A stretch of DNA of 64,000 nt from NCBI GenBank assembly GCA_965220965.1, contig OZ244852.1, positions 480,001 through 544,000 of the forward strand, in the 5' to 3' direction. Source of the stretch: Candidatus Marinacidobacterium sp. Lineage in GTDB: Bacteria; Acidobacteriota; Vicinamibacteria; Marinacidobacterales; Marinacidobacteraceae. This document shows, in pieces, positions 1 through 64,000 of the stretch; positions within the stretch are counted from its first letter, which is position 1, and every line of letters begins with the position of its first letter. The notes under the pieces are model-generated. The model searched no databases, was not told where the DNA came from, and saw nothing but the letters and a program-made list of their open reading frames with translations. A program made the position numbers and the translations under genes.

Positions 1-864
1 GAAGGTCGGGCGGAACCGGATCGGCCGGAACCGGACCCCGGGCAGCTCCTCCTCGGCGAGCGCATCCTTCAGGCGCACGCCGTCCACCCAGGGGGCGCCC
101 ATCATCTCGAAGGGTCGCGTCGTCCCGCGCCCTTCGGAGAGCAGCGTCCCCTCGATAAGGCAGGCGCCGGGGTAGACCGCCGCGGTGTCCAGCGTGGGCA
201 TGTTCGGGGACGGGGGCGCGAAGGGGAGTCCGGTCTCGTCGAGCCAGGCATCCCGGCGCCAGCCGCTGCAGCCCACCACCACCAGGTCCGCTCCGATCCT
301 GTGCTTCCGGTTCAGGTGGCGGGCGATCTCGCCGGCGGTCATCCCGTGCCGGTTGGGGAGCGGGTAGAGACCGACGAACGAACGGTGGTCGTCCCGGACC
401 AGGTTGCCCTCCACCGCGCTCCCGATGGGATTCGGGCGGTCGAGCACGACGATCCGCTTGCCGAACTCCGCCGCCGCCTCCATGGCGTGCGCCATCGTCC
501 AGATGTAGGTGTAGTAGCGCGAGCCGATGTCCTGGATGTCGAAGACGAGCGCGTCGAGATCCTCCACCATCGCGCGGGTGGGCCGCCGCGTAGGCCCGTA
601 GAGGCTGATCAGCGGGACCCGGTCGCCGCCCGCGCCGCCGTCGGGGATCTCGACGAGATCCTGCTCCACCGCGTCGAAGCCGTGCTCGGGGGCGAAGAGC
701 CTGACGAGCCGGACGCCGGGAAGCCCGGCGACGACCTCCCGGGCGTGGCGCAGCGAGGCGTCCACCGAAGAGGGGTTCGCGATGAGCCCGACGCGGAGCC
801 CGGCGAGCAGCTCTCCCATTTCGGGGAGGCGGTCGAGTCCGCTCCGCACCGGTTCCGCGCCCAT
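1..864 (-). CDS. DUF1343 / NamZ-family exo-beta-N-acetylmuramidase (3' end runs off window)
   Basis: Manual translation from ATG at 864: MGAEPVRSGLDRL..VGLIANPSSVD..LFAPEHG..SLYG..VFDIQDIGSRYYTYIWTM..VLDRPNPIG, the DUF1343 motifs. Absent from the ORF track because the stop is outside the window. Confidence 0.88.
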   Translation of the reverse strand, partial: MGAEPVRSGLDRLPEMGELLAGLRVGLIANPSSVDASLRHAREVVAGLPGVRLVRLFAPEHGFDAVEQDLVEIPDGGAGGDRVPLISLYGPTRRPTRAMVEDLDALVFDIQDIGSRYYTYIWTMAHAMEAAAEFGKRIVVLDRPNPIGSAVEGNLVRDDHRSFVGLYPLPNRHGMTAGEIARHLNRKHRIGADLVVVGCSGWRRDAWLDETGLPFAPPSPNMPTLDTAAVYPGACLIEGTLLSEGRGTTRPFEMMGAPWVDGVRLKDALAEEELPGVRFRPIRFRPTF

Positions 865-959
865 GCGGGAAGCCTACGTGAGCCCGGGGGCGGCCGTTCC
901 CGCGCAGTGGGATACTTCGGGGTTCGCGTCGGCCCCCCGGCCGGCGGAAGGAGGCCCCC

Positions 960-2990
960 GTGACCCGCTCCCGTTCGATTCTTCTGATCGCCCTCGTCGC
1001 GGCGCTCGCGATTCCCCTGGGCGCCGCCGCCCAGGAGGACCGGTGGACGCCCGAGGTCTCCATGGAGTACCACCGGATCTCCGGCGTGGCGATCTCGCCC
1101 GACGGCTCGCTCGCGGCATTCGGGGTGACCCGTCCGCTGATGGAGGGCGAGATGTCCGAGTACCGGACGCGGATCCATGTGGTCCCGACCGCCGGAGGGG
1201 ACACCCTGGCGTGGACCCGCGCCGAGGATTCGGTGAGCTCGCCGGCGTTTTCCCCCGACGGACGGTTCCTGGCCTTCACCAGCTCGCGGAACGGGAAGCC
1301 GCAGGTCTTCGTCCTTCCGCTCGCCGGCGGGGAGGCCTGGCAGTTGACCCACGCCGAAAACGGCGTCCGCTCCTTCCGGTTCTCGCCGGACGGGCGGAGC
1401 GTCGCCTACACGATGACCGACCCCGAGACCGAAGAGGAGAAGACCCGGAAGAAGGAAAAGCGGGACGTGGAGCTGGTGGACCGCAACTTCAAGTACGCCC
1501 ACCTCTACGTGGCGCTCGCCGGGGACGGACCCGACCCGGACGCGGAGGATCGCCGGATCACCCGGGGCGACTTCCACGTCACCGGCTTCGACTGGTCGAG
1601 CAGCGACCGGATCGTCTTCACCCACCAGGCGGACCCCCGGATCAACACGAACCGGCGCTCGGGGGACCTCTCGGTGGTCCACCTGTTCGAAGGCGACATC
1701 ACCCTCCTGAGGGGAGGCGACGGGATCGAGAGTTCGCCCCGGGTCTCCCCCGACGGGGCCACGGTGGCGTTCCGCTCGACCGGGGACCAGCCCGAGCCCG
1801 TGGGGCTCGGCGATGTCTACACGGTCCCGGTCGAGGGCGGGCCGGCGACGAAGCTGGCCGAGACCCCCGACCGCAGCCCCGGCATCCTCGGCTGGTCCCG
1901 TGACGGGTCGCTGGTCTACGTCGCCGAGGCGCACCGGACTTCACGGCGGATGTTCGCGCTCCCCGCGGACGGCGGCGCCCCGGTCGCGGTGACCACCGGC
2001 GACGGGGTCTTCCGTTCCCCGGCGGTCGCTGCGGACGCGGACGTGATGGCCTTCACCCACGAATCACCGGAGACCCCGTGGCAGGTCTTCGCCGCCGATC
2101 TGGGCGCCGGAGGGAGTCCGCCGGACGCCTTCCAGCCCCGTCAACTGACCGATCTTCACGCCGGGGCCCCCCGGCCCGCCATGGGGCTGACGCGCGTGCT
2201 CGACTGGGAGTCCCCCGACGGGACGCCGGTCGAAGGGCTCCTGACGCTTCCCCCCCACTACCGGGAGGGCCAGCGGGTCCCCCTCATCCTGAATGTCCAC
2301 GGAGGCCCCGCCGGGGTCTACTCGGAGACGTTCACCGGGGCCCCCTCGATCTACATGCTCCAGTACTTCGCCGCCGAGGGGTTCGCGATCCTGCGGCCCA
2401 ACCCCCGCGGCTCCACCGGCTACGGGAAGGAGTTCCGCTTCGCGAACATCATGGACTGGGGCTTCGGCGACATGGACGACCTGATGGCGGGCGTGGATCT
2501 CGTGATCGAACAGGGCGTCGCCGACCCCTCGCGGCTCTTCATCATGGGCTGGAGCTACGGCGGCTACATGACCTCGTTCGCGGTGACCCGCACCGACCGC
2601 TTCGTCGCCGCCAGCATGGGCGCCGGCCTGCCCAACCTGATCAGCATGGTGACGACGACCGACATCCAGGACTATCTCGCCGCCCACCAGGGAGGCGAGT
2701 TCTGGGAGGACTTCGAGGTCTACGAGGCCCATTCGGCGATCTACCGGATCGCCGAGGTCACGACGCCGACCCAGGTGATCCACGGCGCGGAGGATCTCCG
2801 CGTCCCCTTCACCCAGGGGCAGGAGTTCTACCGGGCGCTCGACCGGCTGGGCGTTCCCACCGAGATGGTCGTCTACCCGCGGACCCCCCACGGGCCGCGG
2901 GAGCCGAAGTTCCTGATGGACGTGTCGGAGCGGATCCTCACCTGGTTCCGCCAGCACACGCCGGCGCCCGCGACCACGATGGAGCCCTGA
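960..2990 (+). CDS. S9-family peptidase with signal peptide and PD40 beta-propeller
   Basis: Signal peptide, SPDG repeats, HGGP, nucleophile GWSYGG, D in HGAEDLRVP, H in RTPHG. Confidence 0.93.
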   Translation: MTRSRSILLIALVAALAIPLGAAAQEDRWTPEVSMEYHRISGVAISPDGSLAAFGVTRPLMEGEMSEYRTRIHVVPTAGGDTLAWTRAEDSVSSPAFSPDGRFLAFTSSRNGKPQVFVLPLAGGEAWQLTHAENGVRSFRFSPDGRSVAYTMTDPETEEEKTRKKEKRDVELVDRNFKYAHLYVALAGDGPDPDAEDRRITRGDFHVTGFDWSSSDRIVFTHQADPRINTNRRSGDLSVVHLFEGDITLLRGGDGIESSPRVSPDGATVAFRSTGDQPEPVGLGDVYTVPVEGGPATKLAETPDRSPGILGWSRDGSLVYVAEAHRTSRRMFALPADGGAPVAVTTGDGVFRSPAVAADADVMAFTHESPETPWQVFAADLGAGGSPPDAFQPRQLTDLHAGAPRPAMGLTRVLDWESPDGTPVEGLLTLPPHYREGQRVPLILNVHGGPAGVYSETFTGAPSIYMLQYFAAEGFAILRPNPRGSTGYGKEFRFANIMDWGFGDMDDLMAGVDLVIEQGVADPSRLFIMGWSYGGYMTSFAVTRTDRFVAASMGAGLPNLISMVTTTDIQDYLAAHQGGEFWEDFEVYEAHSAIYRIAEVTTPTQVIHGAEDLRVPFTQGQEFYRALDRLGVPTEMVVYPRTPHGPREPKFLMDVSERILTWFRQHTPAPATTMEP

Positions 2991-3015
2991 GGAGAGCCCC
3001 CGGGCCGGGCGGGGA

Positions 3016-5574
3016 TTACTCCCGCCCGAGCGCCCGGGCCTCCTCGGCGAACTTCACGTAGATCGCGCGGGCTTCATCGAACTGGGCGTAGACGTGCGCC
3101 TGCTCCGCCTCGGAGCGCCAGTAGGGCCACTCCTCCGCCATCTCGCGCAGCCGGTCGACCCAGCGGATGGAGTACTCCGCCGCCGCCAGGCTCCGCACCG
3201 GCTCGTCGCCGGCGAGCGCCCAGACCGGGTTCGTGAAGGCCTGCGGGTAGGCGCAGTCGAGCGGGCGCCGGTCCTCCGGCCCGCCCTCGGCCCGGACCAG
3301 GATCCAGGTGCTGTGGGGGATCTCGAGCGTGCCGGATCCGCTGGCCGACTTCTGGTCGGCCGAGAGTGGAACCTCGGCGACATCCTCGCCGCCGGCCACG
3401 ATCCAGACCCGGTCGAGCGGCGTGATGGAACGCACGCCGACCTTCCAGGAGACCTCGCCTCCACCCTCGGCGAGGCGCACCTCGTCTCCGGGAATCCGGT
3501 TGTTGATCCGGAAGTCGATCAGCGGGCCGCAGCTCACGAAGGCGTGACCGTTTCGCAGTCCGGCCAGCCAGGCGTCCATATCGAGGCCGGCCTCGCCGGT
3601 GTGGATGTAGGTCTTGATGGATCCCACGAGCTTGCTCCGCTGCATGTCGCTGATCGAGTCCTCACCCCCGACCGCCGTGACCCGCAGACCGTTGCTCAGC
3701 GTGGCGTACCACGGATGGAAACCGGAGCGCGAGGCGGAAGACCACTCCACCGCGTGGGTCTCGCCGAGCGCGGCGTCCACCATGTAGCCCTTGGCTCCTC
3801 CGAGGGCGCCGGGTCCGCCGTCGGGGCCGACGAGCGGATCGCTCTCGCCGAAGAAGGCGTGGACATAGCCGACGGTGGCCCCTTGCGCCTTCGCCTTGCG
3901 GAACATGTCGGTGTTCGAGGGGTAGAGGCTCTCGATCGCCGTGCCCTCGTAGCCGGTGGTGTAGGGCGAGAGCAGGTGGGTTTCGAGGTCGAACATGAAG
4001 ACATGGCCGTAGAACGGCGGCCGGTATTCCTGTCCGACGATGAGGAGCATTTCATCGGTCGAGAGCGGGTGGGCGCCGCCGCCGGGGACGAAGTACTGGT
4101 AGTCGAGGATGCGGTTGTCCTTGTTGGCGACCTGCTCGAGAACGATGTCCTGGTCCTCGGCGTCCGACATGAACATGAGGTTCTCGAGCGTGTTCCCGAG
4201 GTTGCCTCCGTAGTTCATGTGGATGTGGGTCGATCCGCTCAGCCAGCCGAGCGCCGCCATGTCGGTGATCGGCGCGAGCCGCAGGGTGGCCGCGGTGACC
4301 TCTCCCTCGCGGATCTCCAGGGTCTCTGACGCGGGTTCGAACTCGAAGCCGCGCACCGCCTCGACCTCGACCGGACCGACCGGGAGTTCGAGCCGGAAGC
4401 TCCCCGCCTGATGGAAGATGTTCTCGTCGGAGCCTCCAACCCGGGCGTAGGCGTCGGGCGGAGCGTAAAACCGGCCGTCCGAGGCGGTCAGGTGGATGCG
4501 CGAGGCGACTTCCTCTCCGGTGGAGTCGTCCACCGTCCGCACCGAGAGGACGCCGACCGGCCGTTTCCAGAGCCTCCGGGTGATCCGGACCGGCCGCCGC
4601 TCGCCGCCGTAGGTCTCGAGCAGCTCGAGCTGGGGCAGGCCGTGTTCGTTCGAGATGAACGCGATCCACTCTCCGTCGGGCGACCAGCGCGCATGGAAGG
4701 CGTCGTGGTTGAAGAACGTGAGCTTGTAGGGCGAGCCGCCGTCGGTCGGCTGGACGTACAGGTTCGCGAACTGGTCGGCCGCGCCGGCGGTCGAGGAGTA
4801 GATGAAGCGCTTCCCGTCGAGCGACACGTCGGGGCGGGTGCGGTAGAGCGACTGCTCGGCCAGCACCGTCGTCCCCTCGTCGAAGCCCTGCGCCGCCAGC
4901 GGGACGCGGATCACGTTGCCCGACCCCAGCGGGACCTCGTGGTTCGAGATCATCAGCAGCTCCCGGGAGTCGGGCATCCACGCCGGAGAGATGTGCATGT
5001 CCCAGGGCCCGAAGTAGAGCCGGTTGTTCCCGTAGTCCTCGTCCCGCGTGAGGGCGAGCTCCTCTCCCTGGAAGTCCCCGTCGGCGAACTCGCGCACGTA
5101 GACGTTGAAGTAACCCGAGGGCTTCGTCGAGACATAGGCGAGCCGCCGCCCGTCGGGCGAGAAGGCCGGGTCCATGTAGAGGAACTCGTCGTCCGCCAGC
5201 ATCCGGCTCTCACCGGTCGCCACATTCAGGACCCCCAGGCCGAAGGTCTCGTGGTTCCGGTCCACCGTGTAGACGATGAACCTCCCGTCGGGAGACCAGG
5301 TCGGCATCGAGTGGTATCCGGGACCCGCCGTGAGCTCCTCGGCGAAGCCGGTCGCGGGATCGACCCTCCAGATGGAGCCCGACATCGCGACCGCGATGCT
5401 CTCGCCGTCCGGCGCCCAGGCCGGCGCCCACGGTGTGCTCGAGGGCGACGGCGGGAAGTAGAAGTTGTGCATGTAGTTGCCGCCGTGGCGCGCCGGGGCG
5501 TAGGCGCCAGTCGGCTGGGCCGACACGGAGGCGGCCGTCAGCAGGCAGATGGCCAGGGGAAGGCGGGGCGACAT
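3016..5574 (-). CDS. Secreted TolB/PD40-repeat protein fused to CehA/McbA-type (PHP-like) metallohydrolase
   Basis: Start MSPRLPLAICLL at 5574; WSPDG repeats; GSTHIHMNYGG, GQEYRPPFYGH, GYVH and GGEDS motifs. Confidence 0.8.
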   Translation of the reverse strand: MSPRLPLAICLLTAASVSAQPTGAYAPARHGGNYMHNFYFPPSPSSTPWAPAWAPDGESIAVAMSGSIWRVDPATGFAEELTAGPGYHSMPTWSPDGRFIVYTVDRNHETFGLGVLNVATGESRMLADDEFLYMDPAFSPDGRRLAYVSTKPSGYFNVYVREFADGDFQGEELALTRDEDYGNNRLYFGPWDMHISPAWMPDSRELLMISNHEVPLGSGNVIRVPLAAQGFDEGTTVLAEQSLYRTRPDVSLDGKRFIYSSTAGAADQFANLYVQPTDGGSPYKLTFFNHDAFHARWSPDGEWIAFISNEHGLPQLELLETYGGERRPVRITRRLWKRPVGVLSVRTVDDSTGEEVASRIHLTASDGRFYAPPDAYARVGGSDENIFHQAGSFRLELPVGPVEVEAVRGFEFEPASETLEIREGEVTAATLRLAPITDMAALGWLSGSTHIHMNYGGNLGNTLENLMFMSDAEDQDIVLEQVANKDNRILDYQYFVPGGGAHPLSTDEMLLIVGQEYRPPFYGHVFMFDLETHLLSPYTTGYEGTAIESLYPSNTDMFRKAKAQGATVGYVHAFFGESDPLVGPDGGPGALGGAKGYMVDAALGETHAVEWSSASRSGFHPWYATLSNGLRVTAVGGEDSISDMQRSKLVGSIKTYIHTGEAGLDMDAWLAGLRNGHAFVSCGPLIDFRINNRIPGDEVRLAEGGGEVSWKVGVRSITPLDRVWIVAGGEDVAEVPLSADQKSASGSGTLEIPHSTWILVRAEGGPEDRRPLDCAYPQAFTNPVWALAGDEPVRSLAAAEYSIRWVDRLREMAEEWPYWRSEAEQAHVYAQFDEARAIYVKFAEEARALGRE

Positions 5575-5609
5575 GGTTCGTTCCTCCCGGAATACCGATT
5601 TCGGAAACA

Positions 5610-7688
5610 TCAGACGGGCGGATGGCCGGAGGGCGTCAAGCGCTCCCGGATCCGTGGCTGTTCGGGGTCGACTTCGAGGGAGCGCCGGAAGGCCTCGCGG
5701 GCCCTGTCCGGCTCCTGAAGCGCGAGAAAGGCTTCCCCGAGCGCATTCAGGACGCCGGGGCGCGGGGGCCCGAGCGTGGTGGCCCGCTCCAGGTGGACCA
5801 CGGCGCTCGGGTAGTTCTGTTTCAGATGGAACCCCAGGCCCAGCCCGACGGCTACCTCGTACTGGTCGCGGTGGGTGTGCTCGAGCGGGAGCAGCAGCGC
5901 GAGCGCCGCCTCGGCCCGGCCGGCGCGGAGGTGCGCGGCGGCCAGCTTCCACTTCGCCTGGGGAACCTCGGGGTCGCCTTCGGCCACCGCGCGCCGGAAG
6001 CTGGCCTCGGCCTCCGGGAAGCGGCCCTGCGCCCAGTGCTGGTCCCCGAGGACGACCTCCCGCAGCGCGGTCCGCTCCCAGTCGAAGCTGCGCCGGGCGA
6101 AGACCCCGGCGCGGGGAATCTGGCCGCGGGGCGAGACCACGACAGGCTCGCTGGCTTCAGCCAGCAGGGCGCCCGAGCCGTCGAGCAGCGCGACGCGGAA
6201 CCGGTAGCGCCCGGGGGCCACCCCCTCGAGCGGAAACGGTTCCGCGATCAGCCCAGGCTCGTCCTCGCGGACCGCTCGCCGGCGCTCCTGGACGACCTCT
6301 CCATCCAGCAGCAAGCTGAAGTCGATCTCCTGCGGAGGCGCGGCTGACAGCAACTGGAAGGCGCAGTGCAGGGTGTCGCCGATCGCGTAGACCCCGCCCG
6401 GCGCCGGGTGGATCCGGGTGGGCCCCGCCTGGAAGGTCCGGAAGGCTCCGGGGCCGTCCGGCATCGTCTCGGTCCGGAAGCCGAGCACCAGGTCGCTGAT
6501 CGCCGGTCGCCCGGGCGTCAGCTCCGGAACGCTCACCGGGCGTTCGGCCACCGTGTACTCCGAGGAGACGCGGTTGCGCAGGATCAGGATCACGTCGTAC
6601 TCGCCGGGAACGAGCGGCACGCCGTCCTGGTAGGCGAACGTCGAGCCGCGTACGCTCTCGAGCTGCTCGCCGCTCAACTGGACGAACGCCTCCTTCTCGT
6701 CGGCGAGGACGAGACGGCCGGCGGGGTCGGTCACCTCGAGGCTGGCGTCGAGCGTCGTGAAGGCGCGGGTTCCGTCGCGGTTCCGGTCGAGCGCCAGACG
6801 TTCCAGATCCACTTCCACGCTGAAGTGGAGGTAGGGGTTGCGCTGCGGCCCGAAGAGGACCGCGAAGCTGGCTTCGCTGGGAACGAAGTTGAACGAGTAC
6901 TCCGCCGAGACCCGGTTCCGGTAGCGCTCCCAGGCGTCGAGGTCGTCGTTCCGGATGGCGAGCGTCGGAGACGTCTCGATGCGCGCCAGGACGGCCGCCG
7001 AACCGAGCCCGACCGTGCCCCCCCGGAAATCGACCGGCTCGGAGGCGTCGATCGCCAGCGCGGCCCGGGCGAGCTCCGGCGAGATCTGCCGGAGCTGCTC
7101 CATGTCCTGTTCCGGGAAGGAGCGCGCCGGCCCCCGGAGCAGATCGCCCGGCACATCCGCGCCCGGCAGGAACAGACGGTAGTCGGCCGCCTCCTGCCTC
7201 CGGAAGAACACCAGATGGAAGAAGGAGGGGAGGTTGCGGGTCCGGTCGCCCTGGTAGAACCAGAGCTGCGTGTCGTAGAGGTTGTTGTGGAACTCGAAGT
7301 TCTCGATGCTCCGGGGAGGCCCGAGGAGGATGTGCATGCGCCCCCGGTCCGTTCGCCAGCCGGGAGCAAACGCTTCGCCCTGGAGTTCGCGGTTCGCGAA
7401 GTCGACGCGGCGTTCGTGCTCTTCCCTGAACTCGTTGTGCGGCGTTCCCGGGACCGGGTCGCGCTTCCGCCAGAACGCCTCGATGAAGCGCTCCCGCTCC
7501 AGCGGGCCGGAAAGCGAGGCGAAGACCTCCGCCTCCCGTTCGGTGATGATGTAGACGACCTCTTCCTCGAGCCAGCGACGGTCCTCGGCGGTCATCTCCT
7601 CCTGGCCGGCCGCGGCTGCGGGCTCGACCGCGGCCAGGACTCCGGCCGCCAGCAGCAGCGACGGCAGACGCGATGGCCGGACTTTCAG
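5610..7688 (-). CDS. GWxTD domain protein with C-terminal TPR repeats (start uncertain)
   Basis: WLEEEVVYIIT..FIEAFWRKRDP..GWRTDRGRMHILLGPP; TPR-like tail. The ORF extension to 9311 is antisense to the TonB gene. Confidence 0.88.
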   Translation of the reverse strand: MKVRPSRLPSLLLAAGVLAAVEPAAAAGQEEMTAEDRRWLEEEVVYIITEREAEVFASLSGPLERERFIEAFWRKRDPVPGTPHNEFREEHERRVDFANRELQGEAFAPGWRTDRGRMHILLGPPRSIENFEFHNNLYDTQLWFYQGDRTRNLPSFFHLVFFRRQEAADYRLFLPGADVPGDLLRGPARSFPEQDMEQLRQISPELARAALAIDASEPVDFRGGTVGLGSAAVLARIETSPTLAIRNDDLDAWERYRNRVSAEYSFNFVPSEASFAVLFGPQRNPYLHFSVEVDLERLALDRNRDGTRAFTTLDASLEVTDPAGRLVLADEKEAFVQLSGEQLESVRGSTFAYQDGVPLVPGEYDVILILRNRVSSEYTVAERPVSVPELTPGRPAISDLVLGFRTETMPDGPGAFRTFQAGPTRIHPAPGGVYAIGDTLHCAFQLLSAAPPQEIDFSLLLDGEVVQERRRAVREDEPGLIAEPFPLEGVAPGRYRFRVALLDGSGALLAEASEPVVVSPRGQIPRAGVFARRSFDWERTALREVVLGDQHWAQGRFPEAEASFRRAVAEGDPEVPQAKWKLAAAHLRAGRAEAALALLLPLEHTHRDQYEVAVGLGLGFHLKQNYPSAVVHLERATTLGPPRPGVLNALGEAFLALQEPDRAREAFRRSLEVDPEQPRIRERLTPSGHPPV

Positions 7689-7883
7689 ATGGAGGCTCCC
7701 GGGTGCGGAACGTAGCAGGGGCGCGGCGCGGAGGGCAATGCGGGCGGAGGCGCGCCCCGGCGGCGAACCCCCGGCGCGCGACCGCGCCGCAGCAGGTTGC
7801 GGCGCTTCCTGGCCTTCGGGTACATAATGGGGAAGGAGCCACTCGAGTCGGTCTTGGACTCTGATGACTCCAGGGAGTTGGTC

Positions 7884-10823
7884 ATGTCGCGATCCTTCGT
7901 TCTCGCTCTCGCTGGCGCCGTGCTCGGGACGGCGGTCGCCGCCCAGGAGTCGGCGACCCTCTCCGGTCGGGTGGAGGACACCTCGGGTGGAGCGCTGCCC
8001 GGCGTGACCGTCACCGTGACCGAGAACGCCACCGGGCGTTCGGACACCGTCGTGACCGACGCCGAGGGCGGCTTCCGGGTGGCCGCGCTTCCTCCCGGGG
8101 TCTACCGGGTGGAGGCGACGCTCTCGGGGTTCGCCAACATGCTCCTGCCCGAGATCGAGCTGCTCGTCGGGCAAAACGCCAGCGTCACGATCCAGATGGC
8201 GCTCGCCGGCGTCGAGGAGACGATCACGGTCACCGCGGAGTCGCCGCTGGTGGACCTGCTGTCCTCCGAAGTCGCCGGCAACGTGGACCGCCGGATGATG
8301 GAGGAGCTGCCGGTTCAGGGACGTAACTGGATGGAGCTCGCGCTGCTGGTGCGCGGCATCACCGCGAACGACACGAACAACAACCGTCCGGGCATCGCCC
8401 GCGACGAGAGCTTCCAGCTCAACCTGGACGGCCAGCAGATCACCCAGCAGGTGGCGAGTTCGTTCTTCGGCCAGCCCAAGTTCAGCCGGGAGGCGATCGC
8501 CGAGTTCCAGATCGTCACGAACCAGTTCGACATCACCCAGGGGCGCTCCTCCGGCGGCCAGGTGAACGCGATCACCCGGTCCGGGACGAACGACTTCACG
8601 ATGAGCGCCTACGGCTACTTCCGGGACGACCGCTTCAACGCCGAGGACCATGTTGCCGAGCGCGTGCTTCCGTTCGAGAACCAGCAGATTGGCGGCGTCA
8701 TAGGCGGCCCGATCGTCGAGGACCGGATCCACTACTTCCTGTCCTACGAATACGAGCGGCAGCCGGGCAGCGTCTTCGTGGAGCCGCCCCGCCTCCCGGG
8801 ACAGGAGTGGGTGTTCGACACGCCGCAATACCAGAACAGCTTCACCGCCCGGGTGGACCAGACGGCGTCCGACAACGATCAGCTCTCCTACCGCATGTCC
8901 TACTGGGACTTCGAGACCGCGTTCGACATGACGAGCACGCAGCATCCCTCGAACGCGCGGGCGCGGACGCAGGACTCGCTGAACGCCCTCGCGACCTGGA
9001 CGCGCCGGTGGAACGACGAGGTCTTCACCGAGCTCAAGATCGGCTACAACGGCTTCGAATGGTCGAACCTGCTGGCCGACACCTCGGTCGGGGGTTGCGA
9101 CCAGTCCTTCGGAAACCAGCAGATGGATCAGACCACCTGCCAGCCCAACTACGTCTTCCCGGGGATCACCTTCGGCGGTCCGCGGAACTTCCCCCAACTG
9201 TTCACGCAGGATCTCGGTTCCGCGCGCTTCCAGTTGAACTGGAGCCGCGAGAACCACGACTGGAAGATCGGCGGCGAGTTCCTCGGCTGGGTTGACGGCG
9301 GTGAGTGGCACCTGCTCGAGCGCGGCGAGTTCATCTTCAACTCGAGGCCGGACGACCTCGACCGCCGGTTCCCGCAGGAGTGCGCCTTCAACCCCTCGTG
9401 CTGGGACGTCAGCGGGCTCGATGCGACGGTGGCCCGCTTCAGCCAGAACGTCGGCAACTGGGTCATCGACATCCCGCGGCCCACGGTCGCCTTCTGGGTG
9501 GGAGACACCTGGCGCATGTCGGAGGAACTGGTCGTGAACTTCGGCCTCCGCTACGACCTCGACTGGGGCGCGCTGGCTCCTCCCGGCAACGACATCATGA
9601 CGCCCTTCGCGGGCGCCAGTTCAGGCCGGAGCGCCGGCGACTCGCTCTACAAGTGGGACATCCGGGATCTGGACAACTTCGCGCCGCGCGCGGGTTTCGC
9701 GTATGACGTGGGCGGGACCGGCGATCTGGTCATCCGCGGCGGATCGGGCATCTACCACACGATCAGCGTTTCGAACGTTACGTTCAGCCAGCAGTCATTC
9801 AACGGGCAGCGGATCCTGGTGAACTCGTTCCCGAACGACGGGCTTCCCGGTTTCCTCCAGGACCCGACGCGCGGGGTGACGCCCGCGCAGATCCTGAATG
9901 GGGAGGTTCCGGTGCCGCCGCAGGCGCCGCGGACCATCGCCCACGACTTTCAGATGCCCTACACCTGGCAGACTTCGATCGGCTTCCAGAAGCAGTTTGG
10001 TCTGCTGTGGGGTTTCGAGTCCGACCTGCTCTACTGGCACGAATACAACACGCCCCGCGCCACCGATCCGAACCAGATCTTTGATCCGGTGACGGGTTAC
10101 AACCTCAATATCGGCGAGTTTGGCCGGCTGGACCCCAAGTTCACGCAGATCCGTTACATCGAGAGCACCGGCGAACAGGATTACCTCGCGCTCTCGAGTG
10201 GCCTGCGCCGACGGTTTGGTGACAACTTCCAGGTCAACCTGACCCATACCATCATGTTCTGGAAGGAGGACGACACCACCGGCTGGTTCAACTTCCCGAA
10301 CAACACCTTCGATCCGGACTCCGAGTGGGCCACCTCGCTCGACTTCCAGCGAAACACGTTCCGGATCAACGGCGTCTACCAGTTGCCCTGGGACTTCACG
10401 GTCTCGGGCGCCTACTTCTACGGCTCCGGGAACCGGTTCGCCACCTCGATCGGAGGACGCCCCTTCGGCAAGACGGCGAGCACCAACCGGCTGAACCTGG
10501 GTGACCCGATTACAGTGAATCCCGACATGCTGTCGCGATTCGACGGGCCGTCCACGATCGGCTCCGGTCCCGGAAACGAGGCGCCGCGAAACGCGCTCAT
10601 GGGCGAGGCGATCCACAAGGTGGACTTCCGGCTGACCAAGTCGCTGGTGCTGGGAGACATCCGGATCTCGGCCATCGCCGAGGTGTTCAACCTGCTGAAC
10701 CACGCCAACCACGGCGCCTACAACGGGACGATCGACTCGAGCACGTTTGGGGAGCCCCGTCAGGTGACCTCCACGGCCTACGGGCCGCGCGCCGCCCAGT
10801 TCGCCGTCCGCATCGAGTACTGA
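7884..10823 (+). CDS. TonB-dependent receptor (Oar-type, N-terminal carboxypeptidase-regulatory-like domain)
   Basis: Signal peptide, LSGRVEDTSGGALPGVTVT, LPVQGRNW, NFAPRAGFAYD, C-terminal QFAVRIEY; GGGAG before ATG 7884. Confidence 0.92.
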   Translation: MSRSFVLALAGAVLGTAVAAQESATLSGRVEDTSGGALPGVTVTVTENATGRSDTVVTDAEGGFRVAALPPGVYRVEATLSGFANMLLPEIELLVGQNASVTIQMALAGVEETITVTAESPLVDLLSSEVAGNVDRRMMEELPVQGRNWMELALLVRGITANDTNNNRPGIARDESFQLNLDGQQITQQVASSFFGQPKFSREAIAEFQIVTNQFDITQGRSSGGQVNAITRSGTNDFTMSAYGYFRDDRFNAEDHVAERVLPFENQQIGGVIGGPIVEDRIHYFLSYEYERQPGSVFVEPPRLPGQEWVFDTPQYQNSFTARVDQTASDNDQLSYRMSYWDFETAFDMTSTQHPSNARARTQDSLNALATWTRRWNDEVFTELKIGYNGFEWSNLLADTSVGGCDQSFGNQQMDQTTCQPNYVFPGITFGGPRNFPQLFTQDLGSARFQLNWSRENHDWKIGGEFLGWVDGGEWHLLERGEFIFNSRPDDLDRRFPQECAFNPSCWDVSGLDATVARFSQNVGNWVIDIPRPTVAFWVGDTWRMSEELVVNFGLRYDLDWGALAPPGNDIMTPFAGASSGRSAGDSLYKWDIRDLDNFAPRAGFAYDVGGTGDLVIRGGSGIYHTISVSNVTFSQQSFNGQRILVNSFPNDGLPGFLQDPTRGVTPAQILNGEVPVPPQAPRTIAHDFQMPYTWQTSIGFQKQFGLLWGFESDLLYWHEYNTPRATDPNQIFDPVTGYNLNIGEFGRLDPKFTQIRYIESTGEQDYLALSSGLRRRFGDNFQVNLTHTIMFWKEDDTTGWFNFPNNTFDPDSEWATSLDFQRNTFRINGVYQLPWDFTVSGAYFYGSGNRFATSIGGRPFGKTASTNRLNLGDPITVNPDMLSRFDGPSTIGSGPGNEAPRNALMGEAIHKVDFRLTKSLVLGDIRISAIAEVFNLLNHANHGAYNGTIDSSTFGEPRQVTSTAYGPRAAQFAVRIEY

Positions 10824-10854
10824 CCGGCGCGGCGCTCCCGCGCCGCCAGCCCAC

Positions 10855-10881
10855 GCCCGGGCGGGACCAACCCGCCCGGGC
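10855..10881. terminator. GC-rich hairpin between convergent genes
   Basis: GCCCGGGCGGG-ACCAA-CCCGCCCGGGC, 11-bp stem; no clear U-tract. Confidence 0.55.
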
Positions 10882-10916
10882 CGTCCTCTCAGGGGATCAG
10901 TCAGGGGTGGTTCGTT

Positions 10917-11105
10917 TTACTCCTTGGCGAGGTCCATCGCGAAGAGGACGAAGGCTCCCAGGATGGCGAGGGGAATCACCAGGAGCCATGCCTTGACGGC
11001 GACTTCGATGACGGGAACGACAGAGATGATCTCGTCGAATATGGCCCAGGCTGTCTTGATGTCTTCCCATGAGGGGGGCGTCGTGGCGGAGAGAAGTGAT
11101 GTCAT
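10917..11105 (-). CDS. Small 62-aa membrane protein, unknown function
   Basis: GGAGGA RBS before ATG 11105; hydrophobic segment AWLLVIPLAILGAFVLFAM. Confidence 0.55.
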   Translation of the reverse strand: MTSLLSATTPPSWEDIKTAWAIFDEIISVVPVIEVAVKAWLLVIPLAILGAFVLFAMDLAKE

Positions 11106-11142
11106 GTGCTGGTCCTCCAGTGTGGGTTGGGTAGCGTCGCTC

Positions 11143-12504
11143 TCAGGCTGCTGAGGCGTCCGAGGCGCGGTAGACGGCAAGCGACCGGACGGAGTCCGGG
11201 TCGGGGGATTCGTCGGGGTCGCCGACGTCTGCGGCGAGTTGTCGAACCGCCGTCGGTACGGGCTCCAGTTGGGGAAGATCCGACCCGGCCTTCTGCATTT
11301 CCTCGAGCCGGCGAGCGGTTGGGAGAAGGCGATGCTCGAACGACCCCACGCTGGCGTTGTACCGCTTCACCGCAGTGTGGAGCGATGAACCCAGGTCGCG
11401 GAGATGTCCGGTGAACTTCCGGACGCGCTCCACGAGCTCGCGGCCGAGGGTGGCGAGCTCCTTCATGTCGTCCGCGAGGCTTTGCTGTCGCCATCCCCAC
11501 GCCACCGCCTTCGCCAGCGCGATGAACGTCATGGGCGTCGCGATCAGGACCTGACGCTCGGCGGCGTACTCGAAGAGTTCCGCGTCGACCTCCAGCGCCC
11601 CGGCGAAGAGTGCTTCGCCTGGCAGGAACATGACGACGAAGTCGGGCGAGGTGCTGAGCGCGTTCCAGTACTCCTTCGAGGACAGCGCCTCCACATGGGT
11701 GCGGAGCTGGCGGGCGTGCCGGGTCAGCGCGGCCCGCCGCGCCGCCTCGCTCTCGGCCTCCGCGCCCGCGAGATAGGCCTCGAGGGGCGTCTTCGCGTCC
11801 ACCACCACGGACCGCTCGCCCGGCAGCCGCACGACGGCGTCCGGCCGCAGCGCCCCGTCCGGGTTGCGGAGCCCGGGCTGCTCCTCGAAGTCCACGTTCT
11901 CGAGCATCCCGGCCATTTCCAGCACCCGGCGCAACTGGACCTCGCCCCATCGCCCCCGGGTCTGCGGCCGGCGAAGCGCCTTGACCAGGCGTCCGGTCTC
12001 GTTCTCGAGTCTCCTCTGGCTCGCCGCCAGGTTCTTCACCTGCTCGCTGACCGTTCCGTAGGCCCCCTCGCGCTTCGACTCCAGCTCCTGAACGCTCTTC
12101 TCGAACTTGCCCAGGGCTTTCCCCAGTGGGTCCACGACGGCCTCGAGCTTCCTGTGGCGCGCCTTCATCTCCTCGCTGGCGGCGGTCTGGTGTCTCTGGA
12201 AGCGCTCGCTCACCAGCTTCAGGAAGTCCTCCCCGCTCTGCCGGAGCGCCTCGCTCGAGAGCGCGGCGAACTTCGTCTCGACCTCTTCGCCGAGCGCCCG
12301 CAGACCAGCGACCTCGGAGCTGTGGAGCCGTCGCTCGGATTCGAGCGAGGCCTTCGCGGCGGCGGCCTCCTCCCGGGCGGTTTCGAGGCGCTCCCTGAGT
12401 GGCGTCAGGCGCCGGTTCGATGCGATTGCGGCGAGGAGGGCGCCGGCGGCGAGCCCCAGCAGCAGCGCTCCCGCGATCAGGCTGATTGACATCGTCGTAT
12501 CCAT
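11143..12504 (-). CDS. rmuC: DNA recombination protein RmuC
   Basis: N-terminal TM plus coiled coil, RGRWGEVQL, RPDAVVRLPG..VVDAKTPL, PDFVVMFLPGE. Confidence 0.93.
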   Translation of the reverse strand: MDTTMSISLIAGALLLGLAAGALLAAIASNRRLTPLRERLETAREEAAAAKASLESERRLHSSEVAGLRALGEEVETKFAALSSEALRQSGEDFLKLVSERFQRHQTAASEEMKARHRKLEAVVDPLGKALGKFEKSVQELESKREGAYGTVSEQVKNLAASQRRLENETGRLVKALRRPQTRGRWGEVQLRRVLEMAGMLENVDFEEQPGLRNPDGALRPDAVVRLPGERSVVVDAKTPLEAYLAGAEAESEAARRAALTRHARQLRTHVEALSSKEYWNALSTSPDFVVMFLPGEALFAGALEVDAELFEYAAERQVLIATPMTFIALAKAVAWGWRQQSLADDMKELATLGRELVERVRKFTGHLRDLGSSLHTAVKRYNASVGSFEHRLLPTARRLEEMQKAGSDLPQLEPVPTAVRQLAADVGDPDESPDPDSVRSLAVYRASDASAA

Positions 12505-12726
12505 GCCCGAGAGGTTAGGGGGTGGCCGGGTCAGAACATGTCACCCCCGCGAGCGACTCTCCCGCGGACCTCCCGGCCGGGGTCCGCTCCCGCCGTTACA
12601 CTTCGCCGCGTTCGTCCCGCCGGCGCCGGGGGGCGAGCTCCCGACCGTGCGTTCACCGGCGCCCGGGTCTTCGTTCCCGACCAGCGCCGGAGACCGCCGC
12701 ATCTTGTTGCGTAAGGAGAGCCCGGA

Positions 12727-15003
12727 TTGATCCGCAAACAGGACGCCCTCGAGTACCACCGGAAAGGCCGCCCGGGCAAGATCGAGGTCCACCCCTCGAA
12801 GCCCACCCGGACCCAGCGCGACCTCTCGCTCGCCTACAGCCCGGGAGTCGCCGAGCCGTGCCGGGACATCCACGAGCGCCCGGAAGACGTCTTCGAGTAC
12901 ACCGCCAAGGGGAACCTGGTCGCCGTGGTCTCGAACGGGACGGCGGTCCTCGGGCTCGGGAACATCGGACCGCTGGCGGCCAAGCCGGTCATGGAAGGGA
13001 AGGGGGTGCTGTTCAAGCGCTTCGCCGACATCGATGTGTTCGACATCGAGCTGAACGTCACCGAGCCCGACGAGGTCGTGCGGGTCGTGAAGGCGCTCGA
13101 GCCCACCTTCGGGGGCATCAACCTCGAGGACATCAAGGCGCCCGACTGCTTCCACATCGAGAGCCGTCTGCGCGAGGAGATGGAGATCCCCGTCTTTCAC
13201 GATGACCAGCACGGCACCGCGATCATCTCGGGAGCGGCGTTCCTGAGCTGGCTCGAGCTCACCGGGAAGGACCCGGCGGAGGTCGTCATCGTCATCAACG
13301 GGGCCGGCGCCGCCGGGATCGCCTGCGCCGAGCTGGCGGAGAGCCTGGGAGTCCGGCACGAGCACATCGTGATGTGCGACTCGCGGGGCGTGATCCACCA
13401 GGGCCGCTCCTCGGGCATGAACGAGTTCAAGGAGCGCTACGCGCTCGACACCTCGGCGCGCACCCTCGAGGACGCCATGCGGGGCGCGGATGTCTTCATG
13501 GGCCTTTCGGTCGCCGGCGCGGTGTCGAAGGAGATGGTCGTCTCGATGCGCGAGCAGCCGCTCGTGATGGCGATGGCCAACCCCGATCCCGAGATCACCT
13601 GGGAGGACGCCAACGAGGCCCGTTCCGATGTCTTCATGGCGACCGGACGATCCGACTACCCGAACCAGGTGAACAACGTCCTCGGTTTCCCCTTCATCTT
13701 CCGCGGCGCGCTCGATGTGCGGGCGCGCTCGATCAACATGGAGATGAAGCTGGCCGCGGCCCGGGCGCTGGCGGCGCTGACCCGGGAGGACGTCCCGGAC
13801 TCGGTCATGCAGGCCCACGGCAAGGAACGCATGCAGTTCGGCCCGGAGTACCTCATCCCGTCCCCGTTCGACACCCGGGTTCTGCTCTGGGAGGCGCCCG
13901 CCGTCGCCCGCGCCGCGGTGGACAGCGGCGTGGCGCGCATCGGGCTGGACGAAGAGGAGTACGTGGCCCGCCTCGAGGCCCGCCTCGGACTCGAGCGCGA
14001 GGTCATGCGCAAGATGGTCAGCCGCGCCCGCAAGGTGAAGCGCTCGGTCGTCTTTCCCGAGGGGGAGGAGCCGAAGATCCTGCGCGCCGCCCAGCGCCTG
14101 ATCGACGAGAACATCGCCCGTCCCATCCTGATCGGCGATCCGGAGGCCATCCGCGAGCGCTGCGAGGCCCTCGACGTGGACATCGGCGACACCGCGATCG
14201 TCGCCGCCGGCGACAGCGCCCCCCGCGCCGATGTCTACGCGAAGGAACTGGCGGCGCTGCGGCAGCGGCGGGGCGTGGGCGTCCAGAAGGCCCGGGAGCT
14301 CCTGCGCAATCCGAGCTACTTCGGCGCGATGATGGTCCACCTCGGCGACGCCGACGCGATGGTGGCGGGGATCACCCAGAACTACCCGGAGACGATCCGT
14401 CCCGCGCTCCAGATCGTTCGCACCCGACCCGATGTGCGCCGGGTGGCGGGCGTCTACCTGATGGTGCTTCCGAACGAGCTCAAGTTCTTCGCCGACGCCA
14501 CGGTGAACATCGATCCGGACGCCGACACCCTCGCCGAAATCGCGATCCAGGCCGCCGAAGTGGCGCGCCGGTTCGACGTCGAGCCCCGGGTCGCGATGCT
14601 CTCCTTCTCGAACTTCGGCAGCGCTCCCCACCCCCGCTCGAACAAGGTGCGGGCCGCCGTCGAGATCCTCCGGGAGCGTGCGCCGGACCTCGTCGTCGAC
14701 GGCGAAATGCAGGCCGACACCGCCGTCGTCGAGGACATCCTGAACAAGACCTACCCGTTCTCGCGGCTCGACCGCGCGGCGAACGTGCTCGTCTTCCCCA
14801 GCCTCGAGGCCGGCAACGTGGCCTACAAGCTCATGCAGCGGCTCGGGGGCGCGGAGGCCATCGGACCGCTCGTCACCGGCCTGCGCCGGCCGGTCCATGT
14901 GCTCCAGCGGAACGCCGGCGTCGAGGAGATCGTGAACGTGGTCGCGATCGCCGCCGTCGAGGCGCAGCACAACCCCGGGGCCAAGCCGCTGTTCCCCGCC
15001 TGA
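12727..15003 (+). CDS. maeB: NADP-dependent malic enzyme with phosphotransacetylase-like domain
   Basis: [48 protein letters not shown], then VFPEGEE and DGEMQAD. Confidence 0.96.
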
Positions 15004-15031
15004 TCCGTCACCCGGACGGACGAGGCATCCG

Positions 15032-16441
15032 TCAGTCCTCCGGATTGCGCGCGGGTTTCGCGCTCTCGTTCGGCCCTGGACGGATGCTGCCGAGAGTGAA
15101 CATCCCGACGGGACCCTCGACCAGCGGATCGAGTCCCGTCGCCTTCGCGAAGACTCTCGGGTCGCTCGTCCCGACCGCGCACGGGGCGAGGCCGAGGGCG
15201 GTCGCGGCCAGATAGAGCGTCTGGTAGAGGACGCCGGCGTCCCGCAGGATCAGCCCGTAGCCGATCGAGTGGTACCGGCGCATCATCCGGGCGAAGCGGG
15301 CCGCCACCACCAGCACGACCTGGGGGGGCGCCCGGACCCCGAGCGAGGCGCTGGCCAGCTCGATGAGCTGTCGTGATTCCGGGGTGGGTCCGGCGATCCG
15401 GCCCAGCTCGTGCCGCGTCGCATCGTAGTGATAGAGGCCGGCGTCGAGGCCCCGGCAGGTGCGGATGACCGGATAGATCTCGAGCTCGTAGCGGGCGCCC
15501 GCGCCCGGATACGGTGGCCCCTCGGTCGGTCCGGTTCGGGGCGCCCGAGCCCGGTCACCGCCCGCCGGGAAGGAGCGGGGCCGCACCCTCGCCGCCAGAT
15601 CGAGCAGCCGACCCAGGTCTTCCGCGGTCATCGGTCGCTCATCCGCCCACTCGCGGAGCGAGCGGCGGCGCGCCATCAGCGCGCCGAGCGCGTCCGGACC
15701 GGAAGCCCCCCCTCCGGTGGCGAGCGGGATCCCCGGGCCCGTCCCGGGCCCCCGGGGCGTCGAGGCCGGCGACGGGGCATCGAGGTTCGGCGGTTTCTTG
15801 CCGACGGGATCGTGGGTCCAGCCGATGCTCTGATGGAAGTGGAAGTGGAGGTCGTGGAAGTCCCAGTCGGCGAGCGCTTCCGCCGGATGCGTTCCGGGCG
15901 CCGCCTCCAGGAAACCCGCCGCGTCGAGGGCCCTTCGCACGACCGGCGATTCCAGCGCCCGAAGGTCGGGGAGCGCGAATCGCGCGCCGACCAGCGGTGA
16001 TTCGAGGAGCCAGCCTCCTTCGCCTCGCGGCCGCAGGCAGGCCATCCGGTGCAGGCCCCGCTCCGGATCCGGTTCGCGGGCCGCCAGCGCCGGAACGAAC
16101 TCCCTCCACTGCGGCGACACGACAGCGCGTTCGGCGTCCCCGTCCATGAGCGGGAACTCGATGGCGCCGAGCCGCGTCAGCCGCTGCAGCGTGAGCAGGA
16201 CTTCCACGGCGCGCTCGACGCCGCCCGCGCCGATGGCGTGATCCCTGAGTTCCGCCAGCGAGGCGCCCGCGCTCAACCGGGCGGCCACCAGCCGGAACGC
16301 GTCCGGCGTCTTCAGGCGGCCGACGGTCCGTCCCTTCGGCCGCAGTTCGACGGCGTCCCGGTCTCCGGTTTCGCCGAGGTCGACCTCCCGCGAAAGCCGA
16401 AGATGGATCGCCGGCTCGTTCGTCAGATCAGGGAACGACAT
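15032..16441 (-). CDS. SagB/ThcOx-family FMN-dependent azoline dehydrogenase with N-terminal extension
   Basis: RRRSLR, YPGAGARYELEIYP, GLYHYD, DAGVLYQTLYLAATALGLAPCAVG; AAGGAG RBS before ATG 16441. Confidence 0.9.
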   Translation of the reverse strand: MSFPDLTNEPAIHLRLSREVDLGETGDRDAVELRPKGRTVGRLKTPDAFRLVAARLSAGASLAELRDHAIGAGGVERAVEVLLTLQRLTRLGAIEFPLMDGDAERAVVSPQWREFVPALAAREPDPERGLHRMACLRPRGEGGWLLESPLVGARFALPDLRALESPVVRRALDAAGFLEAAPGTHPAEALADWDFHDLHFHFHQSIGWTHDPVGKKPPNLDAPSPASTPRGPGTGPGIPLATGGGASGPDALGALMARRRSLREWADERPMTAEDLGRLLDLAARVRPRSFPAGGDRARAPRTGPTEGPPYPGAGARYELEIYPVIRTCRGLDAGLYHYDATRHELGRIAGPTPESRQLIELASASLGVRAPPQVVLVVAARFARMMRRYHSIGYGLILRDAGVLYQTLYLAATALGLAPCAVGTSDPRVFAKATGLDPLVEGPVGMFTLGSIRPGPNESAKPARNPED

Positions 16442-16497
16442 GGCTGAGGCGCTCCTTTGAGGAGCGCCGGAAAGAGGCGAGACCGCCACCGCGCGAA

Positions 16498-16506
16498 TGG
16501 TACGAT
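16498..16506 (+). promoter_or_regulatory. Putative extended -10 element for the leader-only gene and ycaO
   Basis: TGGTACGAT (TGn-TAnnnT) about 24 nt before GTG 16530, in the divergent intergenic gap. Confidence 0.45.
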
Positions 16507-16529
16507 CGGCGTCGCCTGCGGAGGGCGGA

Positions 16530-16754
16530 GTGAACCAGAAGGAAGGCGGCCCGGATGACGGCCGGTATGTGGATCTGGTCGCCCGCTACTACGGCGATCC
16601 GGAGTTCCGCGCCCGGATGGACCGGGACCCGGCGGCCGTGATGAAGGCCGAGGGATTCGATGTCCCGGAGGACGCCACGATCCGGCTGCTGTTCGATCGG
16701 GCGGATCTCATGAACATCGTGCTGCCCGCCCCCGGTCCGGATCCTCCGAAGTGA
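16530..16754 (+). CDS. Stand-alone NHLP leader-like peptide with no GG site and no core
   Basis: LVARYYGDPEFRARMDRDPAAVMKAEGFDVPEDATIRLL..NIVLP matches the nitrile-hydratase-like leader pattern; stop overlaps the ycaO start (GTGA). Alternative start ATG 16497. Confidence 0.8.
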   Translation: MNQKEGGPDDGRYVDLVARYYGDPEFRARMDRDPAAVMKAEGFDVPEDATIRLLFDRADLMNIVLPAPGPDPPK

Positions 16755-19081
16755 ACGCGGCTCCGGGCTTCCCGGAGGCGCCGGCCGCGGACATCGCGCC
16801 CGAGGTTGATCCGGCCCTCGGCGTCCGGCGCTTCGCTCCCGAGGACCGGGGCCTCGTCGAACGGCCGGTGCTGGCGCCCCATCTGCGTTACCGCGTCGTC
16901 GCCGACGGGAAGATCGTCATCGCCTCGGACCGGACCGGCGCTGTGCTCGAGGGGCGCTGTCTTCCCGACCTGATGCCGCTGCTCGACGGCGAGCGGACGC
17001 GACACGCGATCCTGGCGGAGCTCGCCGGGCGCCACGAGGCGCTGGAGGTGCAGACCGCGCTGGTCCGGCTGGCCGCCGACGGCTACGTCGTCTCGGCGGA
17101 ATTCGGGCTGGACCGTCCGCTCGCCGCCTTCTGGAGCGGCCTGGGCGCCTCGCCCCGGTTCGCCGAAGCGCGTCTCGCCGCGACCCCGGTCCGGGTGAGG
17201 GGTGATGACGGGCGCCTTCGGGCCCGGCTCCGCGACTTCGGCGTCCAGTCCGGGGCCGGACCCGGGAGTCTCGAGGTCGCGCTCACCGCCGGCTACGCCC
17301 GGGGTGGAGGCGACGCCTCAGCCCGGTCGGTTCGCGGCGCCGGCGCCTGGACGCTGGTTCAGACTTCCGGTTCGGCCCCGGTCTTCGGGCCGGTCTTCGG
17401 ACCGGAGGGCGGCGGCGCGTGCTGGACCTGCATCGCCCGGCGCATGGAGGGCGCCCGAGGGTTCGAGTCCTTCCTGCGACGCACCCGGAACGGGGACCCG
17501 GGCGTTCGGGAAGGGCGTCCGGGACCGGCGGTCGTCCACGGCATGGCCGCCCTCGAGATCGCCCGCTGGATCGTTCTCCGAAAAGGGGCGCCGCTTCACG
17601 ACCACCTCTTTTCCTTCGACGTCGCCACATCCGGCCTGCGCACGCACGGCGCGCCCCGGCGCCCCCAGTGCGCCGAGTGCGGCCCGGCCGACGCCGCCGA
17701 CGCGTTCCGGGCCGATCGCCCGCCCGAGCCCCTCCGCCTCGAGTCGAGTCCCAAGGCGCTGACCAACAGCGGTGGGACGCGCACCGCGGCGCCGGAAGAC
17801 ACGGTGCGGCGATATCGGCATCTGGTCGATCCGGTCGTCGGCGTGGTGAAGGAGCTCTCGAGGGTCAGCGCCTCCGGCGATTCGTGGCGCCACGTGTACC
17901 TCGCGAGCCAGGCGGCCGTCGAAGGGCCATCCGACCTCCGGGGGCTCCGCACCGCGCGGCGGGGCCGCAGCTCGGGCAAGGGCGGCGCCCCGGAGCAGGC
18001 GGAGGCCAGCGCGCTCTGCGAGGCGCTCGAGCGCTACTCGGGGACGCTCCAGGGGGGCGAGATCCGCCAGCGGCGCCGCTTCACCGACTTCCAGGCCGGC
18101 GAAGCCATCGCGCCCAACGACGTGCAGCTCTTCAGCCAGGCCCAGCTCGAAGCGGCGCCCGGCGACTATCCGGTCCCCACCGTCATCCCGCCCGCGCCGT
18201 TCGAGCCGGACGCGGCCATCGACTGGACTCCGGTCTGGTCCCTGACCGCGCGCCGGCATCGTTATCTGCCAACCGCTCTCCTCTACTTCATGCCCGTCGT
18301 TCCGGGAGCGCCCAACCAGTTCGTCGCCGACTCGAACGGGTGCGCGGCCGGCAACACGCGGGAGGAGGCGATTCTCCAGGGCTTCTTCGAGCTGGTCGAG
18401 CGCGACGCCTTCGCCTGCTGGTGGTACAATCGGATCCCGATGCCGGCCGTGGACCTGGCCAGCTTCGGGCGGGACTACCTGGCGCGGGCGCCCGCCGAGT
18501 ACGCGAAGGACGGCCGCGAGATGTGGCTGCTCGACATCACCCACGACTTCGGGATCCCCGTCTTTGTCGCGGTCTCGCGCCGCGCCTCCGGGCCTGCGGA
18601 ACAGATCCTCTTCGGGGCGGGCGCCCACCTCGATCCGGTCGTGGCGGCGATGCGCGCCGTGTGCGAAATGAACCAGATGCTCGTCCGGCTGGGACCGGAC
18701 CTTCCGGTGTCGGGGCATGACCACGATGGGCCCCGGCTGGAGTGGCTGCGCACCGCGACCACCGCCGCGCACCCCTACGTGGCGCCGGCCCCGGACGAGC
18801 CGGCGCGGTCAGCGGGTGGCGAGGCGCCGCGGACCAGCGATCACCGCGAGGACATCCGGTCGTGCCGCCGGATCGTCGAGGAGCGCGGGATGGAACTGCT
18901 CGTCCTCGACCAGACCCGGCCCGATGTCGGGCTGCCGGTGGTCCGGGTCATCGTCCCCGGGATGCGCCCCTGGTGGGCGCGGTTCGCGCCCGGCCGCCTC
19001 TACGACACGCCGGTGAGCCTGGGATGGCGCGTTCGCGCCGCCTCCGAGGCCGAACTCAACCCGCTGGAACCGATGTTCTGA
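16751..19081 (+). CDS. Fused RRE / E1-like / YcaO cyclodehydratase (TOMM C-D fusion)
   Basis: N-terminal RRE-like region, CWTC and CAEC, SSGKG, ALCEALERYS, SNGCAAGNTREEAILQGFFELVERDA, Pro-rich C-terminus NPLEPMF. Confidence 0.95.
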   Translation: MNAAPGFPEAPAADIAPEVDPALGVRRFAPEDRGLVERPVLAPHLRYRVVADGKIVIASDRTGAVLEGRCLPDLMPLLDGERTRHAILAELAGRHEALEVQTALVRLAADGYVVSAEFGLDRPLAAFWSGLGASPRFAEARLAATPVRVRGDDGRLRARLRDFGVQSGAGPGSLEVALTAGYARGGGDASARSVRGAGAWTLVQTSGSAPVFGPVFGPEGGGACWTCIARRMEGARGFESFLRRTRNGDPGVREGRPGPAVVHGMAALEIARWIVLRKGAPLHDHLFSFDVATSGLRTHGAPRRPQCAECGPADAADAFRADRPPEPLRLESSPKALTNSGGTRTAAPEDTVRRYRHLVDPVVGVVKELSRVSASGDSWRHVYLASQAAVEGPSDLRGLRTARRGRSSGKGGAPEQAEASALCEALERYSGTLQGGEIRQRRRFTDFQAGEAIAPNDVQLFSQAQLEAAPGDYPVPTVIPPAPFEPDAAIDWTPVWSLTARRHRYLPTALLYFMPVVPGAPNQFVADSNGCAAGNTREEAILQGFFELVERDAFACWWYNRIPMPAVDLASFGRDYLARAPAEYAKDGREMWLLDITHDFGIPVFVAVSRRASGPAEQILFGAGAHLDPVVAAMRAVCEMNQMLVRLGPDLPVSGHDHDGPRLEWLRTATTAAHPYVAPAPDEPARSAGGEAPRTSDHREDIRSCRRIVEERGMELLVLDQTRPDVGLPVVRVIVPGMRPWWARFAPGRLYDTPVSLGWRVRAASEAELNPLEPMF

Positions 19082-19129
19082 TCGCGACCGGTCGGATGCC
19101 CGGGCCGGTCGGAAGCCCTGGCGAGCGGA

Positions 19130-19399
19130 TCAGTAGACGCAGTTGCAACCGCAGTAGTTGCAGTTGCCCCCGGAGACCGAATCGAGTTGCTCCCCGGTCA
19201 ACCGGGGGGAGGGCGGCAGGATCAGGTGCCCCTGACTCGCCGTGTCCTCGTGCACCCGGATCTCGAATCCGTCGGGGATCGTGATCTCGAACTCCTCTTC
19301 GATCACGCTCTTCGGATCCTGAGTCAGGCGGGCGCGGAAGCCGGCGTCGGCTTCCGCCCTGGCGATCAGGTGGGCGCGCATCTCGTTCGCGGATTTCAT
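19130..19399 (-). CDS. NHLP-family RiPP precursor 1; core NCNYCGCNCVY
   Basis: 78-aa NHLP leader ending LDSVSGG, 11-aa core; GGAGGA RBS. Confidence 0.93.
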   Translation of the reverse strand: MKSANEMRAHLIARAEADAGFRARLTQDPKSVIEEEFEITIPDGFEIRVHEDTASQGHLILPPSPRLTGEQLDSVSGGNCNYCGCNCVY

Positions 19400-19468
19400 G
19401 GGGCGCAGTCCTCCGGTAGCGGAAACCTAACAGAACGCGAAGGCTCCAGGCGCGGTCCGGCGCCGGCC

Positions 19469-20347
19469 TCAGGCGCCCTGGAAGTCGGCGCGGGCATACG
19501 CCTTGGCCGCCACCCCTCCGCGCGGGTCGATGTTCGTCTTGAAGTGATGCAGGATGACGCGGAGGACTCGCATGCCCGCGCCGGTCAGCGTGAGTTGCGG
19601 GAGCAGCGGAGCTTTCAGTCTGCGCGCCTTGCCGGGGAGACACCAACCCTCGGCGACGAAGAAGTCGACGAGTCCGACCCAGGCGGCTGACGACTCGTCC
19701 GTCAGCGCGCGATGGGCGAAGAGTTCGATCCCCAGGCCGGGTGAGATCCGCCCATCCGTGACATCCACCATCAGGTTGCACTCCGGACTCAGCTCGCCGG
19801 TCAGGGCGGGGGGCGCCTGACGGGCGTCCAGCCGCGGCGGCAGCGCCCCGCTCCAGCCGATGCGCTCCAGGAACGCGGGGGCGTCGGCCCAGGGAACGCG
19901 CGCCGCCACCCGCATCGCGCGGGGCCGGCGCCCCGGCATGGCGCCGAGATGCGCAAGCAGCCCGGCGGGGGGCAGCGCCGCGACGATCCGGCTGACCAGC
20001 GCGCTCTCCCGTTCTTCCGGCGGCCAGCCGGCGGCGCGCGCGAGTTCGGGGACAAGGACGTCCACCCCGGCCCGGTCCGGCGGAAGGTGCAGGTTGGCGA
20101 GGAAGATGCCGGGCGCCCGCTCGGGCGCGGCGATGAGGTCGTACTCGAGGATGATCTCGGGCGCGAGCTGGCCGAGCGCGGATCCCGTCCGCTCCATTTC
20201 ACCCAGGAGTCCGGCGACGCCCGGCCAGCCGCTGTCCCGGGTGACCCACCCGGCGAAGGCGCTTCCGGGACGGACCCGCACAAACAGGTCCGCCGCCGGC
20301 GCCGGATCGGCGAGGCGGAACTCGAAGCCGAACGGATCCTCGGCCAC
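19469..20347 (-). CDS. Uncharacterised RiPP-associated enzyme, possibly ABBA-fold prenyltransferase-like (true start probably further upstream)
   Basis: FGFEFRL..D, ILEYD, LMVDV, GIELF, HHFK..AKAY. Lies between two precursors; the frame stays open to about 20480. Confidence 0.6.
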   Translation of the reverse strand: MAEDPFGFEFRLADPAPAADLFVRVRPGSAFAGWVTRDSGWPGVAGLLGEMERTGSALGQLAPEIILEYDLIAAPERAPGIFLANLHLPPDRAGVDVLVPELARAAGWPPEERESALVSRIVAALPPAGLLAHLGAMPGRRPRAMRVAARVPWADAPAFLERIGWSGALPPRLDARQAPPALTGELSPECNLMVDVTDGRISPGLGIELFAHRALTDESSAAWVGLVDFFVAEGWCLPGKARRLKAPLLPQLTLTGAGMRVLRVILHHFKTNIDPRGGVAAKAYARADFQGA

Positions 20348-20480
20348 GCAGGCGGGGAGCGCCGCCGCGGTCCGCAGCAGGACATCCCACGCCGCTGCGC
20401 CGATGAGTTCCGCGGGAATGACCGTTCGCGCGGTGGCCAGCGCCGGGGCGAAGCCCGCCGTTGGCCGGTCGGTTACCGCA

Positions 20481-20741
20481 TCAGTAATGGCAACTGCAGA
20501 CGTTCGTGCCTCCCGCCACCGAGTCGAGCTGATCCGAGCTCAGCCGGGGCGAGGGGGGCAGGACGAGGTGCCCCTCGGTCGCGGTGTCCTGGTGGACCCG
20601 GACCTCGAATCCGTCCGGGATCGTGATTTCGAACTCCTCTTCGATCACGGACTTCGGATCCTGCGCCAGGCGGGCGCGGAAGCCGGAGTCGGCCTGGGCC
20701 TTCGCGATCAGGTGGGCGCGCATCTCGTGAGCGGACTTCAT
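20481..20741 (-). CDS. NHLP-family RiPP precursor 2; core TNVCSCHY
   Basis: Last 86 aa of the spurious 1033-aa ORF: MKSAHEMRAHLIAKA..LDSVAGG-TNVCSCHY; GGAGGA RBS before ATG 20741. Confidence 0.93.
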   Translation of the reverse strand: MKSAHEMRAHLIAKAQADSGFRARLAQDPKSVIEEEFEITIPDGFEVRVHQDTATEGHLVLPPSPRLSSDQLDSVAGGTNVCSCHY

Positions 20742-20770
20742 GTGGCGGAATCCTCCCGAATCGGAAACTA

Positions 20771-23686
20771 TCAGAGCTTCGGGTCCGGGGAAAACGCCAT
20801 CTGGCGGGTGGCCATCCGTCGGAAAGGGCCGTCCTCGGCCATCAGCGCCTGATAGTTCCCGGACTGGACGACGCGCCCTGACTCGAGCACATGAATGCGG
20901 TCCGCCCGGCGGATGGTGGAGAGACGGTGCGCGATGACGATCCGGGTCGCAGCCGATGACTCGATGCCCGCCATCGCCTGGGCCTGGCTCTTGCGGTCCA
21001 GCCAGCTCGTGGCTTCGTCGAGAAACAGGATGCGCGGCTTGCGCACGAGCGCGGCGGCGAGCGAGATGCCCTGGGTCTGCCCCCCGGACAGCACGGCCGC
21101 GTCGCCCACGCTGGTGTGCATCCCCATCGGCATGGCCGCGATGTCCCGCGCCACGCCCGCCAGCTTCGCCGCCCCCCAGGCGTCGGTGAGGTCCAGGTCC
21201 TCCGTCCCGACGATGTTCTCCAGAATGCTGCCCGGCATCAGGCCCTGCTCCTGCATCACGACCCCCACGTGACGCCGCACCGCGCGCCGATCGATGTGCG
21301 CGAGGTTCCGGCCGTCGTAGTAGATGGCGCCGGCTGACGGCTCGTCGAGGCCGAGCGCCAGCCGGATGAGCGTGCTCTTGCCGGCGCCGGACTCCCCGAC
21401 GATCGCGACGAACTCCCCCGGCCGGACGTGGATCGAGACGCCCTGGAGGATCTCGCGCGCCCCCGGCGCATACTTGAACCGCACGTTGTCGAACCGGATC
21501 TCGCCGCTCAGCTCGACGGGAGGGGCGTTCGCCGTCGGAGTCGATTCCGGAACGCGGGCCAGCACCGGCCCCACCTGCTCGCACGAGGGCCCGATCTCGG
21601 CGATCGTGTCGAACACCTGCCCCAGCGCGATGACCGAGCCGAACAGGACCATGGCGGCCAGGTAGGCGACGAGGAAGTCCCCGGTCGCCTCCGCTCCGCG
21701 CTCCTGCCGGCTCGCCAGCAGGAAGATGGCGGCGCCGGCCAGCGCCGGGAGGGCGGCGAAGAGCGCCTGGAGGTGTTCCTGGAGCGAGGAAACCCGGACT
21801 TCGGCCTCCTTCTGTTCCCGGTAACGCCGCGCCCAGGCGGCGTAGGCGAACCCTTCCGCGCCGCTCTGCCGCAGCCGGACGATTCCGGCCACGAACTGCA
21901 GCAGGTCCCGCGTCTGTCGACGGGCGGCCTCGAGTCGCCGGCGCTGCGCGCGGGTCTGGACCGCGCCGAGTCCGCCAGCGAGCAGGAGCGGGGCGAGACC
22001 GAAACCGAGGACGAGCAGGCCGAACCAGACGTCGAACAGGAAGAGCAGACAGACCGCCGGCAGAAGCTGAAACGGCGCGAGCAGGGTCGCCGCCACCGAG
22101 CCGCCGACCTGGTCGCGGAGCCGCTGGAAGACGGTGGCGCGAACCGCCGAGTCGCCGGCTGTCGTATGCGGATCCACCCGGCTCCGGACCAGGCGATCCC
22201 ACAGCGCCGCCGTGAGCCGGCTGGAAACCCGCGCCTCGAGGCGCATCGCGGCCGCCCCACGGAGGACGCCGGCGGCGCCGGCGACCAGGGCCAGAGGGAG
22301 CAGGCCGGCGGTGAAGGCGATCAGGATGCCGGGCTGGCCGGTGGGGATCACCCGCTCGATCAGCGCGCCGAGCGTGACCGGCGGCGCCATCGCCAGAAGG
22401 CCGGCGACCACCCCCGCCAGCGCAAGGGCGAGCGCGTCCCCCAGCAGGTTGTGTTTCGCCAGCCCCCCGAGGTCGCGCCATCCGGCCGGACGGCGAGACG
22501 GCAATCCGGGGTAGGGGAGCCAGGCCATCTCCTCCAGGCCTGCGGCCACGCCGGCATTCACCGTTACGGAACTCCCTGAGGCCGGATCCACCGCCCGGTA
22601 GCCACCCGTGCGGGGAATCAGCGCGATCGGGCGCCCGTCCTCTCGACCGCGGCCCAGCATGGCTCCGCTGTCGCTTCGCCACCAGGCGTCGTCCCTCCGC
22701 AGCCGCACCCGGCGGGCCTGAACGCCGGTCGCCCGGAAGACCTGCTCGGCGCCGGGTTCCTCCCCGCCCTTCAGCGGGGGAGCGCGGAACTCCATGCCGC
22801 TGTGGCGACCCACGGCTTCGAGGGCCGCCATCAGCGGACGCCGCTCGCGCGCCGCGGCGGGGCCGTGGAACAGGGCGGCGAGATGCGCCTTCCCCTCGGC
22901 CTCGGCCTCCCGGCCGCGATGGGACGCCTCGACCTGCAGGTTGGCGAAGTCCACCGCCCGGAGCCGCCGGGTGAGGCCCTCGGCGCCCAGGATGAGCTCG
23001 TGGAAGCGCGCCAGCGCCGACCCCAGCAGCAGTTCCGGGGCGAGTTCCCGGGAGGCGATGGCATGGGTCTCCACGCCGGCCGCAAGCGTTACCCAGGCGT
23101 CCCTGGTGATGGCCGTCGGGGCGCCGTCCGGCACCGGCTCGAGGTCGAGGAACAGGGATCCGGGTATGGCGTCCGGCCCGATCCAGACGACGCCGCGGGC
23201 TGCGGCGATCCGGCCTTCCTCCACCGCTCCCTCGGACCCCGGCGTGAGCCGCGCCCCGATCCGGGGCATGGGCCGGATGGCGCTCGCCACCCCGGCGGCG
23301 AACGGACGGATCCAGGCGTCGACCTGGGCGGCCAGCGCCTCGCCTCCGTCGCGCCTTCGGGCCTCGGCGAGGAGGCGATCCACCGCGATCCGGCGGACCG
23401 TGGTCCCGGCGATCCCCTTGGCGTGGAGGCCGAGCGAGGCGCCCTTGCCGCCCTCCGGGACGGCCCCGAAGGCCAGCCGACCGGGGAGGACGCGGAGCGC
23501 ATGCCGGAACCCGGATCGGGCGCCATCGGTCGCCAGGTCGACGACGAAGACGTCCAGCCCGCCCGATTCGACGAGCCAGCAATACCGCGGATCGTCGAGG
23601 TCGAGCGGTCGATTCGAGGCCGCTGTCCGCGGCGCCGAGCTCGAAGCCGCCAGCTCGGTGAGCCAGGCCGGCGCCGTATCAGTCAT
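20771..23686 (-). CDS. NHLP bacteriocin export ABC transporter, permease/ATPase subunit
   Basis: N-terminal CWLVESGGLDVF domain, WWRSDSGAMLG, TM domain, GESGAGKST, LSGGQ, LDEAT, IAHRL. Confidence 0.92.
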   Translation of the reverse strand: MTDTAPAWLTELAASSSAPRTAASNRPLDLDDPRYCWLVESGGLDVFVVDLATDGARSGFRHALRVLPGRLAFGAVPEGGKGASLGLHAKGIAGTTVRRIAVDRLLAEARRRDGGEALAAQVDAWIRPFAAGVASAIRPMPRIGARLTPGSEGAVEEGRIAAARGVVWIGPDAIPGSLFLDLEPVPDGAPTAITRDAWVTLAAGVETHAIASRELAPELLLGSALARFHELILGAEGLTRRLRAVDFANLQVEASHRGREAEAEGKAHLAALFHGPAAARERRPLMAALEAVGRHSGMEFRAPPLKGGEEPGAEQVFRATGVQARRVRLRRDDAWWRSDSGAMLGRGREDGRPIALIPRTGGYRAVDPASGSSVTVNAGVAAGLEEMAWLPYPGLPSRRPAGWRDLGGLAKHNLLGDALALALAGVVAGLLAMAPPVTLGALIERVIPTGQPGILIAFTAGLLPLALVAGAAGVLRGAAAMRLEARVSSRLTAALWDRLVRSRVDPHTTAGDSAVRATVFQRLRDQVGGSVAATLLAPFQLLPAVCLLFLFDVWFGLLVLGFGLAPLLLAGGLGAVQTRAQRRRLEAARRQTRDLLQFVAGIVRLRQSGAEGFAYAAWARRYREQKEAEVRVSSLQEHLQALFAALPALAGAAIFLLASRQERGAEATGDFLVAYLAAMVLFGSVIALGQVFDTIAEIGPSCEQVGPVLARVPESTPTANAPPVELSGEIRFDNVRFKYAPGAREILQGVSIHVRPGEFVAIVGESGAGKSTLIRLALGLDEPSAGAIYYDGRNLAHIDRRAVRRHVGVVMQEQGLMPGSILENIVGTEDLDLTDAWGAAKLAGVARDIAAMPMGMHTSVGDAAVLSGGQTQGISLAAALVRKPRILFLDEATSWLDRKSQAQAMAGIESSAATRIVIAHRLSTIRRADRIHVLESGRVVQSGNYQALMAEDGPFRRMATRQMAFSPDPKL

Positions 23687-25886
23687 CGCCCACCAGGTCG
23701 CGGTATAGGCCCTCGACCGCGATCAGCTCGTCGTGCGAGCCGGTCTGGACCGGCCGGCCCGAGTCGAGGACCACGATCAGGTCGCTGTCGCGAATCGTCG
23801 AGAGCCGGTGAGCGATGATGAGGCAGGAACACCCCCGGCGGCGGAGCGCGTCGTCGATCTCCTGTTCGGTGAGCACATCGAGCCCGCTGGTCGCCTCGTC
23901 CAGAACCAGAACCGAGGGCTCGTTGACCAGCGCGCGGGCGATCTCGAGCCGCAGCCGCTCCCCGCCGCTGAAGTTGCGCCCCGCCTCCTCCACCGGCGTC
24001 TCGTAGCCGAGCGGCCGGCGCAGAATCTCCTCGTGGATCCGGGCGTCGCGCGCCGCCGCCACCACCAGTTCGTCCGGCGCGGCGCTGTTCCACAGCGTGA
24101 GGTTCTCCCGGACGGTCGCCGCGAACAGGAACGGGCTCTGGTCCACCATCGAGACCGAGTTCTGGAGCACCGCCGACGGAATCCGGCGACGGGGAACGCC
24201 GTCGAAACAGACCTCTCCCGACCAGGGCTCGTGAACGCCGGCCACCAGCGAGGCGAGAGTCGATTTGCCCGACCCGATGGATCCCACGATCGCCACCCGC
24301 TGCCCGGGTTCGATCGTCAGCGAGAAGTTCTCGATCAGCGGCGGGCGGTTTCGCTGGAAGCCGAAGGTGACATCGCGCAGCTCGATCCTTCCGGCGAGCC
24401 GGACTCGTCCGGCGAGGGTGGCGACCCCCGGACCCTCACTCTCGGCAGCCGCCGGGTTCTCCTCGTCGCCCGAGACCACCAGGACGTCGTTCAGGCGCTG
24501 GAGCTGTCCCTCGAGCGACTGGATCGTGTCCGAGAACTGCGTCAACTGACATACCGGGCGGAGGAAGTTGCCGGCCACGACGTAGAAACCAACCAGCGTT
24601 CCGATGGTCATGTCGCCGTTCATGGCGCGCCAGCCGCCGAAACCGAAGACCGCCGCGGCGCCCAGGATCAGGACGAAATCCGGCAGCGCCGTGGTGACGT
24701 GCCCGAGCTCGGCGAACTCCTGGCGCGCCTTCAGTTCCCGCGCCTGGTGGCCGGCTGCGCGCGAAAAGAAGCGGTTCTCCGAAGCGGTGGCCTGGAGCTG
24801 GGTCAGGCGGCGCAGTCCGGACGTGACGTATCCCGCCAGCTCTCCCTGGGCGCGCGCGAATCCCGGGCTGAGTTCCGCCCGCCGATTGCGCACCAGCCGC
24901 GCGAGCGCCAGCGCCAGGATGGCGAGCGCGGCCACCGCCACCGCCGACGGGACGTCGAAGACGAACATAAGCGCGAGGAACGAGAGCCCGAGCGCCACAT
25001 CGGCGAAGAGCGACACGAGCTGGGTCGCGCTGACGGTGGCCACGCCGTCCACCAGCCGCATGCGATCCACCAGGTCGCCGGCCAGCCGGCGGCTGAAGAA
25101 GGACATCGGACGCCGGAGCAGTCGCGTGAAATAGCGGTCGGCGTACTCGACCGACATCCGCACTCCCATCCGCCGCAGCGTTCGCATCTGGAGCCAGGTG
25201 AGCAGGTAGACCAGCGCGGCGACGCCTCCGGCCGCCGCGATCAGCGCCCCGGACCGCGCGGCCTGGCCGCCGATCAGCACCTGATCCACGAAGAGGGCGA
25301 GGAGCAGCGGCAGGGCGAGGCCGGAGGCCGCGAGGAACAGCGAATAGAGCGCCGCGAGTCCGAGCGAGGGTCGATGCCCGGAGAACCAGGGCCAGAGCTG
25401 CCGCAGCACGCCCGACGACTGGCCGCCCTGACGAAACTCCGGCGTCGCCTCCGGGATCAGGAGCACCCCGGTGAACGCCGTGTCGAAGTCCTTCGCCCCG
25501 ATGGTCCGGTGTCCGCTCGCCGGGTCGTTGATGTGGAAGCCGTCGCGGTCAGCGCCCTCGAGAACGACGAAGTGGTTGAACTCCCAGAAGAGGATCGACG
25601 GAACCGGCGAGGCGTCCAGTTGGGAAGGTTCCCGGCGCCATCCGGTGGTCTTCAGCCCGTAGGTCGAGGCGGCGCGGACGATGTCCCCGGCGGTGCAGCC
25701 GTCGCGTCCGGTCCCGCACGCCTCCCGCATCTCCTCGAGGGTGGCCCGGTAGCCGAAGTGGGCCAGCACGATGCCGAGACAGGCGGCGCCGCAGTCGGAG
25801 GCCTCCTGCTGAAGGAAGACCGGTGTGCGGACCCGCCTTCGCCGGCGAAACGGCGACAGCCGCCTCACCGCGTCGCTCAGCTTCAC
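23679..25886 (-). CDS. NHLP bacteriocin export ABC transporter with C39 peptidase
   Basis: GTG 25886; QQEASDCGAACL, WEFNHFVVLEG, INDPASG (C39 Cys/His/Asp); GSIGSGKST, FSGGE, LDEAT. Confidence 0.94.
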   Translation of the reverse strand: MKLSDAVRRLSPFRRRRRVRTPVFLQQEASDCGAACLGIVLAHFGYRATLEEMREACGTGRDGCTAGDIVRAASTYGLKTTGWRREPSQLDASPVPSILFWEFNHFVVLEGADRDGFHINDPASGHRTIGAKDFDTAFTGVLLIPEATPEFRQGGQSSGVLRQLWPWFSGHRPSLGLAALYSLFLAASGLALPLLLALFVDQVLIGGQAARSGALIAAAGGVAALVYLLTWLQMRTLRRMGVRMSVEYADRYFTRLLRRPMSFFSRRLAGDLVDRMRLVDGVATVSATQLVSLFADVALGLSFLALMFVFDVPSAVAVAALAILALALARLVRNRRAELSPGFARAQGELAGYVTSGLRRLTQLQATASENRFFSRAAGHQARELKARQEFAELGHVTTALPDFVLILGAAAVFGFGGWRAMNGDMTIGTLVGFYVVAGNFLRPVCQLTQFSDTIQSLEGQLQRLNDVLVVSGDEENPAAAESEGPGVATLAGRVRLAGRIELRDVTFGFQRNRPPLIENFSLTIEPGQRVAIVGSIGSGKSTLASLVAGVHEPWSGEVCFDGVPRRRIPSAVLQNSVSMVDQSPFLFAATVRENLTLWNSAAPDELVVAAARDARIHEEILRRPLGYETPVEEAGRNFSGGERLRLEIARALVNEPSVLVLDEATSGLDVLTEQEIDDALRRRGCSCLIIAHRLSTIRDSDLIVVLDSGRPVQTGSHDELIAVEGLYRDLVGDD

Positions 25887-26740
25887 GGATCGGGCAGCAG
25901 AAGCGCGAGCGGCGAGGTCCGCCCCGTCGGGATGGCCACCCGCGCGGCCGCCCCCTCCCGGACTCCCGGGGTCCCCGGCGGGAGCGCCAGTCGAACGAGC
26001 CGCGCGCTCTCCGATGCGAAGGAAGCCCGGGCGGCCAGGCTGGACGCGGAAGGGTCGAGGACCTCTTCCAAGACCGAGGACGCCGGCTCCTCGCTCGCCC
26101 CGAGCCGCACCGCAACGGCAGCCCCCCGGGAGATCCTCGCCGCGAGTCCGTCCTCGACGGCGACCAGAACCTCGGGCAAGCCGCCGTCCGCGCGGACTTC
26201 GGCCACCGGCTGACCCTCGGACACCGGAACTCCGACCGCCAGATCGTTCAGGACGAGGATCCCGGCGACCGGGCTGATGACCTCGGCGGCGGCCTCGGCG
26301 GCCTCCAGGTCGGCGCGCGCGACCTCGAGCGCCGGTGGTTCCGAATCGGCGTCCGACGCCAGGCTCCGGGCCTCGACGACCGCGAGCCGGGCCTCGGCGA
26401 GCGCGATCCGCAGCGCGGTCTCCGGCCCTTCGATGCGCGCCACGACCTGACCGGGCCGGACCGGGTCGCCGTCCCCGGCGAGCAGTTCGACGACGGTCCC
26501 GCCGGCGCCGGCGGCGAGCGCGGTCCGCTCTCCGCCGAAGACGACGAGGCCCTCCCGGATCTCGATCCGATCCACCCGCACCAGGGCGCCCCACGCGACG
26601 GCGGCGATCACCCCCGCCGCCAGCGCCACGCGCAGTTGCCGCTCGTGCGGCGCGCTCACGCAGAGGGGGTCGTCAAGGGGGTCCGGCCGCGCGCTCTCGA
26701 GCAGCGCGGACTCCCGAAACGGCGAGGAGCCAGTCCACAT
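25883..26740 (-). CDS. NHLP-system secretion adaptor (HlyD-like), short form
   Basis: PFRESAL..PDPLDDPL, TM helix, split lipoyl-like halves, C-terminal SPLALLLP; overlaps the transporter start. Confidence 0.8.
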   Translation of the reverse strand: MWTGSSPFRESALLESARPDPLDDPLCVSAPHERQLRVALAAGVIAAVAWGALVRVDRIEIREGLVVFGGERTALAAGAGGTVVELLAGDGDPVRPGQVVARIEGPETALRIALAEARLAVVEARSLASDADSEPPALEVARADLEAAEAAAEVISPVAGILVLNDLAVGVPVSEGQPVAEVRADGGLPEVLVAVEDGLAARISRGAAVAVRLGASEEPASSVLEEVLDPSASSLAARASFASESARLVRLALPPGTPGVREGAAARVAIPTGRTSPLALLLPDP

Positions 26741-26917
26741 GCACTGCTGATCCTCGCATGATCCGCCCCCTCAGCGGAGGAACGCCACGCCGCGCGGCGG
26801 GATGTCCCGGCTCGGGGAGCGGCCGGCGCGGCGTCCGCTCCCCCGGGTCGGTCAGTCAGGCGCTGTCACCGCCGGAGCGCGCGCCGGGGATGCGCATGCC
26901 GCCGGCGACGGCGTCTG

Positions 26918-27181
26918 CTACATCGTGACGGCGCACATGCAGGAGATGCCGCCCGAGACGCCGTCGAGCTGCTCCTCGCTCAGTTGGGGCGAGGGCGGGA
27001 GGACCAGGCGCCCCTCGGTGGAGCTGTCCTCGTGCTCCGGCGCCTCGAACCCGTCGGGGAGGGTGATGTCGAACTCCTCCTCGATCGCGGCCTTCGGATC
27101 CTGGGTCCGACGAGCGCGAAAGACGGGATCCTCTCCCGCCTTGGCGATGAGGCGGGCGCGCATCTCGGTCACGGACTTCAT
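26918..27181 (-). CDS. NHLP-family RiPP precursor 3; core ISCMCAVTM
   Basis: MKSVTEMRARLIAKA..LDGVSGG-ISCMCAVTM; GGGAGGA RBS before ATG 27181. Confidence 0.9.
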   Translation of the reverse strand: MKSVTEMRARLIAKAGEDPVFRARRTQDPKAAIEEEFDITLPDGFEAPEHEDSSTEGRLVLPPSPQLSEEQLDGVSGGISCMCAVTM

Positions 27182-27242
27182 GAGCCGTTTCCTCCCTGGA
27201 ACATCAGCCTGACCACCGCCGGATCCCCGACGCAAACAACTG

Positions 27243-27962
27243 TCACCGGTTGGATCGGGCCGCTTCGCGCCCCGGGGGACCAGTGGCCGGAACCGCGGCG
27301 CCGCGGTGCAGACGCCGGTAGAGCGGCGCGAGGCGGCGCGGCGGCGCCCCCGCCAGCCAGGCCAGCAGCGTCAGGTTGTCGAGGACGGCGGTGAGGACCG
27401 GGCCGAGGCGGCGCCAGTGTTCGTCCCCGGTCGTGACCGGACTCGCGGTCGGGACCAGAAGGCCCACGCGGCGGATCCGGCGGGCGAAGGCGGCGTCCTC
27501 CATGATCGGATCGTCCGGGAAGCCGCCGACCTCGAGGAAGGCGGACCGGCGGACGAAGATGGCCTGGTCGCCGTAGGGAAGGCGCAGCCAGCGGGCGCGC
27601 CGGTTGGCGCGGCGGGCGCCGCCCCGGAGCAGGCGGCTCGCCGTCTCGACGCGTTGCGGAAACCACCCGCCGACGGCGCCGGGCTGCGCCAGCGCTCGCT
27701 CGATCTGCGCTTCCGCGTCGGGAGGGAGGCGGCAGTCTGCATGGAGGAAGAGCAGCACCCGGCCGCGGGCTTCCCGCGCCCCCAGGTTCATCTGCCGGGC
27801 CCGGCCGGGGGAGGAAAGGAGGACCCGCGCCCCCGCCGATCCCGCCTCGGCGACGGTGGCGTCCCCGCTCCCGCCGTCCACCACGAGGACTTCGGCCCCG
27901 GGCGGCGCGGACCGGATGGCGCGCCCGACAGCCCCCGCCGCGTCGAGCGAGGGGATGACCAC
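27243..27962 (-). CDS. GT2 glycosyltransferase, TIGR04283-like
   Basis: VVDGGSGDAT, GRARQMNLGA, LLFLHADC, PYGDQAIFVRR, GGFPDDPIMED. Confidence 0.88.
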   Translation of the reverse strand: MVIPSLDAAGAVGRAIRSAPPGAEVLVVDGGSGDATVAEAGSAGARVLLSSPGRARQMNLGAREARGRVLLFLHADCRLPPDAEAQIERALAQPGAVGGWFPQRVETASRLLRGGARRANRRARWLRLPYGDQAIFVRRSAFLEVGGFPDDPIMEDAAFARRIRRVGLLVPTASPVTTGDEHWRRLGPVLTAVLDNLTLLAWLAGAPPRRLAPLYRRLHRGAAVPATGPPGREAARSNR

Positions 27963-28098
27963 CGAGAGGCGCGGACCCCCGCCCGGGGTGGCCGGTCGGG
28001 GCGGATTCTGGGGGAACGTTGGTCTTTACCTCCGGGCGGGGCGCCCGCTAGAATTCTGCCGTCCGTCGCCTCGCGCGGTCGGACGCCTCCAGCACTTC

Positions 28099-28551
28099 AT
28101 GGGCGAATACCTCGGTATCCTGGTCGCCGTCCTGCTCGGCGTGGCCTTCGTCGGCGTCACGCTGTTCGTGTCGTCGCTGGTGCGGCCGGCAAGTCCGTCG
28201 GCGGCCAAGGCCCAGCCTTACGAGTGCGGCGAGAACCCGGTTGGAACGCCGTGGGGCGTCCAGTTCAACATCCGGTTCTACGTCTTCGCGCTCGTCTTCC
28301 TCATCTTCGATGTGGAGGCGGTCATGCTCCTGCCATGGGCGCTGGCCTACCTCGATCTCGGCGTCGGAGCACTGGTCGCGGGCATGCTGTTCCTCGGGAT
28401 GCTCGTTCTCGGCCTCGCCGACGTGTGGGTGAAGGGCGACCTCGAATGGGTGCGCTCCGAAGAACGCAGCGCGCTCAAGGCGGGGGTGAAGAGCGGCGCA
28501 GCGACCGCCGCAGCGGCTGCGCAGGTCTCGACGACGGGAGGCCCGGCCTGA
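28099..28551 (+). CDS. nuoA: NADH-quinone oxidoreductase subunit A
   Basis: [29 protein letters not shown]. Confidence 0.95.
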
Positions 28552-28612
28552 GCCATCCGGCCCGGTTTCGGCGCGGACCCCACCTGACCCTGACACGGAA
28601 AACGGAGATCGC

Positions 28613-29152
28613 ATGGATCTGATCGGCGCGCTCGGCAAGAACCAGGTCGCGCTGACCACCGTCAGCGCCATCGTGAACTGGGCGCGGTTGTCGGCGCTGT
28701 GGCCGATGACCTTCGGGCTTGCCTGCTGCGCGATCGAGATGATGGCGACCGGCGCCAGCCGCTTCGACTGGGACCGGCTGGGGCTGATCCCCCGCGCGAC
28801 GCCGAGGCAGTCCGACGTGATGATCGTGGCCGGGACCGTCACCCACAAGATGGCGATCCGGGTCCGCACGCTCTACGACCAGATGCCCGAGCCCAAGTAC
28901 GTGATTTCCATGGGAAGCTGCGCGAACAACGGCGGGCCCTACTGGCAGCACGGCTACCACGTCGTGAAGGGCGTGGACCAGATCATTCCGGTGGACGTCT
29001 ACGTCCCCGGATGCCCTCCCCGGCCCGAAGCGCTCCTCTACGGGATCATGGCGCTCCAGGACCGGATCCGGGAGAAGTCGCTCCTCGAGGATCCGCGCCC
29101 CGGCCGGCCGCCGGCGACGCCCGCCGAGCCGGTGGAGGTGACCGCCGCGTGA
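28613..29152 (+). CDS. nuoB: NADH-quinone oxidoreductase subunit B
   Basis: [27 protein letters not shown]. Confidence 0.97.
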
Positions 29153-29700
29153 GCGGCGCCGACATCATCGCGCGGCTCACCGCGCACCTCGGCCTCGCCG
29201 AGGGAGCCTTCGAGGCCGACGCCGAGGCGGCCGACCCGTGGGTCCGGCTTCCGGCCGATCGGCTCCACGAGGCGGCTTCCTTCCTGAAGGCGGATCCGGA
29301 CCTCGACTTCGACACGCTCCACTGCCTCTCCGGCGTGGACTGGCCCGGCGATGACCCGCCCGCCGTCGAGGTCGTCTACCACCTGTTCTCGCTGACGAAG
29401 AAGCACTGGATCGTTCTCAAGGTCCGGGTCCCCCGCGCCGGCGGGAGCGTTCCGACGCTGGAGAACGTGTGGAAGGCCGCGAACTGGCACGAGCGGGAGA
29501 CGTGGGATCTCTTCGGGGTCCGCTTCGAGGGGCACAGCGACCACCGGCGGATCCTGCTGCCGGCGGACTGGCCCGGTCACCCGATGCTGCGGGACTGGGA
29601 GTGGCCGGAGACCTGGCACAAGATCCCGGTGAAGCCGGGTCGCCAGATGTCCGATCGCGCCGAGGGCGGCCAGATGACGGGCGTGGGCCCGTTCGACTGA
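29149..29700 (+). CDS. nuoC: NADH-quinone oxidoreductase subunit C
   Basis: GTG overlapping the nuoB stop; [29 protein letters not shown]. Confidence 0.95.
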
Positions 29701-29716
29701 GGAAGGAGGACGGATC

Positions 29717-30943
29717 GTGAGTTCGCCCCGCTTCCCCGGCTCGACCGGTTTCGACGGCGCGCCGCTGGTGACGCTCTACGACGAGGAGATCCCGGCCGAC
29801 AACTCCTACGCGTTCTCGCCCGACGAGCTCGAAGAGGACGAGATGATCCTCAACATGGGGCCGCAGCACCCCTCGACCCACGGCGTGCTGCGGATCGAGC
29901 TCAAGACGGATGGCGAGATCATCAAGGACTGCCGCCCCCACATCGGCTATCTCCACCGGAACTTCGAGAAGCACGCCGAGAACATCGACTACCAGGGCGT
30001 TATTCCGTTCACCGACCGCATGGACTACGTGGGCTCGATGGGGAACAGCCTCGCCTACGCGCTGACGGTTGAGAAACTCCTCGGCATCGAGGTCGGGGAA
30101 CGGGTGGCGACCATCCGGATCATCACCGCCGAGCTCCAGCGGATCGCGAGCCACCTGCTCGCGATGGGCACCTACGGGATGGACATCGGCGCGTTCACGC
30201 CGTTCCTGCTCTGCTTCCAGCAGCGCGAGCGCATCCTGGATCTGTTCGAGTGGCTCTGCGGGGCCCGGCTGCTCTACAACTACAACTGGGTCGGGGGGGT
30301 TTCCCACGATCTTCCCGAGGGCTGGACCGGGCGATGCGGTCGATTCCTCGACGAGTTCGTTCCGGTGCTCGATGAGGTCGACCGGCTTCTCAGCCACAAC
30401 AAGATCTTCATCCGGCGCACCGGCGACGTCGGGATCATCACTCCGGAGATGGCCCGCGACTACGCGCTCTCCGGTCCGAACCTGCGAGGTTCGGGGATCT
30501 CGTGGGATCTCCGCCGCGACGACCCCTACCTCGGTTACGAGACCTACGACTTCGATGTCATCACCGCGAGCGGGGCGCACGGTCCGATCGGTTCCTGCTG
30601 GGACCGGTACTTCGTGCGGGTCCGCGAGATGTACGAGAGCGTGAAGATCGTCCGGCAGGCGCTGGAGCGCCTTCCCGCGGAGGGGGATGTCCACGAGAAC
30701 GTTCCCCGGTTCATCCGCCCGCCCGCCGGCGAGGCGTACTGCCGCAGCGAGGCCCCCCGCGGCGAGCTCGGCTTCTACATCGTGGCCGAGCAGAAGAAGC
30801 CGATCCCGTACCGGGTCAAGGGCCGCTCCCCCTGCTTCGTGGCGATGGGGCTCTTCCACGAGATCACCCGGGGCGAGATGATCGCGGACATCATCGCGAT
30901 CATCGGCAGCCTCGACATCGTTCTCGGGGAGATCGACCGGTGA
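29717..30943 (+). CDS. nuoD: NADH-quinone oxidoreductase subunit D
   Basis: [42 protein letters not shown]; no NiFe-binding CxxC. Confidence 0.97.
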
Positions 30944-32091
30944 TCACGCGCTTCCGCCAGATCGAGATGCGGCTCATGGGGCCGCTGTCGGCGATCCCGA
31001 TCGTCCTCGCGGCGGTGGTCCTGACGACGATCGCCGCCTTGCCGCTCGTCTCGGCGACGCTCTCCGAGTGGATCCGCGACGCGGTTCCGCCCGCCTTCCA
31101 GCACCTGATCGCGGTGACGCTCGGCACGGTCGGGTTCGTGGCGATTCTGGCGCTGAACCCGATCTACGCGATCTGGCTGGAGCGCAAGGTGGCGGCCCAC
31201 GTCCAGGACCGGCTGGGCCCCATGCGCGTCGGCTGGCACGGGCTGCTCCAGAGCTTCGCCGACGGCGTGAAGCTGCTCTTCAAGGAGGATCTGGTCCCGA
31301 GGGACTCCGACCGCCTCCTGTTCCGCGCGGCGCCGATGGTTGCGATCGCGGCGGCGTTCGCCGCCTTCGTGGTGATTCCCTGGGGCGTTCGGGCCGACGG
31401 CGCTGTCCTCGCGGTCTCGAACCTGAACATCGGCGTCCTCTACGTGCTCGCGATCACCTCGCTCGGGGCGCTCTCCGTCCTGATGGCGGGGTGGGGTTCG
31501 AACAACAAGTACGCCCTCTACGGCGGCATGCGCGCCGCCGCGCAGATGGTCAGCTACGAAATCCCCACCGCGATCCTGGTGCTCGTGGTGGTGGCGCAGG
31601 TCGGGAGCCTTTCGCTGCCCGAAATCGTGGCGGCCCAGCAGGGCGGTTTCCTCGGCGTCTCGAACTGGTTCATCTTCCAGTTGTTCCCGCTGAACCTGAT
31701 CGCTTTCGTGCTGTTCTTCATCTGCGGCCTCGCCGAGACGAACCGGACGCCCTTCGACATCCCCGAAGCCGAGTCCGAGCTGGTTGCCGGTTTCCACACC
31801 GAGTACAGCGGGATGCGTTTCGCGTTCTTCTTCCTGGCCGAGTACGGGAACATGCTGCTGGTCTCGATGCTGGCGGCGCTTCTGTTCCTGGGTGGATGGG
31901 TCGGCCCGGTCGGTTCGAATCCGCTTCTCCTCTTCGCCAAGGGGTTTGGCCTGGTCGTCGTGCAGATGTGGCTGCGCTGGACGCTCCCCCGCCTGCGGGT
32001 GGATCAGCTCATGGCCGTCTGCTGGAAGTACGTCATTCCCATGTCGTTCTTCCTGCTGGTGGTCGTCGCCATCCTCCGGAGCCTCGGCTGA
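30940..32091 (+). CDS. nuoH: NADH-quinone oxidoreductase subunit H
   Basis: [41 protein letters not shown]. Confidence 0.96.
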
Positions 32092-32166
32092 TCGCCCCCG
32101 CCTTTCCTCCCACTCCCGATTGCCCATCCTGATCATGGATACCCACCGAATCCCCCGCGAAACCCG

Positions 32167-32694
32167 ATGAAGCGCTATTTCCTCGACATCTGGGAGAGCC
32201 TCAGCACGGTGCTGATCGGCATGGGAGTCACGGCCCGCCATATCTTCACCCGGTCCGTGACGCAGCAGTACACCGGTGACGAGCTTCCCGGGGAGCGCTG
32301 GAAGTCGCCGCTCGATATTCCGAAGGAAGAGCTCATGGAGCGCTCGCGGATGCGTCTCCACGTGAAGATCGAGGACTGCATCGGTTGCAAACAGTGCGAG
32401 CGCGCCTGTCCGGTGGATTGCATCCATATCGAGAACGAGAAGCGGCTGCGCACCGCTCCGCCGATCTTCGCGGCGGATGGAACGGCCATCAAGCAGACGG
32501 TGGTGCAGTTCGACATCGACATGTCGCTTTGCTGTTACTGCCAGCTCTGCGTTTTCCCCTGTCCCACCGACTGCATCGAGATGACCCCGAACTTCGAGTT
32601 CGGCGGCCAGGCCAAGGGCGATCTGCTCTATCGCTTCGCCAAGGAGCCGCGCACCGCGGAGCCGGCTTCGCCGCCCGCCCGCCCCGGCGCCTGA
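32167..32694 (+). CDS. nuoI: NADH-quinone oxidoreductase subunit I
   Basis: [12 protein letters not shown] and [12 protein letters not shown]. Confidence 0.94.
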
Positions 32695-32720
32695 AACCGG
32701 TTGCTGACGGAGGAAAGCTG

Positions 32721-33227
32721 ATGGAGACCCTGGCGGCGCAGGTCATCTTCTACGGGACCTGCCTGCTCACGATCGGCTCTGCGCTGTATGTGGTGCTCGG
32801 CAGGAACCTGGTCCACAGCGCCTTCGCGCTGGTTGCGGCGTTTTTTGGCGTGGCCGTGTTCTATGTCTTTCTGGGGGCCGATTTCCTCGCCGGCGCCCAG
32901 GTGCTGATCTACGTCGGCGGCATCCTCACCCTGCTCCTGTTCGGAGTCATGCTGACGAACCGGATCTACGACCTGAACATCCGGACGGGCGCCGTCCAGG
33001 TGGTTCCGGGAGCGATTGCGGCGGGGCTGGTGTTCGCGGTGCTTGTCTGGATCATCCGGGCGGTCGACTGGGGCGCGCTCGACACCGGAGACCCCGGCCC
33101 GACCAGCGAGGGCATCGGACGGCTGCTGGTGGGGGACTACCTGCTCCCGTTCGAGATCGCATCGGTCCTGCTGCTCATCGCGCTCATGGGCGCCGCGATG
33201 CTGGTGCGGCGGAGGTCCCGGCCGTGA
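32721..33227 (+). CDS. nuoJ: NADH-quinone oxidoreductase subunit J
   Basis: NLVHSAF, QVLIYVGGI, YLLPFEIASVLLL. Confidence 0.95.
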   Translation: METLAAQVIFYGTCLLTIGSALYVVLGRNLVHSAFALVAAFFGVAVFYVFLGADFLAGAQVLIYVGGILTLLLFGVMLTNRIYDLNIRTGAVQVVPGAIAAGLVFAVLVWIIRAVDWGALDTGDPGPTSEGIGRLLVGDYLLPFEIASVLLLIALMGAAMLVRRRSRP

Positions 33228-33529
33228 TTCCGCTCGAGCACTACCTGATCCTCTCGGCCGCGCTGTTCTCGGTCGGCGTCTTTGGCGTGCTGACCCGGCG
33301 TAACGCCGTGAACGTTCTGATGTCGATCGAGCTCATCTTCAACTCGGCCAACATCAATCTGGTCGCGTTCTCGCGCTTCATCGAGGGAGCGCTCGGCGGT
33401 CAGGTGTTCGCCCTGCTGGTGATCGTGGTGGCCGCGTGCGAGGCGGCGGTGGCGCTGGCGATCGTGATGTCGCTGTATCGCATTACGAAGCAGGTGAACC
33501 TCGACCAGGCTGCGGAGCTCAAGGGGTAA
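33224..33529 (+). CDS. nuoK: NADH-quinone oxidoreductase subunit K
   Basis: RRNAVNVLMSIEL, VAACEAAVALA. Confidence 0.96.
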   Translation: MIPLEHYLILSAALFSVGVFGVLTRRNAVNVLMSIELIFNSANINLVAFSRFIEGALGGQVFALLVIVVAACEAAVALAIVMSLYRITKQVNLDQAAELKG

Positions 33530-33532
33530 GCC

Positions 33533-35026
33533 GTGTCCGACGCGATCCAGAGCCTCGGGCGATTCCTCCCCGAGCTTGTCCTCATGGGTGCGCTCGCGGT
33601 CGTCATCGTGGCCGACCTCGCCACGCAGTCGTGGTCGCTCGCCCGAAGCCGCAGCCTGCTGACCGGGCTGACGCTGGTCGGTCTGGGCGCCGCGCTCGTC
33701 GCGTCGTTCGTCGGGGAGCCCGGCGGCGGCAGCCTGTTCGCCTCGATGGTGGCCGACGACGGTCTGCTCGGAGTGCTCCGGCCGCTGTTCGCGCTGACCT
33801 CGATCTTCGTGCTGTTGTTCGCCGTCCGGTCGAAAGAGCTCGACGGGGCGCGGATGGGCGAGATGGTCGCCCTCCTGCTCACCGTGACCGCCGCGCTGAT
33901 GTGGATGGCGGGTTCGGTGAACCTGGTCATGATCTACCTCTCGCTCGAGACGGTCTCGGTGGCCTCCTACATCATGGTGGGCTACCTGAGTTCGGACCGG
34001 CTCTCGAACGAGGCGTCGCTCAAGTACATCCTCTTCGGCGCGATCTCCACCGGGGTCATGCTCTTCGGGCTGTCGCTGCTCTACGGGCTGACCGGGACGC
34101 TGGACCTCTACGGCGTGCGGGCCGCGCTCGCCGGCGGGGAGAACGGTCCGGCGCTGATCCTCGTCCTCCTGCTCGTCGCTGGCGGAATCGGCTTCAAGAT
34201 CGCGGCCGTTCCGTTCCACTTCTGGTGTCCGGACGTCTACACCGGCGCGCCGACGCCGGTGACCGCCTTCCTGTCGGTGGGACCCAAGGCCGCAGGTTTC
34301 GCGGTCCTGATCCGGTTCTTCTTCTCCGGGCTCTCGGAGCCGGGCGCCGAAGGGGTCTTCGTTCCGATCGGCGGCGTGGACTGGCAGGGCCTCGTGATCG
34401 TCCTGGCGGTCATCACGATGACGCTCGGGAACGTGGCGGCCCTGCTCCAGACGAACGTGAAGCGGCTGCTCGCCTACTCGTCGATCGCCCACGCCGGAAC
34501 GATGCTCATCGGGGCCGCGGCGCTCACCGCCGAGGGGATCGGGTCGATCGTTCTCTACCTGGTGATCTACCTGTTCATGAACCTGGGCGCGTTCCTCGTC
34601 GTGATCCTCGCGCACCGGGTCACCGGGACCTTCGAACTCTCCGGCTACGCCGGGTTCTGGAAGCGGTCGCCGATGCTCACGATCGCCATGGGAGTCTTCC
34701 TCTTCTCCCTGATGGGGATCCCGCCGTTCGCCGGCTTCCTCGCCAAGCTGTACGTGTTTGCGGCCGCGATCAGCGCCGGGCTCGGGTGGCTCGCGGTGGT
34801 CGGCGTCCTTAACAGCGCGGTGGCGGCGTTCTACTACATCAAGGTCCTGCGGATCATGGTGGTGGACAGCGGGACGGCTGACGCCGAACTTCCGGCTCTC
34901 CGCTTCACCCGTCTGGACGCCGCGCTGCTGTTCTTCCTCGTTGTCCCCAACCTCATTGGGATACTATTCGGCAGCCCGCTGGAAAGGATCAGCGAGGTCG
35001 CCCAGCGCCTGCTCGAGATCGCCTGA
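33533..35026 (+). CDS. nuoN: NADH-quinone oxidoreductase subunit N
   Basis: SNEASLKYILFGA, FKIAAVPFHFWCPDVYTGAP, KRLLAYSSIAH, GIPPFAGFLAK. Confidence 0.95.
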   Translation: MSDAIQSLGRFLPELVLMGALAVVIVADLATQSWSLARSRSLLTGLTLVGLGAALVASFVGEPGGGSLFASMVADDGLLGVLRPLFALTSIFVLLFAVRSKELDGARMGEMVALLLTVTAALMWMAGSVNLVMIYLSLETVSVASYIMVGYLSSDRLSNEASLKYILFGAISTGVMLFGLSLLYGLTGTLDLYGVRAALAGGENGPALILVLLLVAGGIGFKIAAVPFHFWCPDVYTGAPTPVTAFLSVGPKAAGFAVLIRFFFSGLSEPGAEGVFVPIGGVDWQGLVIVLAVITMTLGNVAALLQTNVKRLLAYSSIAHAGTMLIGAAALTAEGIGSIVLYLVIYLFMNLGAFLVVILAHRVTGTFELSGYAGFWKRSPMLTIAMGVFLFSLMGIPPFAGFLAKLYVFAAAISAGLGWLAVVGVLNSAVAAFYYIKVLRIMVVDSGTADAELPALRFTRLDAALLFFLVVPNLIGILFGSPLERISEVAQRLLEIA

Positions 35027-35119
35027 TCTCACCGAGTTGACGCCGGTCAGGCCGCGCTTCCGGCGTGCTTCCCGGTAACCCGCACCACTCCCGCCCTCGC
35101 AAGGAGGTCGCCCCCGTCC

Positions 35120-35377
35120 ATGTCGTACTGGATCGCTGAACCCTGCATCGGAACCAAGGACACCGCCTGTGTCGACGTGTGTCCGGTGGACTGCATCCAC
35201 CCCACGTCCGACGAAGACGGGTTCGAGGAGGCCACGCAGCTCTACATCGACCCGGACACCTGCATCGACTGTGGGGCGTGCGAACCGGCGTGCCCGGTGA
35301 CCGCCATCTTCCCCGATGAGGAACTGCCCGAGGAGTGGGCCGAGTACCGGGACATCAACACGAACTTCTACGCCTGA
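35120..35377 (+). CDS. Dicluster ferredoxin (7Fe/FdxA-like)
   Basis: CIGTKDTACVDVCPVDC and CIDCGACEPACP; AAGGAGG RBS. Confidence 0.93.
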   Translation: MSYWIAEPCIGTKDTACVDVCPVDCIHPTSDEDGFEEATQLYIDPDTCIDCGACEPACPVTAIFPDEELPEEWAEYRDINTNFYA

Positions 35378-35433
35378 GGTCCGGACGCCGGCCGGGCGAA
35401 GCGGGCTGGCCCGGCCGGGCTGTTGATTGCCGC

Positions 35434-36708
35434 TTGAGGAAACCTCGCGGCGCGTTCGTCGTCGCGCTCTTCCTTTCGGTTGCGGCCTCCTGCGCGAGTG
35501 GGGGTTCCTCGCTCGTCCTTCCGGACTCCGCGGCGATCGCCGCCGGCGAGGCGGCTCGCGCTGAGTTCGGGGAGTCCCGATCCCCTTATCCGGACGGGGA
35601 TCTGGCCGCGAGAGTCACGGCCATGGCGCAGCCGGTTCTTGCGGCCGCGCTGGGCCCGGGTTCGACGGAGGCCGATGCGGCCGAGGGCTGGCGTATCGAG
35701 GTCCTCGACTCCCCGGAGCCGGGCGCCTTCCTCTTCGCGGACCGCTCGCTGCTGCTCTCGCGAGGCGCCCTCGCGGCGCTGGCGGACCGGTCCGCCTTCG
35801 ATTCGCTCATCGCCGAGGTCGCCGCGCGGTTCGCCAGCGGTTCGTTCCGCGCCGACGGCGGCGCGGCGCTCGTCGAGCAGCCCCTTTCCTTCGCGCTTCC
35901 CGAGGTCGAGACGCGGGCGGCGGAAGAGGCCGCGGATCCGGAGGAGTGGATTTCGCTCGTTTCCGGCCTGGTCTACGGCGAGCGGCCGGAGTTCGGGGTG
36001 GCCGCCCGGGACCGGCTCCTCCTGCCCCGGTCCGACCTGGAGCTGACGCTCGCCCCGCCGGGCCGGTTCGAACGAAGGGGCCGCCGACAGTTCCGCGCGC
36101 GGCTCGGGGGGCCGTCCGTCCCTGGTCCATGGGTCACGGTCCGCGAGCGACCGCTGGCCGCGACGGCGCCGCCGTTCGACGCCGGGCTGCGCGCGGAGAG
36201 GGCGCTGGTCGCGGGCCTGGCGTCCCGTCTCGCCGCCGAAGCGGCCGCAGAGGGGCTCGAAGCCACGCTCACCGAGGTCGTCCGGGTCCGCGGCTTCGTC
36301 GGCGTCCGGACCCGGATGGGGTCCGCGGGACCCGCGGCCGAAGTCTCCCGGCTCGTCGCGCTGCTACGGGCCCCCGGGGCGCTCGTCGAGGTGTCCGTCG
36401 ACTGCGGCGATAGGAGCCTTTCCGATTGCGAAGCCCCATGGCTCGCGGTGCTGGAGACGGCGGACCGGCTCTGGGCGACGCCGGTTCCCGGGCCGCGACG
36501 GCTCAGAGCGCACCGCGTGGAGCGCGGCGGCGAGGCGCGGAGCGTCATCGAGCGACTCGCCGGCTCCGGGGTCAGCGACGCCAGCGAGAGCGAGCTTCTC
36601 TGGCTGAACCGCGGTTGGCTGGACCGGGATCTCGCTCCCGGAGACGTGATCCTCATCGTCGTCCGTGATCCTCCCCCGGCTGCGTCGCGCAGGGCGCCGG
36701 CGCCGTGA
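35434..36708 (+). CDS. Putative lipoprotein resembling an M48 peptidase but lacking HExxH
   Basis: Lipobox-like VAASC; VLDSPEPGAF..LLSRGALAAL; GLVYGERPEFG; LysM-like tail; start uncertain. Confidence 0.55.
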   Translation: MRKPRGAFVVALFLSVAASCASGGSSLVLPDSAAIAAGEAARAEFGESRSPYPDGDLAARVTAMAQPVLAAALGPGSTEADAAEGWRIEVLDSPEPGAFLFADRSLLLSRGALAALADRSAFDSLIAEVAARFASGSFRADGGAALVEQPLSFALPEVETRAAEEAADPEEWISLVSGLVYGERPEFGVAARDRLLLPRSDLELTLAPPGRFERRGRRQFRARLGGPSVPGPWVTVRERPLAATAPPFDAGLRAERALVAGLASRLAAEAAAEGLEATLTEVVRVRGFVGVRTRMGSAGPAAEVSRLVALLRAPGALVEVSVDCGDRSLSDCEAPWLAVLETADRLWATPVPGPRRLRAHRVERGGEARSVIERLAGSGVSDASESELLWLNRGWLDRDLAPGDVILIVVRDPPPAASRRAPAP

Positions 36709-37832
36709 GCGCCGCGCCGGCCGGGAGCGGCCGAGGCGTCGGACCCCGGTTCCCGATCCGGATCCACTCCTCGTGGCTCCTGTTGACGGCGGTCCTCTCC
36801 GCCCTGTTCGCGGTGATCTACTTCCGCGCCGACACCGGCGTCTCCACGGTGGCGGCCGCCACGATGGGCGTTCTCACCAGCGCGCTGCTCTTCGCTTCGG
36901 TGCTCGTCCACGAGCTCGCCCATGCCGTCGCCGCGCGCCGCCAGGGCCTCGAGGTGAAGCGCATCACCCTCAAGGTCTTCGGAGGGAACACCGAACTCGT
37001 CCGGGATCCGTCAGATCCGGCTTCCGAGCTGCGGATCGCGCTCGCCGGTCCGGTTGCGACCCTGGTCCTGCTCGTCGCCTTTGCGGTCCCCGGCTTCGCG
37101 ATCGATTCGGTTCCGGCCGCCGCGCGGGCGGTCGCTTCGAACCTCGCGCTCATCAACGCGCTGCTGCTCGCCTTCAACCTGATTCCGGCCATCCCGCTCG
37201 ACGGCGGCCGCATCCTCCGGGCGGTGCTCTGGGCGCTTTGGGGGAAGCCGGCGGCGGCGACCCGTGCGGTGACGGCGGCGGGCCGGTCCTTCGGGTTCCT
37301 CTTCGTCGCTTTCGGCGTCCTCGCGCTCTTCGCGGGAGGCGCGACGGGTGAGGGGGCCCGCCTCGTCTTCGGCGCCGGGTTCGTGCTGATCGGGCTCCAC
37401 CTTCGCGGCGCCGCCGCGCACGTCGCCCGACACCTGTGGATCGCCGACTCGCTTCACGGCGTCACCGCGGACAACCTGCTCGACTACCGGATCCTCACCG
37501 CCGAGCGGAACGCCACCGGACACGACCTCGCCGCCATGGGAACCCGGCACGCGGACATCCCGGTGGTCGACGACACGCGCCTGGTGGGCGCGGTTCGCCT
37601 CGCGGATCTTCTTGGGCGTCCGACCGAGACCTGGGGAGATCTGACGGCCGAGGGCCTGATGCGCACCGACATCATCGACCGGACCGTGGCGCCCACCGAC
37701 GCCGCGACGGCGCTGCTCCCGTTGTTCGCCGAGGGGCGTCGCTCCATCGCGGTGGTGGATGACGCGGATCTCGTCGGTTTCATCACCCTCGACACCTTCA
37801 GGAAACGTCTCTCGCTGCGCTCCGGAAGCTGA
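36705..37832 (+). CDS. Site-2 (M50) protease with CBS domains
   Basis: HELAH, IALAGP, FNLIPAIPLDGGRIL, C-terminal CBS pair. Confidence 0.92.
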   Translation: MSAAPAGSGRGVGPRFPIRIHSSWLLLTAVLSALFAVIYFRADTGVSTVAAATMGVLTSALLFASVLVHELAHAVAARRQGLEVKRITLKVFGGNTELVRDPSDPASELRIALAGPVATLVLLVAFAVPGFAIDSVPAAARAVASNLALINALLLAFNLIPAIPLDGGRILRAVLWALWGKPAAATRAVTAAGRSFGFLFVAFGVLALFAGGATGEGARLVFGAGFVLIGLHLRGAAAHVARHLWIADSLHGVTADNLLDYRILTAERNATGHDLAAMGTRHADIPVVDDTRLVGAVRLADLLGRPTETWGDLTAEGLMRTDIIDRTVAPTDAATALLPLFAEGRRSIAVVDDADLVGFITLDTFRKRLSLRSGS

Positions 37833-37868
37833 CCGGACGCCGCCGCCCCGAAACAAGGAGTCCTGCAC

Positions 37869-38540
37869 ATGGCTTCCGCCGCTCCCGTCTCTCCGCGCAG
37901 CCAGGTGCGGCGGCTCCCCGCCCGCGGCGCCTACGACCGGGAGACCATAGACCCGATCCTCGACGAGGGCCTCGTGGCGCACGTGGGCTTCGTTCACGAC
38001 GGCTCGCCATTCGTCATCCCCATGGGGTACGCCCGCGACGGCGACCGGATCCTCCTTCACGGGTCCGCCGCCAGCCGGCTCATGCGGCTGCTCGCCTCCG
38101 GCGTCGAGGCGGCGGTGGCGGTGACGCTGCTGGACGCCCTGGTCCTCGCCCGCTCCGCGTTCCACCACTCGATGAACTACCGCTCTGTGGTGGCCCTTGG
38201 CCGGACTTCGGAGGTGCGGGAGGAAGCCGCCAAGCGGCGCGCCCTCGACCTGCTCGTCGACCGCCTCGTTCCGGGCCGGCTGGAACACGCCCGCCCGGCG
38301 AACGACCTCGAGCTGCGCGCGACCCTGGTCGCCGAACTCCCCATCCGGGAGGCTTCCGCCAAGACCCGAACGGGTCCTCCCGCGGACGATGACGAGGACA
38401 TGGATCTGCCGCACTGGGCCGGACTGGTCCCCGCGCGGACCGTCTGGGGGCCGCCGGAAGCGGCGCCCGACCTCCGCTCCGGGATCCCGGTTCCACCTCA
38501 CGCCGCGCGCTACGGCCGGCCCCCCTCTGTGGATCGGTAA
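37869..38540 (+). CDS. Pyridoxamine 5'-phosphate oxidase-like flavin-binding protein (NimA-like)
   Basis: LHGSAASR, LARSAFHHSMNYRSVV, SAKTRTGPP. Confidence 0.9.
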   Translation: MASAAPVSPRSQVRRLPARGAYDRETIDPILDEGLVAHVGFVHDGSPFVIPMGYARDGDRILLHGSAASRLMRLLASGVEAAVAVTLLDALVLARSAFHHSMNYRSVVALGRTSEVREEAAKRRALDLLVDRLVPGRLEHARPANDLELRATLVAELPIREASAKTRTGPPADDDEDMDLPHWAGLVPARTVWGPPEAAPDLRSGIPVPPHAARYGRPPSVDR

Positions 38541-38552
38541 ACTCCGCGACCC

Positions 38553-39845
38553 ATGAATAGCGACGCGCGCTCCGACCGGGCGCGGCTGGGGCTGGCGCTC
38601 CTCGCGGCCGTCTTCGGGGCGGTCGTGTCAGCCGTGCTGCTTCTGAGGCACTACGGACTCGACACCGGTTCACTGGCGGCCGCCGCCTGCGATCCGACGA
38701 GTTCGGGATGCACCGAGGTCGCCGCGAGTTCGTGGTCGGCCATCGCGGGGGTCCCGCTCGCCGCCATCGGGCTCGCGTTCTTCGTCTCGATCGGCGTCCT
38801 GCTCGGGCTCGCTCTCCTCGGCGGCATCCAGGTGACGAGCCTTCCGGGAAGGCTCGCCTTCGGGCTGGTGGCTCTCGCGCTCGTCGTCGACCTGTTCCTG
38901 CTGGCGGTCCAGGCATTTTCCATCGGGGCGTTCTGTTCGCTTTGCATCTGGACCTACGGCGCGAATGCGGTGGCCGCCGCCAGCCTTTGGCCGGCGCGGC
39001 GCGGCCTCTCCCTGAGGATGGCCCGTCCGGCGCCGGGCGCCGGTCTCGAGCGCTTCGCGGTGCGGGCGTTCTGGCTCGCCGCCGGGATCGTGGTCGCGGC
39101 GGTGCTCGTCATCAACGACGGCCTGCGGGACCGCGGGGCGGGCGACGATGTGGACGTCTCCATCCTGGGCGTGCGGTCCTCGGGCGCGCCGGATGGGTCG
39201 CCGCTTCTTCCCCCGCTCCAGTCCGCTGGCGCTCCGTCTCAGTGGCGGAACCCGACGTTTCGTCAGGCGCCGGTGGAGGAAGTCAGCCTCGAAGGGGCGC
39301 CCCGCAAGGGCCCCGAGGACGCCCCGGTCAAGATCGTCACGTTCTCCGACTTCATGTGCCCGTCCTGCCGCCGCTTCGCCCTGGCCTACGACCAGTACGT
39401 CGAGGGGCCGACCGGCGCCCACGTCGAGCTCTACTACCGGAACTACCCGCTGGATCCGACCTGCGCCACCCACATCCCCCGGATGGTTCATCCGGGAGCC
39501 TGCGAAGTCGCGCTGGGCGCCGTCTGCGCCCAGCAGCTCGGGAGCTTCTGGGAGTATCACGACGCCGTCTACATCGACCCGCCGACGAACCCGGACCGCG
39601 CCGACGTGGTCCGGATCGGCGTCCAGGCGGGGCTCGACCGGAGCGCTTTCCAGGAGTGTCTCGACGATCCGACGGCCCGGGCGGCGCTCGACCGGGACAT
39701 CGCGGAGGCGGTCCGGTTGACGGTCACCGGAACGCCCACCATCTTCATCAACGGTCGTCGGCTCCGGACCTCGCTGAACGAGTTCGCCGACGCCGTGCTG
39801 TGGGAGCTGGAGAAGGCGGGCATCGAGATCCCGCCCGGCGAATAG
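38553..39845 (+). CDS. VKOR domain fused to DsbA-like thioredoxin domain
   Basis: C..GCTEVAASSWS, FCSLC; FSDFMCPSC, VTGTPTIFINGR. Confidence 0.88.
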   Translation: MNSDARSDRARLGLALLAAVFGAVVSAVLLLRHYGLDTGSLAAAACDPTSSGCTEVAASSWSAIAGVPLAAIGLAFFVSIGVLLGLALLGGIQVTSLPGRLAFGLVALALVVDLFLLAVQAFSIGAFCSLCIWTYGANAVAAASLWPARRGLSLRMARPAPGAGLERFAVRAFWLAAGIVVAAVLVINDGLRDRGAGDDVDVSILGVRSSGAPDGSPLLPPLQSAGAPSQWRNPTFRQAPVEEVSLEGAPRKGPEDAPVKIVTFSDFMCPSCRRFALAYDQYVEGPTGAHVELYYRNYPLDPTCATHIPRMVHPGACEVALGAVCAQQLGSFWEYHDAVYIDPPTNPDRADVVRIGVQAGLDRSAFQECLDDPTARAALDRDIAEAVRLTVTGTPTIFINGRRLRTSLNEFADAVLWELEKAGIEIPPGE

Positions 39846-39879
39846 CCGTCCGGCGCCGGACGGGAAGGGGAGGAGACCC

Positions 39880-40284
39880 ATGCACGAGGTGAACTATCTC
39901 GCCGTCCTGGTGGCGGGACTGATCCCGATGGTTGTCGGATCGCTCTGGTACGGCCCGGTCTTCGGCAAGCGCTGGCTGGCGCTCATGGAGACGACCGAAG
40001 AGGAGATCGCGAAGGGCTTCAACCCGCTGAAGACCTACGGCGGCTCGCTTCTCCTCTCGCTGGTGACCGCCTGGGTGCTCGCCCAGCTCCTCGCCGGCGT
40101 GGGCGCCGGGGGCGTTCTCCCCGCGGTCCACGTGGTCCTGCTGATCGTCGTCGGCATCGTCGTCCCGTTGGCGCACCAGTCGGTCACGTTCGAACGGCGC
40201 AAGACCGGGCTCGCCGCGCTCAGCGTCGGCTACAACCTGACCGCGCTCCTCGGCCAGGCCATTCTGCTCTCGGTCTGGACCTGA
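39880..40284 (+). CDS. DUF1761-family membrane protein
   Basis: NYLAVLVA..GSLWYGPVFGKRW; four TM segments. Confidence 0.85.
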   Translation: MHEVNYLAVLVAGLIPMVVGSLWYGPVFGKRWLALMETTEEEIAKGFNPLKTYGGSLLLSLVTAWVLAQLLAGVGAGGVLPAVHVVLLIVVGIVVPLAHQSVTFERRKTGLAALSVGYNLTALLGQAILLSVWT

Positions 40285-40434
40285 CCGGCGGCCACGCCGC
40301 CTGAGGGGTCCCTGCGGGGACCCGTCCGGGCCTCGGCCCCAGGCTCGGTATCCCTCGCGCGGCGGCGGGTCGAATCCCGCCGCAATCGCGTCGGTGCCCC
40401 GGGCGGGGTCCGCTGACCCCGCCCGGGAGAGCGG

Positions 40435-41817
40435 TCAGCCGGTCTCGCCGGCGTAGTACTCGTTCGTCTTCTTCGCGACCAGCCCGCCGAGGAAGATCAG
40501 CCCGACCAGGTTCGGGAAGGCCATGAAGCCGTTCAGCAGGGTGCCGACGTTCCACACCGTCTCGACGGTCACGAGCCCGCCGATGAGCAGCAGCGCGACA
40601 TAGAGCACCCGGTAGGGGAAGATGCCTCTCTGGCCGAACATGTACTCCCAGCAGGTCTCGCCGTAGTAGTACCAGCCGATGATCGTCGAGAACCCGAAGA
40701 GGAAGGAGCACACCGCGACCACCATCGGCGCGAGGAAGTCGCCGAAGGTCGTCGAGAACGCGGCCGAGGTCAGGTCCCCGCTCGCCGCCTGGTACTCCGC
40801 CGCGGTCCAGAGCCCGGAGGAGATGATGGCGAAGGCCGTCATGCTGCAGACCACGATCGTGTCGATGAACACCTCGAATACGCCAACCAGCCCCTGATCG
40901 GTCGGGTGCTTCACCTGGGCGATCCCGTGCGCGATCGGGGCGCTTCCCAGACCGGCCTCGTTGGACAGCACGCCCCGGCTGATGCCGGCGGCGATCGCCT
41001 GGCGGACGCTGGCCCCGAGGAACCCGCCGGCGGCGGCCTGGGGCGAGAAGGCGTGCGCGAAGATCGTGCCGAACACCGCTGGCAGCGAGCTGATGTTGAT
41101 CAGCAGGTAGGTGAGCGCCATGCCGAGGTAGATGACCAGCATCGTCGGGACGAGCTTCTCGGCGACCGAGGCGATCCGCTTGATGCCGCCGAGGAGGACG
41201 AGCCCGACCGCGGCGGTGATCAGCAGGCCCGGAACCCACGGGGAGACCTCGAAACCGAGTCGGGAGGCGGCTTCCACGAACGTCCGGACGATCGTGTTCG
41301 ACTGGGCCATGTTCCCGGTGCCCAGCAGCGCGGTGGCCGCGCCGAAGATGCAGAACATGATCGCCAGGACCTTGGCGAAGCGCTTCCACCGGAGGCCGGC
41401 GACGATGTAGTACATCGGCCCGCTGGCGAAGTGTCCGTTCGCCTTCCGGGTGCGGTAGGTCACGCCGCAGACCGCCTCCGCGTACTTCGTCGCCATGCCC
41501 ACCAGCGCGGTGACCCACATCCAGAAGATGGCCCCGGGGCCTCCCACCAGAATCGCGGTGGCCACGCCTCCGATGTTGCCGTTCCCGACGGTTGACGCCA
41601 GCGCGGTGGACAGCGCCTGGAACGGCGTGATTTCACCTTCGGCGCCGTGCTGGTCGTGGCTCATGCCGCGCACGACCCGGCGCATTCCGGCGACGAATCC
41701 GCGGATCTGGACGAAGCCGGTGCGGACCGTGAGATAGAGCCCGCAGAAGACGAGCAGGAGGGGGAGGGCGTACCACTGGTAGATGGCGTTCGATGCCCAC
41801 GCGATGAATTCGGTCAT
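40435..41817 (-). CDS. Alanine/glycine:cation symporter (AGCS)
   Basis: ALASTVGNGNIGGVA, GGPGAIFWMW, SNEAGLGSAPIAH, EVFIDTIVVC. Confidence 0.95.
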   Translation of the reverse strand: MTEFIAWASNAIYQWYALPLLLVFCGLYLTVRTGFVQIRGFVAGMRRVVRGMSHDQHGAEGEITPFQALSTALASTVGNGNIGGVATAILVGGPGAIFWMWVTALVGMATKYAEAVCGVTYRTRKANGHFASGPMYYIVAGLRWKRFAKVLAIMFCIFGAATALLGTGNMAQSNTIVRTFVEAASRLGFEVSPWVPGLLITAAVGLVLLGGIKRIASVAEKLVPTMLVIYLGMALTYLLINISSLPAVFGTIFAHAFSPQAAAGGFLGASVRQAIAAGISRGVLSNEAGLGSAPIAHGIAQVKHPTDQGLVGVFEVFIDTIVVCSMTAFAIISSGLWTAAEYQAASGDLTSAAFSTTFGDFLAPMVVAVCSFLFGFSTIIGWYYYGETCWEYMFGQRGIFPYRVLYVALLLIGGLVTVETVWNVGTLLNGFMAFPNLVGLIFLGGLVAKKTNEYYAGETG

Positions 41818-41850
41818 GAAAGCGTTTCCTCGGTCGCGGCTGGAGCAGCT

Positions 41851-43209
41851 CTAGGCGAACAGCCGCAGGAAGATCAGGAACAGGAGGGCGGCCGGGGACA
41901 CGAAGCGGATCAGGAATCCCCAAAGCGCCGGACCCGGGAATCCGGGCCCGTCGCGCCGCAGCTCGTCGCCGGCGAACCGGGCGCCCCAGCGCCAGCCGAC
42001 GAACAGGCTGATGAGCAGCCCGCCGACCGGGAGCGCCCACTCGTTCCACACGTTGACCATCAGGTCGAAGAAGGAGCCGCCGATCCCGGGCAGGTCGGTC
42101 AGGAACCCGGGGCCGCCCCCGAACGACAGCGCGCAGGGGATGGCGAAGGCGAAACAGAAGACCGCGATGACGGCGGCCGCCTTGCGGCGCGACCACTGCC
42201 ACTGGTCGATCGCGTGGGACACCGGGACTTCCAGCAGCGAGATGGTTGACGTGAAGGCGGCCACCGAGAGCAGCAGGAAGAAAGCGCTTCCGAAGAGCAG
42301 CCCTCCGGGGAGCGTGGCGAAGAGTTGCGGGAGCACCGCAAAGATCAGACCAGGACCGCTCGCGCTCGGATCGAAACCGGCGATCGAGAAGCCGGCCGGA
42401 AAGATGATGAACCCGGCCAGCAACGCGATCAGCGTGTCGATGCCGACGATCGCCATCGCCGGGGCGCGAACGCTGTGCGAGCGATGCAGGTAGCTGCCGT
42501 AGGTGATCAGCGCTCCCATCCCGAGGCTCAGCGAGAAGAAGGCCTGTCCCACCGCGGCGCCCAGGACTTCGGGATTCAGCGCCTGCGAGAGGTCGGGACG
42601 AAGGTAGTAGGCCAGCCCTTCGCCCGCGCCGGGAAGCGTCACGGCGCGGATGGCGAGGATCACGAGGAGGACGAAGAGCAGCGGCATCATGAGCCGCGCG
42701 GCCGCCTCGATGCCCTTCTTGATCCCGCGGTTCACGCACCACGCGGTGATCGCGATGAACAGCCCGGTCGCCACCAGGTTCATCCACGACTGGCTCGCAA
42801 TGGCGTTGAACAGTTGGCCGGACGCCTCGGGGCCGCTCTCGAGGCCGCCGGTGACCGCGAGCCGGAGGTACTGGACGGTCCAGCCGGCGATCACCGAGTA
42901 GAACGAGAGGATGAAGGTGCCCGCCGAGACCGCCAGGATGCCGATCAGCCACCAGGGCCCGGTCGGGGCGATCCGGCGCACGGCGCCCATCGGCCCGAGC
43001 TGGCTGTGTCGTCCGAGAACGACCTCGCCGAGGAGGATCGGGGCGCAGATGAAGACGACGGCGATCAGATAGACGAGGACGAACGCGGCGCCGCCGCCCT
43101 GACCGACCTGGGTGGGGAATCCCCAGATGTTCCCGAGCCCGACGGCCGAGCCGGTGGCCGCGAGGATGAAACCGGTGCGGGAGCCCCACCGGCCACGGTC
43201 TTCAGACAT
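41851..43209 (-). CDS. Sodium-dependent transporter, NSS/SNF family
   Basis: GSAVGLGNIWGFP, GQAFFSLSLGMG, GPGLIF, TSTISLLE. Confidence 0.95.
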   Translation of the reverse strand: MSEDRGRWGSRTGFILAATGSAVGLGNIWGFPTQVGQGGGAAFVLVYLIAVVFICAPILLGEVVLGRHSQLGPMGAVRRIAPTGPWWLIGILAVSAGTFILSFYSVIAGWTVQYLRLAVTGGLESGPEASGQLFNAIASQSWMNLVATGLFIAITAWCVNRGIKKGIEAAARLMMPLLFVLLVILAIRAVTLPGAGEGLAYYLRPDLSQALNPEVLGAAVGQAFFSLSLGMGALITYGSYLHRSHSVRAPAMAIVGIDTLIALLAGFIIFPAGFSIAGFDPSASGPGLIFAVLPQLFATLPGGLLFGSAFFLLLSVAAFTSTISLLEVPVSHAIDQWQWSRRKAAAVIAVFCFAFAIPCALSFGGGPGFLTDLPGIGGSFFDLMVNVWNEWALPVGGLLISLFVGWRWGARFAGDELRRDGPGFPGPALWGFLIRFVSPAALLFLIFLRLFA

Positions 43210-43269
43210 GATGTTCTCTCCGTTCGTCGGACAAAGGGCGGCGCCGGGAGGAGACCTCCGCGGGCCGCG

Positions 43270-44148
43270 TCATTCGCCGAGCGGCCGGACCTCGCCGGCC
43301 ATCGAGATGCGGAAGATGGCGCCAGCGTGCGCGTCGGCGGCCAGCAGGTCGCCTTCCGGGAGGACCGCCAGCCCCTGCGGGCTCACCAGCGGTTCGCCCT
43401 GGACCAGGACCGAGACCCGTCCCTCGGGGCTCACCCGCCAGATGCACCGCGCGTAGCCGTCGGTGACGAAGAAGCCCCCGTCCGGGGCCCGGACGAAATC
43501 GTGCGGGAACTCGAAAGGGGGGGACTGGATGAGGGCGGTGGTGGTCCCCGCCTCGAGCCGCAGGACGTTGCGGTCCGTCAGGATGTGAACGACGGACCCG
43601 TCCCCCTCCGCCAGAATGGCGCGCGGCGCCGCGATATCGGCGAGGTCGTCGGCGCCGTCGCGGCCCAGCCGCCGCAGGCGCTGCGTGACCCGGTCGACCG
43701 CCAGCAGGTCGCCCGACGGGAGCTCCGCGACTCCCCAGGGCGTCACGAACCGCTCGTCGTCCGGGATGCGCTCGATGGCGCCCTCCGAAACGCGGTACAG
43801 CCCCATCGTCGCGGGATCGCTCGCCACGACGCCTCCGCCTTCCAGCGGCGCGATGTGACGGATCCCGAACAGCGGCGTGCGGGGAAGGCCCTCGCCCCGG
43901 GCGACGACCTCGTAGCCGGCACCGGTCCACCGGAGCAGGGCGGCGGCCTCGAGGTCCGCCACGTAGATCTGACCCTCGGCGGACACCGCCACATCCACCG
44001 GGTAGATCAGCTCCTCGGTCGCGGCGACCGCGTCGGGCGGGAGAAACAGCGCTCCCAGAAGGACGGCGAACGCCGCCCAGCCGGTCGGGCCGGCGCGTTC
44101 CGCGACGCCCGTGAAAGGGACCGCCGGGAGGCCGCGACGAGAGTGCAA
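43270..44148 (-). CDS. Secreted NHL-like beta-propeller protein (start uncertain)
   Basis: Repeats YPVDVAV, TPWGVA, FPHDFV, SPQGLAV after a hydrophobic signal. Confidence 0.7.
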   Translation of the reverse strand: MHSRRGLPAVPFTGVAERAGPTGWAAFAVLLGALFLPPDAVAATEELIYPVDVAVSAEGQIYVADLEAAALLRWTGAGYEVVARGEGLPRTPLFGIRHIAPLEGGGVVASDPATMGLYRVSEGAIERIPDDERFVTPWGVAELPSGDLLAVDRVTQRLRRLGRDGADDLADIAAPRAILAEGDGSVVHILTDRNVLRLEAGTTTALIQSPPFEFPHDFVRAPDGGFFVTDGYARCIWRVSPEGRVSVLVQGEPLVSPQGLAVLPEGDLLAADAHAGAIFRISMAGEVRPLGE

Positions 44149-44415
44149 TGGGAGGGGAGGTGGCCCGCGCCGGGCAGCGAGTGTATCAGCCGGTCCGACA
44201 GGCCGGGAGGCATACAATTGACGCGCTGGGACGGCGGGTCATCCGGAAAGCGAGTCCGGATCGGCCGCCGTTCCCTTTTTTCTTGCGACCTCTCCCCCGG
44301 GGACGGTCCGGCGGGCCCCGATCGGCGCCCGCGCGGCCGGCTCGCGGGTCCTCTTCCGGGACGCGCCGAGGCGAGAGGGCCCTGGCTGCCGGATCGGCCG
44401 TGACCGGAGGCTTCC

Positions 44416-46461
<2,046 letters not shown>

Positions 46462-46473
46462 ATCGGTAACGGC

Positions 46474-46528
46474 GCGACGCGCCCTCGCGGCGCGTCGCCG
46501 AGCCCGCCGCGCTCGGTTCGCGGCGGGC
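46474..46528. terminator. Tandem hairpins between convergent genes
   Basis: GCGACGCGCC-N5-GGCGCGTCGC and GCCCGCCGCG-N7-CGCGGCGGGC, two 10-bp stems. Confidence 0.55.
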
Positions 46529-48549
46529 GGCTCACTCGCCTGGAGGCGGCTCCAGGCGGGTGAGCAGCGTCTGCGCTTCCTGGGCGAACGGATCGTCCGC
46601 CGGCACCGAGCGGAGCAGCTCCCGCGCTTCGACGAACCGCTGCTGCGAGAGCCGCGTCACCGCCATGAAGAAGCGGATCCCGGGCTGCGCCGGATTCAGC
46701 CGGTAGCTCTGCTCGAAGGCCCGCTCGGCGGCCCCCGGGTTGCCGTCGAGCACGTGGAACCGGCCCAGGTTGAGTTGCTGGGGCGCGTCGTCGGCGTAGA
46801 AGTTGCCCCGGATCGCGTGGACGCGCTTGGCGAGTTCGAAGCTCTCCTCCGCCTCGCCGTCGAGCTCGCGGATGCCGAGGTTCAGCAGCGAGATCGCGGT
46901 GTTCATCCGCACGACCCGGCTCTCGTCCTGGATCCGCTCGATCAGGGCCTCCCGGACGCCGGGGAAGGAGGCGTCGCCCGATTCTCCGAGCTTGAGCGAG
47001 GCGACCGAGCGGACGAGCGGGTGGGGATCCCCGGCCACTTCGAGGAGCGCCCCGATGGCCGCCGGACGGGTCGTCTCGTCCGCCAGGTAGCGGCCCAGGT
47101 GTCCGGCGGCGTTCGCCCGGTTCACCGGCCCCTCGGAGGGGTCCGCGGAGATGGCGAGGAGGTGGTCGAGGGCTTCGCGGCTGAGGTCGCGCGCTCCGGA
47201 GTAGGCGTCGGCCCTGCGCTCGATCCTCGTCCGTCGGGGGGTGTCCTCCCCCCACCACTCGTCCATCCGCGCGGTGGCCCACTCGGGGGTCTCGGAGGAG
47301 TGGCACTCGGTGCACGCGTTCGGGATTCCGTAGCGCGCGGTGTTGCGCGGCGACGGGATCGAGATGCTGTGATCGCGCATCCGCGCCCGGATGCTCACCA
47401 CGCTGCGGGGCATGTGGCACTCGACGCAGGAGCTGCCGGAGCTGTCCTCGGCGTGGAAGGTGTGCGCCGTCAGGTCCTCGCCGATCTGCGTGTGGCACCG
47501 GGTGCACAGCGCGTTGTTCGTCGGCAGGAGCTGCTCGTTCTGCTCGATGTCGGGACGGTGCGGGTCGATGTGGCAGCCGGTGCAGGTCGCGTTCCCCTCG
47601 ACGAAGCACTGGCTCTGCCAGATCCCCAGGGTGTTCGTGGAAAACCGCCGCGTCTTGCCGTCGGTGTACCAGGTTGGGTCCTCGGAGGGCTCCTGGGTGT
47701 ACTCGAGGAGCGGGAAGAAGAAATCGAAGTAGTTGTCTCCCGCGGCGAACCCGAACGCCATCTGATCGCGGAACGAGTGGCACTGGGCGCACACCATGGA
47801 GTTCCGCTCGTGGTCGAGCCGGGTCTGCTCGACGATGTGGACCTCGGGGTCATCCCCGTAGCGGTCCAGGTTCGTGTACTTGTCGACGTGCCGGCTTCCG
47901 GGTCCATGGCAGCGCTCGCAGGTCGTGCCGAAGTCGAGCCAGGTCGTGTCGTAGCGGGCCTCCGTGGGGCGGTAGCCCTTGATCTGGTCGCTCACATGGC
48001 AGCCGAAACAGTTCTTGTTCCACAACTGGACCGGGATGATCCCCTCTCGCTGGTCCGGGGCGGCGATCTCCAGGTTGTGGAACCACTCGCGCCGGAGCAC
48101 GTCCCAGGTGGGCGGGAGGACGATGACGCGCCCGTCCTCGAGCGTCGTCAGGTAGTGCTGGATCCGCCGGTTCCCGAGGGTGTAGTCGATCCGGTGCTCG
48201 ACCGGCTCTCCGGTGAAGAAGGACTCGGTGATGAAGTAGTTCGATCCGGTCCGCCGGACCTGGTAGGGCTGCCCCCGCAACTGGAGCGCGCCGGCGCTGA
48301 AGTCCCCTCGGACGCCCGAGGGCGTCGCCGGCTGCACCATCTTCGAGTGCCGCGAAGCGGTCCAGGACTCGTGCGTCGCCTCGTGGCACACCACGCACCG
48401 CGCGTTCCCCACCATCATCGCCGGCTGCTCGGCGAGCGGGGGGGGCGCGACCTGGGCGTTCGCGGCGCCCGGCGGCTGCGGGCTGGCGCCCAGGAAGAAC
48501 AGTCCGAGCACGGCGGTGAGCCCGGTCCCGGCGCAGGCGAGCCGCAGGC

Positions 48550-50222
<1,673 letters not shown>

Positions 50223-50226
<4 letters not shown>

Positions 50227-52988
50227 CGGGGATCGCCGGCCCCGTCCGGGACGAAGAAGCTCCGGTGCTCGTGGATCGGGAGTCGCTGGTTGTTGTCGTG
50301 GGGATGGGCGCGCCGGTACTCCCCGGTGAGGAACTGCGCCGACTCGTCCGCCTTGAACCGCGTGTAGAGCGCGCGGTGGGCGGCGGCGCGCTCCGGGTCG
50401 CGCAGGCCCTGGTGGCTCAGCATCAGGTTGTAGTGCGCCTCGAGGTCCTCGGGATCGATCCGCAGCGTGCGCTCGAGCACCTCGACGGCGTCGGCGTACT
50501 CGCGCTTGAGGAAGAGGAGCCGCCCGACCTGGTTGTTCACGACCCGGTCCCGGGGATGGTCCTCCTGAACCCGGGTGAGCGCGGCGAGGGCCTCGTCGTA
50601 GGCACCGAGAGCCTTGTGGGCCATGGCGCGGAAGAAGAGCGCGCGCGGCAGCCCGGGCGCCAGCTCGAGGGCCCGGGCGGTCGCCTCCAGGGCGCGATCG
50701 GGGTCGCCCTCCTGGAGATGGACCCGCGCCAGATTCACCGAGGCGTCGGGGTACTCGGGTGCGAGCGACTCGACGGTCCGGAACGCCGCCTCGGCGCCTC
50801 GCAGATCGCCGGCGAGGAGCAGGGCGATCCCGTAGTCGTTGAACCGCAGCGCCCTCGCCAGGCCGGCCTCGGGATCGACTGGCGGCGACGCCTCGGGGGC
50901 CACCGGAAGCCGGACCGAGGCCGAGGCCATCTCGATGACCGGAACCTCCGGCGCGCTGACCGCCGGGTCGAACGAGACGGGCCGGTCATCGAAGTCGGGC
51001 GAGACGTCCCCCTCCTCCCCGAGCACTCCGCGGAAGGCCCACTGGGTGTGCCACCACTGGAACTTGCGGTAGTTGACCCGGGCGGTCAGGGTCACCGGCC
51101 CCTCGATGGTCTCGGGAACCTCGAGCCGGTAGCGGATCGCGTGGGCCGCTCCGGGAGGGATCTGGGCGATGTAGAGGGCGCTGCGCGCGGCCCAGGCGTT
51201 TCGCTTGTTGATCGGATTTCCGCGCCCATCGAGCATCAGGGACCGGAAGAAATGCGCCGACGGGTCCACCGGGGCGTCGGCGTCCCTCGCGGCGGGCTCC
51301 CCGGGGTGTCCGGTGAACCCGCTCCAGAAGAACGGGACTCCGTGGCGGTCCTCGGCCCGGAACTCCACCCAGACTTCCTGGGCGTCCACCGTGCCGCTCG
51401 GGAAGAAGTGCCCCACCTTGCGGGTGCGCACCACGACATCCACCCGCACCGACTCCCCGGGGACGAGCGTCGGAAGGGCTTCGTCGAGCGGCGCGACGAC
51501 CTCGCCCACCGGGCCGGCGGCGGGATAGCGGCGGGGCGCCGCCAGGGCTTCCTCGCCCACCGCGAACGTGGAGGCCAGCGCCAGCGGATCCGGCGCCGCG
51601 GGCGCGGGGCCCGGCGGCGCTTCGCCTCCCGGCTCCTCCGGGTCCCGGACCACCGCGAACACATCGACGCTCACCTGCCCGGCGCGCAGGAAGTCCCGCA
51701 CCGCCTGGAGCTGGTCGTCGAGCCCGAAGTGGGTCGGGAGCGCGGTGTTCGCCGCGGCGAAACGGTGGGAGCGGATCAGCCCCCCGGGCGCCGCCGGGTC
51801 GGTTCCGGGAACCTGCGGCATGTGGCACCCGGCGCAGGTCTCGGGTTGCTCGGGGTAGTAGAACGAGCGCGCGCCCTCTCCGGAGACGCCGCTCGCCTGC
51901 CAGTTGTCGTAGCTGTTGAAGCCGCGAAGCCACCGGTAGTGGTTGACCGGCTCATCGAGATGGACCTTGTGGCAGGTCGAGCAGAACGCGGAGCTGTCTC
52001 CGGTGTGGAGCGGCTTCAGGAACGCCGTCCGGTGGGGTTCGGGGTCCAGGTGGATCACCAGATCGTGGAGCGCCCGGAGCAGGGGGTCCTCCGAGGCCGC
52101 CAGGTCGTGCATCTCGGGGTACTCGATCACGAACCCGGCGTTTCCCGCGGTGTTCTTCACGCGGGTGATCGCGTGGCACGAGACGCACCCGAGCCCGGCG
52201 CTCGCCGAGGGACGATCCACGATCTCTTCGAGGGGCCGGTCCATGAGCCCGCTGAACAGCACGGCGTGGTCGTGGCAGCCGGCGCACCACTTCGACGGGG
52301 TGACCCCCACGACCTCCTGCATGTACTCGATGGAGCGGCGGTACCACGGGTTGTTGAACGAGGCGAAGCGGTGGGCCGACTCGCTCCACTCGCGGGTGAT
52401 GTCCGCGTGGCATCGCCCGCACGACTCGCTCTCCAGGAAGAACTCTTCCGGGATCAGCCCTCCGTCCGCCGTCTCCGCGGCGGAAGGGAAGAACGGCCCA
52501 TCCGCGCCCCCCATGGCCTCGCCCTCCATCGTCATCGGGGCAAGCCCGGCGTTCAGCGCGGGCGCCGTTTCCGGGACGGCGCGGCGAAGCGCTCCGCCGG
52601 CCGCGAAGCCCACCGCGAGGATCAGGGGCGCCACGAGCTGGCGGCGGTGCGCGAGCAGGATCGCGAGCGCGGCCGCCGCCGCGAGGTGGACCCACAGAAC
52701 GGGGCGGGTCGCGGGGCTCGAGCCCAGGACGAGGAGCCCGACCCCCGAGAGCGCGGTGACCCCTCCCGCAAGCAGGAACAGCGGGCGGCGGGGGTCGCCC
52801 GCGAGGGCCTTCGCGAGCCGCTTCCAGGTCCAGACCGCGAGCTTCAGTCCGGCGATCCCGAGAACCGGGTGAAGCAGGATCTGCGCGGCGTGGAAGAGGC
52901 TGGCCTCCCGCGCCGCGATCAGGTAGCCGGCGTTCAGCAGGAGCAGCGCGGCGGTGGCGCGCAGGAACAGCGCAGCCGACGGCTTCAT
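50223..52988 (-). CDS. Membrane-anchored multiheme cytochrome c (5 CxxCH) with TPR repeats
   Basis: N-terminal TMs; CGRCH, CAGCH, CVSCH, CSTCH, CAGCH; GHFFPSG; TPR tail. Confidence 0.88.
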
Positions 52989-52992
52989 GCTG

Positions 52993-53712
52993 TCAGATTA
53001 CGCCCCCGGGCGGATCGGAGGCCGGGCCGGCGCCCCCGGCTTCCACTCCGGCCTCGCGCAGCGCTCGCCGGGCGATGCGGGTGATCAGCACCGTCACCAC
53101 GACGAACGCGGTGAGCCCGACGGCCTGAACGGCGAGCTGCAGCCCCTCGGCGTTCCCCGAGACGGTGCGCGCCACGTTGCCCCCGACGTAGCCCAGGTAG
53201 ATGTAGAGACACGTCCCGGGGAGGATGCCGGTCGCGGAGGCCAGCAGGTAGGCGCCAAACCGCACGCCGGTGAGGCCGTACGCGTAGTTCAGGAACGTGA
53301 ACGGAAACACCGGGGTCAGCCGCGTCAGGAACACGATCTTGCCGCCCTCGGCGGCGACCGCGCGGTCCACGGCGGCGAAGGAGGGTTTCCCCGCGAGGAA
53401 CCGTCGCACCCGATCTCGCCCGAGTCGTCGGGCCGCGAGGAACGCGAAGGCCAGCCCGGCGGTCGCCCCGACCCAGACCGCGGCGGCGCCCTGAAACGGG
53501 CCGAAGACCGCGCCGGCGAAGAGCGTGAGCGCGGAGCCCGGAACCGCGATGACGGTGGCGACGGCGTAGATCGCGGCGAACACCAGCAGACCCGGGGCCC
53601 CAAGCGCCTCGGTCCTCCGGGCCGCCGCCTCGATCCACTCACCCACCGGCAGGAGCGTGAAGGCCGCAACCAGCAGCGCCAGCGCCGCCCCGGCAAGAAG
53701 GATCCTCTTCAT
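52993..53712 (-). CDS. TVP38/TMEM64 (VTT/DedA) membrane protein
   Basis: VPGSALTLFAGAVFG, RLTPVFPFTFLNYAYGLT; start overlaps the upstream stop. Confidence 0.92.
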   Translation of the reverse strand: MKRILLAGAALALLVAAFTLLPVGEWIEAAARRTEALGAPGLLVFAAIYAVATVIAVPGSALTLFAGAVFGPFQGAAAVWVGATAGLAFAFLAARRLGRDRVRRFLAGKPSFAAVDRAVAAEGGKIVFLTRLTPVFPFTFLNYAYGLTGVRFGAYLLASATGILPGTCLYIYLGYVGGNVARTVSGNAEGLQLAVQAVGLTAFVVVTVLITRIARRALREAGVEAGGAGPASDPPGGVI

Positions 53713-55163
53713 CGCCGGATCCGGTAAAGCCATGAGAAAAGGGCCCTGGCCCGCGGCGTGAGCCGGGTGCGCTGGTAGGCGTCCGCCACCCGCTGCGCCG
53801 CCTGCGCCCAGGTCGGGTACGCGTGGATCGCGCTCGAGATCGCGGCCAGCCCGATGCCGTGGCGGGCGGCGAGCATCAGTTCGTGCAGGACTTCGCCGGC
53901 GCGGGCGCCGACGACGGTGGCCCCGAGGATCCGGTCCTTGCCGCGCGCGGTCACGACCTTGACGAAACCGCGTCGGGAGGACTCGGTGATGGCGCGGTCC
54001 AGTCCGGCGTTCGCGAACCGGTGGACCGAAACGGGCGTCCCGTTCTCGAGCGCATCCTCCTCGCGCAGGCCGAAGTGGGCGATTTCGGGATCCACATAGG
54101 TGACCCACGGCACGTGGCGGTAGTCGGCCTTCGCCCGGGGGACCGGCCACGGGAGAAGGGCGTTCCGGACCACGACCCGCGCCTGGTGGTCGGCGGTGTG
54201 GGTGAACCGGTAGGGCCCGGCGACGTCGCCGAGAGCGAAGACGCCTCTCACGTTCGTGCGAAGCGCGGCGTCGACCGGGATCCCCGCTTCGGGGTCGTAG
54301 CGCACTCCGGCGGCTTCGAGGCCCAGATCGGTGACGTTCGGCGAGCGCCCGGCGGCGACCAGGAGCCGTTCCGCCTCGACCGATCGCCCGCCGTCCGGCG
54401 TCTCCACCTCGGCCCGGATCCGCCCCTCCGGCGTCTGCGCGAAGGACTTCACCCGGCAGCGGGTCAGCACCTCGATGTCCTCTTCGGCGAACGCGTCGTG
54501 GAGCGCTTCCGAGGCCTCCCGGTCGTCGCGCGGGAGAAGCCGCTCCACATCGGTGAGGAGCGTCACCCGGGACCCCAGTCGGGCCATCACCTGTCCGAGT
54601 TCACATCCGATGGGGCCGCCGCCGAGCACCAGGAGGGACTCCGGCGCGGCGTCCTGGCCGTCGAAGAACGTCTCGTTCGTCAGGAACGGCGCGTCCTTCA
54701 GGCCGGGGATATCGGGGACACGCGGGCTCGTTCCGGTGGCCACCGCGAAGTGGGCGCCCCGGAGCCGGGCGCCGTCATCGAGTTCGACCTCGCGGGGGCT
54801 GACGAACCGGGCTCTGGCCTGGAACACGTCCACGCCGAGACCGGTGAATCGCTCGACCGAGTCGTGCGGCGCGATCTCGGCGCGCCGGTCGCGCATCGCC
54901 GCGAAGACCCGCTCGCTGCGCAGCCGCAGATCGGGTGGGTCGAACCCGTGCTCGGCGGCGCGGCGGATCGTGTGAACCCGCTTGGCCGCGGCCACCAGCG
55001 CCTTCGAGGGGACACAGCCGAAATTGAGACAATCGCCGCCCATGAGACGGGCTTCCACCAGGGCGGCTCGTCCTCCGAGGCCCGCCGTTCCGGCGGCGGT
55101 CACCAGACCGGCGGTTCCGGCGCCGATCACGACGATGTTGTACCGGCCTTCGCCCCTTTGCAC
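53709..55163 (-). CDS. Class I pyridine nucleotide-disulfide oxidoreductase (MerA/Lpd-like)
   Basis: GAGTAG, GGDCLNFGCVPSK, GGGPIGCE, HAYPT; no C-terminal Cys-Cys. Confidence 0.9.
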   Translation of the reverse strand: MQRGEGRYNIVVIGAGTAGLVTAAGTAGLGGRAALVEARLMGGDCLNFGCVPSKALVAAAKRVHTIRRAAEHGFDPPDLRLRSERVFAAMRDRRAEIAPHDSVERFTGLGVDVFQARARFVSPREVELDDGARLRGAHFAVATGTSPRVPDIPGLKDAPFLTNETFFDGQDAAPESLLVLGGGPIGCELGQVMARLGSRVTLLTDVERLLPRDDREASEALHDAFAEEDIEVLTRCRVKSFAQTPEGRIRAEVETPDGGRSVEAERLLVAAGRSPNVTDLGLEAAGVRYDPEAGIPVDAALRTNVRGVFALGDVAGPYRFTHTADHQARVVVRNALLPWPVPRAKADYRHVPWVTYVDPEIAHFGLREEDALENGTPVSVHRFANAGLDRAITESSRRGFVKVVTARGKDRILGATVVGARAGEVLHELMLAARHGIGLAAISSAIHAYPTWAQAAQRVADAYQRTRLTPRARALFSWLYRIRR

Positions 55164-55268
55164 CCCGGTTCGTCTGCTCCTGCGCCGGAGGGAACTCTAT
55201 TCGCTGTCCGTTGGCCCGATTGACGGGCCGGGAGCGTCGCGCCTCGGGGCCGGGGCGCGGCCCGCTTC

Positions 55269-55958
55269 GTGAGCGACCGATCGGCGCGTCCGGGGCGCCG
55301 GGGCGTTCTCGGCATCGACGAAGCCGGTCGCGGCGCGGTCCTCGGGCCGCTGGTGGTGGCGGGCGTCGTGCTGGATCCGCTGAAGGCGGGCGCCCTCACC
55401 CGTCTCGGAGTGCGGGACTCGAAGGGCCTCGGCGCCGGAGAGGCCGCCTACACCCGCCGCAGCGCGCTCGCCGCCCATGTCCGGCGACTGGCGGACTTCG
55501 TCGGCATCCGCGTGTTCGATGCCGGAGAGGTGGACCGCTATGTGGAGTCGGGTGGCCTGAACCTGCTGGAGCGCCACGCGGCCGAAGCCATTCTCGGGGA
55601 AGCCGGTCCGGTCCGGCGCGTTCTGGCGGACGGCCGCAGCCTCTTCGGGGCGCTCGCCGCCCGGTATCCGCACTTCCAGGCGGTCGACCGGGCGGAGTCC
55701 CGCCACGTGGCGGTGGCGGCGGCGAGCGTCGTGGCCAAGGACGCGCGCGACACCCTCTTCCGCCGCATCGCGGAGGGCTACCGGGAACGTTTCGGCGAGG
55801 TCGGCGGAGGGGGTTACGTCAACGCCGCGACCGAGGCGTTCCTGCGCCGCTACCACGACCGCACCGGCCTCCTGCCGCGCGAGACCCGGCAAAGCTGGAG
55901 CTGGAGCGTGGTCCGGGAGTTCGCCGGACCCCAGCGGCTTTGGGACGGGGGGGACTGA
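55269..55958 (+). CDS. rnhB: Ribonuclease HII
   Basis: GIDEAGRGAVLGPLVV, VRDSK, VAAASVVAK, GGGY. Confidence 0.9.
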   Translation: MSDRSARPGRRGVLGIDEAGRGAVLGPLVVAGVVLDPLKAGALTRLGVRDSKGLGAGEAAYTRRSALAAHVRRLADFVGIRVFDAGEVDRYVESGGLNLLERHAAEAILGEAGPVRRVLADGRSLFGALAARYPHFQAVDRAESRHVAVAAASVVAKDARDTLFRRIAEGYRERFGEVGGGGYVNAATEAFLRRYHDRTGLLPRETRQSWSWSVVREFAGPQRLWDGGD

Positions 55959-56032
55959 ACCGGACGTTCAGCTCCTCCCGAAGACGCTCCGCGAGCGCGG
56001 AGTCGTCGCCGGCGGCCAGTGGCGCCGGCCCG

Positions 56033-57604
56033 TCAGCCTTCGCGGTGCTCCCCGAACACGCTCCGCAGGGCGTCGCTGATCTCTCCGACGGTCGCGCGCC
56101 GTTCCGCGGCCTCCAGGATGGGCGGCATCAGGTTGCCGCCTCCGGCCGCGATCCGACGGACATCGGCGAGCGAGGCCTCGGCTGCGGCCCCGTCGCGCTC
56201 CGAGCGGGTCCGGCGCACCCGGGCGATCTGGGCATCCTCCGCCGCCGGGTCCACCGCGAACGGCTCGACGGTGGCGGTCCTCTCCGAGCGGGCGAACCGG
56301 TTCACTCCCACGACGACCTCCCGGCCGGCTTCGAAGTCCCGTTGCCAGGCGTAGGCCGCCTCCTGGATGCGGGCCTGCACGAAACCCGATTCGACGGCGG
56401 CCACCGCTCCGCCGATCTGGTCCACCCTTTCGATCCACCCGCGCGCCTCCGCTTCGAGTTCGTCGGTCAGCGACTCGATGGCCCACGAACCTCCCAGCGG
56501 GTCCACCGTCCCGGGCGCTCCGCTCTCGAAGGCGATGACCTGCTGGGTCCGGAGCGCGAGTTCCGCATTCGCCTCGGTCGGAAGGCCGAGCGCCTCGTCG
56601 AGCGCGTTCGTATGGAGCGACTGCGCGCCCCCGAGGACCGCGGCGAGCGCCTCCAGCGTGGTCCGGACGACGTTGATCTCCGGCGCCACCGAGGTCAGGG
56701 TCGATCCCGCGGTCTGGGCGTGGAAGCGAAGCATCTGGGCGCGCGGACTGGTGGACCCGAAGCGCTCGCGGAGCAACCGCGCCCAGAGCCGCCGGGCGGC
56801 CCGAAACTTGGCGATCTCCTCGAGGAAGTCCCGATGCGCGTTGAAGAAGAAGGACACCCGCGACGCGACGCGGTCCACTTCGAGCCCCCGGGAGACGGCT
56901 TCCCCCACGTAGGCGAGGCCCGCCGCGAGCGTGAAACCCACTTCCTGCGCCGCGGTGCATCCGGCCTCCCGCATGTGATACCCGCTCACGCTCACCGGGT
57001 TGAAGCGGGGCAGTTCGCGCCGGCACCACTCGATGACGTCGCCCGAGAGCCGGATCGACGGGCCGGGAGGGAAGATCCACGTTCCGCGCGCCGCGTATTC
57101 CTTGAGGATGTCGTTCTGGACGGTGCCCGAAATCCGCTCCGGCGCCGCTCCCTGTCGCCGGGCGACCGCCACGTAGAACGCCACCAGGATCGCCGCGGTC
57201 GCGTTGATCGTCATCGAGGTGGAGACCCGATCCAGCGGAATGCCGGCGAACAGGGTCTCCATGTCATCCACCGAATCGATGGCGACTCCGACGCGCCCGA
57301 CCTCTCCCGCCGCCAGCCGGTGGTCCGAGTCGTGGCCGATCTGGGTGGGGAGGTCGAACGCGACCGAGAGCCCGGTCTGTCCACGCTCCAGCAGCGCCCG
57401 GTACCGGCGGTTCGACTCCGTGGCCCCGGCGTAGCCGGCGTACTGACGCATGGTCCACAGGCGCGAGCGATAGCCCTCCGCGCGGACGCCGCGGGTGAAC
57501 GGGAACTCCCCCGGTAGGCCGACGGCCTGCTCGCCACCCGGCGCGTCGGCCGGGCGGTAGACGGGCCGGAGCGCCCGTCGGGAAGCTCCGTCGGGACCGC
57601 TCAC
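56033..57604 (-). CDS. Methylmalonyl-CoA mutase family, substrate-binding subunit without B12 domain
   Basis: [55 protein letters not shown]. Confidence 0.93.
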
Positions 57605-58110
57605 GGACGCGCGGCGGCGCCTTCGCCGGGCGCCGCGCCCGGGTCTCCCTCGCGCGTCGGCGCGCAGGCGTACCCGCACACCACGACCTGGTTCCCCCAG
57701 ATCTCCGATCCGCCGAGGTCCAGCGGGCAGAACCGGACGAGCGCTTCCTCGAAGAACAGCGGGCAGTCATCGGTGAGGTTGGGCCCCAGCCGGTCGGGCC
57801 GCTGGATCGTGATCTCGAGCGTGCGGCGCCGGGGCGCCCAGCCCTGGGTCTCGCCGAAGCTCACGAGGTCGCGACGCAGACGTTCGACGCGCCGACGCGC
57901 CTCCTCGAGGGTCAGGTCGCGGTCGCGCACTCCCCGCAGGATGTCCCGCGCCTGGTCCCGGAACGTGTCGAGCGACCCGGGCGGGGCGTCGCCGGTCCCG
58001 GGCGCCGGTTCCTGGCGCGGCGAGCCGGCGCCCCAGACCGCGCACGACAGCGCGAGCAGGAACGCTCCCCGGAGGCGGCGGAAGCCGGGACGCGTCACCC
58101 CTCGATTCAT
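57601..58110 (-). CDS. Hypothetical secreted protein with four C-terminal Cys
   Basis: Signal-like N-terminus; 4-nt overlaps with both neighbours. Confidence 0.6.
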
Positions 58111-59072
58111 CGCTCCCGGCCGGACCCCTGCATCGGTTGCGAGGACGGGGGACGCCACAGGTTCTCCTCTCCCAGATGCCGCTCGAGCCAGGACCGCAGG
58201 GGCACATCCTCCGGCTGCGGCTGGTACCAGCCGACTTCCGTCGTTCCGTCGCCGAGGAGCTGCCGGAGCACCGGATCACACGAAGCGAGGAGCTCCGGCG
58301 GCATGTGGGTGTAGTCGAGGGGCCGCAGCCAACGGAAGCTGTATCCGAAGAAGAGCGACTTGCGCACGGCGTCCGAGGTGTTGCGTCCGTGCCGATGCCA
58401 CAGCCGCCGATCGAAGATCGTCGAGTCTCCCGGCGCCGCATGCAGCCGGACCACGCCGTCCCACGCCGGATCGTCGGCTTCCGGGGGCGGCGCGTCCAGC
58501 CAGTGGCTTCCCGGGATGACCTCCATGGGCCCGCTCGCCGGGTCGTTCGTGTCGGTGAGCCAGAAGGCGGTCTTGACCGAGAGCCGGGGGGCCGGGCGCT
58601 CGAGCTCCAGCACCGGCCGTCCGCTGTCCTGATGCCACACCGGGCGCCGGCACTGGACGCCGCCCCACGTCTCGGGCGGGTACACCACCAGGTGGGAGAT
58701 GTAGAGCTGGATGTTCCACCCGAGGATGTCCCAGACCTTGGGGAACGTCCGCGACCAGTCGACGAGCTCCAGGAACGCCGGATCGAAACGGATGACCGAG
58801 AAGCGGGACATCATGTCGCCCGGCGCCAGCGCGAGCCGGGCGCGTTCGGCGGCGTCCAGCCGGTCCACCGCGGCGATCAGCTTGTCGACCTCGTCCGGCC
58901 CGAGCGCTCCCGGGACCGTGATGTAGCCGTCCCGGTCGAACGCGGCGCGTTCCTCCGGCGTCAGCGACGACGCAAGGTGCTCAGCGGAGAGTCCGCCGAA
59001 ACGGCGTCCCTCCGGCCGGAAATGGAGCGTCGTATCGGTGGATTCGACGGGGGGAGCGACGATCGTGCCCAT
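58107..59072 (-). CDS. Phytanoyl-CoA dioxygenase (PhyH) family Fe(II)/2OG enzyme
   Basis: FDRDGY, WHQD, VIPGSH, GDSTIFDRRLWH. Confidence 0.9.
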   Translation of the reverse strand: MGTIVAPPVESTDTTLHFRPEGRRFGGLSAEHLASSLTPEERAAFDRDGYITVPGALGPDEVDKLIAAVDRLDAAERARLALAPGDMMSRFSVIRFDPAFLELVDWSRTFPKVWDILGWNIQLYISHLVVYPPETWGGVQCRRPVWHQDSGRPVLELERPAPRLSVKTAFWLTDTNDPASGPMEVIPGSHWLDAPPPEADDPAWDGVVRLHAAPGDSTIFDRRLWHRHGRNTSDAVRKSLFFGYSFRWLRPLDYTHMPPELLASCDPVLRQLLGDGTTEVGWYQPQPEDVPLRSWLERHLGEENLWRPPSSQPMQGSGRER

Positions 59073-59189
59073 GGCTTTCCCTGGCGCGGGGGTAGAAGGC
59101 TGGCCGGTTTCGCTCCGGCGCCAGACGGGAAGCGGCGGCCGGCGACCGCGCAGCGGAACGCGCCCTTTGGGCGGTTAGTATTGTTCATC

Positions 59190-59819
59190 GTGAGCCGTCG
59201 CCGGCGTCTGCAGCTTCTTGCTGGCTGGGCCGTGTTCCTGTTCGTCGGCGGGAGCATCTATCTGGGGCCGTACTTCGCCGCCTGGCGGATCCGGCACGCG
59301 GTGGCGGCGGGCGATGCGGCCGCCCTTCACGAGTTCGTCGACTTCGAGGCCGTCCGGGAGAACCTCAAGGCGGAACTCCGGCGGACGCTCGAGGCCTCCG
59401 GCCGCGCTCGCGAGCGCGCCGCGGAGGAGCCGTCGGCGGACAACGGAGGCGCCAGCGGCATTTCGGATCTCTCGACGCAACTGGCGGTGGCGGTCGGCGA
59501 GGCGCTCATCGACCAGTACGCCACCCCCGCGGGCGTGGACCAGGCGCTGGGGGATCGTCCCGCCGATGAGGGATGGGGCTCGTTTCTGGCGCTCGCGGGA
59601 AACCGGGACAGCGAGACGCCGGTCTCCGTCCGGGCTCATTACGACGGCTGGAGCGACTTTCGCGTCCGGCTCGGGAACACCCGGCGTTCGTCCGGGGAAG
59701 CAGAGTCGGGAGAGGAAGCGCTCTGGGCCGACATCCTCTTCGAACGGCGAGGGATCTGGGCGTGGCGGGTCACCGGCGCCCGCGTGAGCCCCGCGGTGAT
59801 CCCTCTCCTCACGCAGTAG
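59190..59819 (+). CDS. DUF2939-like protein
   Basis: TM then GPYFAAWRIRHAVAAGDAAALHEFVDFEAVRENLKAEL; ERRGIWAWRVT. Confidence 0.75.
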   Translation: MSRRRRLQLLAGWAVFLFVGGSIYLGPYFAAWRIRHAVAAGDAAALHEFVDFEAVRENLKAELRRTLEASGRARERAAEEPSADNGGASGISDLSTQLAVAVGEALIDQYATPAGVDQALGDRPADEGWGSFLALAGNRDSETPVSVRAHYDGWSDFRVRLGNTRRSSGEAESGEEALWADILFERRGIWAWRVTGARVSPAVIPLLTQ

Positions 59820-59861
59820 GTGACCCGGGCCGGGTTCGAGGGGCGGGCTCTTTCCGGAGCC

Positions 59862-60776
59862 TCAGCGCGTCGGCGACCGGGGGCGCGTTCGCGCCAGCGT
59901 TTCCCGGAGCGACGGCGCCCCCTCGACGCCCCGCGACTCGACCGCAATGGCTGCGGCCGCCGCCGCCCGCCGCGCCGCCTCCGGCTCGGGGAGTCCGGTC
60001 CACAGCGAAACCACCAGCGCCGCCGCGAAGGTGTCGCCGGCGCCCGTTGGATCGACTTCCGTGGCCGGAACCGGAGGAACCCGCCGCTCCGGGCGGCCGG
60101 CGCCGTGAAGAACCGCGCCGAAGCGCCCGCGGGTGATGGCTACCCGAGGCCCCCGGAGCCCGGGGATCTCGCGTTCTTCGCCGAGGTCGGACCCGGAGAG
60201 GGCGACCAGATCCAGCCCGGAGAGCCGGGCGCCGAGCCCGGCGGGGAGGTGGGGGAGCACCTGGCCGTCCTCGTCGAACCGGCGGAGAAACCCCTGGGGA
60301 GCGGCCGCCGCCAGCGTCTGTCGCCAGACCGCGCTCGTCTCCGGTCCCGTGGCCTCCGGCGGCCGGGGCAGCGGGGGCCCGGCGCCGGCGCCCAGTTCGC
60401 CCGCCACCGGAGCGTAGAGAACCGCCGAACCCTCCGGCAGCGCCGCCACCGCGCGTTGGACCTCCGCGTCCGGGATGGGCGCCGCCCGGGTCAGGATCCG
60501 CTGGGCGCGCGACCCGTCGGCGCGGTAGCGGTTCTCGAACCGGGTCCGCCCGGGAGAAGGGACCACCAGCAGGTCGATCCCCGCCAGCGCGTCGAGCCAG
60601 GGGAACTCCGGATCGACCGCGGTCAGCACGCTGACGCGGACTCCGAACCGGTGAGCCAGCAGGCCGGCGTAGGCGGCGGCGCCGCCGAGGCGCGACTCGC
60701 CGTCCGGGTCCAGGTCTTCGGTCAGGTGGCCCACGACCAGAAGCCGGGGCGCCCGGGATCCTGAGGGAGGCGGCAT
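59862..60776 (-). CDS. PfkB-family carbohydrate kinase
   Basis: GGAAAY, ITRGRFGA, VDPTGAGDTFAAA. Confidence 0.9.
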   Translation of the reverse strand: MPPPSGSRAPRLLVVGHLTEDLDPDGESRLGGAAAYAGLLAHRFGVRVSVLTAVDPEFPWLDALAGIDLLVVPSPGRTRFENRYRADGSRAQRILTRAAPIPDAEVQRAVAALPEGSAVLYAPVAGELGAGAGPPLPRPPEATGPETSAVWRQTLAAAAPQGFLRRFDEDGQVLPHLPAGLGARLSGLDLVALSGSDLGEEREIPGLRGPRVAITRGRFGAVLHGAGRPERRVPPVPATEVDPTGAGDTFAAALVVSLWTGLPEPEAARRAAAAAAIAVESRGVEGAPSLRETLARTRPRSPTR

Positions 60777-60778
60777 CG

Positions 60779-61384
60779 GTGCTGGTCTGGACCTCGCTCG
60801 TCGCCCCGGCGAGGCAGAGGGCGCTGCTCGCGGTGGGGGGAACGATGCTCGGAGCGTTGTTGTACGTCCATCTTGGCCGGTTCTACGGATGGACGCTTCC
60901 CTGGATGCTCGGGGCCGCCCCGGTCGCGGCGCTGTGTCTGCGTTCGATCGTCGCCAATCTGTGGTTTTTCGCCCGCCAGCCGTTCGCGGAGTGCGACCTC
61001 GGGCTGGCGGAGGCGGGGGCGCCGGGCGGAACGGTGGGCGCCGCGATCCGGGTGGTCGCCCGCCGCCCGGTGGAGATCCGGCGGGTCTCCATGCGACTCC
61101 GGCTGGAACGCCGCGGGCCGGGGGGCAAACTGGATGAGCTCTTCCGGAGCGAGGAGAGCCTCCTCGAGTCGAAACGCCTCCGGGAAGGGGAGCGCGCCGA
61201 AGACGCCACCCGGCTGCCGGTGCCCGATGACGCCCCGTTTTCCTTCCGATCCCTCGGCAGCGAGGTCCGGATCCGGTGCCTGGTGCGGGTCCGGCTGGAA
61301 TCGGGCCCTCCCGGGGAGCCCGAGGCGCCGGCCTTTCCGGTCGCCGAACAGGAACTGGAAGTCCTGATCGCGCCCGGCGCCTGA
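60779..61384 (+). CDS. Hypothetical membrane protein
   Basis: Two TM segments then a beta-rich domain; fills the gap between pfkB and rlpA. Confidence 0.55.
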   Translation: MLVWTSLVAPARQRALLAVGGTMLGALLYVHLGRFYGWTLPWMLGAAPVAALCLRSIVANLWFFARQPFAECDLGLAEAGAPGGTVGAAIRVVARRPVEIRRVSMRLRLERRGPGGKLDELFRSEESLLESKRLREGERAEDATRLPVPDDAPFSFRSLGSEVRIRCLVRVRLESGPPGEPEAPAFPVAEQELEVLIAPGA

Positions 61385-61385
61385 G

Positions 61386-62009
61386 CTACAACCGGAGGCG
61401 CAGGACGAGCACGTCGTGGCCGTCGGCCTCGAGGCCGGAGGCGAGGACGTCCGCGTCGCGGCGGGTGGAGAACCGTCCGACGCGCACCCGGTGGACGCCA
61501 TTGGCCTGCACCACCTCCGCGCCGCCGTAACCGGCCGCCTGGAGCTGCTGGCTGAGCTCGTTCGCCAGCCGCGCGCTCCGATAGGCGCCGACCTGCACCG
61601 TGAAGACCGGGACCGGGGCGCGCTCGATCACCGTGAGCATCACCGGGGCCACGCCCTGCTGGAGGATTCCCAGACGACGCGCGGCTTCGTGGGAGAGGTC
61701 GATGATCCGGCCGTCCACGAAGGGACCGCGGTCGTTGATCCGGACCTCGACGGACTGTCCGGTGGCCACGTCGGTGACCTCGACGATCGTGCCGAAGGGC
61801 AGGGAGGGGTGCGCCGCGGTCATGCCCCCGGGGTTCATCGGCTCGCCGTTCGCGGTGAGGCGTCCGCGTTCTTCGATGCCGTACCAGGACGCTTCGCCGA
61901 ACTCGGTCGGATTCGTCGGGGTCGCCGGTCGACGGGCGCTGGAGCAGCCCGCCGCGAGCGCGGCGCCGAACGCGAGCAGAAGCAGGAGGGAGGTGGGGGT
62001 GGGGCGCAT
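61386..62009 (-). CDS. rlpA: Septal ring lytic transglycosylase RlpA with SPOR domain
   Basis: Lipobox [43 protein letters not shown]. Confidence 0.93.
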
Positions 62010-62587
62010 CACTGGCTCCGGTATTGCGCGGCGGCCCACGGGGCGCCGCCGCGCGGAATCGAAAGCGACGTCCAGGCGGGCGCGGCCTTGCGCGCCAGCA
62101 GGACGATCTGTCCGGTGTGGTAGGCCAGATGGACGATCTGTCGCGAGATGGCCTCCTGGACGAGGAACGCCTCTCCCCGGATCCGCACGGTCCCGGCGAG
62201 GTGTTCCTCCCCGAGACGGGCCATGGAGGCTTCCATCACCCGGAAGGCGTGGTCCCATTCGGCGAGGAGTTCGGTGCGCCCCATGTCTTCGCGGGGCTCG
62301 AACTCGCTCTCCCGGTTCCGGTCCGGCTTCTCGCCGTCGGTCGTCAGGAAGTCCGTCCACCGGGACCGCAGATTCCCCGCAAGGTGGCGCAGCACGATGG
62401 CGATCGAGTTGCCATCCGCCGTGGGCCGGGCGTGGAGCGAGGCGTCGGACGACGCCTGCGAAATGGCGTTTTCGGCGAGGCGGCGCAAGCGCCGCATCTC
62501 GAAGCGGGCGTTCTTCAGAAAGACCGCGCCAACCGATCGGGAGGAGGCCTCGCCAGGCGATGGGCGGGCGGGGAGAGCTTGGGACAT
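62009..62587 (-). CDS. DUF1572 / DinB-like protein
   Basis: [47 protein letters not shown]. Confidence 0.9.
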
Positions 62588-62986
62588 GGTGCGAGCCGAA
62601 CGGGCTGACGGTGAAGACCGGCGCTGCGCGCCGGGTCCGAATGGACGCGACCCCGACGCGGACGGGTCAACAGGCTGTTGAATCCCGGGCCTGATGCCGG
62701 GGCGGGTGAACCGCCGCCCGAACACCGGTCGGAAGGCGGTTCCCCGGAGGGAGGGGCGACCGAGGGACGGCGGACTGGATGCCGCTCAGAGGACTCCGAC
62801 GCCGGAAAGCGGCGCGGATTCGGGCCCCGCAGAGCCGCCGGAACCAGTTGGACCTCCGAGGGGTCGTCCCAGCGCGTCTGCGCCCGGCAATATAGCGCTC
62901 GTCCCGCCGCTTGCAAATTGGGGCGAGGCGAACCCGTCGGGGAGGGAGGATTCCCGGAGAAACGCGGTACGATTCCGTCACTCGCC

Positions 62987-64000
62987 ATGGCCCCCCCGAT
63001 GTCTCGTCGCCGGTTCCTGGGAGCTGTCCCCGCGGCCGGCGTTGGCCTGGTTCCGGCGGCGCGACTGATGGAGGCCGAGACCCGCCCTGTGGCCCAGTCG
63101 GCGGGCGTCCTCGAGGGCAAGAGCGGTCTTCGCATCCTGAGCCAGCGGCCGGTGAACGCCGAGACGCCGGTCAGCGACCTCGATCCGCGCTACACGCCGA
63201 ACGACAAGCACTTCGTCCGGAACAACGGCGACGTTCCCGCCCGCGCCCTCGCCGCCGACCTGAGCGGGTGGTCCCTCGAGGTCAACGGCGAGGTGGAGAG
63301 CGAGCTTCGGCTGAGCCTCGACGACATCCGCTCCGCGTTCGACAACGTGACCCGGTCGCTGGTGCTCGAGTGCGCCGGGAACGGACGCGCCGCGTTCCGG
63401 CCATCGGTTGCCGGAAACGCCTGGTGGCTTGGCGCCGTCGGCTGCGCGCGCTACACCGGCGTGCGGCTCCGGGATGTGCTCGAGGCGGCCGGCGTGAAGG
63501 AATCGGCGGTCTATGTGGCGTGGTACGGGGAAGACCCGCACCTCAGCGGGGACCCGACCGAGCCGCCGATTTCCCGCGGATTGCCGCTCTCCAGAGCCAT
63601 GGACGAGTCCACCCTGCTCGCCTGGGAAATGAACGGAGAGCCGCTACCGGCGCATCACGGCTTCCCGCTTCGCATGGTGGCGCCCGGCTTTCCGGCGTCG
63701 GCGAGCGGCAAGTGGCTCACGCGGATCTGGGTGCGCGACCGCGTGCATGACGGCCCCAAGATGACCGGTTTCTCCTACCGCGTTCCGCGGTATCCGGTCG
63801 CGCCCGGGGCGGATGTTCCGGAGGACGACATGGAGATCATCGGCGAGATGCCGGTGAAGTCCGTCATCACCCGGCCGGCCACCGGGATCCAGCACCCGGC
63901 GGCGACCCCGCTCCCGGTGCGGGGCTGGGCCTGGGCCGGCGGCGGTCCGGTCGCCTCGGTTCACGTGAGCGCGGACTTCGGCGTCACCTGGACCGAGTGC
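62987..64000 (+). CDS. Tat-exported sulfite oxidase-family molybdoenzyme (3' end runs off window)
   Basis: Manual translation: MAPPMSRRRFLG (Tat), NAETP, HFVRNNG, LECAGNGR, HGFPLRMVAPG, SGKWL. Confidence 0.9.
   Translation, partial: MAPPMSRRRFLGAVPAAGVGLVPAARLMEAETRPVAQSAGVLEGKSGLRILSQRPVNAETPVSDLDPRYTPNDKHFVRNNGDVPARALAADLSGWSLEVNGEVESELRLSLDDIRSAFDNVTRSLVLECAGNGRAAFRPSVAGNAWWLGAVGCARYTGVRLRDVLEAAGVKESAVYVAWYGEDPHLSGDPTEPPISRGLPLSRAMDESTLLAWEMNGEPLPAHHGFPLRMVAPGFPASASGKWLTRIWVRDRVHDGPKMTGFSYRVPRYPVAPGADVPEDDMEIIGEMPVKSVITRPATGIQHPAATPLPVRGWAWAGGGPVASVHVSADFGVTWTEC

Follow-up and report, generated by a model that had tools for sequence, protein, structure and literature searches.

What would be the product of a gene cluster that joins azole-forming enzymes to three very short peptide cores, and what would be the part played in it by an enzyme that no family model recognizes? 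Both questions are raised by the locus at positions 15032-27181 of the window, i.e. the whole stretch of 64,000 nucleotides that was analyzed. The ORF list together with NCBIfam and Pfam searches confirmed ten genes where a preliminary description had placed them. The SagB dehydrogenase, the RRE-E1-YcaO fusion, the exporter made of a C39-ABC protein, a second ABC protein and HlyD, the three GG-type precursors and the leader-only gene that it had listed are all present. Its statement that halogenase, radical SAM and LanM enzymes are missing also holds, since every ORF is accounted for and none is left to hide one. This locus is thus a genuine cluster for three tiny Cys-rich ribosomal peptides, in which all three precursors score above the curated NCBIfam cut-offs, as do SagB and both the YcaO and the E1-like domains.

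Two enzymes of the cluster are expected to form azoles. The winged-helix (RRE-like), E1-like and YcaO cyclodehydratase fusion (16751..19081, plus strand) matches TIGR03604 with 253.6 bits (cut-off 219.25) and TIGR03882 with 117.6 bits (cut-off 36.9), and in Pfam the YcaO family with 319 bits and the wHTH family PF21084 with 22.8 bits. The SagB-type FMN azoline dehydrogenase (15032..16489, minus strand) reaches 139.9 bits for TIGR03605 (cut-off 78.4) and 58.1 bits for the Pfam Nitroreductase family. Its N-terminal extension gives a faint ThcOx-like match in Pfam (26.2 bits, cut-off 27.7), and the ATG at 16441, which is preceded by an AAGGAG box, appears the likelier start. A YcaO with an E1-like/RRE partner domain and an FMN-dependent SagB-type dehydrogenase are the features of a linear azol(in)e (TOMM/LAP) pathway. 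The gene-level inference of the preliminary description, namely that Cys-rich cores are the substrates of YcaO and SagB and that a C39 transporter cuts at GG, agrees with all family tests. Judging from these genes, the peptides should carry thiazole rings, and we regard azole formation by the cluster as very probable.

The three precursors are all encoded on the minus strand and all exceed the curated TIGR03793 cut-off of 50.9 bits. Precursor 1 (19130..19399; 68.1 bits) has the L(X)4L motif LTGEQL and, after its GG, the 11-residue core NCNYCGCNCVY; precursor 2 (20481..20741; 66.8 bits) has LSSDQL, GG and the 8-residue core TNVCSCHY; precursor 3 (26918..27181; 53.6 bits) has LSEEQL, GG and the 9-residue core ISCMCAVTM. 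Each ATG is preceded by an SD box, GGAGGA 9 nt upstream for precursor 1, GGGAGGA 9 nt upstream for precursor 2 and GGGAGGA 8 nt upstream for precursor 3. The leaders, LTGEQLDSVSGG, LSSDQLDSVAGG and LSEEQLDGVSGG, display, besides the L(X)4L motif and the GG, a hydrophobic residue at each of the positions -4, -7 and -12. The accessible text of one publication ties the L(X)4L motif to YcaO binding (PMC12455567), and hydrophobic residues at these three positions have been tied to C39 cleavage (PMC12537861). The cores show an alternating Cys-x-Cys pattern, and cores 1 and 2 terminate in Tyr. Cys and Tyr are thus found among them, and Trp is absent from all three.

The 85-aa NHLP-like protein (16497..16754, plus strand), the leader-only gene product, scores 29.4 bits for TIGR03793, under the cut-off. 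It has neither a GG motif nor a core, and its gene overlaps the YcaO start. A longer protein, which occupies the same position within the srp-type cluster of a relative, aligns with it through its N-terminal domain (33% identity over 54 aa); the C-terminal domain of about 360 aa that follows in that protein is lacking in the window.

The exporter consists of a C39 peptidase-ABC protein expected to act as the double-glycine leader protease (23679..25886; TIGR03796, 813 bits, cut-off 853.3; Peptidase_C39 in Pfam, 111 bits), an ABC permease/ATPase without peptidase domain (20771..23686) and a short HlyD-type adaptor of 285 aa (25883..26740), all on the minus strand. The most likely start of the C39-ABC gene is the GTG at 25886, which overlaps the HlyD stop. 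For the second ABC protein the best match is TIGR03797 (614.9 bits, cut-off 709.4), and its first ~280 aa have no Pfam match. The adaptor gives 39 bits for TIGR03794 (cut-off 156.2), a match spanning the first 109 of the 421 positions of the model, as well as 31.9 bits for HlyD_3 in Pfam; its homologues hold the same position in related loci. All three proteins thus fall under the equivalog cut-offs of the NHLM trio (TIGR03794/03796/03797), although NHLM families are the best-scoring ones for the two ABC proteins. From these matches the exporter proteins probably function like the NHLM trio, though divergent from it.

The preliminary description could not match the products to a known one. This is correct as far as the cores are concerned, since no identical core was found among the 108 nearest precursors of a collection of 5.8 billion proteins, but the kind of pathway is established. 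It is an NHLP (proteusin-leader) azole RiPP pathway, of which srp and mpr are published relatives. The NHLP/TOMM architecture was defined by Haft, Basu and Mitchell in 2010 (PMC2887384), and the window shares its gene set, TIGR03793 with TIGR03882/03604, TIGR03605 and TIGR03794/96/97; unlike that architecture, it contains an additional gene with a predicted ABBA fold and an exporter that remains under the equivalog cut-offs. The srp system, with its proteins SrpE, SrpC and SrpI, produces sponge-derived RiPP proteusins and is a characterized NHLP azol(in)e system, in which the YcaO SrpC acts on an LCCCW core and thiazolines are formed (PMC10858898; bioRxiv 10.1101/2023.06.09.544420). Common to srp and the window are an NHLP precursor with an L(X)4L motif of the LTEEQL type and a very short Cys-rich core, an RRE-YcaO, which forms thiazolines in srp and is predicted to do so in the window, and an NHLM-type exporter. 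On the other hand, the window has three different precursors, whose cores are neither LCCCW nor Trp-bearing, and the flavin-dependent brominase SrpI is not found among the ORFs in 15032-27235, all of which are assigned to other families. SagB, present in the window, was not found within 10 kb on either side in the srp-type clusters of two relatives.

The likeness to sponge-microbiome clusters suggested by the preliminary description proved to be a true homology. LCCCW clusters from a sister genus share a YcaO 51-59% identical to that of the window, an NHLP-like gene before YcaO and, in addition, a homologue of the hitherto unassigned enzyme. The identity between the window YcaO and those adjoining LCCCW-type precursors in relatives is 51% over 763-787 aa. 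A parallel can also be drawn with the mpr system of a methanotroph (precursors MprE1-10), where, according to the accessible text, the YcaO MprC and the FMN oxidase MprD convert NHLP substrates into thiazoles with a loss of 20 Da (PMC12455567). As described there, mpr likewise combines multiple NHLP precursors of varied cores with a YcaO and a flavin oxidase that yield thiazoles, Cys being preferred. The comparison is by description; the cores differ, and that accessible text mentions no prenyltransferase.

How the cluster came to its present location is suggested by G002, a genome from the same genus: there only 63 bp separate the sequences that correspond to the two flanks, with identities of 86% and 75%. 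The cluster is therefore a 12.3-kb insertion (14974..27317, no strand assigned) that is absent from that genome, and lateral acquisition is the best explanation. A scan of 14800-27500 returned no promoter-like site and four terminator-like sites, with 3.3 expected, and is thus uninformative.

It remained to place the enzyme that the preliminary description had left unassigned. Its 292-aa ORF indeed has no Pfam or NCBIfam match at E ≤ 0.01, which covers the prenyltransferase families Trp_DMAT (PF11991) and PTase_Orf2 (PF11468) of Pfam, but a fold can now be proposed. The AlphaFold2 model (pLDDT 91.5, pTM 0.90) forms an alpha-beta-beta-alpha barrel. Foldseek returned 73 matches at E ≤ 0.001 (best E 3.5e-7, probability 1.00), and among the matches listed all are aromatic prenyltransferases. 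VIA-align superimposed 291 of 336 residues on MpnD (Z 16.1, rmsd 4.2), and 50 of 50 entries among the matches listed are again aromatic prenyltransferases. The enzyme is thus predicted with high confidence to adopt the ABBA aromatic-prenyltransferase fold, as a putative peptide prenyltransferase (19469..20488, minus strand). In ABBA prenyltransferases, basic and Tyr residues that line the barrel bind the prenyl diphosphate, and a Glu is catalytic; in the window family the invariant residues E53, E112-Y113-D114, R184, E252, K314, K326 and Y328 lie on or adjoin predicted strands. At the sequence level, the best match of the family profile to PDB sequences has E 0.17 and concerns unrelated proteins, so that no link to solved prenyltransferases is detectable in this way. 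A complex prediction for the enzyme with precursor 2 gave a score of 0.01 (mark 0.32), which speaks neither for nor against an interaction. Since this fold is predicted, the picture of the products changes, and they may also be prenylated.

The gene model of this enzyme is unusual. The first canonical start, GTG 20347, comes only after the conserved N-terminal part of the frame, and the most likely reading of the sequence is that the gene extends 44 codons further, to about 20479-20488. These 44 codons are preceded neither by an ATG, GTG or TTG nor by an SD box; ATT 20488, CTG 20440 and GTG 20347 are candidate starts. An assembly error behind the missing start was considered and rejected, as contigs of two runs from two studies agree with the window: over 19100-20800 (1701 bp) they show neither substitutions nor indels, although either of the two may be the window's own source. 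A third sequencing run covers a small share of this stretch only, and among the runs listed none was of RNA. A frameshift fusion of precursor 2 with the enzyme was likewise rejected as unsupported; at the stop of precursor 2 there is a TGATG overlap, and the other frame reads Met-Arg-stop.

The family to which this enzyme belongs is a large one: at E ≤ 0.001 it counts 3615 cluster representatives. None of 85 homologues carries a precomputed Pfam domain. Genome contigs were searched with a profile built from a 10-row alignment, and 28 loci were fetched. We observed at least one NHLP precursor beside the family homologue in all 28 of them, accompanied in 23 by a C39-ABC protein. Among the 71 unique cores at family loci, 67 contain Trp and three Tyr only, and 23 end in Trp. 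In the sister genus, YcaO, the prenyltransferase-like gene and a precursor stand side by side in eight of nine loci, whose cores are LCCCW (six), LCCCGI and LCCCL. The accessible parts of the literature retrieved hold no report of this enzyme family.

On these grounds we propose a laterally acquired NHLP azole RiPP cluster with a pathway of five steps, whose chemistry we infer from the genes; as an overall explanation we find it rather likely. The RRE/E1-like-YcaO fusion would bind the three precursors, presumably strongly translated, via their structured leader and L(X)4L motif, and would cyclodehydrate core Cys residues, possibly Ser and Thr too, to thiazolines. The SagB flavoenzyme would then oxidize these to thiazoles. 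The ABBA-fold enzyme may subsequently add an isoprenyl group, the suggested acceptor being the terminal Tyr of cores 1 and 2 in place of the Trp of the relatives. Lastly, C39-ABC would cut after GG and, jointly with the other ABC protein and the short HlyD adaptor, export the peptides.

The fourth step is the delicate one, and from sequence and fold model we consider prenylation by the window copy to be close to an even call. One could assume instead that the cluster makes polythiazol(in)e peptides only, and that the prenyltransferase-like gene, now in decay, was left over as a relic from an ancestor that prenylated Trp, the cores having since turned Cys-rich. The absence of a canonical start and SD box before the conserved N-terminus, identical in contigs of two runs, would be in line with such a decay. 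So would the change to Gly, at model residue 248, of an Arg shared by all 52 other family members, and the alteration of nine of the 54 columns conserved at ≥90% (45 are kept, which makes the copy the fourth most divergent of 53). Yet the same copy retains 21 of the 22 columns invariant in the other 52 sequences, some of them within the 44 upstream codons, its fold model is confident, and its 336 codons show no stop and no frameshift. In favour of a relic, DNA of 73% GC gives rise to long open frames by chance; out-of-frame ORFs of more than 300 aa are numerous in the ORF list. The cores can similarly be read in two ways. None of the three contains Trp. Of the 108 nearest precursors 103 do, as do most of the cores adjoining family members, and this difference speaks for a relic. 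However, Tyr-only cores adjoin family members elsewhere (VDVYPV, IDYDPNIS and VEMYRF), the nearest outside precursor has the Tyr-Tyr core GDTYYTNCM, and the final position, occupied by Trp in many relatives, is a Tyr in cores 1 and 2. We therefore regard a relic as unlikely, though to be taken seriously.

It could also be imagined that the enzyme is active on a non-aromatic acceptor (for instance a terminus, His, a thiazoline or the thiol of a Cys), or that the ABBA barrel carries out a non-prenyl reaction. The cores LCCCGI and LCCCL, found beside family members, have no aromatic residue, and therefore the acceptor need not be aromatic; core 3 of the window is in the same situation. Moreover, according to published work the brominase of srp acts on the Trp there (PMC10858898), and the family is devoid of a Pfam model and of a profile-level link to solved prenyltransferases. 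Against this, Trp makes up 9.7% of the core content in family loci without YcaO, which points to Trp as a selected feature, and the top structural neighbours are all aromatic prenyltransferases. This explanation seems to us quite improbable.

For the proposed prenylation a precedent exists in another RiPP system. According to its accessible description, MppC is a leader-dependent ABBA prenyltransferase from a lanthipeptide cluster, working on long-leader (Nif11-type) precursors (PMC12715784). As in the window, the gene of a soluble ABBA prenyltransferase adjoins there a precursor with a long structured leader and a short core; the acceptor of MppC is Trp, and the enzyme acts after cyclization by LanM and not YcaO. 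The likeness to the window family is one of description. The PalQ/PalX system of Paenibacillus alvei (PMC10853753) has an NHLP-type precursor too, with prenylation of the C-terminal Trp in the PalX system, but PalQ has an all-helical isoprene-synthase fold, not ABBA, and neither a YcaO nor the exporter trio accompanies it.

In the literature consulted, as far as its accessible text goes, the characterized azole-bearing NHLP systems are srp, mpr and nostatin only. The main gain of the present analysis is that a formerly unassigned gene is identified as a predicted prenyltransferase fold that habitually adjoins NHLP precursors, including those of srp-type clusters that are published but still cryptic. 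If the family is active, many cryptic NHLP peptides would be lipidated. A bolder and rather doubtful hypothesis would be that this Pfam-less ABBA family represents new, widespread leader-dependent NHLP prenyltransferases, here joined to YcaO and SagB and shifted from Trp to a C-terminal Tyr or another acceptor. The cluster would then yield prenylated lipopeptides, 8-11 residues long and of the polythiazole kind, a type of product of which the accessible literature gave no report. The version found in the window is odd in several respects, with its Trp-less Cys/Tyr cores, its added SagB and a prenyltransferase gene without canonical start and without one invariant Arg. It thereby offers a natural experiment, in which the same enzyme family meets Trp-less cores and which can reveal whether the acceptor is Trp-specific.

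Ten genes lie between a malic-enzyme gene (12727-15003, +) and a family-2 glycosyltransferase gene (27243-27962, -) in a window of about 70% GC. ORF listing combined with NCBIfam and Pfam searches recovered all ten and bore out the gene list of the preliminary description; most of the enzyme genes overlap the gene next to them, and it was Haft et al. (2010, PMC2887384) who defined this set. The dehydrogenase SagB passes TIGR03605 with 139.9 bits (cut-off 78.4). Its start is likelier to be ATG 16441, which an AAGGAG box precedes by 10 nt, than the GTG 16489 of the ORF list (16441-16489, -). A 776-aa protein combines a weak winged-helix match with an E1-like TIGR03882 domain (117.6 bits, cut-off 36.9) and a YcaO domain (TIGR03604 253.6 bits, cut-off 219.25; Pfam 319 bits), and the 85-aa 'leader-only' protein is NHLP-like at 29.4 bits only (TIGR03793 cut-off 50.9). 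The three NHLM families are the best or near-best matches of the exporter proteins, all of which miss the equivalog cut-offs (813 versus 853, 615 versus 709 and 39 versus 156 bits); the HlyD protein is short (285 aa). About 280 N-terminal residues of the peptidase-less ABC protein (22847-23686, -) have no Pfam match, and since its homologues in related loci align full length, over about 970 aa, this extension is conserved.

With 68.1, 66.8 and 53.6 bits, all three precursors exceed the 50.9-bit cut-off of TIGR03793, and a GGAGG box stands 8-9 nt upstream of each ATG. Precursor 1 (19130-19399, -) ends in LTGEQLDSVSGG-NCNYCGCNCVY, precursor 2 (20481-20741, -) in LSSDQLDSVAGG-TNVCSCHY and precursor 3 (26918-27181, -) in LSEEQLDGVSGG-ISCMCAVTM. 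Besides an L(X)4L motif and a GG site, the leaders share hydrophobic residues at positions -4, -7 and -12, and PMC12455567 and PMC12537861 connect these features with YcaO-RRE binding and C39 cleavage. The genome as a whole (3.25 Mb on 2 contigs) has four NHLP matches, all of them inside the cluster. The closest precursor from elsewhere, at 59% identity, has GDTYYTNCM as its core. Because Trp occurs in the tail of 103 of the 108 nearest precursors (E <= 1e-10), and the window's own two are the only ones among them with at least two Cys, a Trp-core-type leader is set here on Cys-x-Cys cores, in combination with SagB and a YcaO of the type found in the sponge-derived proteusin (srp) clusters.

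The best-supported reading of the cluster is an NHLP-type linear azole peptide pathway. The leader would be bound by the RRE/E1-like-YcaO fusion, the YcaO would convert Cys to thiazoline by ATP-dependent cyclodehydration, and SagB would oxidize thiazoline to thiazole, a conversion shown on NHLP substrates for the MprC/MprD pair of the methanotroph system mpr (PMC12455567). The C39-ABC transporter would then cut after GG and export the peptide. A mass loss of up to 80 Da is expected for core 1 and of 40 Da for each of cores 2 and 3, or more if Ser or Thr react as well.

The preliminary description had left one enzyme unassigned. As first called, its ORF (19469-20347, -) encodes 292 aa and matches no Pfam or NCBIfam model. 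Its 84 homologues in a collection of 5.8 billion proteins (27-38% identity) are all unnamed or 'hypothetical', without a precomputed Pfam domain, and 40-100 residues longer; 44 in-frame codons upstream of the ORF agree with the consensus of the family, also at Pro and Leu positions that are nearly invariant, and the 'missing' N-terminus appears to be encoded there. AlphaFold2 modelled the 336-residue form from a 53-row alignment with a mean pLDDT of 91.5 and a pTM of 0.90. Foldseek against the PDB gave 73 matches at E <= 0.001, and the matches listed are all aromatic (ABBA) prenyltransferases, with 5-DMATS best (3.5e-7), followed by IptA, AmbP3, TleC, FunA, PriB, CymD, PagF and Orf2. VIA-align superimposed 291 residues on MpnD (Z 16.1, rmsd 4.2 A) and found 131 chains at Z >= 8, of which the best 50 are ABBA prenyltransferases throughout; a language-model atlas provided the same lead independently. 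An ABBA prenyltransferase fold is thereby predicted for this PT-like (prenyltransferase-like) gene product. By sequence the family is isolated, the best hit of its profile among all PDB sequences having an E of 0.17, to unrelated proteins. It is nevertheless large: of 1.84 billion cluster representatives, a search with its profile retrieved 3615 at E <= 0.001 (2599 at <= 1e-10, 504 at <= 1e-30). No published account of the family was found in the literature, in a search that left the original srp and mpr papers and supplements outside. A leader-dependent ABBA prenyltransferase acting on a long-leader RiPP precursor has a published precedent in MppC (PMC12715784), and PalQ, an enzyme of a different fold, prenylates Trp of an NHLP precursor (PMC10853753).

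Scanning one genome per species with a sequence pattern yielded 28 loci of the family, in genomes titled as Dehalococcoidia/Chloroflexota, Acidimicrobiia, Latescibacterota, Vicinamibacterales, Nitrospirales and SAR202 MAGs; the loci were searched by tblastn with the window's proteins over flanks of up to 10 kb. An NHLP precursor adjoins the PT-like gene in all 28, with up to 14 in tandem, and a C39-ABC homologue lies within the flanks in 23; none of them gave a match to YcaO or to SagB at E <= 1e-3, a search that a very divergent YcaO could escape. From 93 precursor matches, 91 cores were parsed (71 unique), the two others being HHEWV and VEMYRF. Trp is present in 67 of the unique cores, makes up 9.7% of core residues and is the last residue in 23; three cores have Tyr without Trp, and the one with neither, GSL, is probably a truncated gene. 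One parsed 'core' of 84 residues (L028:797) is likely to be a false match. Given this adjacency and this Trp content, the family associates with short Trp-bearing NHLP cores, which fits the indole prenyltransferases topping the structural lists. Short cores of identical sequence, HHTGLWG and GSHKGYYW among them, recur in the tandem arrays (up to 14 precursor genes) at loci L005, L006, L009, L010 and L014 (Dehalococcoidia) and L019 (Nitrospirales). Their recurrence in genomes titled as different phyla suggests that whole cassettes are shared laterally.

Closer to the window, the PT-like gene was found in 11 of 13 sister-genus genomes, in neither of two same-genus genomes and in none of 16 genomes from two other families of the order. 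YcaO, PT-like gene and precursor stand side by side in eight of nine sister-genus loci. At these eight loci YcaO is 54-59% identical to the window's over the part compared and the PT-like protein 26-30%; six have the core LCCCW, one has LCCCGI and one LCCCL, and the LCCCW precursors bear the motif ITEEQL. According to PMC10858898 and bioRxiv 10.1101/2023.06.09.544420, LCCCW with ITEEQL/LTEEQL is the signature of srp clusters, in which SrpC forms three thiazolines and SrpI acts as the Trp brominase. Neither of two 20-kb views of relatives' loci has a SagB match; the YcaO there is 51% identical to the window's over 763-787 residues. Pfam found no halogenase family among ten ORFs of one LCCCW-type locus. 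In the LCCCW (srp-type) cluster of the relative G018, the gene before YcaO (L042:6790-8085, +) encodes an NHLP-like domain plus some 360 residues that give a weak squalene-hopene-cyclase C-terminal match below threshold (15.9 bits), whereas at the same position the window holds the NHLP-like part alone, as the 85-aa protein.

The window's PT-like copy is atypical. From the stop codon upstream as far as GTG 20347 there is no ATG, GTG or TTG (20347-20540, -), and no SD box is suitably placed for the near-cognate candidates ATT 20488, CTG 20440 and ATT 20419. A TGATG that overlaps the stop of precursor 2 opens another frame, which ends after two codons. An assembly slip was also rejected: contigs of two runs from two studies, either of which may be the window's source, agree over 19100-20800 without substitution or indel. 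The copy keeps 21 of the 22 columns invariant in the other 52 sequences, with Gly where these have Arg and an Arg four residues earlier, and 45 of 54 columns conserved at >=90%, being the fourth most divergent of 53. It looks divergent and possibly impaired. This enzyme may or may not add a prenyl group: its retained conserved residues, the Tyr-only cores adjoining family members elsewhere and the C-terminal Tyr of cores 1 and 2, which parallels the frequent C-terminal Trp, speak for prenylation. Against it speak the start-codon problem, the lost invariant Arg, the lack of an aromatic residue in core 3 and the aromatic-free LCCCGI and LCCCL cores, by which the family's acceptor need not be aromatic.

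The characterised relatives of the cluster are srp and mpr, with nostatin A as a further one cited in PMC12455567. We best file the window as an srp/mpr-like azole cluster, set apart by Trp-less Cys-x-Cys cores, a dehydrogenase and this divergent, possibly impaired PT-like copy.

From the malic-enzyme end to the glycosyltransferase/nuoA block there are 12.3 kb in the window (14974-27317) and 63 bp in the same-genus genome G002 (L041), while the site carries an AAA ATPase and RmuC in G001 (L040) and RmuC with an RND metal-efflux set (OEP / CusB-like / AcrB-type) in G007 (L039). Because gap and cargo differ in this way, the cluster is an insertion into a variable spot. To the left of the cluster stands an RmuC-family gene (11143-12504, -), and on its right the nuo (NADH dehydrogenase) operon begins (28100 onward, +). 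In two relatives RmuC is on the opposite side of the malic-enzyme gene, which indicates local rearrangement.

What the first reader, a model, noticed from the sequence alone, without database searches (positions are those of the whole stretch)
16530..16754. Core-less NHLP leader gene translationally coupled to ycaO
Seen: a 74-aa ORF with the NHLP pattern that stops just after the 'IVLP' motif. It has no GG, no Cys and no core, overlaps the ycaO start (GTGA), and diverges strongly from the three real leaders. Established: leader peptides supplied in trans can activate cyclodehydratases. Inference: it is a dedicated subunit, activator, inhibitor or precursor-pairing partner rather than a substrate, which would be an under-described piece of RiPP logic.
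Basis: partly seen in the sequence, partly recalled or inferred. Interest (0 to 1): 0.85.

Follow-up and report, generated by a model that had tools for sequence, protein, structure and literature searches.

The report
Stand-alone leader-like protein in azole-peptide cluster
A small conserved gene encodes only the folded "leader" part of a peptide-antibiotic precursor, with no cargo attached, and is predicted to dock onto the real precursors rather than be modified itself, which would be an undescribed kind of helper in this pathway.

Summary
GTG16530–TGA16754 encodes a 74-aa NHLP-fold protein. It ends 8 residues after "IVLP" and has no L(X)4L motif, no C-terminal GG and no Cys. Its stop overlaps the GTG of a fused E1/RRE-YcaO gene.

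It is not a truncated precursor. It belongs to a discrete, conserved clade of core-less NHLP proteins (signature YYGDPEF…LLFNT…HIVLP). I found about 37 distinct members, with homologous loci in MAGs titled Nitrospirales and Alphaproteobacteria. All end 2–19 residues after VLP, and median pN/pS is 0.43.

Coupling to ycaO is not conserved. Only 4 of 17 copies sit directly upstream of a ycaO, and only this one overlaps it. Nineteen sampled genomes carry the orthologous YcaO without a core-less gene. The clade tracks the YcaO+SagB, multi-precursor cluster type.

A three-chain complex prediction (YcaO + precursor + core-less protein) passed its mark: 0.64 against a best control of 0.34. It placed the protein on the precursor's leader domain, hairpin to hairpin, not on YcaO. 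Natural fused double-NHLP precursors and the two-repeat nitrile hydratase α subunit show the same module pairing in cis.

My best reading (about 0.5) is a trans-acting leader partner. Binding and its effect on maturation are untested.

The parts
16530..16754 (+). Core-less NHLP-fold gene (74 aa): three helices plus a beta-hairpin. It ends 8 residues after IVLP and has no L(X)4L, no C-terminal GG and no core.
   Evidence: AF2 model (pLDDT 68; H10-22, H24-32, H34-40, E53-56, E60-63). Best fold match is 8tb1 with TMq 0.60. The family profile hits 8tb1 at E 2.8e-17.
16520..16524 (+). GGAGG Shine-Dalgarno box, 5 nt upstream of GTG 16530.
   Evidence: Read directly from the sequence.
16751..19081 (+). 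Fused winged-helix (RRE)/E1-like/YcaO cyclodehydratase, 776 aa. Its GTG start overlaps the core-less gene's TGA.
   Evidence: TIGR03604 253.6 bits; TIGR03882 117.6 bits; PF02624 319 bits; winged-helix domain at residues 42-113.
15032..16441 (-). SagB-type FMN dehydrogenase (469 aa from the ATG at 16441), transcribed divergently from the core-less gene.
   Evidence: (TIGR03605 139.9 bits), and the start read.
19130..19399 (-). NHLP precursor 1. Leader ends ...PRLTGEQLDSVSGG (L at -12 and -7); core is NCNYCGCNCVY.
19469..20347 (-). Conserved 292-aa protein with no Pfam or NCBIfam match. Homologues lie in related clusters, next to YcaO in the SagB-less type.
   Evidence: 0 families.
20481..20741 (-). 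NHLP precursor 2 (core TNVCSCHY).
20771..23686 (-). NHLP-system ABC exporter subunit without a peptidase domain.
   Evidence: best family is TIGR03797 at 614.9 bits, below the 709.4 cut-off.
23679..25820 (-). NHLP-system ABC exporter subunit with a C39 peptidase domain. The start is taken at MFLQQEASDCGAAC.
   Evidence: best family is TIGR03796 at 808.1 bits, below the 853.3 cut-off.
25883..26740 (-). Short HlyD-like adaptor (285 aa).
   Evidence: weak matches to TIGR03794 and TIGR01730.
26918..27181 (-). NHLP precursor 3 (core ISCMCAVTM).
   Evidence: TIGR03793 53.6 bits.

Best explanation
The gene encodes a stand-alone NHLP module. It consists of the folded three-helix/beta-hairpin domain of a nitrile-hydratase-like leader and nothing after it. 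It is not a substrate.

Most likely it binds in trans to the structured leader domain of the cluster's three precursors. The contact would be hairpin against hairpin plus one face of helix 1, giving a pseudo-symmetric two-module unit. The same arrangement occurs in cis in fused double-NHLP precursors and in the two-repeat nitrile hydratase alpha subunit.

The face of the precursor's helix 1 that a published study found to contact the YcaO RRE, and the L(X)4L strand, would stay largely free. The paired leader could therefore still be handed to the YcaO/SagB enzymes and to the C39-ABC exporter.

Shown:
- the protein is real and conserved;
- it has the NHLP fold;
- it lacks the motifs a substrate needs;
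- it co-occurs with the YcaO+SagB multi-precursor cluster type.

Predicted only: the heterodimer itself.

Inferred: what the pairing does. Options are stabilising or presenting the leader, or timing maturation against export.
For: 1. Discrete conserved family.
- A profile of 7 members against 1.84e9 representatives gave 2650 hits at E<=1e-3. The top small hits all carry YYGDPEF...VLP.
- All 25 aligned members end 3-19 residues after VLP. All 17 genes read in 16 loci end 2-10 residues after VLP.
- In 401 genomes of the window's class the scores are bimodal: 10 hits of at least 107 bits in 8 genomes, and the next best at 59.5 bits.
- In a tree of 313 NHLP domains, the 37 core-less tips fall in one clade (support 0.925) together with 7 other tips.

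2. Purifying selection. Over 56 ungapped codons, 17 genes and 136 pairs, median pN/pS is 0.43. Pairs involving the window's gene give omega of 0.18-0.53.

3. Fold.
- The model's best fold matches are 8tb1 (TMq 0.60) and 9cjx (TMq 0.54).

4. Context. A core-bearing NHLP precursor lies within 10 kb in 12 of the 14 loci that have long flanks.

5. Complex prediction (YcaO + precursor 1 + core-less protein as the scored partner).
- Score 0.64; best of 3 controls 0.34.
- The mark was reached by 58 of 80 solved complexes and by 2 of 110 mismatched pairs.
- The runs agree in at least 70% of their contacts, and the partner's pLDDT is at least 72.
- The listed interface is only precursor residues 4, 8, 11-12, 15-16, 22, 25-26, 29 and 44-65 against core-less residues 17, 20-21, 34, 38, 46 and 48-67.
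- Both controls that replaced the partner scored 0.00.
- The 0.34 control kept the partner and the precursor, replaced only YcaO, and still showed 102 confident contacts.

6. The family-specific YY (Y20, Y21) and the hairpin lie in that interface. Both chains use the same profile positions (25, 28, 29, 42 and the hairpin).

7. Pairing in cis exists in nature.
- 100 of the 153 proteins on hand are two-domain NHLP proteins.
- One of them, P0020, folds with pLDDT 83 and pTM 0.73, with both modules at pLDDT 91-98. The isolated core-less model reaches only 54-62 in its hairpin.
- The P0020 model aligns over about 150-177 columns with nitrile hydratase alpha (TM 0.43-0.48).
- The family profile matches nitrile hydratase alpha twice (1v29_A residues 65-119 and 137-188).

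8. Precedent. Haft 2010 (PMC2887384, passages read) reports NHLP-Burk genes as tandem pairs that are fused in some genera.
Against: - No experiment supports the model. The heterodimer rests on one model-based prediction.
- That job differed from the tool's calibration: it had three chains and used my own alignments.
- The pass may reflect the model's memory of the nitrile hydratase alpha fold. If so, it shows likeness rather than binding.
- I could not run the specificity controls (precursor with precursor, core-less with core-less, core-less with SagB), because only one complex job was allowed.
- The MprE7 leader is a monomer in solution up to 523 uM by SAXS (PMC10858898, passages read). NHLP modules therefore do not pair as a rule.
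- Many NHLP systems work with no such partner, including 19 sampled genomes with an orthologous YcaO.
- Stoichiometry is awkward where 2-3 core-less genes accompany 50-60 NHLP genes.
- Two of the 14 long-flank loci (L002, L072) have no precursor within 10 kb.
- The TM-score between the double-NHLP model and nitrile hydratase alpha is below 0.5.
- Within the window's class the gene tracks SagB as closely as it tracks precursors. An enzyme partner is therefore not excluded.
Confidence: 0.5

Rival explanations
1. Leader mimic acting on the enzymes. The free NHLP domain would dock on the RRE of the YcaO, or on the N-terminal part of SagB, and act as an allosteric activator, a competitive inhibitor, or an adaptor that brings SagB to the YcaO-precursor complex.
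For: - Its stop overlaps the ycaO start in the window.
- It is the gene directly upstream of a ycaO in 4 of 17 copies, and of sagB in 1.
- In 401 sampled genomes it occurs in 8 of the 10 that have an orthologous SagB, and in 0 of the 391 without one.
- All 11 genomes checked that carry it also carry orthologous YcaO and SagB.
- In the published MprE7/MprC study, helix 1 of the NHLP contacts the RRE (PMC12455567, main text read).
Against: - It lacks the L(X)4L strand. In that same study this motif was required in addition to helix 1.
- The three-chain prediction listed no YcaO residue in the partner's interface.
- 19 of 29 genomes with a YcaO of at least 48% identity lack the gene.
- More distant YcaO+SagB pairs (35-44% identity; G471, G526, G612, G754, G495) also lack it.
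- In two Alphaproteobacteria MAGs it lies 78-850 kb from the enzymes, beside precursors and exporters.
- The pair with SagB was not tested.
Confidence: 0.22
2. Export- or immunity-linked factor. It would interact with the C39-ABC/HlyD exporter, for example by gating or competing for leader recognition, or it would protect the producer.
For: - In L003 it is the gene directly upstream of the HlyD, C39-ABC and ABC genes. In L004 two copies lie beside the exporter genes.
- The window cluster carries the NHLP exporter set.
Against: - It has no GG or L(X)4L for the C39 domain to recognise.
- No signal peptide or membrane segment is evident in the sequence.
- In most loci of the window's class it sits among precursors and enzymes, not next to the exporter.
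- No prediction or test was made for this pairing.
Confidence: 0.1
3. Non-functional remnant of a precursor that lost its 3' end, or an ORF kept only because it carries the ycaO translation-initiation region.
For: - A few basal members of the clade still carry a core (P0065, P0120; the second ORF of L041), so the family probably arose by loss of the C-terminal part.
- Some tails end in G, AG or GG.
Against: - About 37 distinct members, found in loci from several bacterial groups, share the same end point and family-specific motifs.
- pN/pS is below 1.
- The overlap with ycaO is found only in the window. Elsewhere the gaps are 41 to about 200 nt, or the neighbouring genes differ.
Confidence: 0.05

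Closest known systems
NHLP leader domain of proteusin/TOMM precursors (TIGR03793; e.g. MprE7, PDB 8TB1; DprE2, PDB 9CJX)
   Same: - Same fold and clear homology: profile E 2.8e-17 to 8tb1 and TMq 0.60.
- Same kind of gene cluster: YcaO, SagB and the NHLP exporter.
   Different: - It stops where the disordered tail of a leader begins. It has no L(X)4L at -12/-7, no GG cleavage site and no core.
- It scores below the family cut-off (29.4 against 50.9 bits).
- It forms its own clade with a YYGDPEF/LLFNT signature.
Fused double-NHLP precursors, and the NHLP-Burk tandem or fused pairs (TIGR03795; Haft et al. 2010, PMC2887384)
   Same: - Two NHLP modules used together.
- The N-terminal module of the fused forms also lacks L(X)4L, GG and a core.
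- Haft et al. argued from the fusions that the separate peptides work together (passages read).
   Different: - Here the partner module is a separate gene that carries no core at all, and it would serve several precursors.
- In NHLP-Burk pairs, both members are described as precursors.
- The core-less clade is not closer to module 1 than to module 2 of the fused forms: module 1 scored higher in 58 of 100 and module 2 in 42.
Nitrile hydratase alpha subunit (PF02979, TIGR01323)
   Same: - Homologous module: the family profile matches the alpha subunit twice (1v29_A residues 65-119 and 137-188).
- The double-NHLP model aligns with the alpha subunit across both repeats.
   Different: - No Cys at all, so no CxxCSC metal site.
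- One module of 74 aa instead of about 200 aa.
- No beta-subunit gene was noticed nearby, but this was not searched for systematically.
Leader peptides supplied in trans or fused to cyclodehydratases (engineered LynD-type systems); this comparison is recalled and comes from no call.
   Same: A leader-like element separate from the core.
   Different: - Those leaders act through the RRE-binding strand, which is the part this protein lacks.
- This one is natural, and it is predicted to sit on the precursor rather than on the enzyme.
Stand-alone RiPP recognition elements (PqqD, lasso-peptide B1); this comparison is recalled and comes from no call.
   Same: A small accessory protein of a RiPP cluster that would bind the leader of the precursor.
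   Different: - A different fold: an NHLP three-helix/hairpin domain, not a winged helix-turn-helix.
- It is homologous to the leader itself, not to an enzyme domain.

Membership tests
NHLP leader peptide family RiPP precursor (TIGR03793) | N-terminal domain homologous to nitrile hydratase alpha | tested here: met
   TIGR03793 gives E 5.4e-7 over profile positions 9-60 of 77, but at 29.4 bits it is below the 50.9 cut-off. The family profile hits 8tb1 at E 2.8e-17. Fold TMq is 0.60.
NHLP leader peptide family RiPP precursor (TIGR03793) | L(X)4L recognition motif at -12 to -7 from the cleavage site | tested here: not met
   The protein ends ...IVLPAPGPDPPK. The three real precursors carry RLTGEQL, RLSSDQL and QLSEEQL. 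The motif position is taken from PMC10858898 (passages read).
NHLP leader peptide family RiPP precursor (TIGR03793) | Gly-Gly type cleavage site followed by a core with modifiable residues | tested here: not met
   There is no C-terminal GG, no Cys, and only one Thr in the whole protein. All 25 aligned homologues likewise lack a core.
NHLP leader peptide family RiPP precursor (TIGR03793) | Clustering with the NHLP export system (TIGR03794/03796/03797) | tested here: met
   The window's best family hits are TIGR03797 and TIGR03796, both below their equivalog cut-offs, plus a weak TIGR03794 match. L003, L004, L039 and L077 also carry the exporter genes.
Nitrile hydratase alpha subunit (TIGR01323 / PF02979) | CxxCSC metal-binding motif | tested here: not met
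   There is no Cys in the sequence. TIGR01323 gives 29 bits against a cut-off of 249.85.
Nitrile hydratase alpha subunit (TIGR01323 / PF02979) | Full-length chain of about 200 aa with two repeats | tested here: not met
   The protein is 74 aa with a single module.
Core-less NHLP clade (defined here; there is no curated model) | YYGDP[ED]F...VLP signature, a score of at least about 89 bits against the A4 profile, and an end no more than about 20 residues after VLP | tested here: met
   The window protein scores 107-108 bits. No NCBIfam model reaches its cut-off for the window protein. All 25 members match TIGR03793, with best E 1.1e-11; that call listed bit scores against cut-off only for member 1.
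Stand-alone RRE / PqqD-like leader-binding proteins | Winged helix-turn-helix fold | tested here: not met
   The model has three helices plus a hairpin, and its only credible fold matches are NHLP leaders.

The most novel reading that the evidence does not exclude
NHLP modules may be general protein-protein pairing units in RiPP biosynthesis, used in three formats:
- in cis, as fused double-NHLP precursors;
- in trans, as this core-less 'leader partner' protein;
- fused to a tailoring enzyme, as in the NHLP/squalene-cyclase-like fusion found next to ycaO in SagB-less sister clusters.

If so, the core-less protein would be the first natural dedicated partner of a structured leader. It would complete a nitrile-hydratase-alpha-like two-module unit, and that unit, rather than the bare leader, would be what the YcaO/SagB machinery or the exporter recognises.
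Probability: 0.3. Interest if true: 0.8.

Novelty: new variant of a known kind. Interest (0 to 1): 0.66.

Why it matters
RiPP logic is usually described as a leader in cis that binds enzymes, with RRE domains as the readers. A conserved gene that encodes only the folded leader domain, and is predicted to bind the leaders of real precursors, would add a component class to that scheme.

- It would explain why half or more of the close NHLP relatives are two-domain proteins.
- It would bear on leader engineering for combinatorial azole peptides, because co-expressing the partner may be needed for heterologous production from this cluster type.
- It is directly testable with three small proteins and two enzymes.

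If the pairing is only a model artefact, the result is still useful. These ORFs should then not be annotated, or mined, as RiPP precursors.

Tried and rejected
Readings considered and rejected:
- Truncated precursor. Rejected by family-wide conservation of the end point, the single clade and pN/pS below 1.
- Obligate YcaO subunit. Rejected by 19 of 29 YcaO-ortholog genomes lacking the gene and by the variable gene order.
- A short C-terminal core. Rejected because the tails are not conserved and the window's tail has no Cys, Ser or Thr.

Searches that gave little or nothing:
- Fused forms of the clade among longer proteins: none at E<=1e-10 among 8000 scored candidates. The tool itself calls this weak evidence.
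- One 491-aa protein, P0010, has two core-less-like modules plus a C-terminal region with no Pfam match.
- The metagenome scan gave only 2 short contigs.
- The neighbours of the two orphan copies (L002, L072) gave no lead: hydrolase, DinB, alcohol-dehydrogenase-like and ABC proteins.
- Expression: no RNA holder was listed, and read laying was not used.

Literature:
- Searches found no paper describing a core-less or stand-alone NHLP protein.
- Whole main text read: PMC12455567.
- Passages only: PMC12537861, PMC10858898, PMC2887384, PMC4603692 and PMC10853753.
The supplementary figures of PMC12455567 and PMC10858898 may bear on contact residues and oligomeric state.
- The four-layer alpha-beta-beta-alpha description of nitrile hydratase alpha, trans-leader activation of LynD-type enzymes, and PqqD/B1 as stand-alone RREs are recalled and come from no call.

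Full report
1. The observation

The + strand carries an ORF from GTG 16530 to TGA 16752-16754, encoding 74 aa. A GGAGG box at 16520-16524 lies 5 nt upstream of the GTG. The in-frame ATG at 16497 has no such box.

The product ends ...NIVLPAPGPDPPK. It has no Cys, one Thr, and no GG except at residues 6-7.

Its TGA overlaps GTG 16751 of a 776-aa fused winged-helix/E1-like/YcaO protein. That GTG is the only ATG/GTG/TTG in the frame upstream of the invariant D32/V36/P39 block of the YcaO alignment. The GTGA overlap is therefore real.

The rest of the cluster:
- A SagB-type dehydrogenase is transcribed divergently (15032-16441, - strand).
- Three bona fide NHLP precursors lie on the - strand at 19130-19399, 20481-20741 and 26918-27181, scoring 67.6, 66.2 and 52.9 bits against the TIGR03793 cut-off of 50.9.
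- Between them lie a conserved 292-aa protein with no family match, two NHLP-type ABC exporter subunits (best families TIGR03797 and TIGR03796, both below their equivalog cut-offs) and a short HlyD-like protein.

The small ORF matches TIGR03793 only below threshold: E 5.4e-7, 29.4 bits, profile positions 9-60 of 77. It is 28-29% identical to two of the real leaders.

2. It is a member of a discrete, conserved, core-less family

A word-indexed search found three relatives of 74-81 aa at 57-60% identity: 4 proteins at E<=0.01 among 5 candidates, the window's own protein included. All stop just after VLP.

A pattern scan of species genomes found four loci. One lies in a record titled as a Nitrospirales MAG and three lie in two records titled as Alphaproteobacteria MAGs. 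Each encodes a protein ending ...VLP plus 2-10 residues.

A profile of seven members was searched against 1.84e9 representatives. It gave 2650 hits at E<=1e-3, 225 at E<=1e-10 and 2 at E<=1e-30. Among the 150 hits listed, those carrying the signature YYGDP[ED]F...LLFNT...HIVLP are 56-120 aa long and end 3-19 residues after VLP.

Further support:
- With a 25-sequence profile, 401 genomes of the window's class gave a bimodal result. There were ten hits of 107-125 bits in eight genomes, and the next hit scored 59.5 bits.
- In a FastTree of 313 distinct NHLP domains, the 37 core-less tips fall in one clade (support 0.925) with seven other tips. These are two fragments or frameshifted forms, P0077, the two modules of the 491-aa protein P0010, and two core-bearing precursors with ARYYGD-type leaders (P0065, P0120).
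- The family therefore probably arose from one leader subtype by loss of everything after the hairpin, and has been kept since.
- Nei-Gojobori estimates over 56 ungapped codons (17 genes, 136 pairs) give a median pN/pS of 0.43. Pairs involving the window's gene give omega of 0.18-0.53. This indicates moderate purifying selection. GC-rich codon bias probably inflates the ratio.
- No NCBIfam or Pfam model reaches its cut-off for the window's protein. All 25 aligned members match TIGR03793, with best E 1.1e-11.

3. What part of an NHLP it is

The AF2 model has three helices and a hairpin, with mean pLDDT 68 and 54-62 in the hairpin. Its only credible fold matches are 8tb1 (TMq 0.60) and 9cjx (TMq 0.54).

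Published work describes NHLP leaders in three parts: a helical bundle (about residues 6-42), a short sheet (51-65) and a disordered tail (66-86) (PMC12537861, passages). It places the L(X)4L motif at -12 to -7 (PMC10858898, passages). The window's real precursors have Leu at exactly -12 and -7.

The core-less protein is thus the structured nucleus alone. For MprE7 and the YcaO MprC, both the L(X)4L strand and one face of helix 1 were needed for turnover (PMC12455567, main text read). The core-less protein lacks the strand.

4. Genomic associations

I examined 17 core-less genes in 16 loci. The nearest recognised gene downstream on the same strand is:
- a ycaO in 4 (window, L073, L076, L079);
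- sagB in 1 (L077);
- a precursor in 4 (L001, L041, L074, and the first copy in L004);
- the HlyD gene in 1 (L003);
- nothing recognisable, or a convergent gene, in 7.

Only the window shows an overlap. Elsewhere the gaps are 41 to about 200 nt.

Core-bearing precursors lie within 10 kb in 12 of the 14 loci with long flanks. L002 and L072 are orphans with uninformative neighbours.

In the class sample of 401 genomes:
- 29 genomes carry a YcaO of at least 48% identity.
- 10 carry a SagB of at least 45% identity.
- 8 carry the core-less gene.
- All 8 core-less genomes have both enzymes.
- The two genomes with SagB but no core-less gene are a 280-contig assembly (G726) and one whose SagB has an internal stop and whose YcaO match is truncated (G668).
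- 19 genomes have the YcaO ortholog with neither SagB nor the core-less gene.

Eight such loci were fetched. They are a sister cluster type with these features:
- a single precursor with core LCCCW or LCCCG;
- a homologue of the 292-aa protein next to ycaO;
- in four of the eight, a protein whose N-terminal NHLP-like domain is fused to a squalene-hopene-cyclase-like domain.

Five more distant YcaO/SagB pairs (35-44% identity) also lack the core-less gene.

The three MAG genomes each have orthologous YcaO and SagB. In the two Alphaproteobacteria MAGs, however, those enzyme genes lie 78-850 kb from the core-less genes. The core-less genes there sit beside precursors and exporter genes, in genomes that carry 50-60 dispersed NHLP genes.

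The gene therefore belongs to the YcaO+SagB, multi-precursor type of NHLP system. It is neither a universal companion of this YcaO nor tied to it by position.

5. Partner prediction

One complex job was allowed. I gave it full-length YcaO (15-row alignment), precursor 1 (6 rows) and the core-less protein (25 rows) as the scored partner.

The verdict was that the model supports binding. The details:
- Score 0.64 (runs 0.64, 0.68 and 0.61); best of 3 controls 0.34.
- The mark was reached by 58 of 80 solved complexes and by 2 of 110 mismatched pairs.
- The runs agree in at least 70% of their contacts, and the partner's pLDDT is at least 72.
- The tool warns that its counts hold only roughly, because the job used my own alignments and three chains.

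The listed interface involves the precursor only. Precursor residues 4, 8, 11-12, 15-16, 22, 25-26, 29 and 44-65 meet core-less residues 17, 20-21, 34, 38, 46 and 48-67. The tightest pairs join strand 57-61 of the precursor to 51-56 of the partner, and 47-50 to 61-65.

The two controls that replaced the partner scored 0.00. The 0.34 control kept both the partner and the precursor, replaced YcaO, and still showed 102 confident contacts. That control is therefore not a negative control for the partner-precursor pair.

I mapped both chains to the family profile:
- Both chains use the same profile positions (25, 28, 29, 42 and the hairpin), so the contact is pseudo-symmetric.
- It includes the family-specific Y20 and Y21.
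- The positions equivalent to the published RRE-contacting residues of MprE7 (profile 19, 22, 23, 26, 29) overlap the predicted partner face only at position 29.
- A ternary complex with the enzyme is therefore conceivable. This last step is inference.

6. The same pairing exists in cis

Of the 153 proteins on hand, 100 have two NHLP modules. Usually the second module is followed by L(X)4L, GG and a core.

One of them, P0020, folds with mean pLDDT 83 and pTM 0.73, with both modules at pLDDT 91-98. This is far better than the isolated core-less model. The P0020 model aligns over about 150-177 columns with nitrile hydratase alpha chains (TM 0.43-0.48).

The core-less profile also matches nitrile hydratase alpha twice (1v29_A residues 65-119 and 137-188). 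The enzyme itself is therefore a tandem of this module.

Haft et al. noted tandem NHLP-Burk genes that are fused in some genera, and argued that they act together (PMC2887384, passages).

These facts make a trans heterodimer plausible. They also mean that the prediction may be a memory of the nitrile hydratase fold.

7. Verdict

Established:
- The ORF is a real gene of a conserved, previously unnamed clade of core-less NHLP-fold proteins.
- It cannot be a substrate of the YcaO or of the C39 exporter.
- The overlap with ycaO is a local feature, not a family trait.

Best supported but unproven (about 0.5): it is a trans-acting partner of the structured leaders. Its likely effect is on leader stability or presentation to YcaO/SagB, or on the timing of export.

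Rivals:
- A leader mimic acting on YcaO or SagB (about 0.22). The tight co-occurrence with SagB keeps this alive, and the pair with SagB was not tested.
- An exporter- or immunity-linked role (about 0.1).
- A functionless remnant (about 0.05).

Against the best reading:
- MprE7 is monomeric by SAXS (PMC10858898).
- Many NHLP systems lack any such partner.
- Stoichiometry is awkward in genomes with dozens of precursors.

Noticed in passing
L080:7282-8799(+), with equivalents in L083 (4967-6322), L084 (11192-12592, - strand) and L085 (6962-8785): In SagB-less sister clusters, a protein of about 430 aa next to or near ycaO has an N-terminal NHLP-like domain. That domain includes the ...VLPPPPRLSAAE stretch and is fused to a squalene-hopene-cyclase-like (alpha/alpha toroid) domain. 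The single precursor in these clusters ends LCCCW, or LCCCG in a second subtype. This looks like a leader-like domain fused to a tailoring enzyme. The Cys-rich C-terminus recalls prenylation motifs, but that point is recalled and was not tested.
   Followed up: partly
Proteins P0013-P0153; model of P0020: 100 of the 153 proteins on hand are two-module NHLP proteins of 106-244 aa, mostly with GG and a core after the second module. The P0020 model has pTM 0.73 and resembles nitrile hydratase alpha across both repeats. I found no description of this architecture beyond the NHLP-Burk fusions of Haft 2010.
   Followed up: partly
window 19469-20347(-); L001 14677-15513; L073 11556-12452; L080 11307-12434 and equivalents: A conserved protein of 292-375 aa with no Pfam or NCBIfam match accompanies these YcaO clusters. 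It lies directly beside ycaO in the SagB-less type. This is an unassigned, conserved cluster component.
   Followed up: partly
Genomes G764 and G765 (records behind L002-L004): Two Alphaproteobacteria MAGs of 3.4-3.7 Mb carry 50 and 60 matches to the NHLP profile, dispersed around the chromosome. They have only two YcaO genes and one SagB gene each. This layout resembles a prochlorosin-like combinatorial library, but for azole peptides.
   Followed up: no
L004 5363-6976, with a second copy at about 8200-9800: A duplicated unit of about 2.8 kb contains a precursor, a 537-aa AAA-ATPase-like gene (AAA_22/AAA_16) and a core-less NHLP gene. The two core-less copies differ at dS 0.14 with omega 0.18.
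   Followed up: partly
P0010 (491 aa): This protein has two core-less-type NHLP modules followed by a region of about 350 aa with no Pfam match. It is the only fused form of the clade that I saw, and its C-terminal part could point to a partner.
   Followed up: partly
window 25883-26740(-): The HlyD-like gene is only 285 aa, against about 415 aa in L003 and L004. It matches TIGR03794 over profile positions 3-109 of 421 only. It may be shortened or mis-delimited.
   Followed up: no
PDB 6lk7_A: An 85-aa solved chain named 'Nitrile hydratase, alpha chain' (4 chains in the entry) is a weak hit of the core-less profile (E 0.22). It may be another stand-alone module. I did not examine it.
   Followed up: no

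Follow-up and report, generated by a model that had tools for sequence, protein, structure and literature searches.

A candidate peptide prenyltransferase with predicted ABBA fold encoded between two NHLP precursor genes of Candidatus Marinacidobacterium sp.

Prenylation of peptides is a sought-after lipidation chemistry. The bifunctional prenyltransferase-cyclase NctPC was reportedly described by Hubrich et al. in Chem in 2024. The cyanobactin F-family (PagF, PatF and DciF, as well as LimF and TruF) has the ABBA fold and acts on ribosomal peptides in which YcaO-made azol(in)es are also present, and PagF O-prenylates Tyr. Few families for peptide prenylation are known: the cyanobactin F-type, the ComQ/PalQ-type and, more recently, MppC and NctPC (PMC13290415, PMC12715784). 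PagF belongs to the cyanobactin prenyltransferases (PMC12715784), which are leader-independent and act in cyanobacteria on excised, mostly macrocyclic cores (PMC12715784, PMC13290415). NctPC appears in PMC13290415 as an ABBA prenyltransferase with low similarity to the cyanobactin enzymes, which is fused to an MstE-like cyclase, transfers geranylgeranyl to Trp and then cyclises the product. MppC from a cyanobacterium is an ABBA prenyltransferase that requires a long, structured leader of the Nif11 type and has a single target residue in its short, lanthionine-cyclised core, a Trp that it geranylates at C5 (PMC12715784). PalQ, obtained by mining the isoprene synthase domain superfamily (IPR008949), prenylates the C-terminal Trp of an NHLP-type precursor, with the leader enhancing activity (PMC10853753). 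The review PMC13290415 places PalQ among the trans-isoprenyl-diphosphate-synthase-like prenyltransferases; the PalQ/ComQ-type fold differs from the ABBA barrel.

The DNA analysed here is a stretch of 64,000 nucleotides from Candidatus Marinacidobacterium sp., called the window. It holds an NHLP-leader TOMM cluster, recognised by precursors with a GG motif, a YcaO protein with leader-binding domain, SagB and a C39 ABC exporter (Table 1). This distinguishes it from the cyanobactin systems, since the window combines NHLP leaders with linear C-terminal cores and C39 export. An 85-aa ORF resembling a leader without core has a stop codon overlapping the YcaO start, and its counterpart adjoins the orthologous cluster in G763.

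Table 1. Coordinates of the features discussed, counted from the first letter of the window.
Feature	Position	Strand	Evidence
SagB-type azoline dehydrogenase	15032..16489	-	TIGR03605 139.9 bits (cut-off 78.4); Nitroreductase, ThcOx
85-aa NHLP-like 'leader-only' ORF, no GG-core	16497..16754	+	weak NHLP/NHase_alpha matches below cut-off
Fused leader-binding (E1-like/wHTH) and YcaO cyclodehydratase	16751..19081	+	YcaO 4.2e-95; TIGR03604 253.6 bits (cut-off 219.25); TIGR03882 117.6 bits
NHLP-leader precursor 1 (89 aa), GG followed by core NCNYCGCNCVY	19130..19399	-	TIGR03793 68.1 bits (cut-off 50.9); GGAGG 10 nt upstream
Predicted ABBA barrel, repeats 1 (strands) to 5	19469..20347	-	coding signature, fold model
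Upstream in-frame extension, codes for the first two to three helices, conserved in the family	20348..20488	-	profile match, model
NHLP-leader precursor 2 (86 aa), GG followed by core TNVCSCHY	20481..20741	-	TIGR03793 66.9 bits (cut-off 50.9)
ABC transporter with a long N-terminal region, lacking a peptidase domain	20771..23686	-	
C39-peptidase ABC transporter (GG-leader cleavage, export)	23679..25934, start approximate	-	Peptidase_C39 4.8e-32
HlyD-family membrane fusion protein	25883..26740	-	
NHLP-leader precursor 3, 87 aa, core ISCMCAVTM	26918..27181	-	TIGR03793 53.6 bits (cut-off 50.9)

The gene of interest is given in the open-reading-frame listing as a 292-aa frame with a GTG start. Its GC content by codon position (0.778/0.546/0.874) is like that of the neighbouring genes, and with a GC3 of 0.87 it is a real gene. 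Two other frames, the 330-aa ORF at 19860..20852 on the plus strand (0.656/0.695/0.813) and a 194-aa frame at 19801-20385, were rejected as shadows on the basis of codon-position GC. A preliminary description of this DNA had placed the gene on one strand with, and between, precursors 2 and 1, with cores ending in CHY and CVY, and had noted that the third precursor lacks aromatic residues and lies elsewhere. The coordinates bear this out, precursor 3 being 6.6 kb away. The size of about 300-330 aa given there comes closer than 292 aa to the length of the actual protein, because the coding region extends upstream of the listed ORF.

The preliminary description had also likened spaced β-strand motifs of the protein to ABBA-barrel aromatic prenyltransferases. 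These motifs are found in the translation, FGFEFRL..D as FGFEFRLADPAPAAD, LEYD and GIE as ILEYDL and GLGIELF, and HHFK..KAY as HHFKTNIDPRGGVAAKAY. The ABBA fold is an antiparallel β-barrel of five α-α-β-β repeats surrounded by helices. The AlphaFold2 model (pLDDT 92.1, pTM 0.91) consists of five α-α-β-β repeats, so that the check for a predicted fold other than ABBA returned ABBA. Among the Foldseek matches in the PDB, the best 50 listed are all ABBA aromatic prenyltransferases (best E 8.3e-7). VIA-align superimposes 289 residues on MpnD (Z 16.6, rmsd 4.1), followed by CymD (Z 16.4), FunA (16.1) and NphB (about 13); 133 chains reach Z >= 8. An unbiased, Foldseek-independent scan covered 48,161 PDB chains, and with a cut-off of Z >= 8 its top 19 matches (Z 16.4-10.5) comprise DMATS-type and Orf2/CloQ-type enzymes, PatF (12.1), PagF (11.2) and DciF (10.5). 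Because these are without exception ABBA prenyltransferases, with the following chain only at Z 6.4, the fold that had been called by eye holds, and we regard a PT-barrel as almost certain from the model.

The best structural matches, MpnD, CymD, IptA, PriB and TleC (PDB 4yl7, 6os5, 7w8u, 5inj and 4yzl), are bacterial DMATS-type enzymes of about 340-375 aa. Like the protein from the window they form a ten-strand barrel of five α-α-β-β repeats (Z 14.3-16.6, rmsd 4.0-4.4 Å, 266-294 of 329 residues aligned), but the identity is only 9-14% and the Trp_DMAT model (PF11991) matches neither the protein nor any of 60 relatives. To judge by their PDB entry titles, the substrates of these five enzymes are free tryptophan or small indoles, and they are not encoded beside RiPP precursors. 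This likeness would suit an aromatic prenyltransferase for small molecules, such as free Trp/Tyr or some metabolite, whose gene only happens to lie inside a RiPP cluster. Such a role is extremely unlikely, since the gene is on the same strand between two precursor genes, with a gap of 69 nt to one and an overlap with the other, and since the family adjoins NHLP precursors elsewhere, with clades that track the core motif. PatF, PagF and DciF are weaker structural matches.

At the sequence level the protein is new, as had been proposed. No family in Pfam or NCBIfam matches it at E <= 1, including PTase_Orf2 (PF11468) and the cyanobactin prenyltransferase models, and a profile search of the PDB gave nothing meaningful; hence these searches revealed no similarity to characterised prenyltransferases. 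The 60 relatives, compared with Pfam, do not match a prenyltransferase family either. Genome scans with PF11468 and PF11991 gave no match, in the controls either, and so carry no weight. The family is large and widespread, unnamed and without a Pfam or NCBIfam model. It comprises 408 representative clusters at 50% identity. Of the 401 genomes searched in the class to which the window belongs, 49 have a member, as does at least one genome from a different lineage. No relative turned up in metagenomes scanned with P0084, the closest homologue, and literature searches for ABBA prenyltransferases combined with NHLP/YcaO brought up no description of this family.

Some relatives are fused to a class II terpene cyclase resembling MstE, which independently supports isoprenoid chemistry. 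In 21 relatives of 673-786 aa, the same domain is followed by a C-terminal domain that scores above the cut-off of the Pfam model SQHop_cyclase_C. Its predicted structure (pLDDT 94.7) resembles MstE with a TM-score of 0.89, 33% identity and E 8e-22, and a D-A-D-S-T motif is invariant. Assignments of this fused α/α domain as LanC-like or as a protein-prenyltransferase β subunit were ruled out, as MstE and squalene-hopene cyclases are the top matches. These relatives have the two-domain architecture described for NctPC. The protein from the window differs, since it is stand-alone, ending 2 residues past the family profile without a C-terminal cyclase domain, and the cores next to it contain Tyr rather than Trp. 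The leader-dependent mode described for MppC is likely to apply here too, with an NHLP leader in place of Nif11.

ABBA prenyltransferases bind the diphosphate through basic and Tyr side chains along the barrel wall, and have an acidic residue close to the acceptor. In the numbering of the 329-aa protein (window positions 19469-20458, minus strand), E46, K307 and Y321 are invariant among 83 diverse representatives, and D57, E105, D107, R177, R183, E245, K277, H305 and K319 are conserved in at least 90%. According to the model E46, D57, E105, R183, E245, H305, K307, K319 and Y321 lie in barrel strands, D107 one residue beyond a strand end, R177 in an inter-strand turn and K277 in a helix. PatF is an ABBA-fold protein of a RiPP cluster with no known activity. 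Its shared fold, the position of the family gene directly after a fused YcaO in eight LCCC-type loci and the missing sequence similarity to active prenyltransferases would fit a catalytically inert accessory, serving as scaffold or as leader/core-binding partner of the YcaO machinery. We consider this very unlikely. The charged residues and Tyr listed above, (near-)invariant and mostly on predicted strands, show a pattern like that of a conserved active site. The same residues are retained in the fusions to the MstE-like cyclase, which needs a prenylated substrate, and many members have no YcaO nearby but instead CoA-transferase, FAD-oxidase, P450 or lasso genes as neighbours. An active prenyltransferase that acts on these precursors is likely.

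The reading frame of the gene remains open up to 20539, giving 356 codons without a stop, and its coding signature is normal as far as the stop codon of precursor 2. Residues encoded at 20351-20455 match positions 8-42 of the family HMM with 21.0 bits when the window's own protein is left out of the build; the best score among the controls, 200 shuffles and the other frames, was 4.3 bits. The segment is present in all 24 aligned homologues, and the model predicts helices 3-12, 21-31 and 36-40 in it with a pLDDT of 90-95. No ATG, GTG or TTG occurs in the part encoding the conserved N-terminal helices (upstream to 20455), and no Shine-Dalgarno motif precedes any of the candidate starts, ATT 20488, CTG 20440 and ATC 20533. 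The ATT codon (20488-20486) overlaps the final codons and the stop of precursor 2, and translation from it may be coupled to termination of that precursor. Translation most probably begins upstream of the listed GTG, and we tentatively name this non-canonical codon as the likeliest start, with a product of 339 aa, at somewhat less than even confidence. The 292-aa protein in the database lacks the first helices of the fold and, cloned as annotated, would probably misfold.

Because canonical start codons and Shine-Dalgarno motifs are missing, the protein made could be truncated and unstable. The gene might then be a decaying or N-terminally truncated copy that yields the 292-aa product or none, leaving thiazole peptides without prenyl groups. 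The long branch of the protein in our trees and the lack of a family member in the two same-genus genomes searched would agree with decay. This, too, is very unlikely: the open frame with normal coding signature, the upstream 35 residues that still match the profile and the full set of family-invariant residues, all intact, argue against it. Two further genes of the cluster without Shine-Dalgarno motif likewise have starts that overlap the upstream stop. Moreover, spanning contigs from two public runs of two studies, one of which may be the source of the genome itself, show 0 differences between 19000 and 21000.

Among the relatives, 23 of 41 loci have an NHLP precursor no more than 1.5 kb from the family member; of 23 larger loci, 18 have one within 10 kb. 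A YcaO like that of the window (E <= 1e-212) is adjacent in nine loci. The core motifs that the family clades track are WC[STC]P[VI], LCCC[W/G/L/GI] and AAPWWW. Trees, both quick and with SH-aLRT support only, group the protein with P0086 (aLRT 99). The latter is the L064 protein (100% identity) of a Rhodobacterales MAG, a genome unrelated to that of the window, in which the orthologous prenyltransferase gene is accompanied by YcaO (3e-215), SagB (8e-97) and a C39 ABC transporter. The NHLP precursor in the same cluster, 12 kb from the prenyltransferase gene, has the core VDSGDCYCYG, so that Cys and Tyr near the core C-terminus (CVY, CHY, CYCY) are found in both genomes examined of the clade. 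The sister clade includes a GGYY core, a relation with an aLRT of 80-87. The second tree contained 21 of 37 locus rows and eight representatives, near-duplicates and the far lasso group having been dropped.

From this comparative context the Tyr that ends precursors 1 and 2 is the favoured acceptor, which we put forward at somewhat less than even confidence. An aromatic acceptor is not general, because four of the 25 cores beside relatives (LCCCG twice, LCCCL and LCCCGI) contain neither Trp nor Tyr. An active ABBA peptide prenyltransferase may instead use the thiol of Cys, the His in CHY, the C-terminal carboxylate or an azol(in)e intermediate. Cys occurs in 21 of the 25 cores, and nine have it at position -4 in a CaaX-like layout (WC[STC]P[VI]). 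Since all cores are very short C-terminal tails, the free carboxylate is the one feature common to all. A Cys acceptor, however, is not general either, because Cys is absent from GGYY, IDWGEVGWR, one core ending in ...TWKGR and one with RDAWVLHAG, as well as from AAPWWW (L016), which stands outside the tally of 25. In addition, the Cys residues here are expected YcaO substrates, and in PMC12715784 and PMC13290415 we encountered no ABBA enzyme that S-prenylates a RiPP Cys. With the pairing of Cys and Tyr in both genomes of the clade also speaking against it, we judge an acceptor other than Tyr to be rather unlikely.

A soluble ABBA peptide prenyltransferase that modifies the cores of NHLP precursors is in our view the probable explanation as a whole, and the model supports the earlier reading of the protein as a candidate new peptide prenyltransferase. 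The isoprenyl diphosphate would be bound inside the barrel by R177, R183, K277, H305, K307, K319 and Y321, and E105, D107 and D57 may hold a Mg2+ ion. A nucleophile of the short core at the precursor's C-terminus would then receive the prenyl cation, probably while the structured leader is still attached, and either before or after YcaO and SagB convert Cys to thiazoles. Finally, cleavage at GG and export of the peptide would fall to the C39 ABC transporter. A gene for the prenyl donor is missing from the cluster; the two polyprenyl synthases of the genome are encoded elsewhere, the nearer one about 108 kb away. With a protein of predicted prenyltransferase fold encoded between its precursor genes, the cluster probably makes lipid-tagged, thiazole-containing peptides.

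More speculatively, and with slightly less confidence than would make it an even choice, the stand-alone members could be a widespread class of leader-dependent peptide prenyltransferases outside cyanobacteria, with the ATT start and a prenylated Tyr product in the present case. This class would serve several types of RiPPs, namely NHLP azol(in)e peptides, CaaX-like WC[STC]P[VI] cores, Trp-rich cores and lasso peptides. The product of the window would be an exported poly-thiazole peptide of 8-11 residues with the prenyl group on its terminal Tyr, or alternatively on a Cys or the carboxylate.

The predicted fold and the fusion partners connect the family with prenyl chemistry, and the genes nearby link it to several RiPP classes. 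If active, the family would add prenylated linear azole peptides of non-cyanobacteria to the RiPPs and would provide new leader-guided lipidation catalysts as well as a marker for genome mining.

The ORF at 19469..20347, from which a peptide prenyltransferase had been proposed in a preliminary description, is exact (minus strand, 292 aa, GTG start), and every motif quoted for it is present in the translation. Its codon-position GC (0.778/0.546/0.874) resembles that of the neighbouring genes. An overlapping plus-strand ORF of 330 aa has the codon-position GC of a shadow and was rejected. Comparison with homologues indicates that the gene is longer than the listed ORF. About 45 extra N-terminal residues are present in 24 of 24 aligned homologues (consensus SFGxxLxxLRxLFPxALxxGxGWERLLxxAxRLP), and the window frame is open upstream of the GTG as far as 20539. 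When the window's protein was left out of the family HMM, the upstream-encoded residues (immediately 5' of the GTG: FAPALATARTVIPAELIGAAAWDVLLRTAAALPAC) still aligned with its positions 8-42, scoring 21.0 bits; among 200 shuffles and the other frames, the top score was 4.3 bits.

The stretch encoding these conserved residues contains no ATG, GTG or TTG. An assembly slip is an unlikely cause of the missing start, since contigs from two public runs of two studies (one run possibly the genome's own source) span the region without a difference. Upstream start candidates under table 11 are ATC 20533, ATT 20488 and CTG 20440. A Shine-Dalgarno motif was found before neither these nor the listed GTG; a perfect GGAGG lies 9-10 nt 5' of all three precursor genes (starts 19399, 20741 and 27181). 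The final codons and stop of precursor 2 (CAT-TAC-TGA) are overlapped by ATT 20488. We prefer this codon, which would give a 339-aa product, because the cluster's two other genes lacking such a motif, YcaO (16751) and the first ABC gene (23686), likewise overlap the preceding stop. The signals suggest high translation of the precursors and coupled, lower translation of the enzymes.

Searches of the enzyme against Pfam and NCBIfam gave no match at E <= 1, the ABBA families in Pfam were matched by none of 60 family members, and a profile search of PDB sequences returned nothing meaningful. The AlphaFold2 model of a 329-aa form (19469-20458; alignment A2, 60 sequences) has a pLDDT of 92.1 and a pTM of 0.91 and consists of five alpha-alpha-beta-beta repeats, with pLDDT 90-95 for the upstream-encoded helices. 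Among the Foldseek matches listed from the PDB (ranks 1-50), all are ABBA aromatic prenyltransferases. VIA-align gave Z 16.6 for MpnD (rmsd 4.1 Å, 289 aligned), 16.4 for CymD and 16.1 for FunA. In a Foldseek-independent scan of 48,161 representatives, 19 chains had Z of at least 8, every one an ABBA prenyltransferase: 12 of DMATS type, EpzP, AmbP1, NphB, CloQ and the cyanobactin proteins PatF (12.1), PagF (11.2) and DciF (10.5). The first chain below this set is a designed barrel (Z 6.4). Thus the ABBA prenyltransferase fold, earlier judged by eye, is borne out on the predicted structure.

A word-indexed search found 81 relatives, all of 327-498 aa, without Pfam domains and at most named 'hypothetical protein'; an exhaustive search with a limit of E <= 1e-3 gave 408 representative clusters. 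Members were found in 7 of the 401 genomes sampled from the phylum and in 49 of 401 from the class. These include 13 of 16 genomes of a sister genus in the same taxonomic family as the window's organism; neither of the two other genomes of its own genus contains a member. In a set of 83 diverse representatives, no variation is seen at E46, K307 and Y321, and D57, E105, D107, R177, R183, E245, K277, H305 and K319 are at least 90% conserved. Most of these residues lie in or adjoin predicted strands of the model, and the basic/Tyr cluster together with the acidic residues would suit a diphosphate-binding, cation-generating barrel. In one case a radical SAM/SPASM domain is joined to a weak match to the family (E 1e-14, over two stretches).

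As had been described, the enzyme gene lies between precursors 2 and 1, all co-oriented, and precursor 3 is located elsewhere; it lies beyond the transporter genes. The cluster extends from 15032 to 27181, its borders marked by nuoA and a gene for malic enzyme, and also contains a SagB dehydrogenase, a fused leader-binding/YcaO cyclodehydratase, an ABC transporter, a C39-peptidase ABC transporter, an HlyD protein and an 85-aa leader-like ORF. Its proteins exceed curated cut-offs wherever these exist. NHLP-like matches 5' of YcaO are also found in several LCCC loci, and the leader-only ORF possibly encodes a conserved leader domain that acts as a decoy or like a chaperone.

Features of the window cluster and of loci around relatives (L-numbers)
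Feature	Position	Strand	Remarks
Precursor 2	20481-20741	-	NHLP leader, core TNVCSCHY
Precursor 1	19130-19399	-	NHLP leader, core NCNYCGCNCVY
Precursor 3	26918-27181		NHLP leader, core ISCMCAVTM
Leader-only ORF	16497-16754	+	NHLP-like, 85 aa, without GG site or core; stop overlaps YcaO start
Leader-only-like ORF	L069:2281-2775	-	
Leader-only-like frames	L052, L053, L054, L057		upstream of YcaO
YhgA-like transposase gene	L074:2694-3932	+	inserted between precursor and SagB, orthologous G763 cluster
Radical SAM/SPASM fusion	L009:415-2373 = L022:8565-10523	-	
GGYY locus	L063:10420-11888; 11734-13323	-; +	precursor directly upstream of family member
Extra LCCC-cluster genes	L052:11322-12617; L055:13830-16322; L057:4703-7099; L055:12880-13758	+; -; +; -	three kinds, see text

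An NHLP precursor adjoins the family gene in 23 of 41 loci (1.5-kb flanks; the 41 count the window locus itself and four partial matches of weak score) and is within reach in 18 of 23 with flanks up to about 10 kb. The cores after the GG/AG site, read by eye, are very short. Trp or Tyr occurs in 21 of the 25 precursors of the 41-locus set, Cys in 21, and one or the other in all 25. Ten cores are of the type LCCC[W/G/L/GI] and nine of the type WC[STC]P[VI], others being GGYY, IDWGEVGWR and AAPWWW; in quick trees, enzyme clades follow core type. In the LCCC clade a fused YcaO gene is directly upstream of the family gene in 8 of 8 loci fetched. WCSPV cores go with CoA-transferase III, GGYY with a P450 and AAPWWW with an FAD oxidase bearing a cytokinin-dehydrogenase-like domain. 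The WC[STC]P[VI] cores are CaaX-like, with Cys at -4 (L001, L008, L024-L028, L030; L014, L015, L062); in these loci one or two genes of CoA-transferase family III directly follow the enzyme gene, and YcaO is absent. LCCC-type clusters also carry a Trp-halogenase-family gene, a fatty-acid-desaturase/GlnE-like fusion and a class I methyltransferase. In L063 the GGYY-ending precursor and its family member stand beside the cytochrome P450, and a second family copy 6 kb off adjoins a PLP-dependent enzyme. LCCC clusters may stop at thiazolines, since no homologue of the window's SagB (E <= 1e-10) was found in L052-L059 and L064 (roughly 13-20 kb around YcaO-adjacent members).

In a quick tree in which close representatives break up its long branch, the window's protein groups (aLRT 99) with the family representative P0086, which is identical to the L064 protein of a Rhodobacterales MAG (G763). 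The gene set of G763 matches that of the window: enzyme, YcaO (E 3e-215 to the window's) and a SagB homologue (8e-97) just outside L064. It further includes C39 ABC and HlyD genes, an NHLP precursor with the core VDSGDCYCYG and, near this precursor, a leader-only NHLP-like ORF (VAKYYGDPEYRRSLERDPAG...NIVLPRP). A sister clade (aLRT 80) contains the GGYY precursor. Since the cores of this branch have many Cys and Tyr residues close to the C-terminus, their sequences favour Tyr as acceptor in the window cluster; alternatively, the acceptor may be Cys, His or the C-terminal carboxylate. Judged from the core sequences, an aromatic acceptor cannot be universal in the family because of the LCCCG and LCCCL cores.

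A link to isoprenoids comes from fused relatives. Lasso-peptide genes stand beside family members in two genomes, and in these lasso loci and 21 database proteins (673-786 aa) a C-terminal fusion domain passes the Pfam SQHop_cyclase_C cut-off; some sources call the proteins 'terpene cyclase/mutase family'. [quoted passage not shown] A D-A-D-S-T motif, which we take to be the class II acid motif, is invariant, and the N-terminal domain retains the family's conserved residues. In section 2.3 of a 2026 review (PMC13290415), NctPC is described as an ABBA prenyltransferase of low similarity to cyanobactin enzymes plus an MstE-like domain, the former adding geranylgeranyl to Trp and the latter cyclising. 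By this description of its domains, NctPC has the same two-domain layout as the fused relatives. NctPC-type maturases are reportedly predicted for proteusin, Nif11 and lasso peptides (abstract of Hubrich et al. 2024).

By analogy with MppC, which binds its Nif11 leader (PMC12715784), the enzyme would bind the structured NHLP leader. An isoprenyl diphosphate would be held in the barrel and the core alkylated, either ahead of thiazole formation or following it; the C39 transporter would both cut the leader at GG and export the peptide. The prenyl donor would come from general metabolism, since both polyprenyl synthase genes of the genome lie outside the cluster. The evidence is strong for the predicted fold and the gene context; prenyl transfer to a precursor core is the putative chemistry. 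No paper in the literature searched pairs an ABBA prenyltransferase with YcaO/NHLP azole clusters. RiPP ABBA prenyltransferases are already known (cyanobactin F-family, MppC, NctPC); new are a large sequence family without a curated model, the placement of its stand-alone members, outside cyanobacteria, inside NHLP/YcaO thiazole clusters, and the cores that it accompanies.
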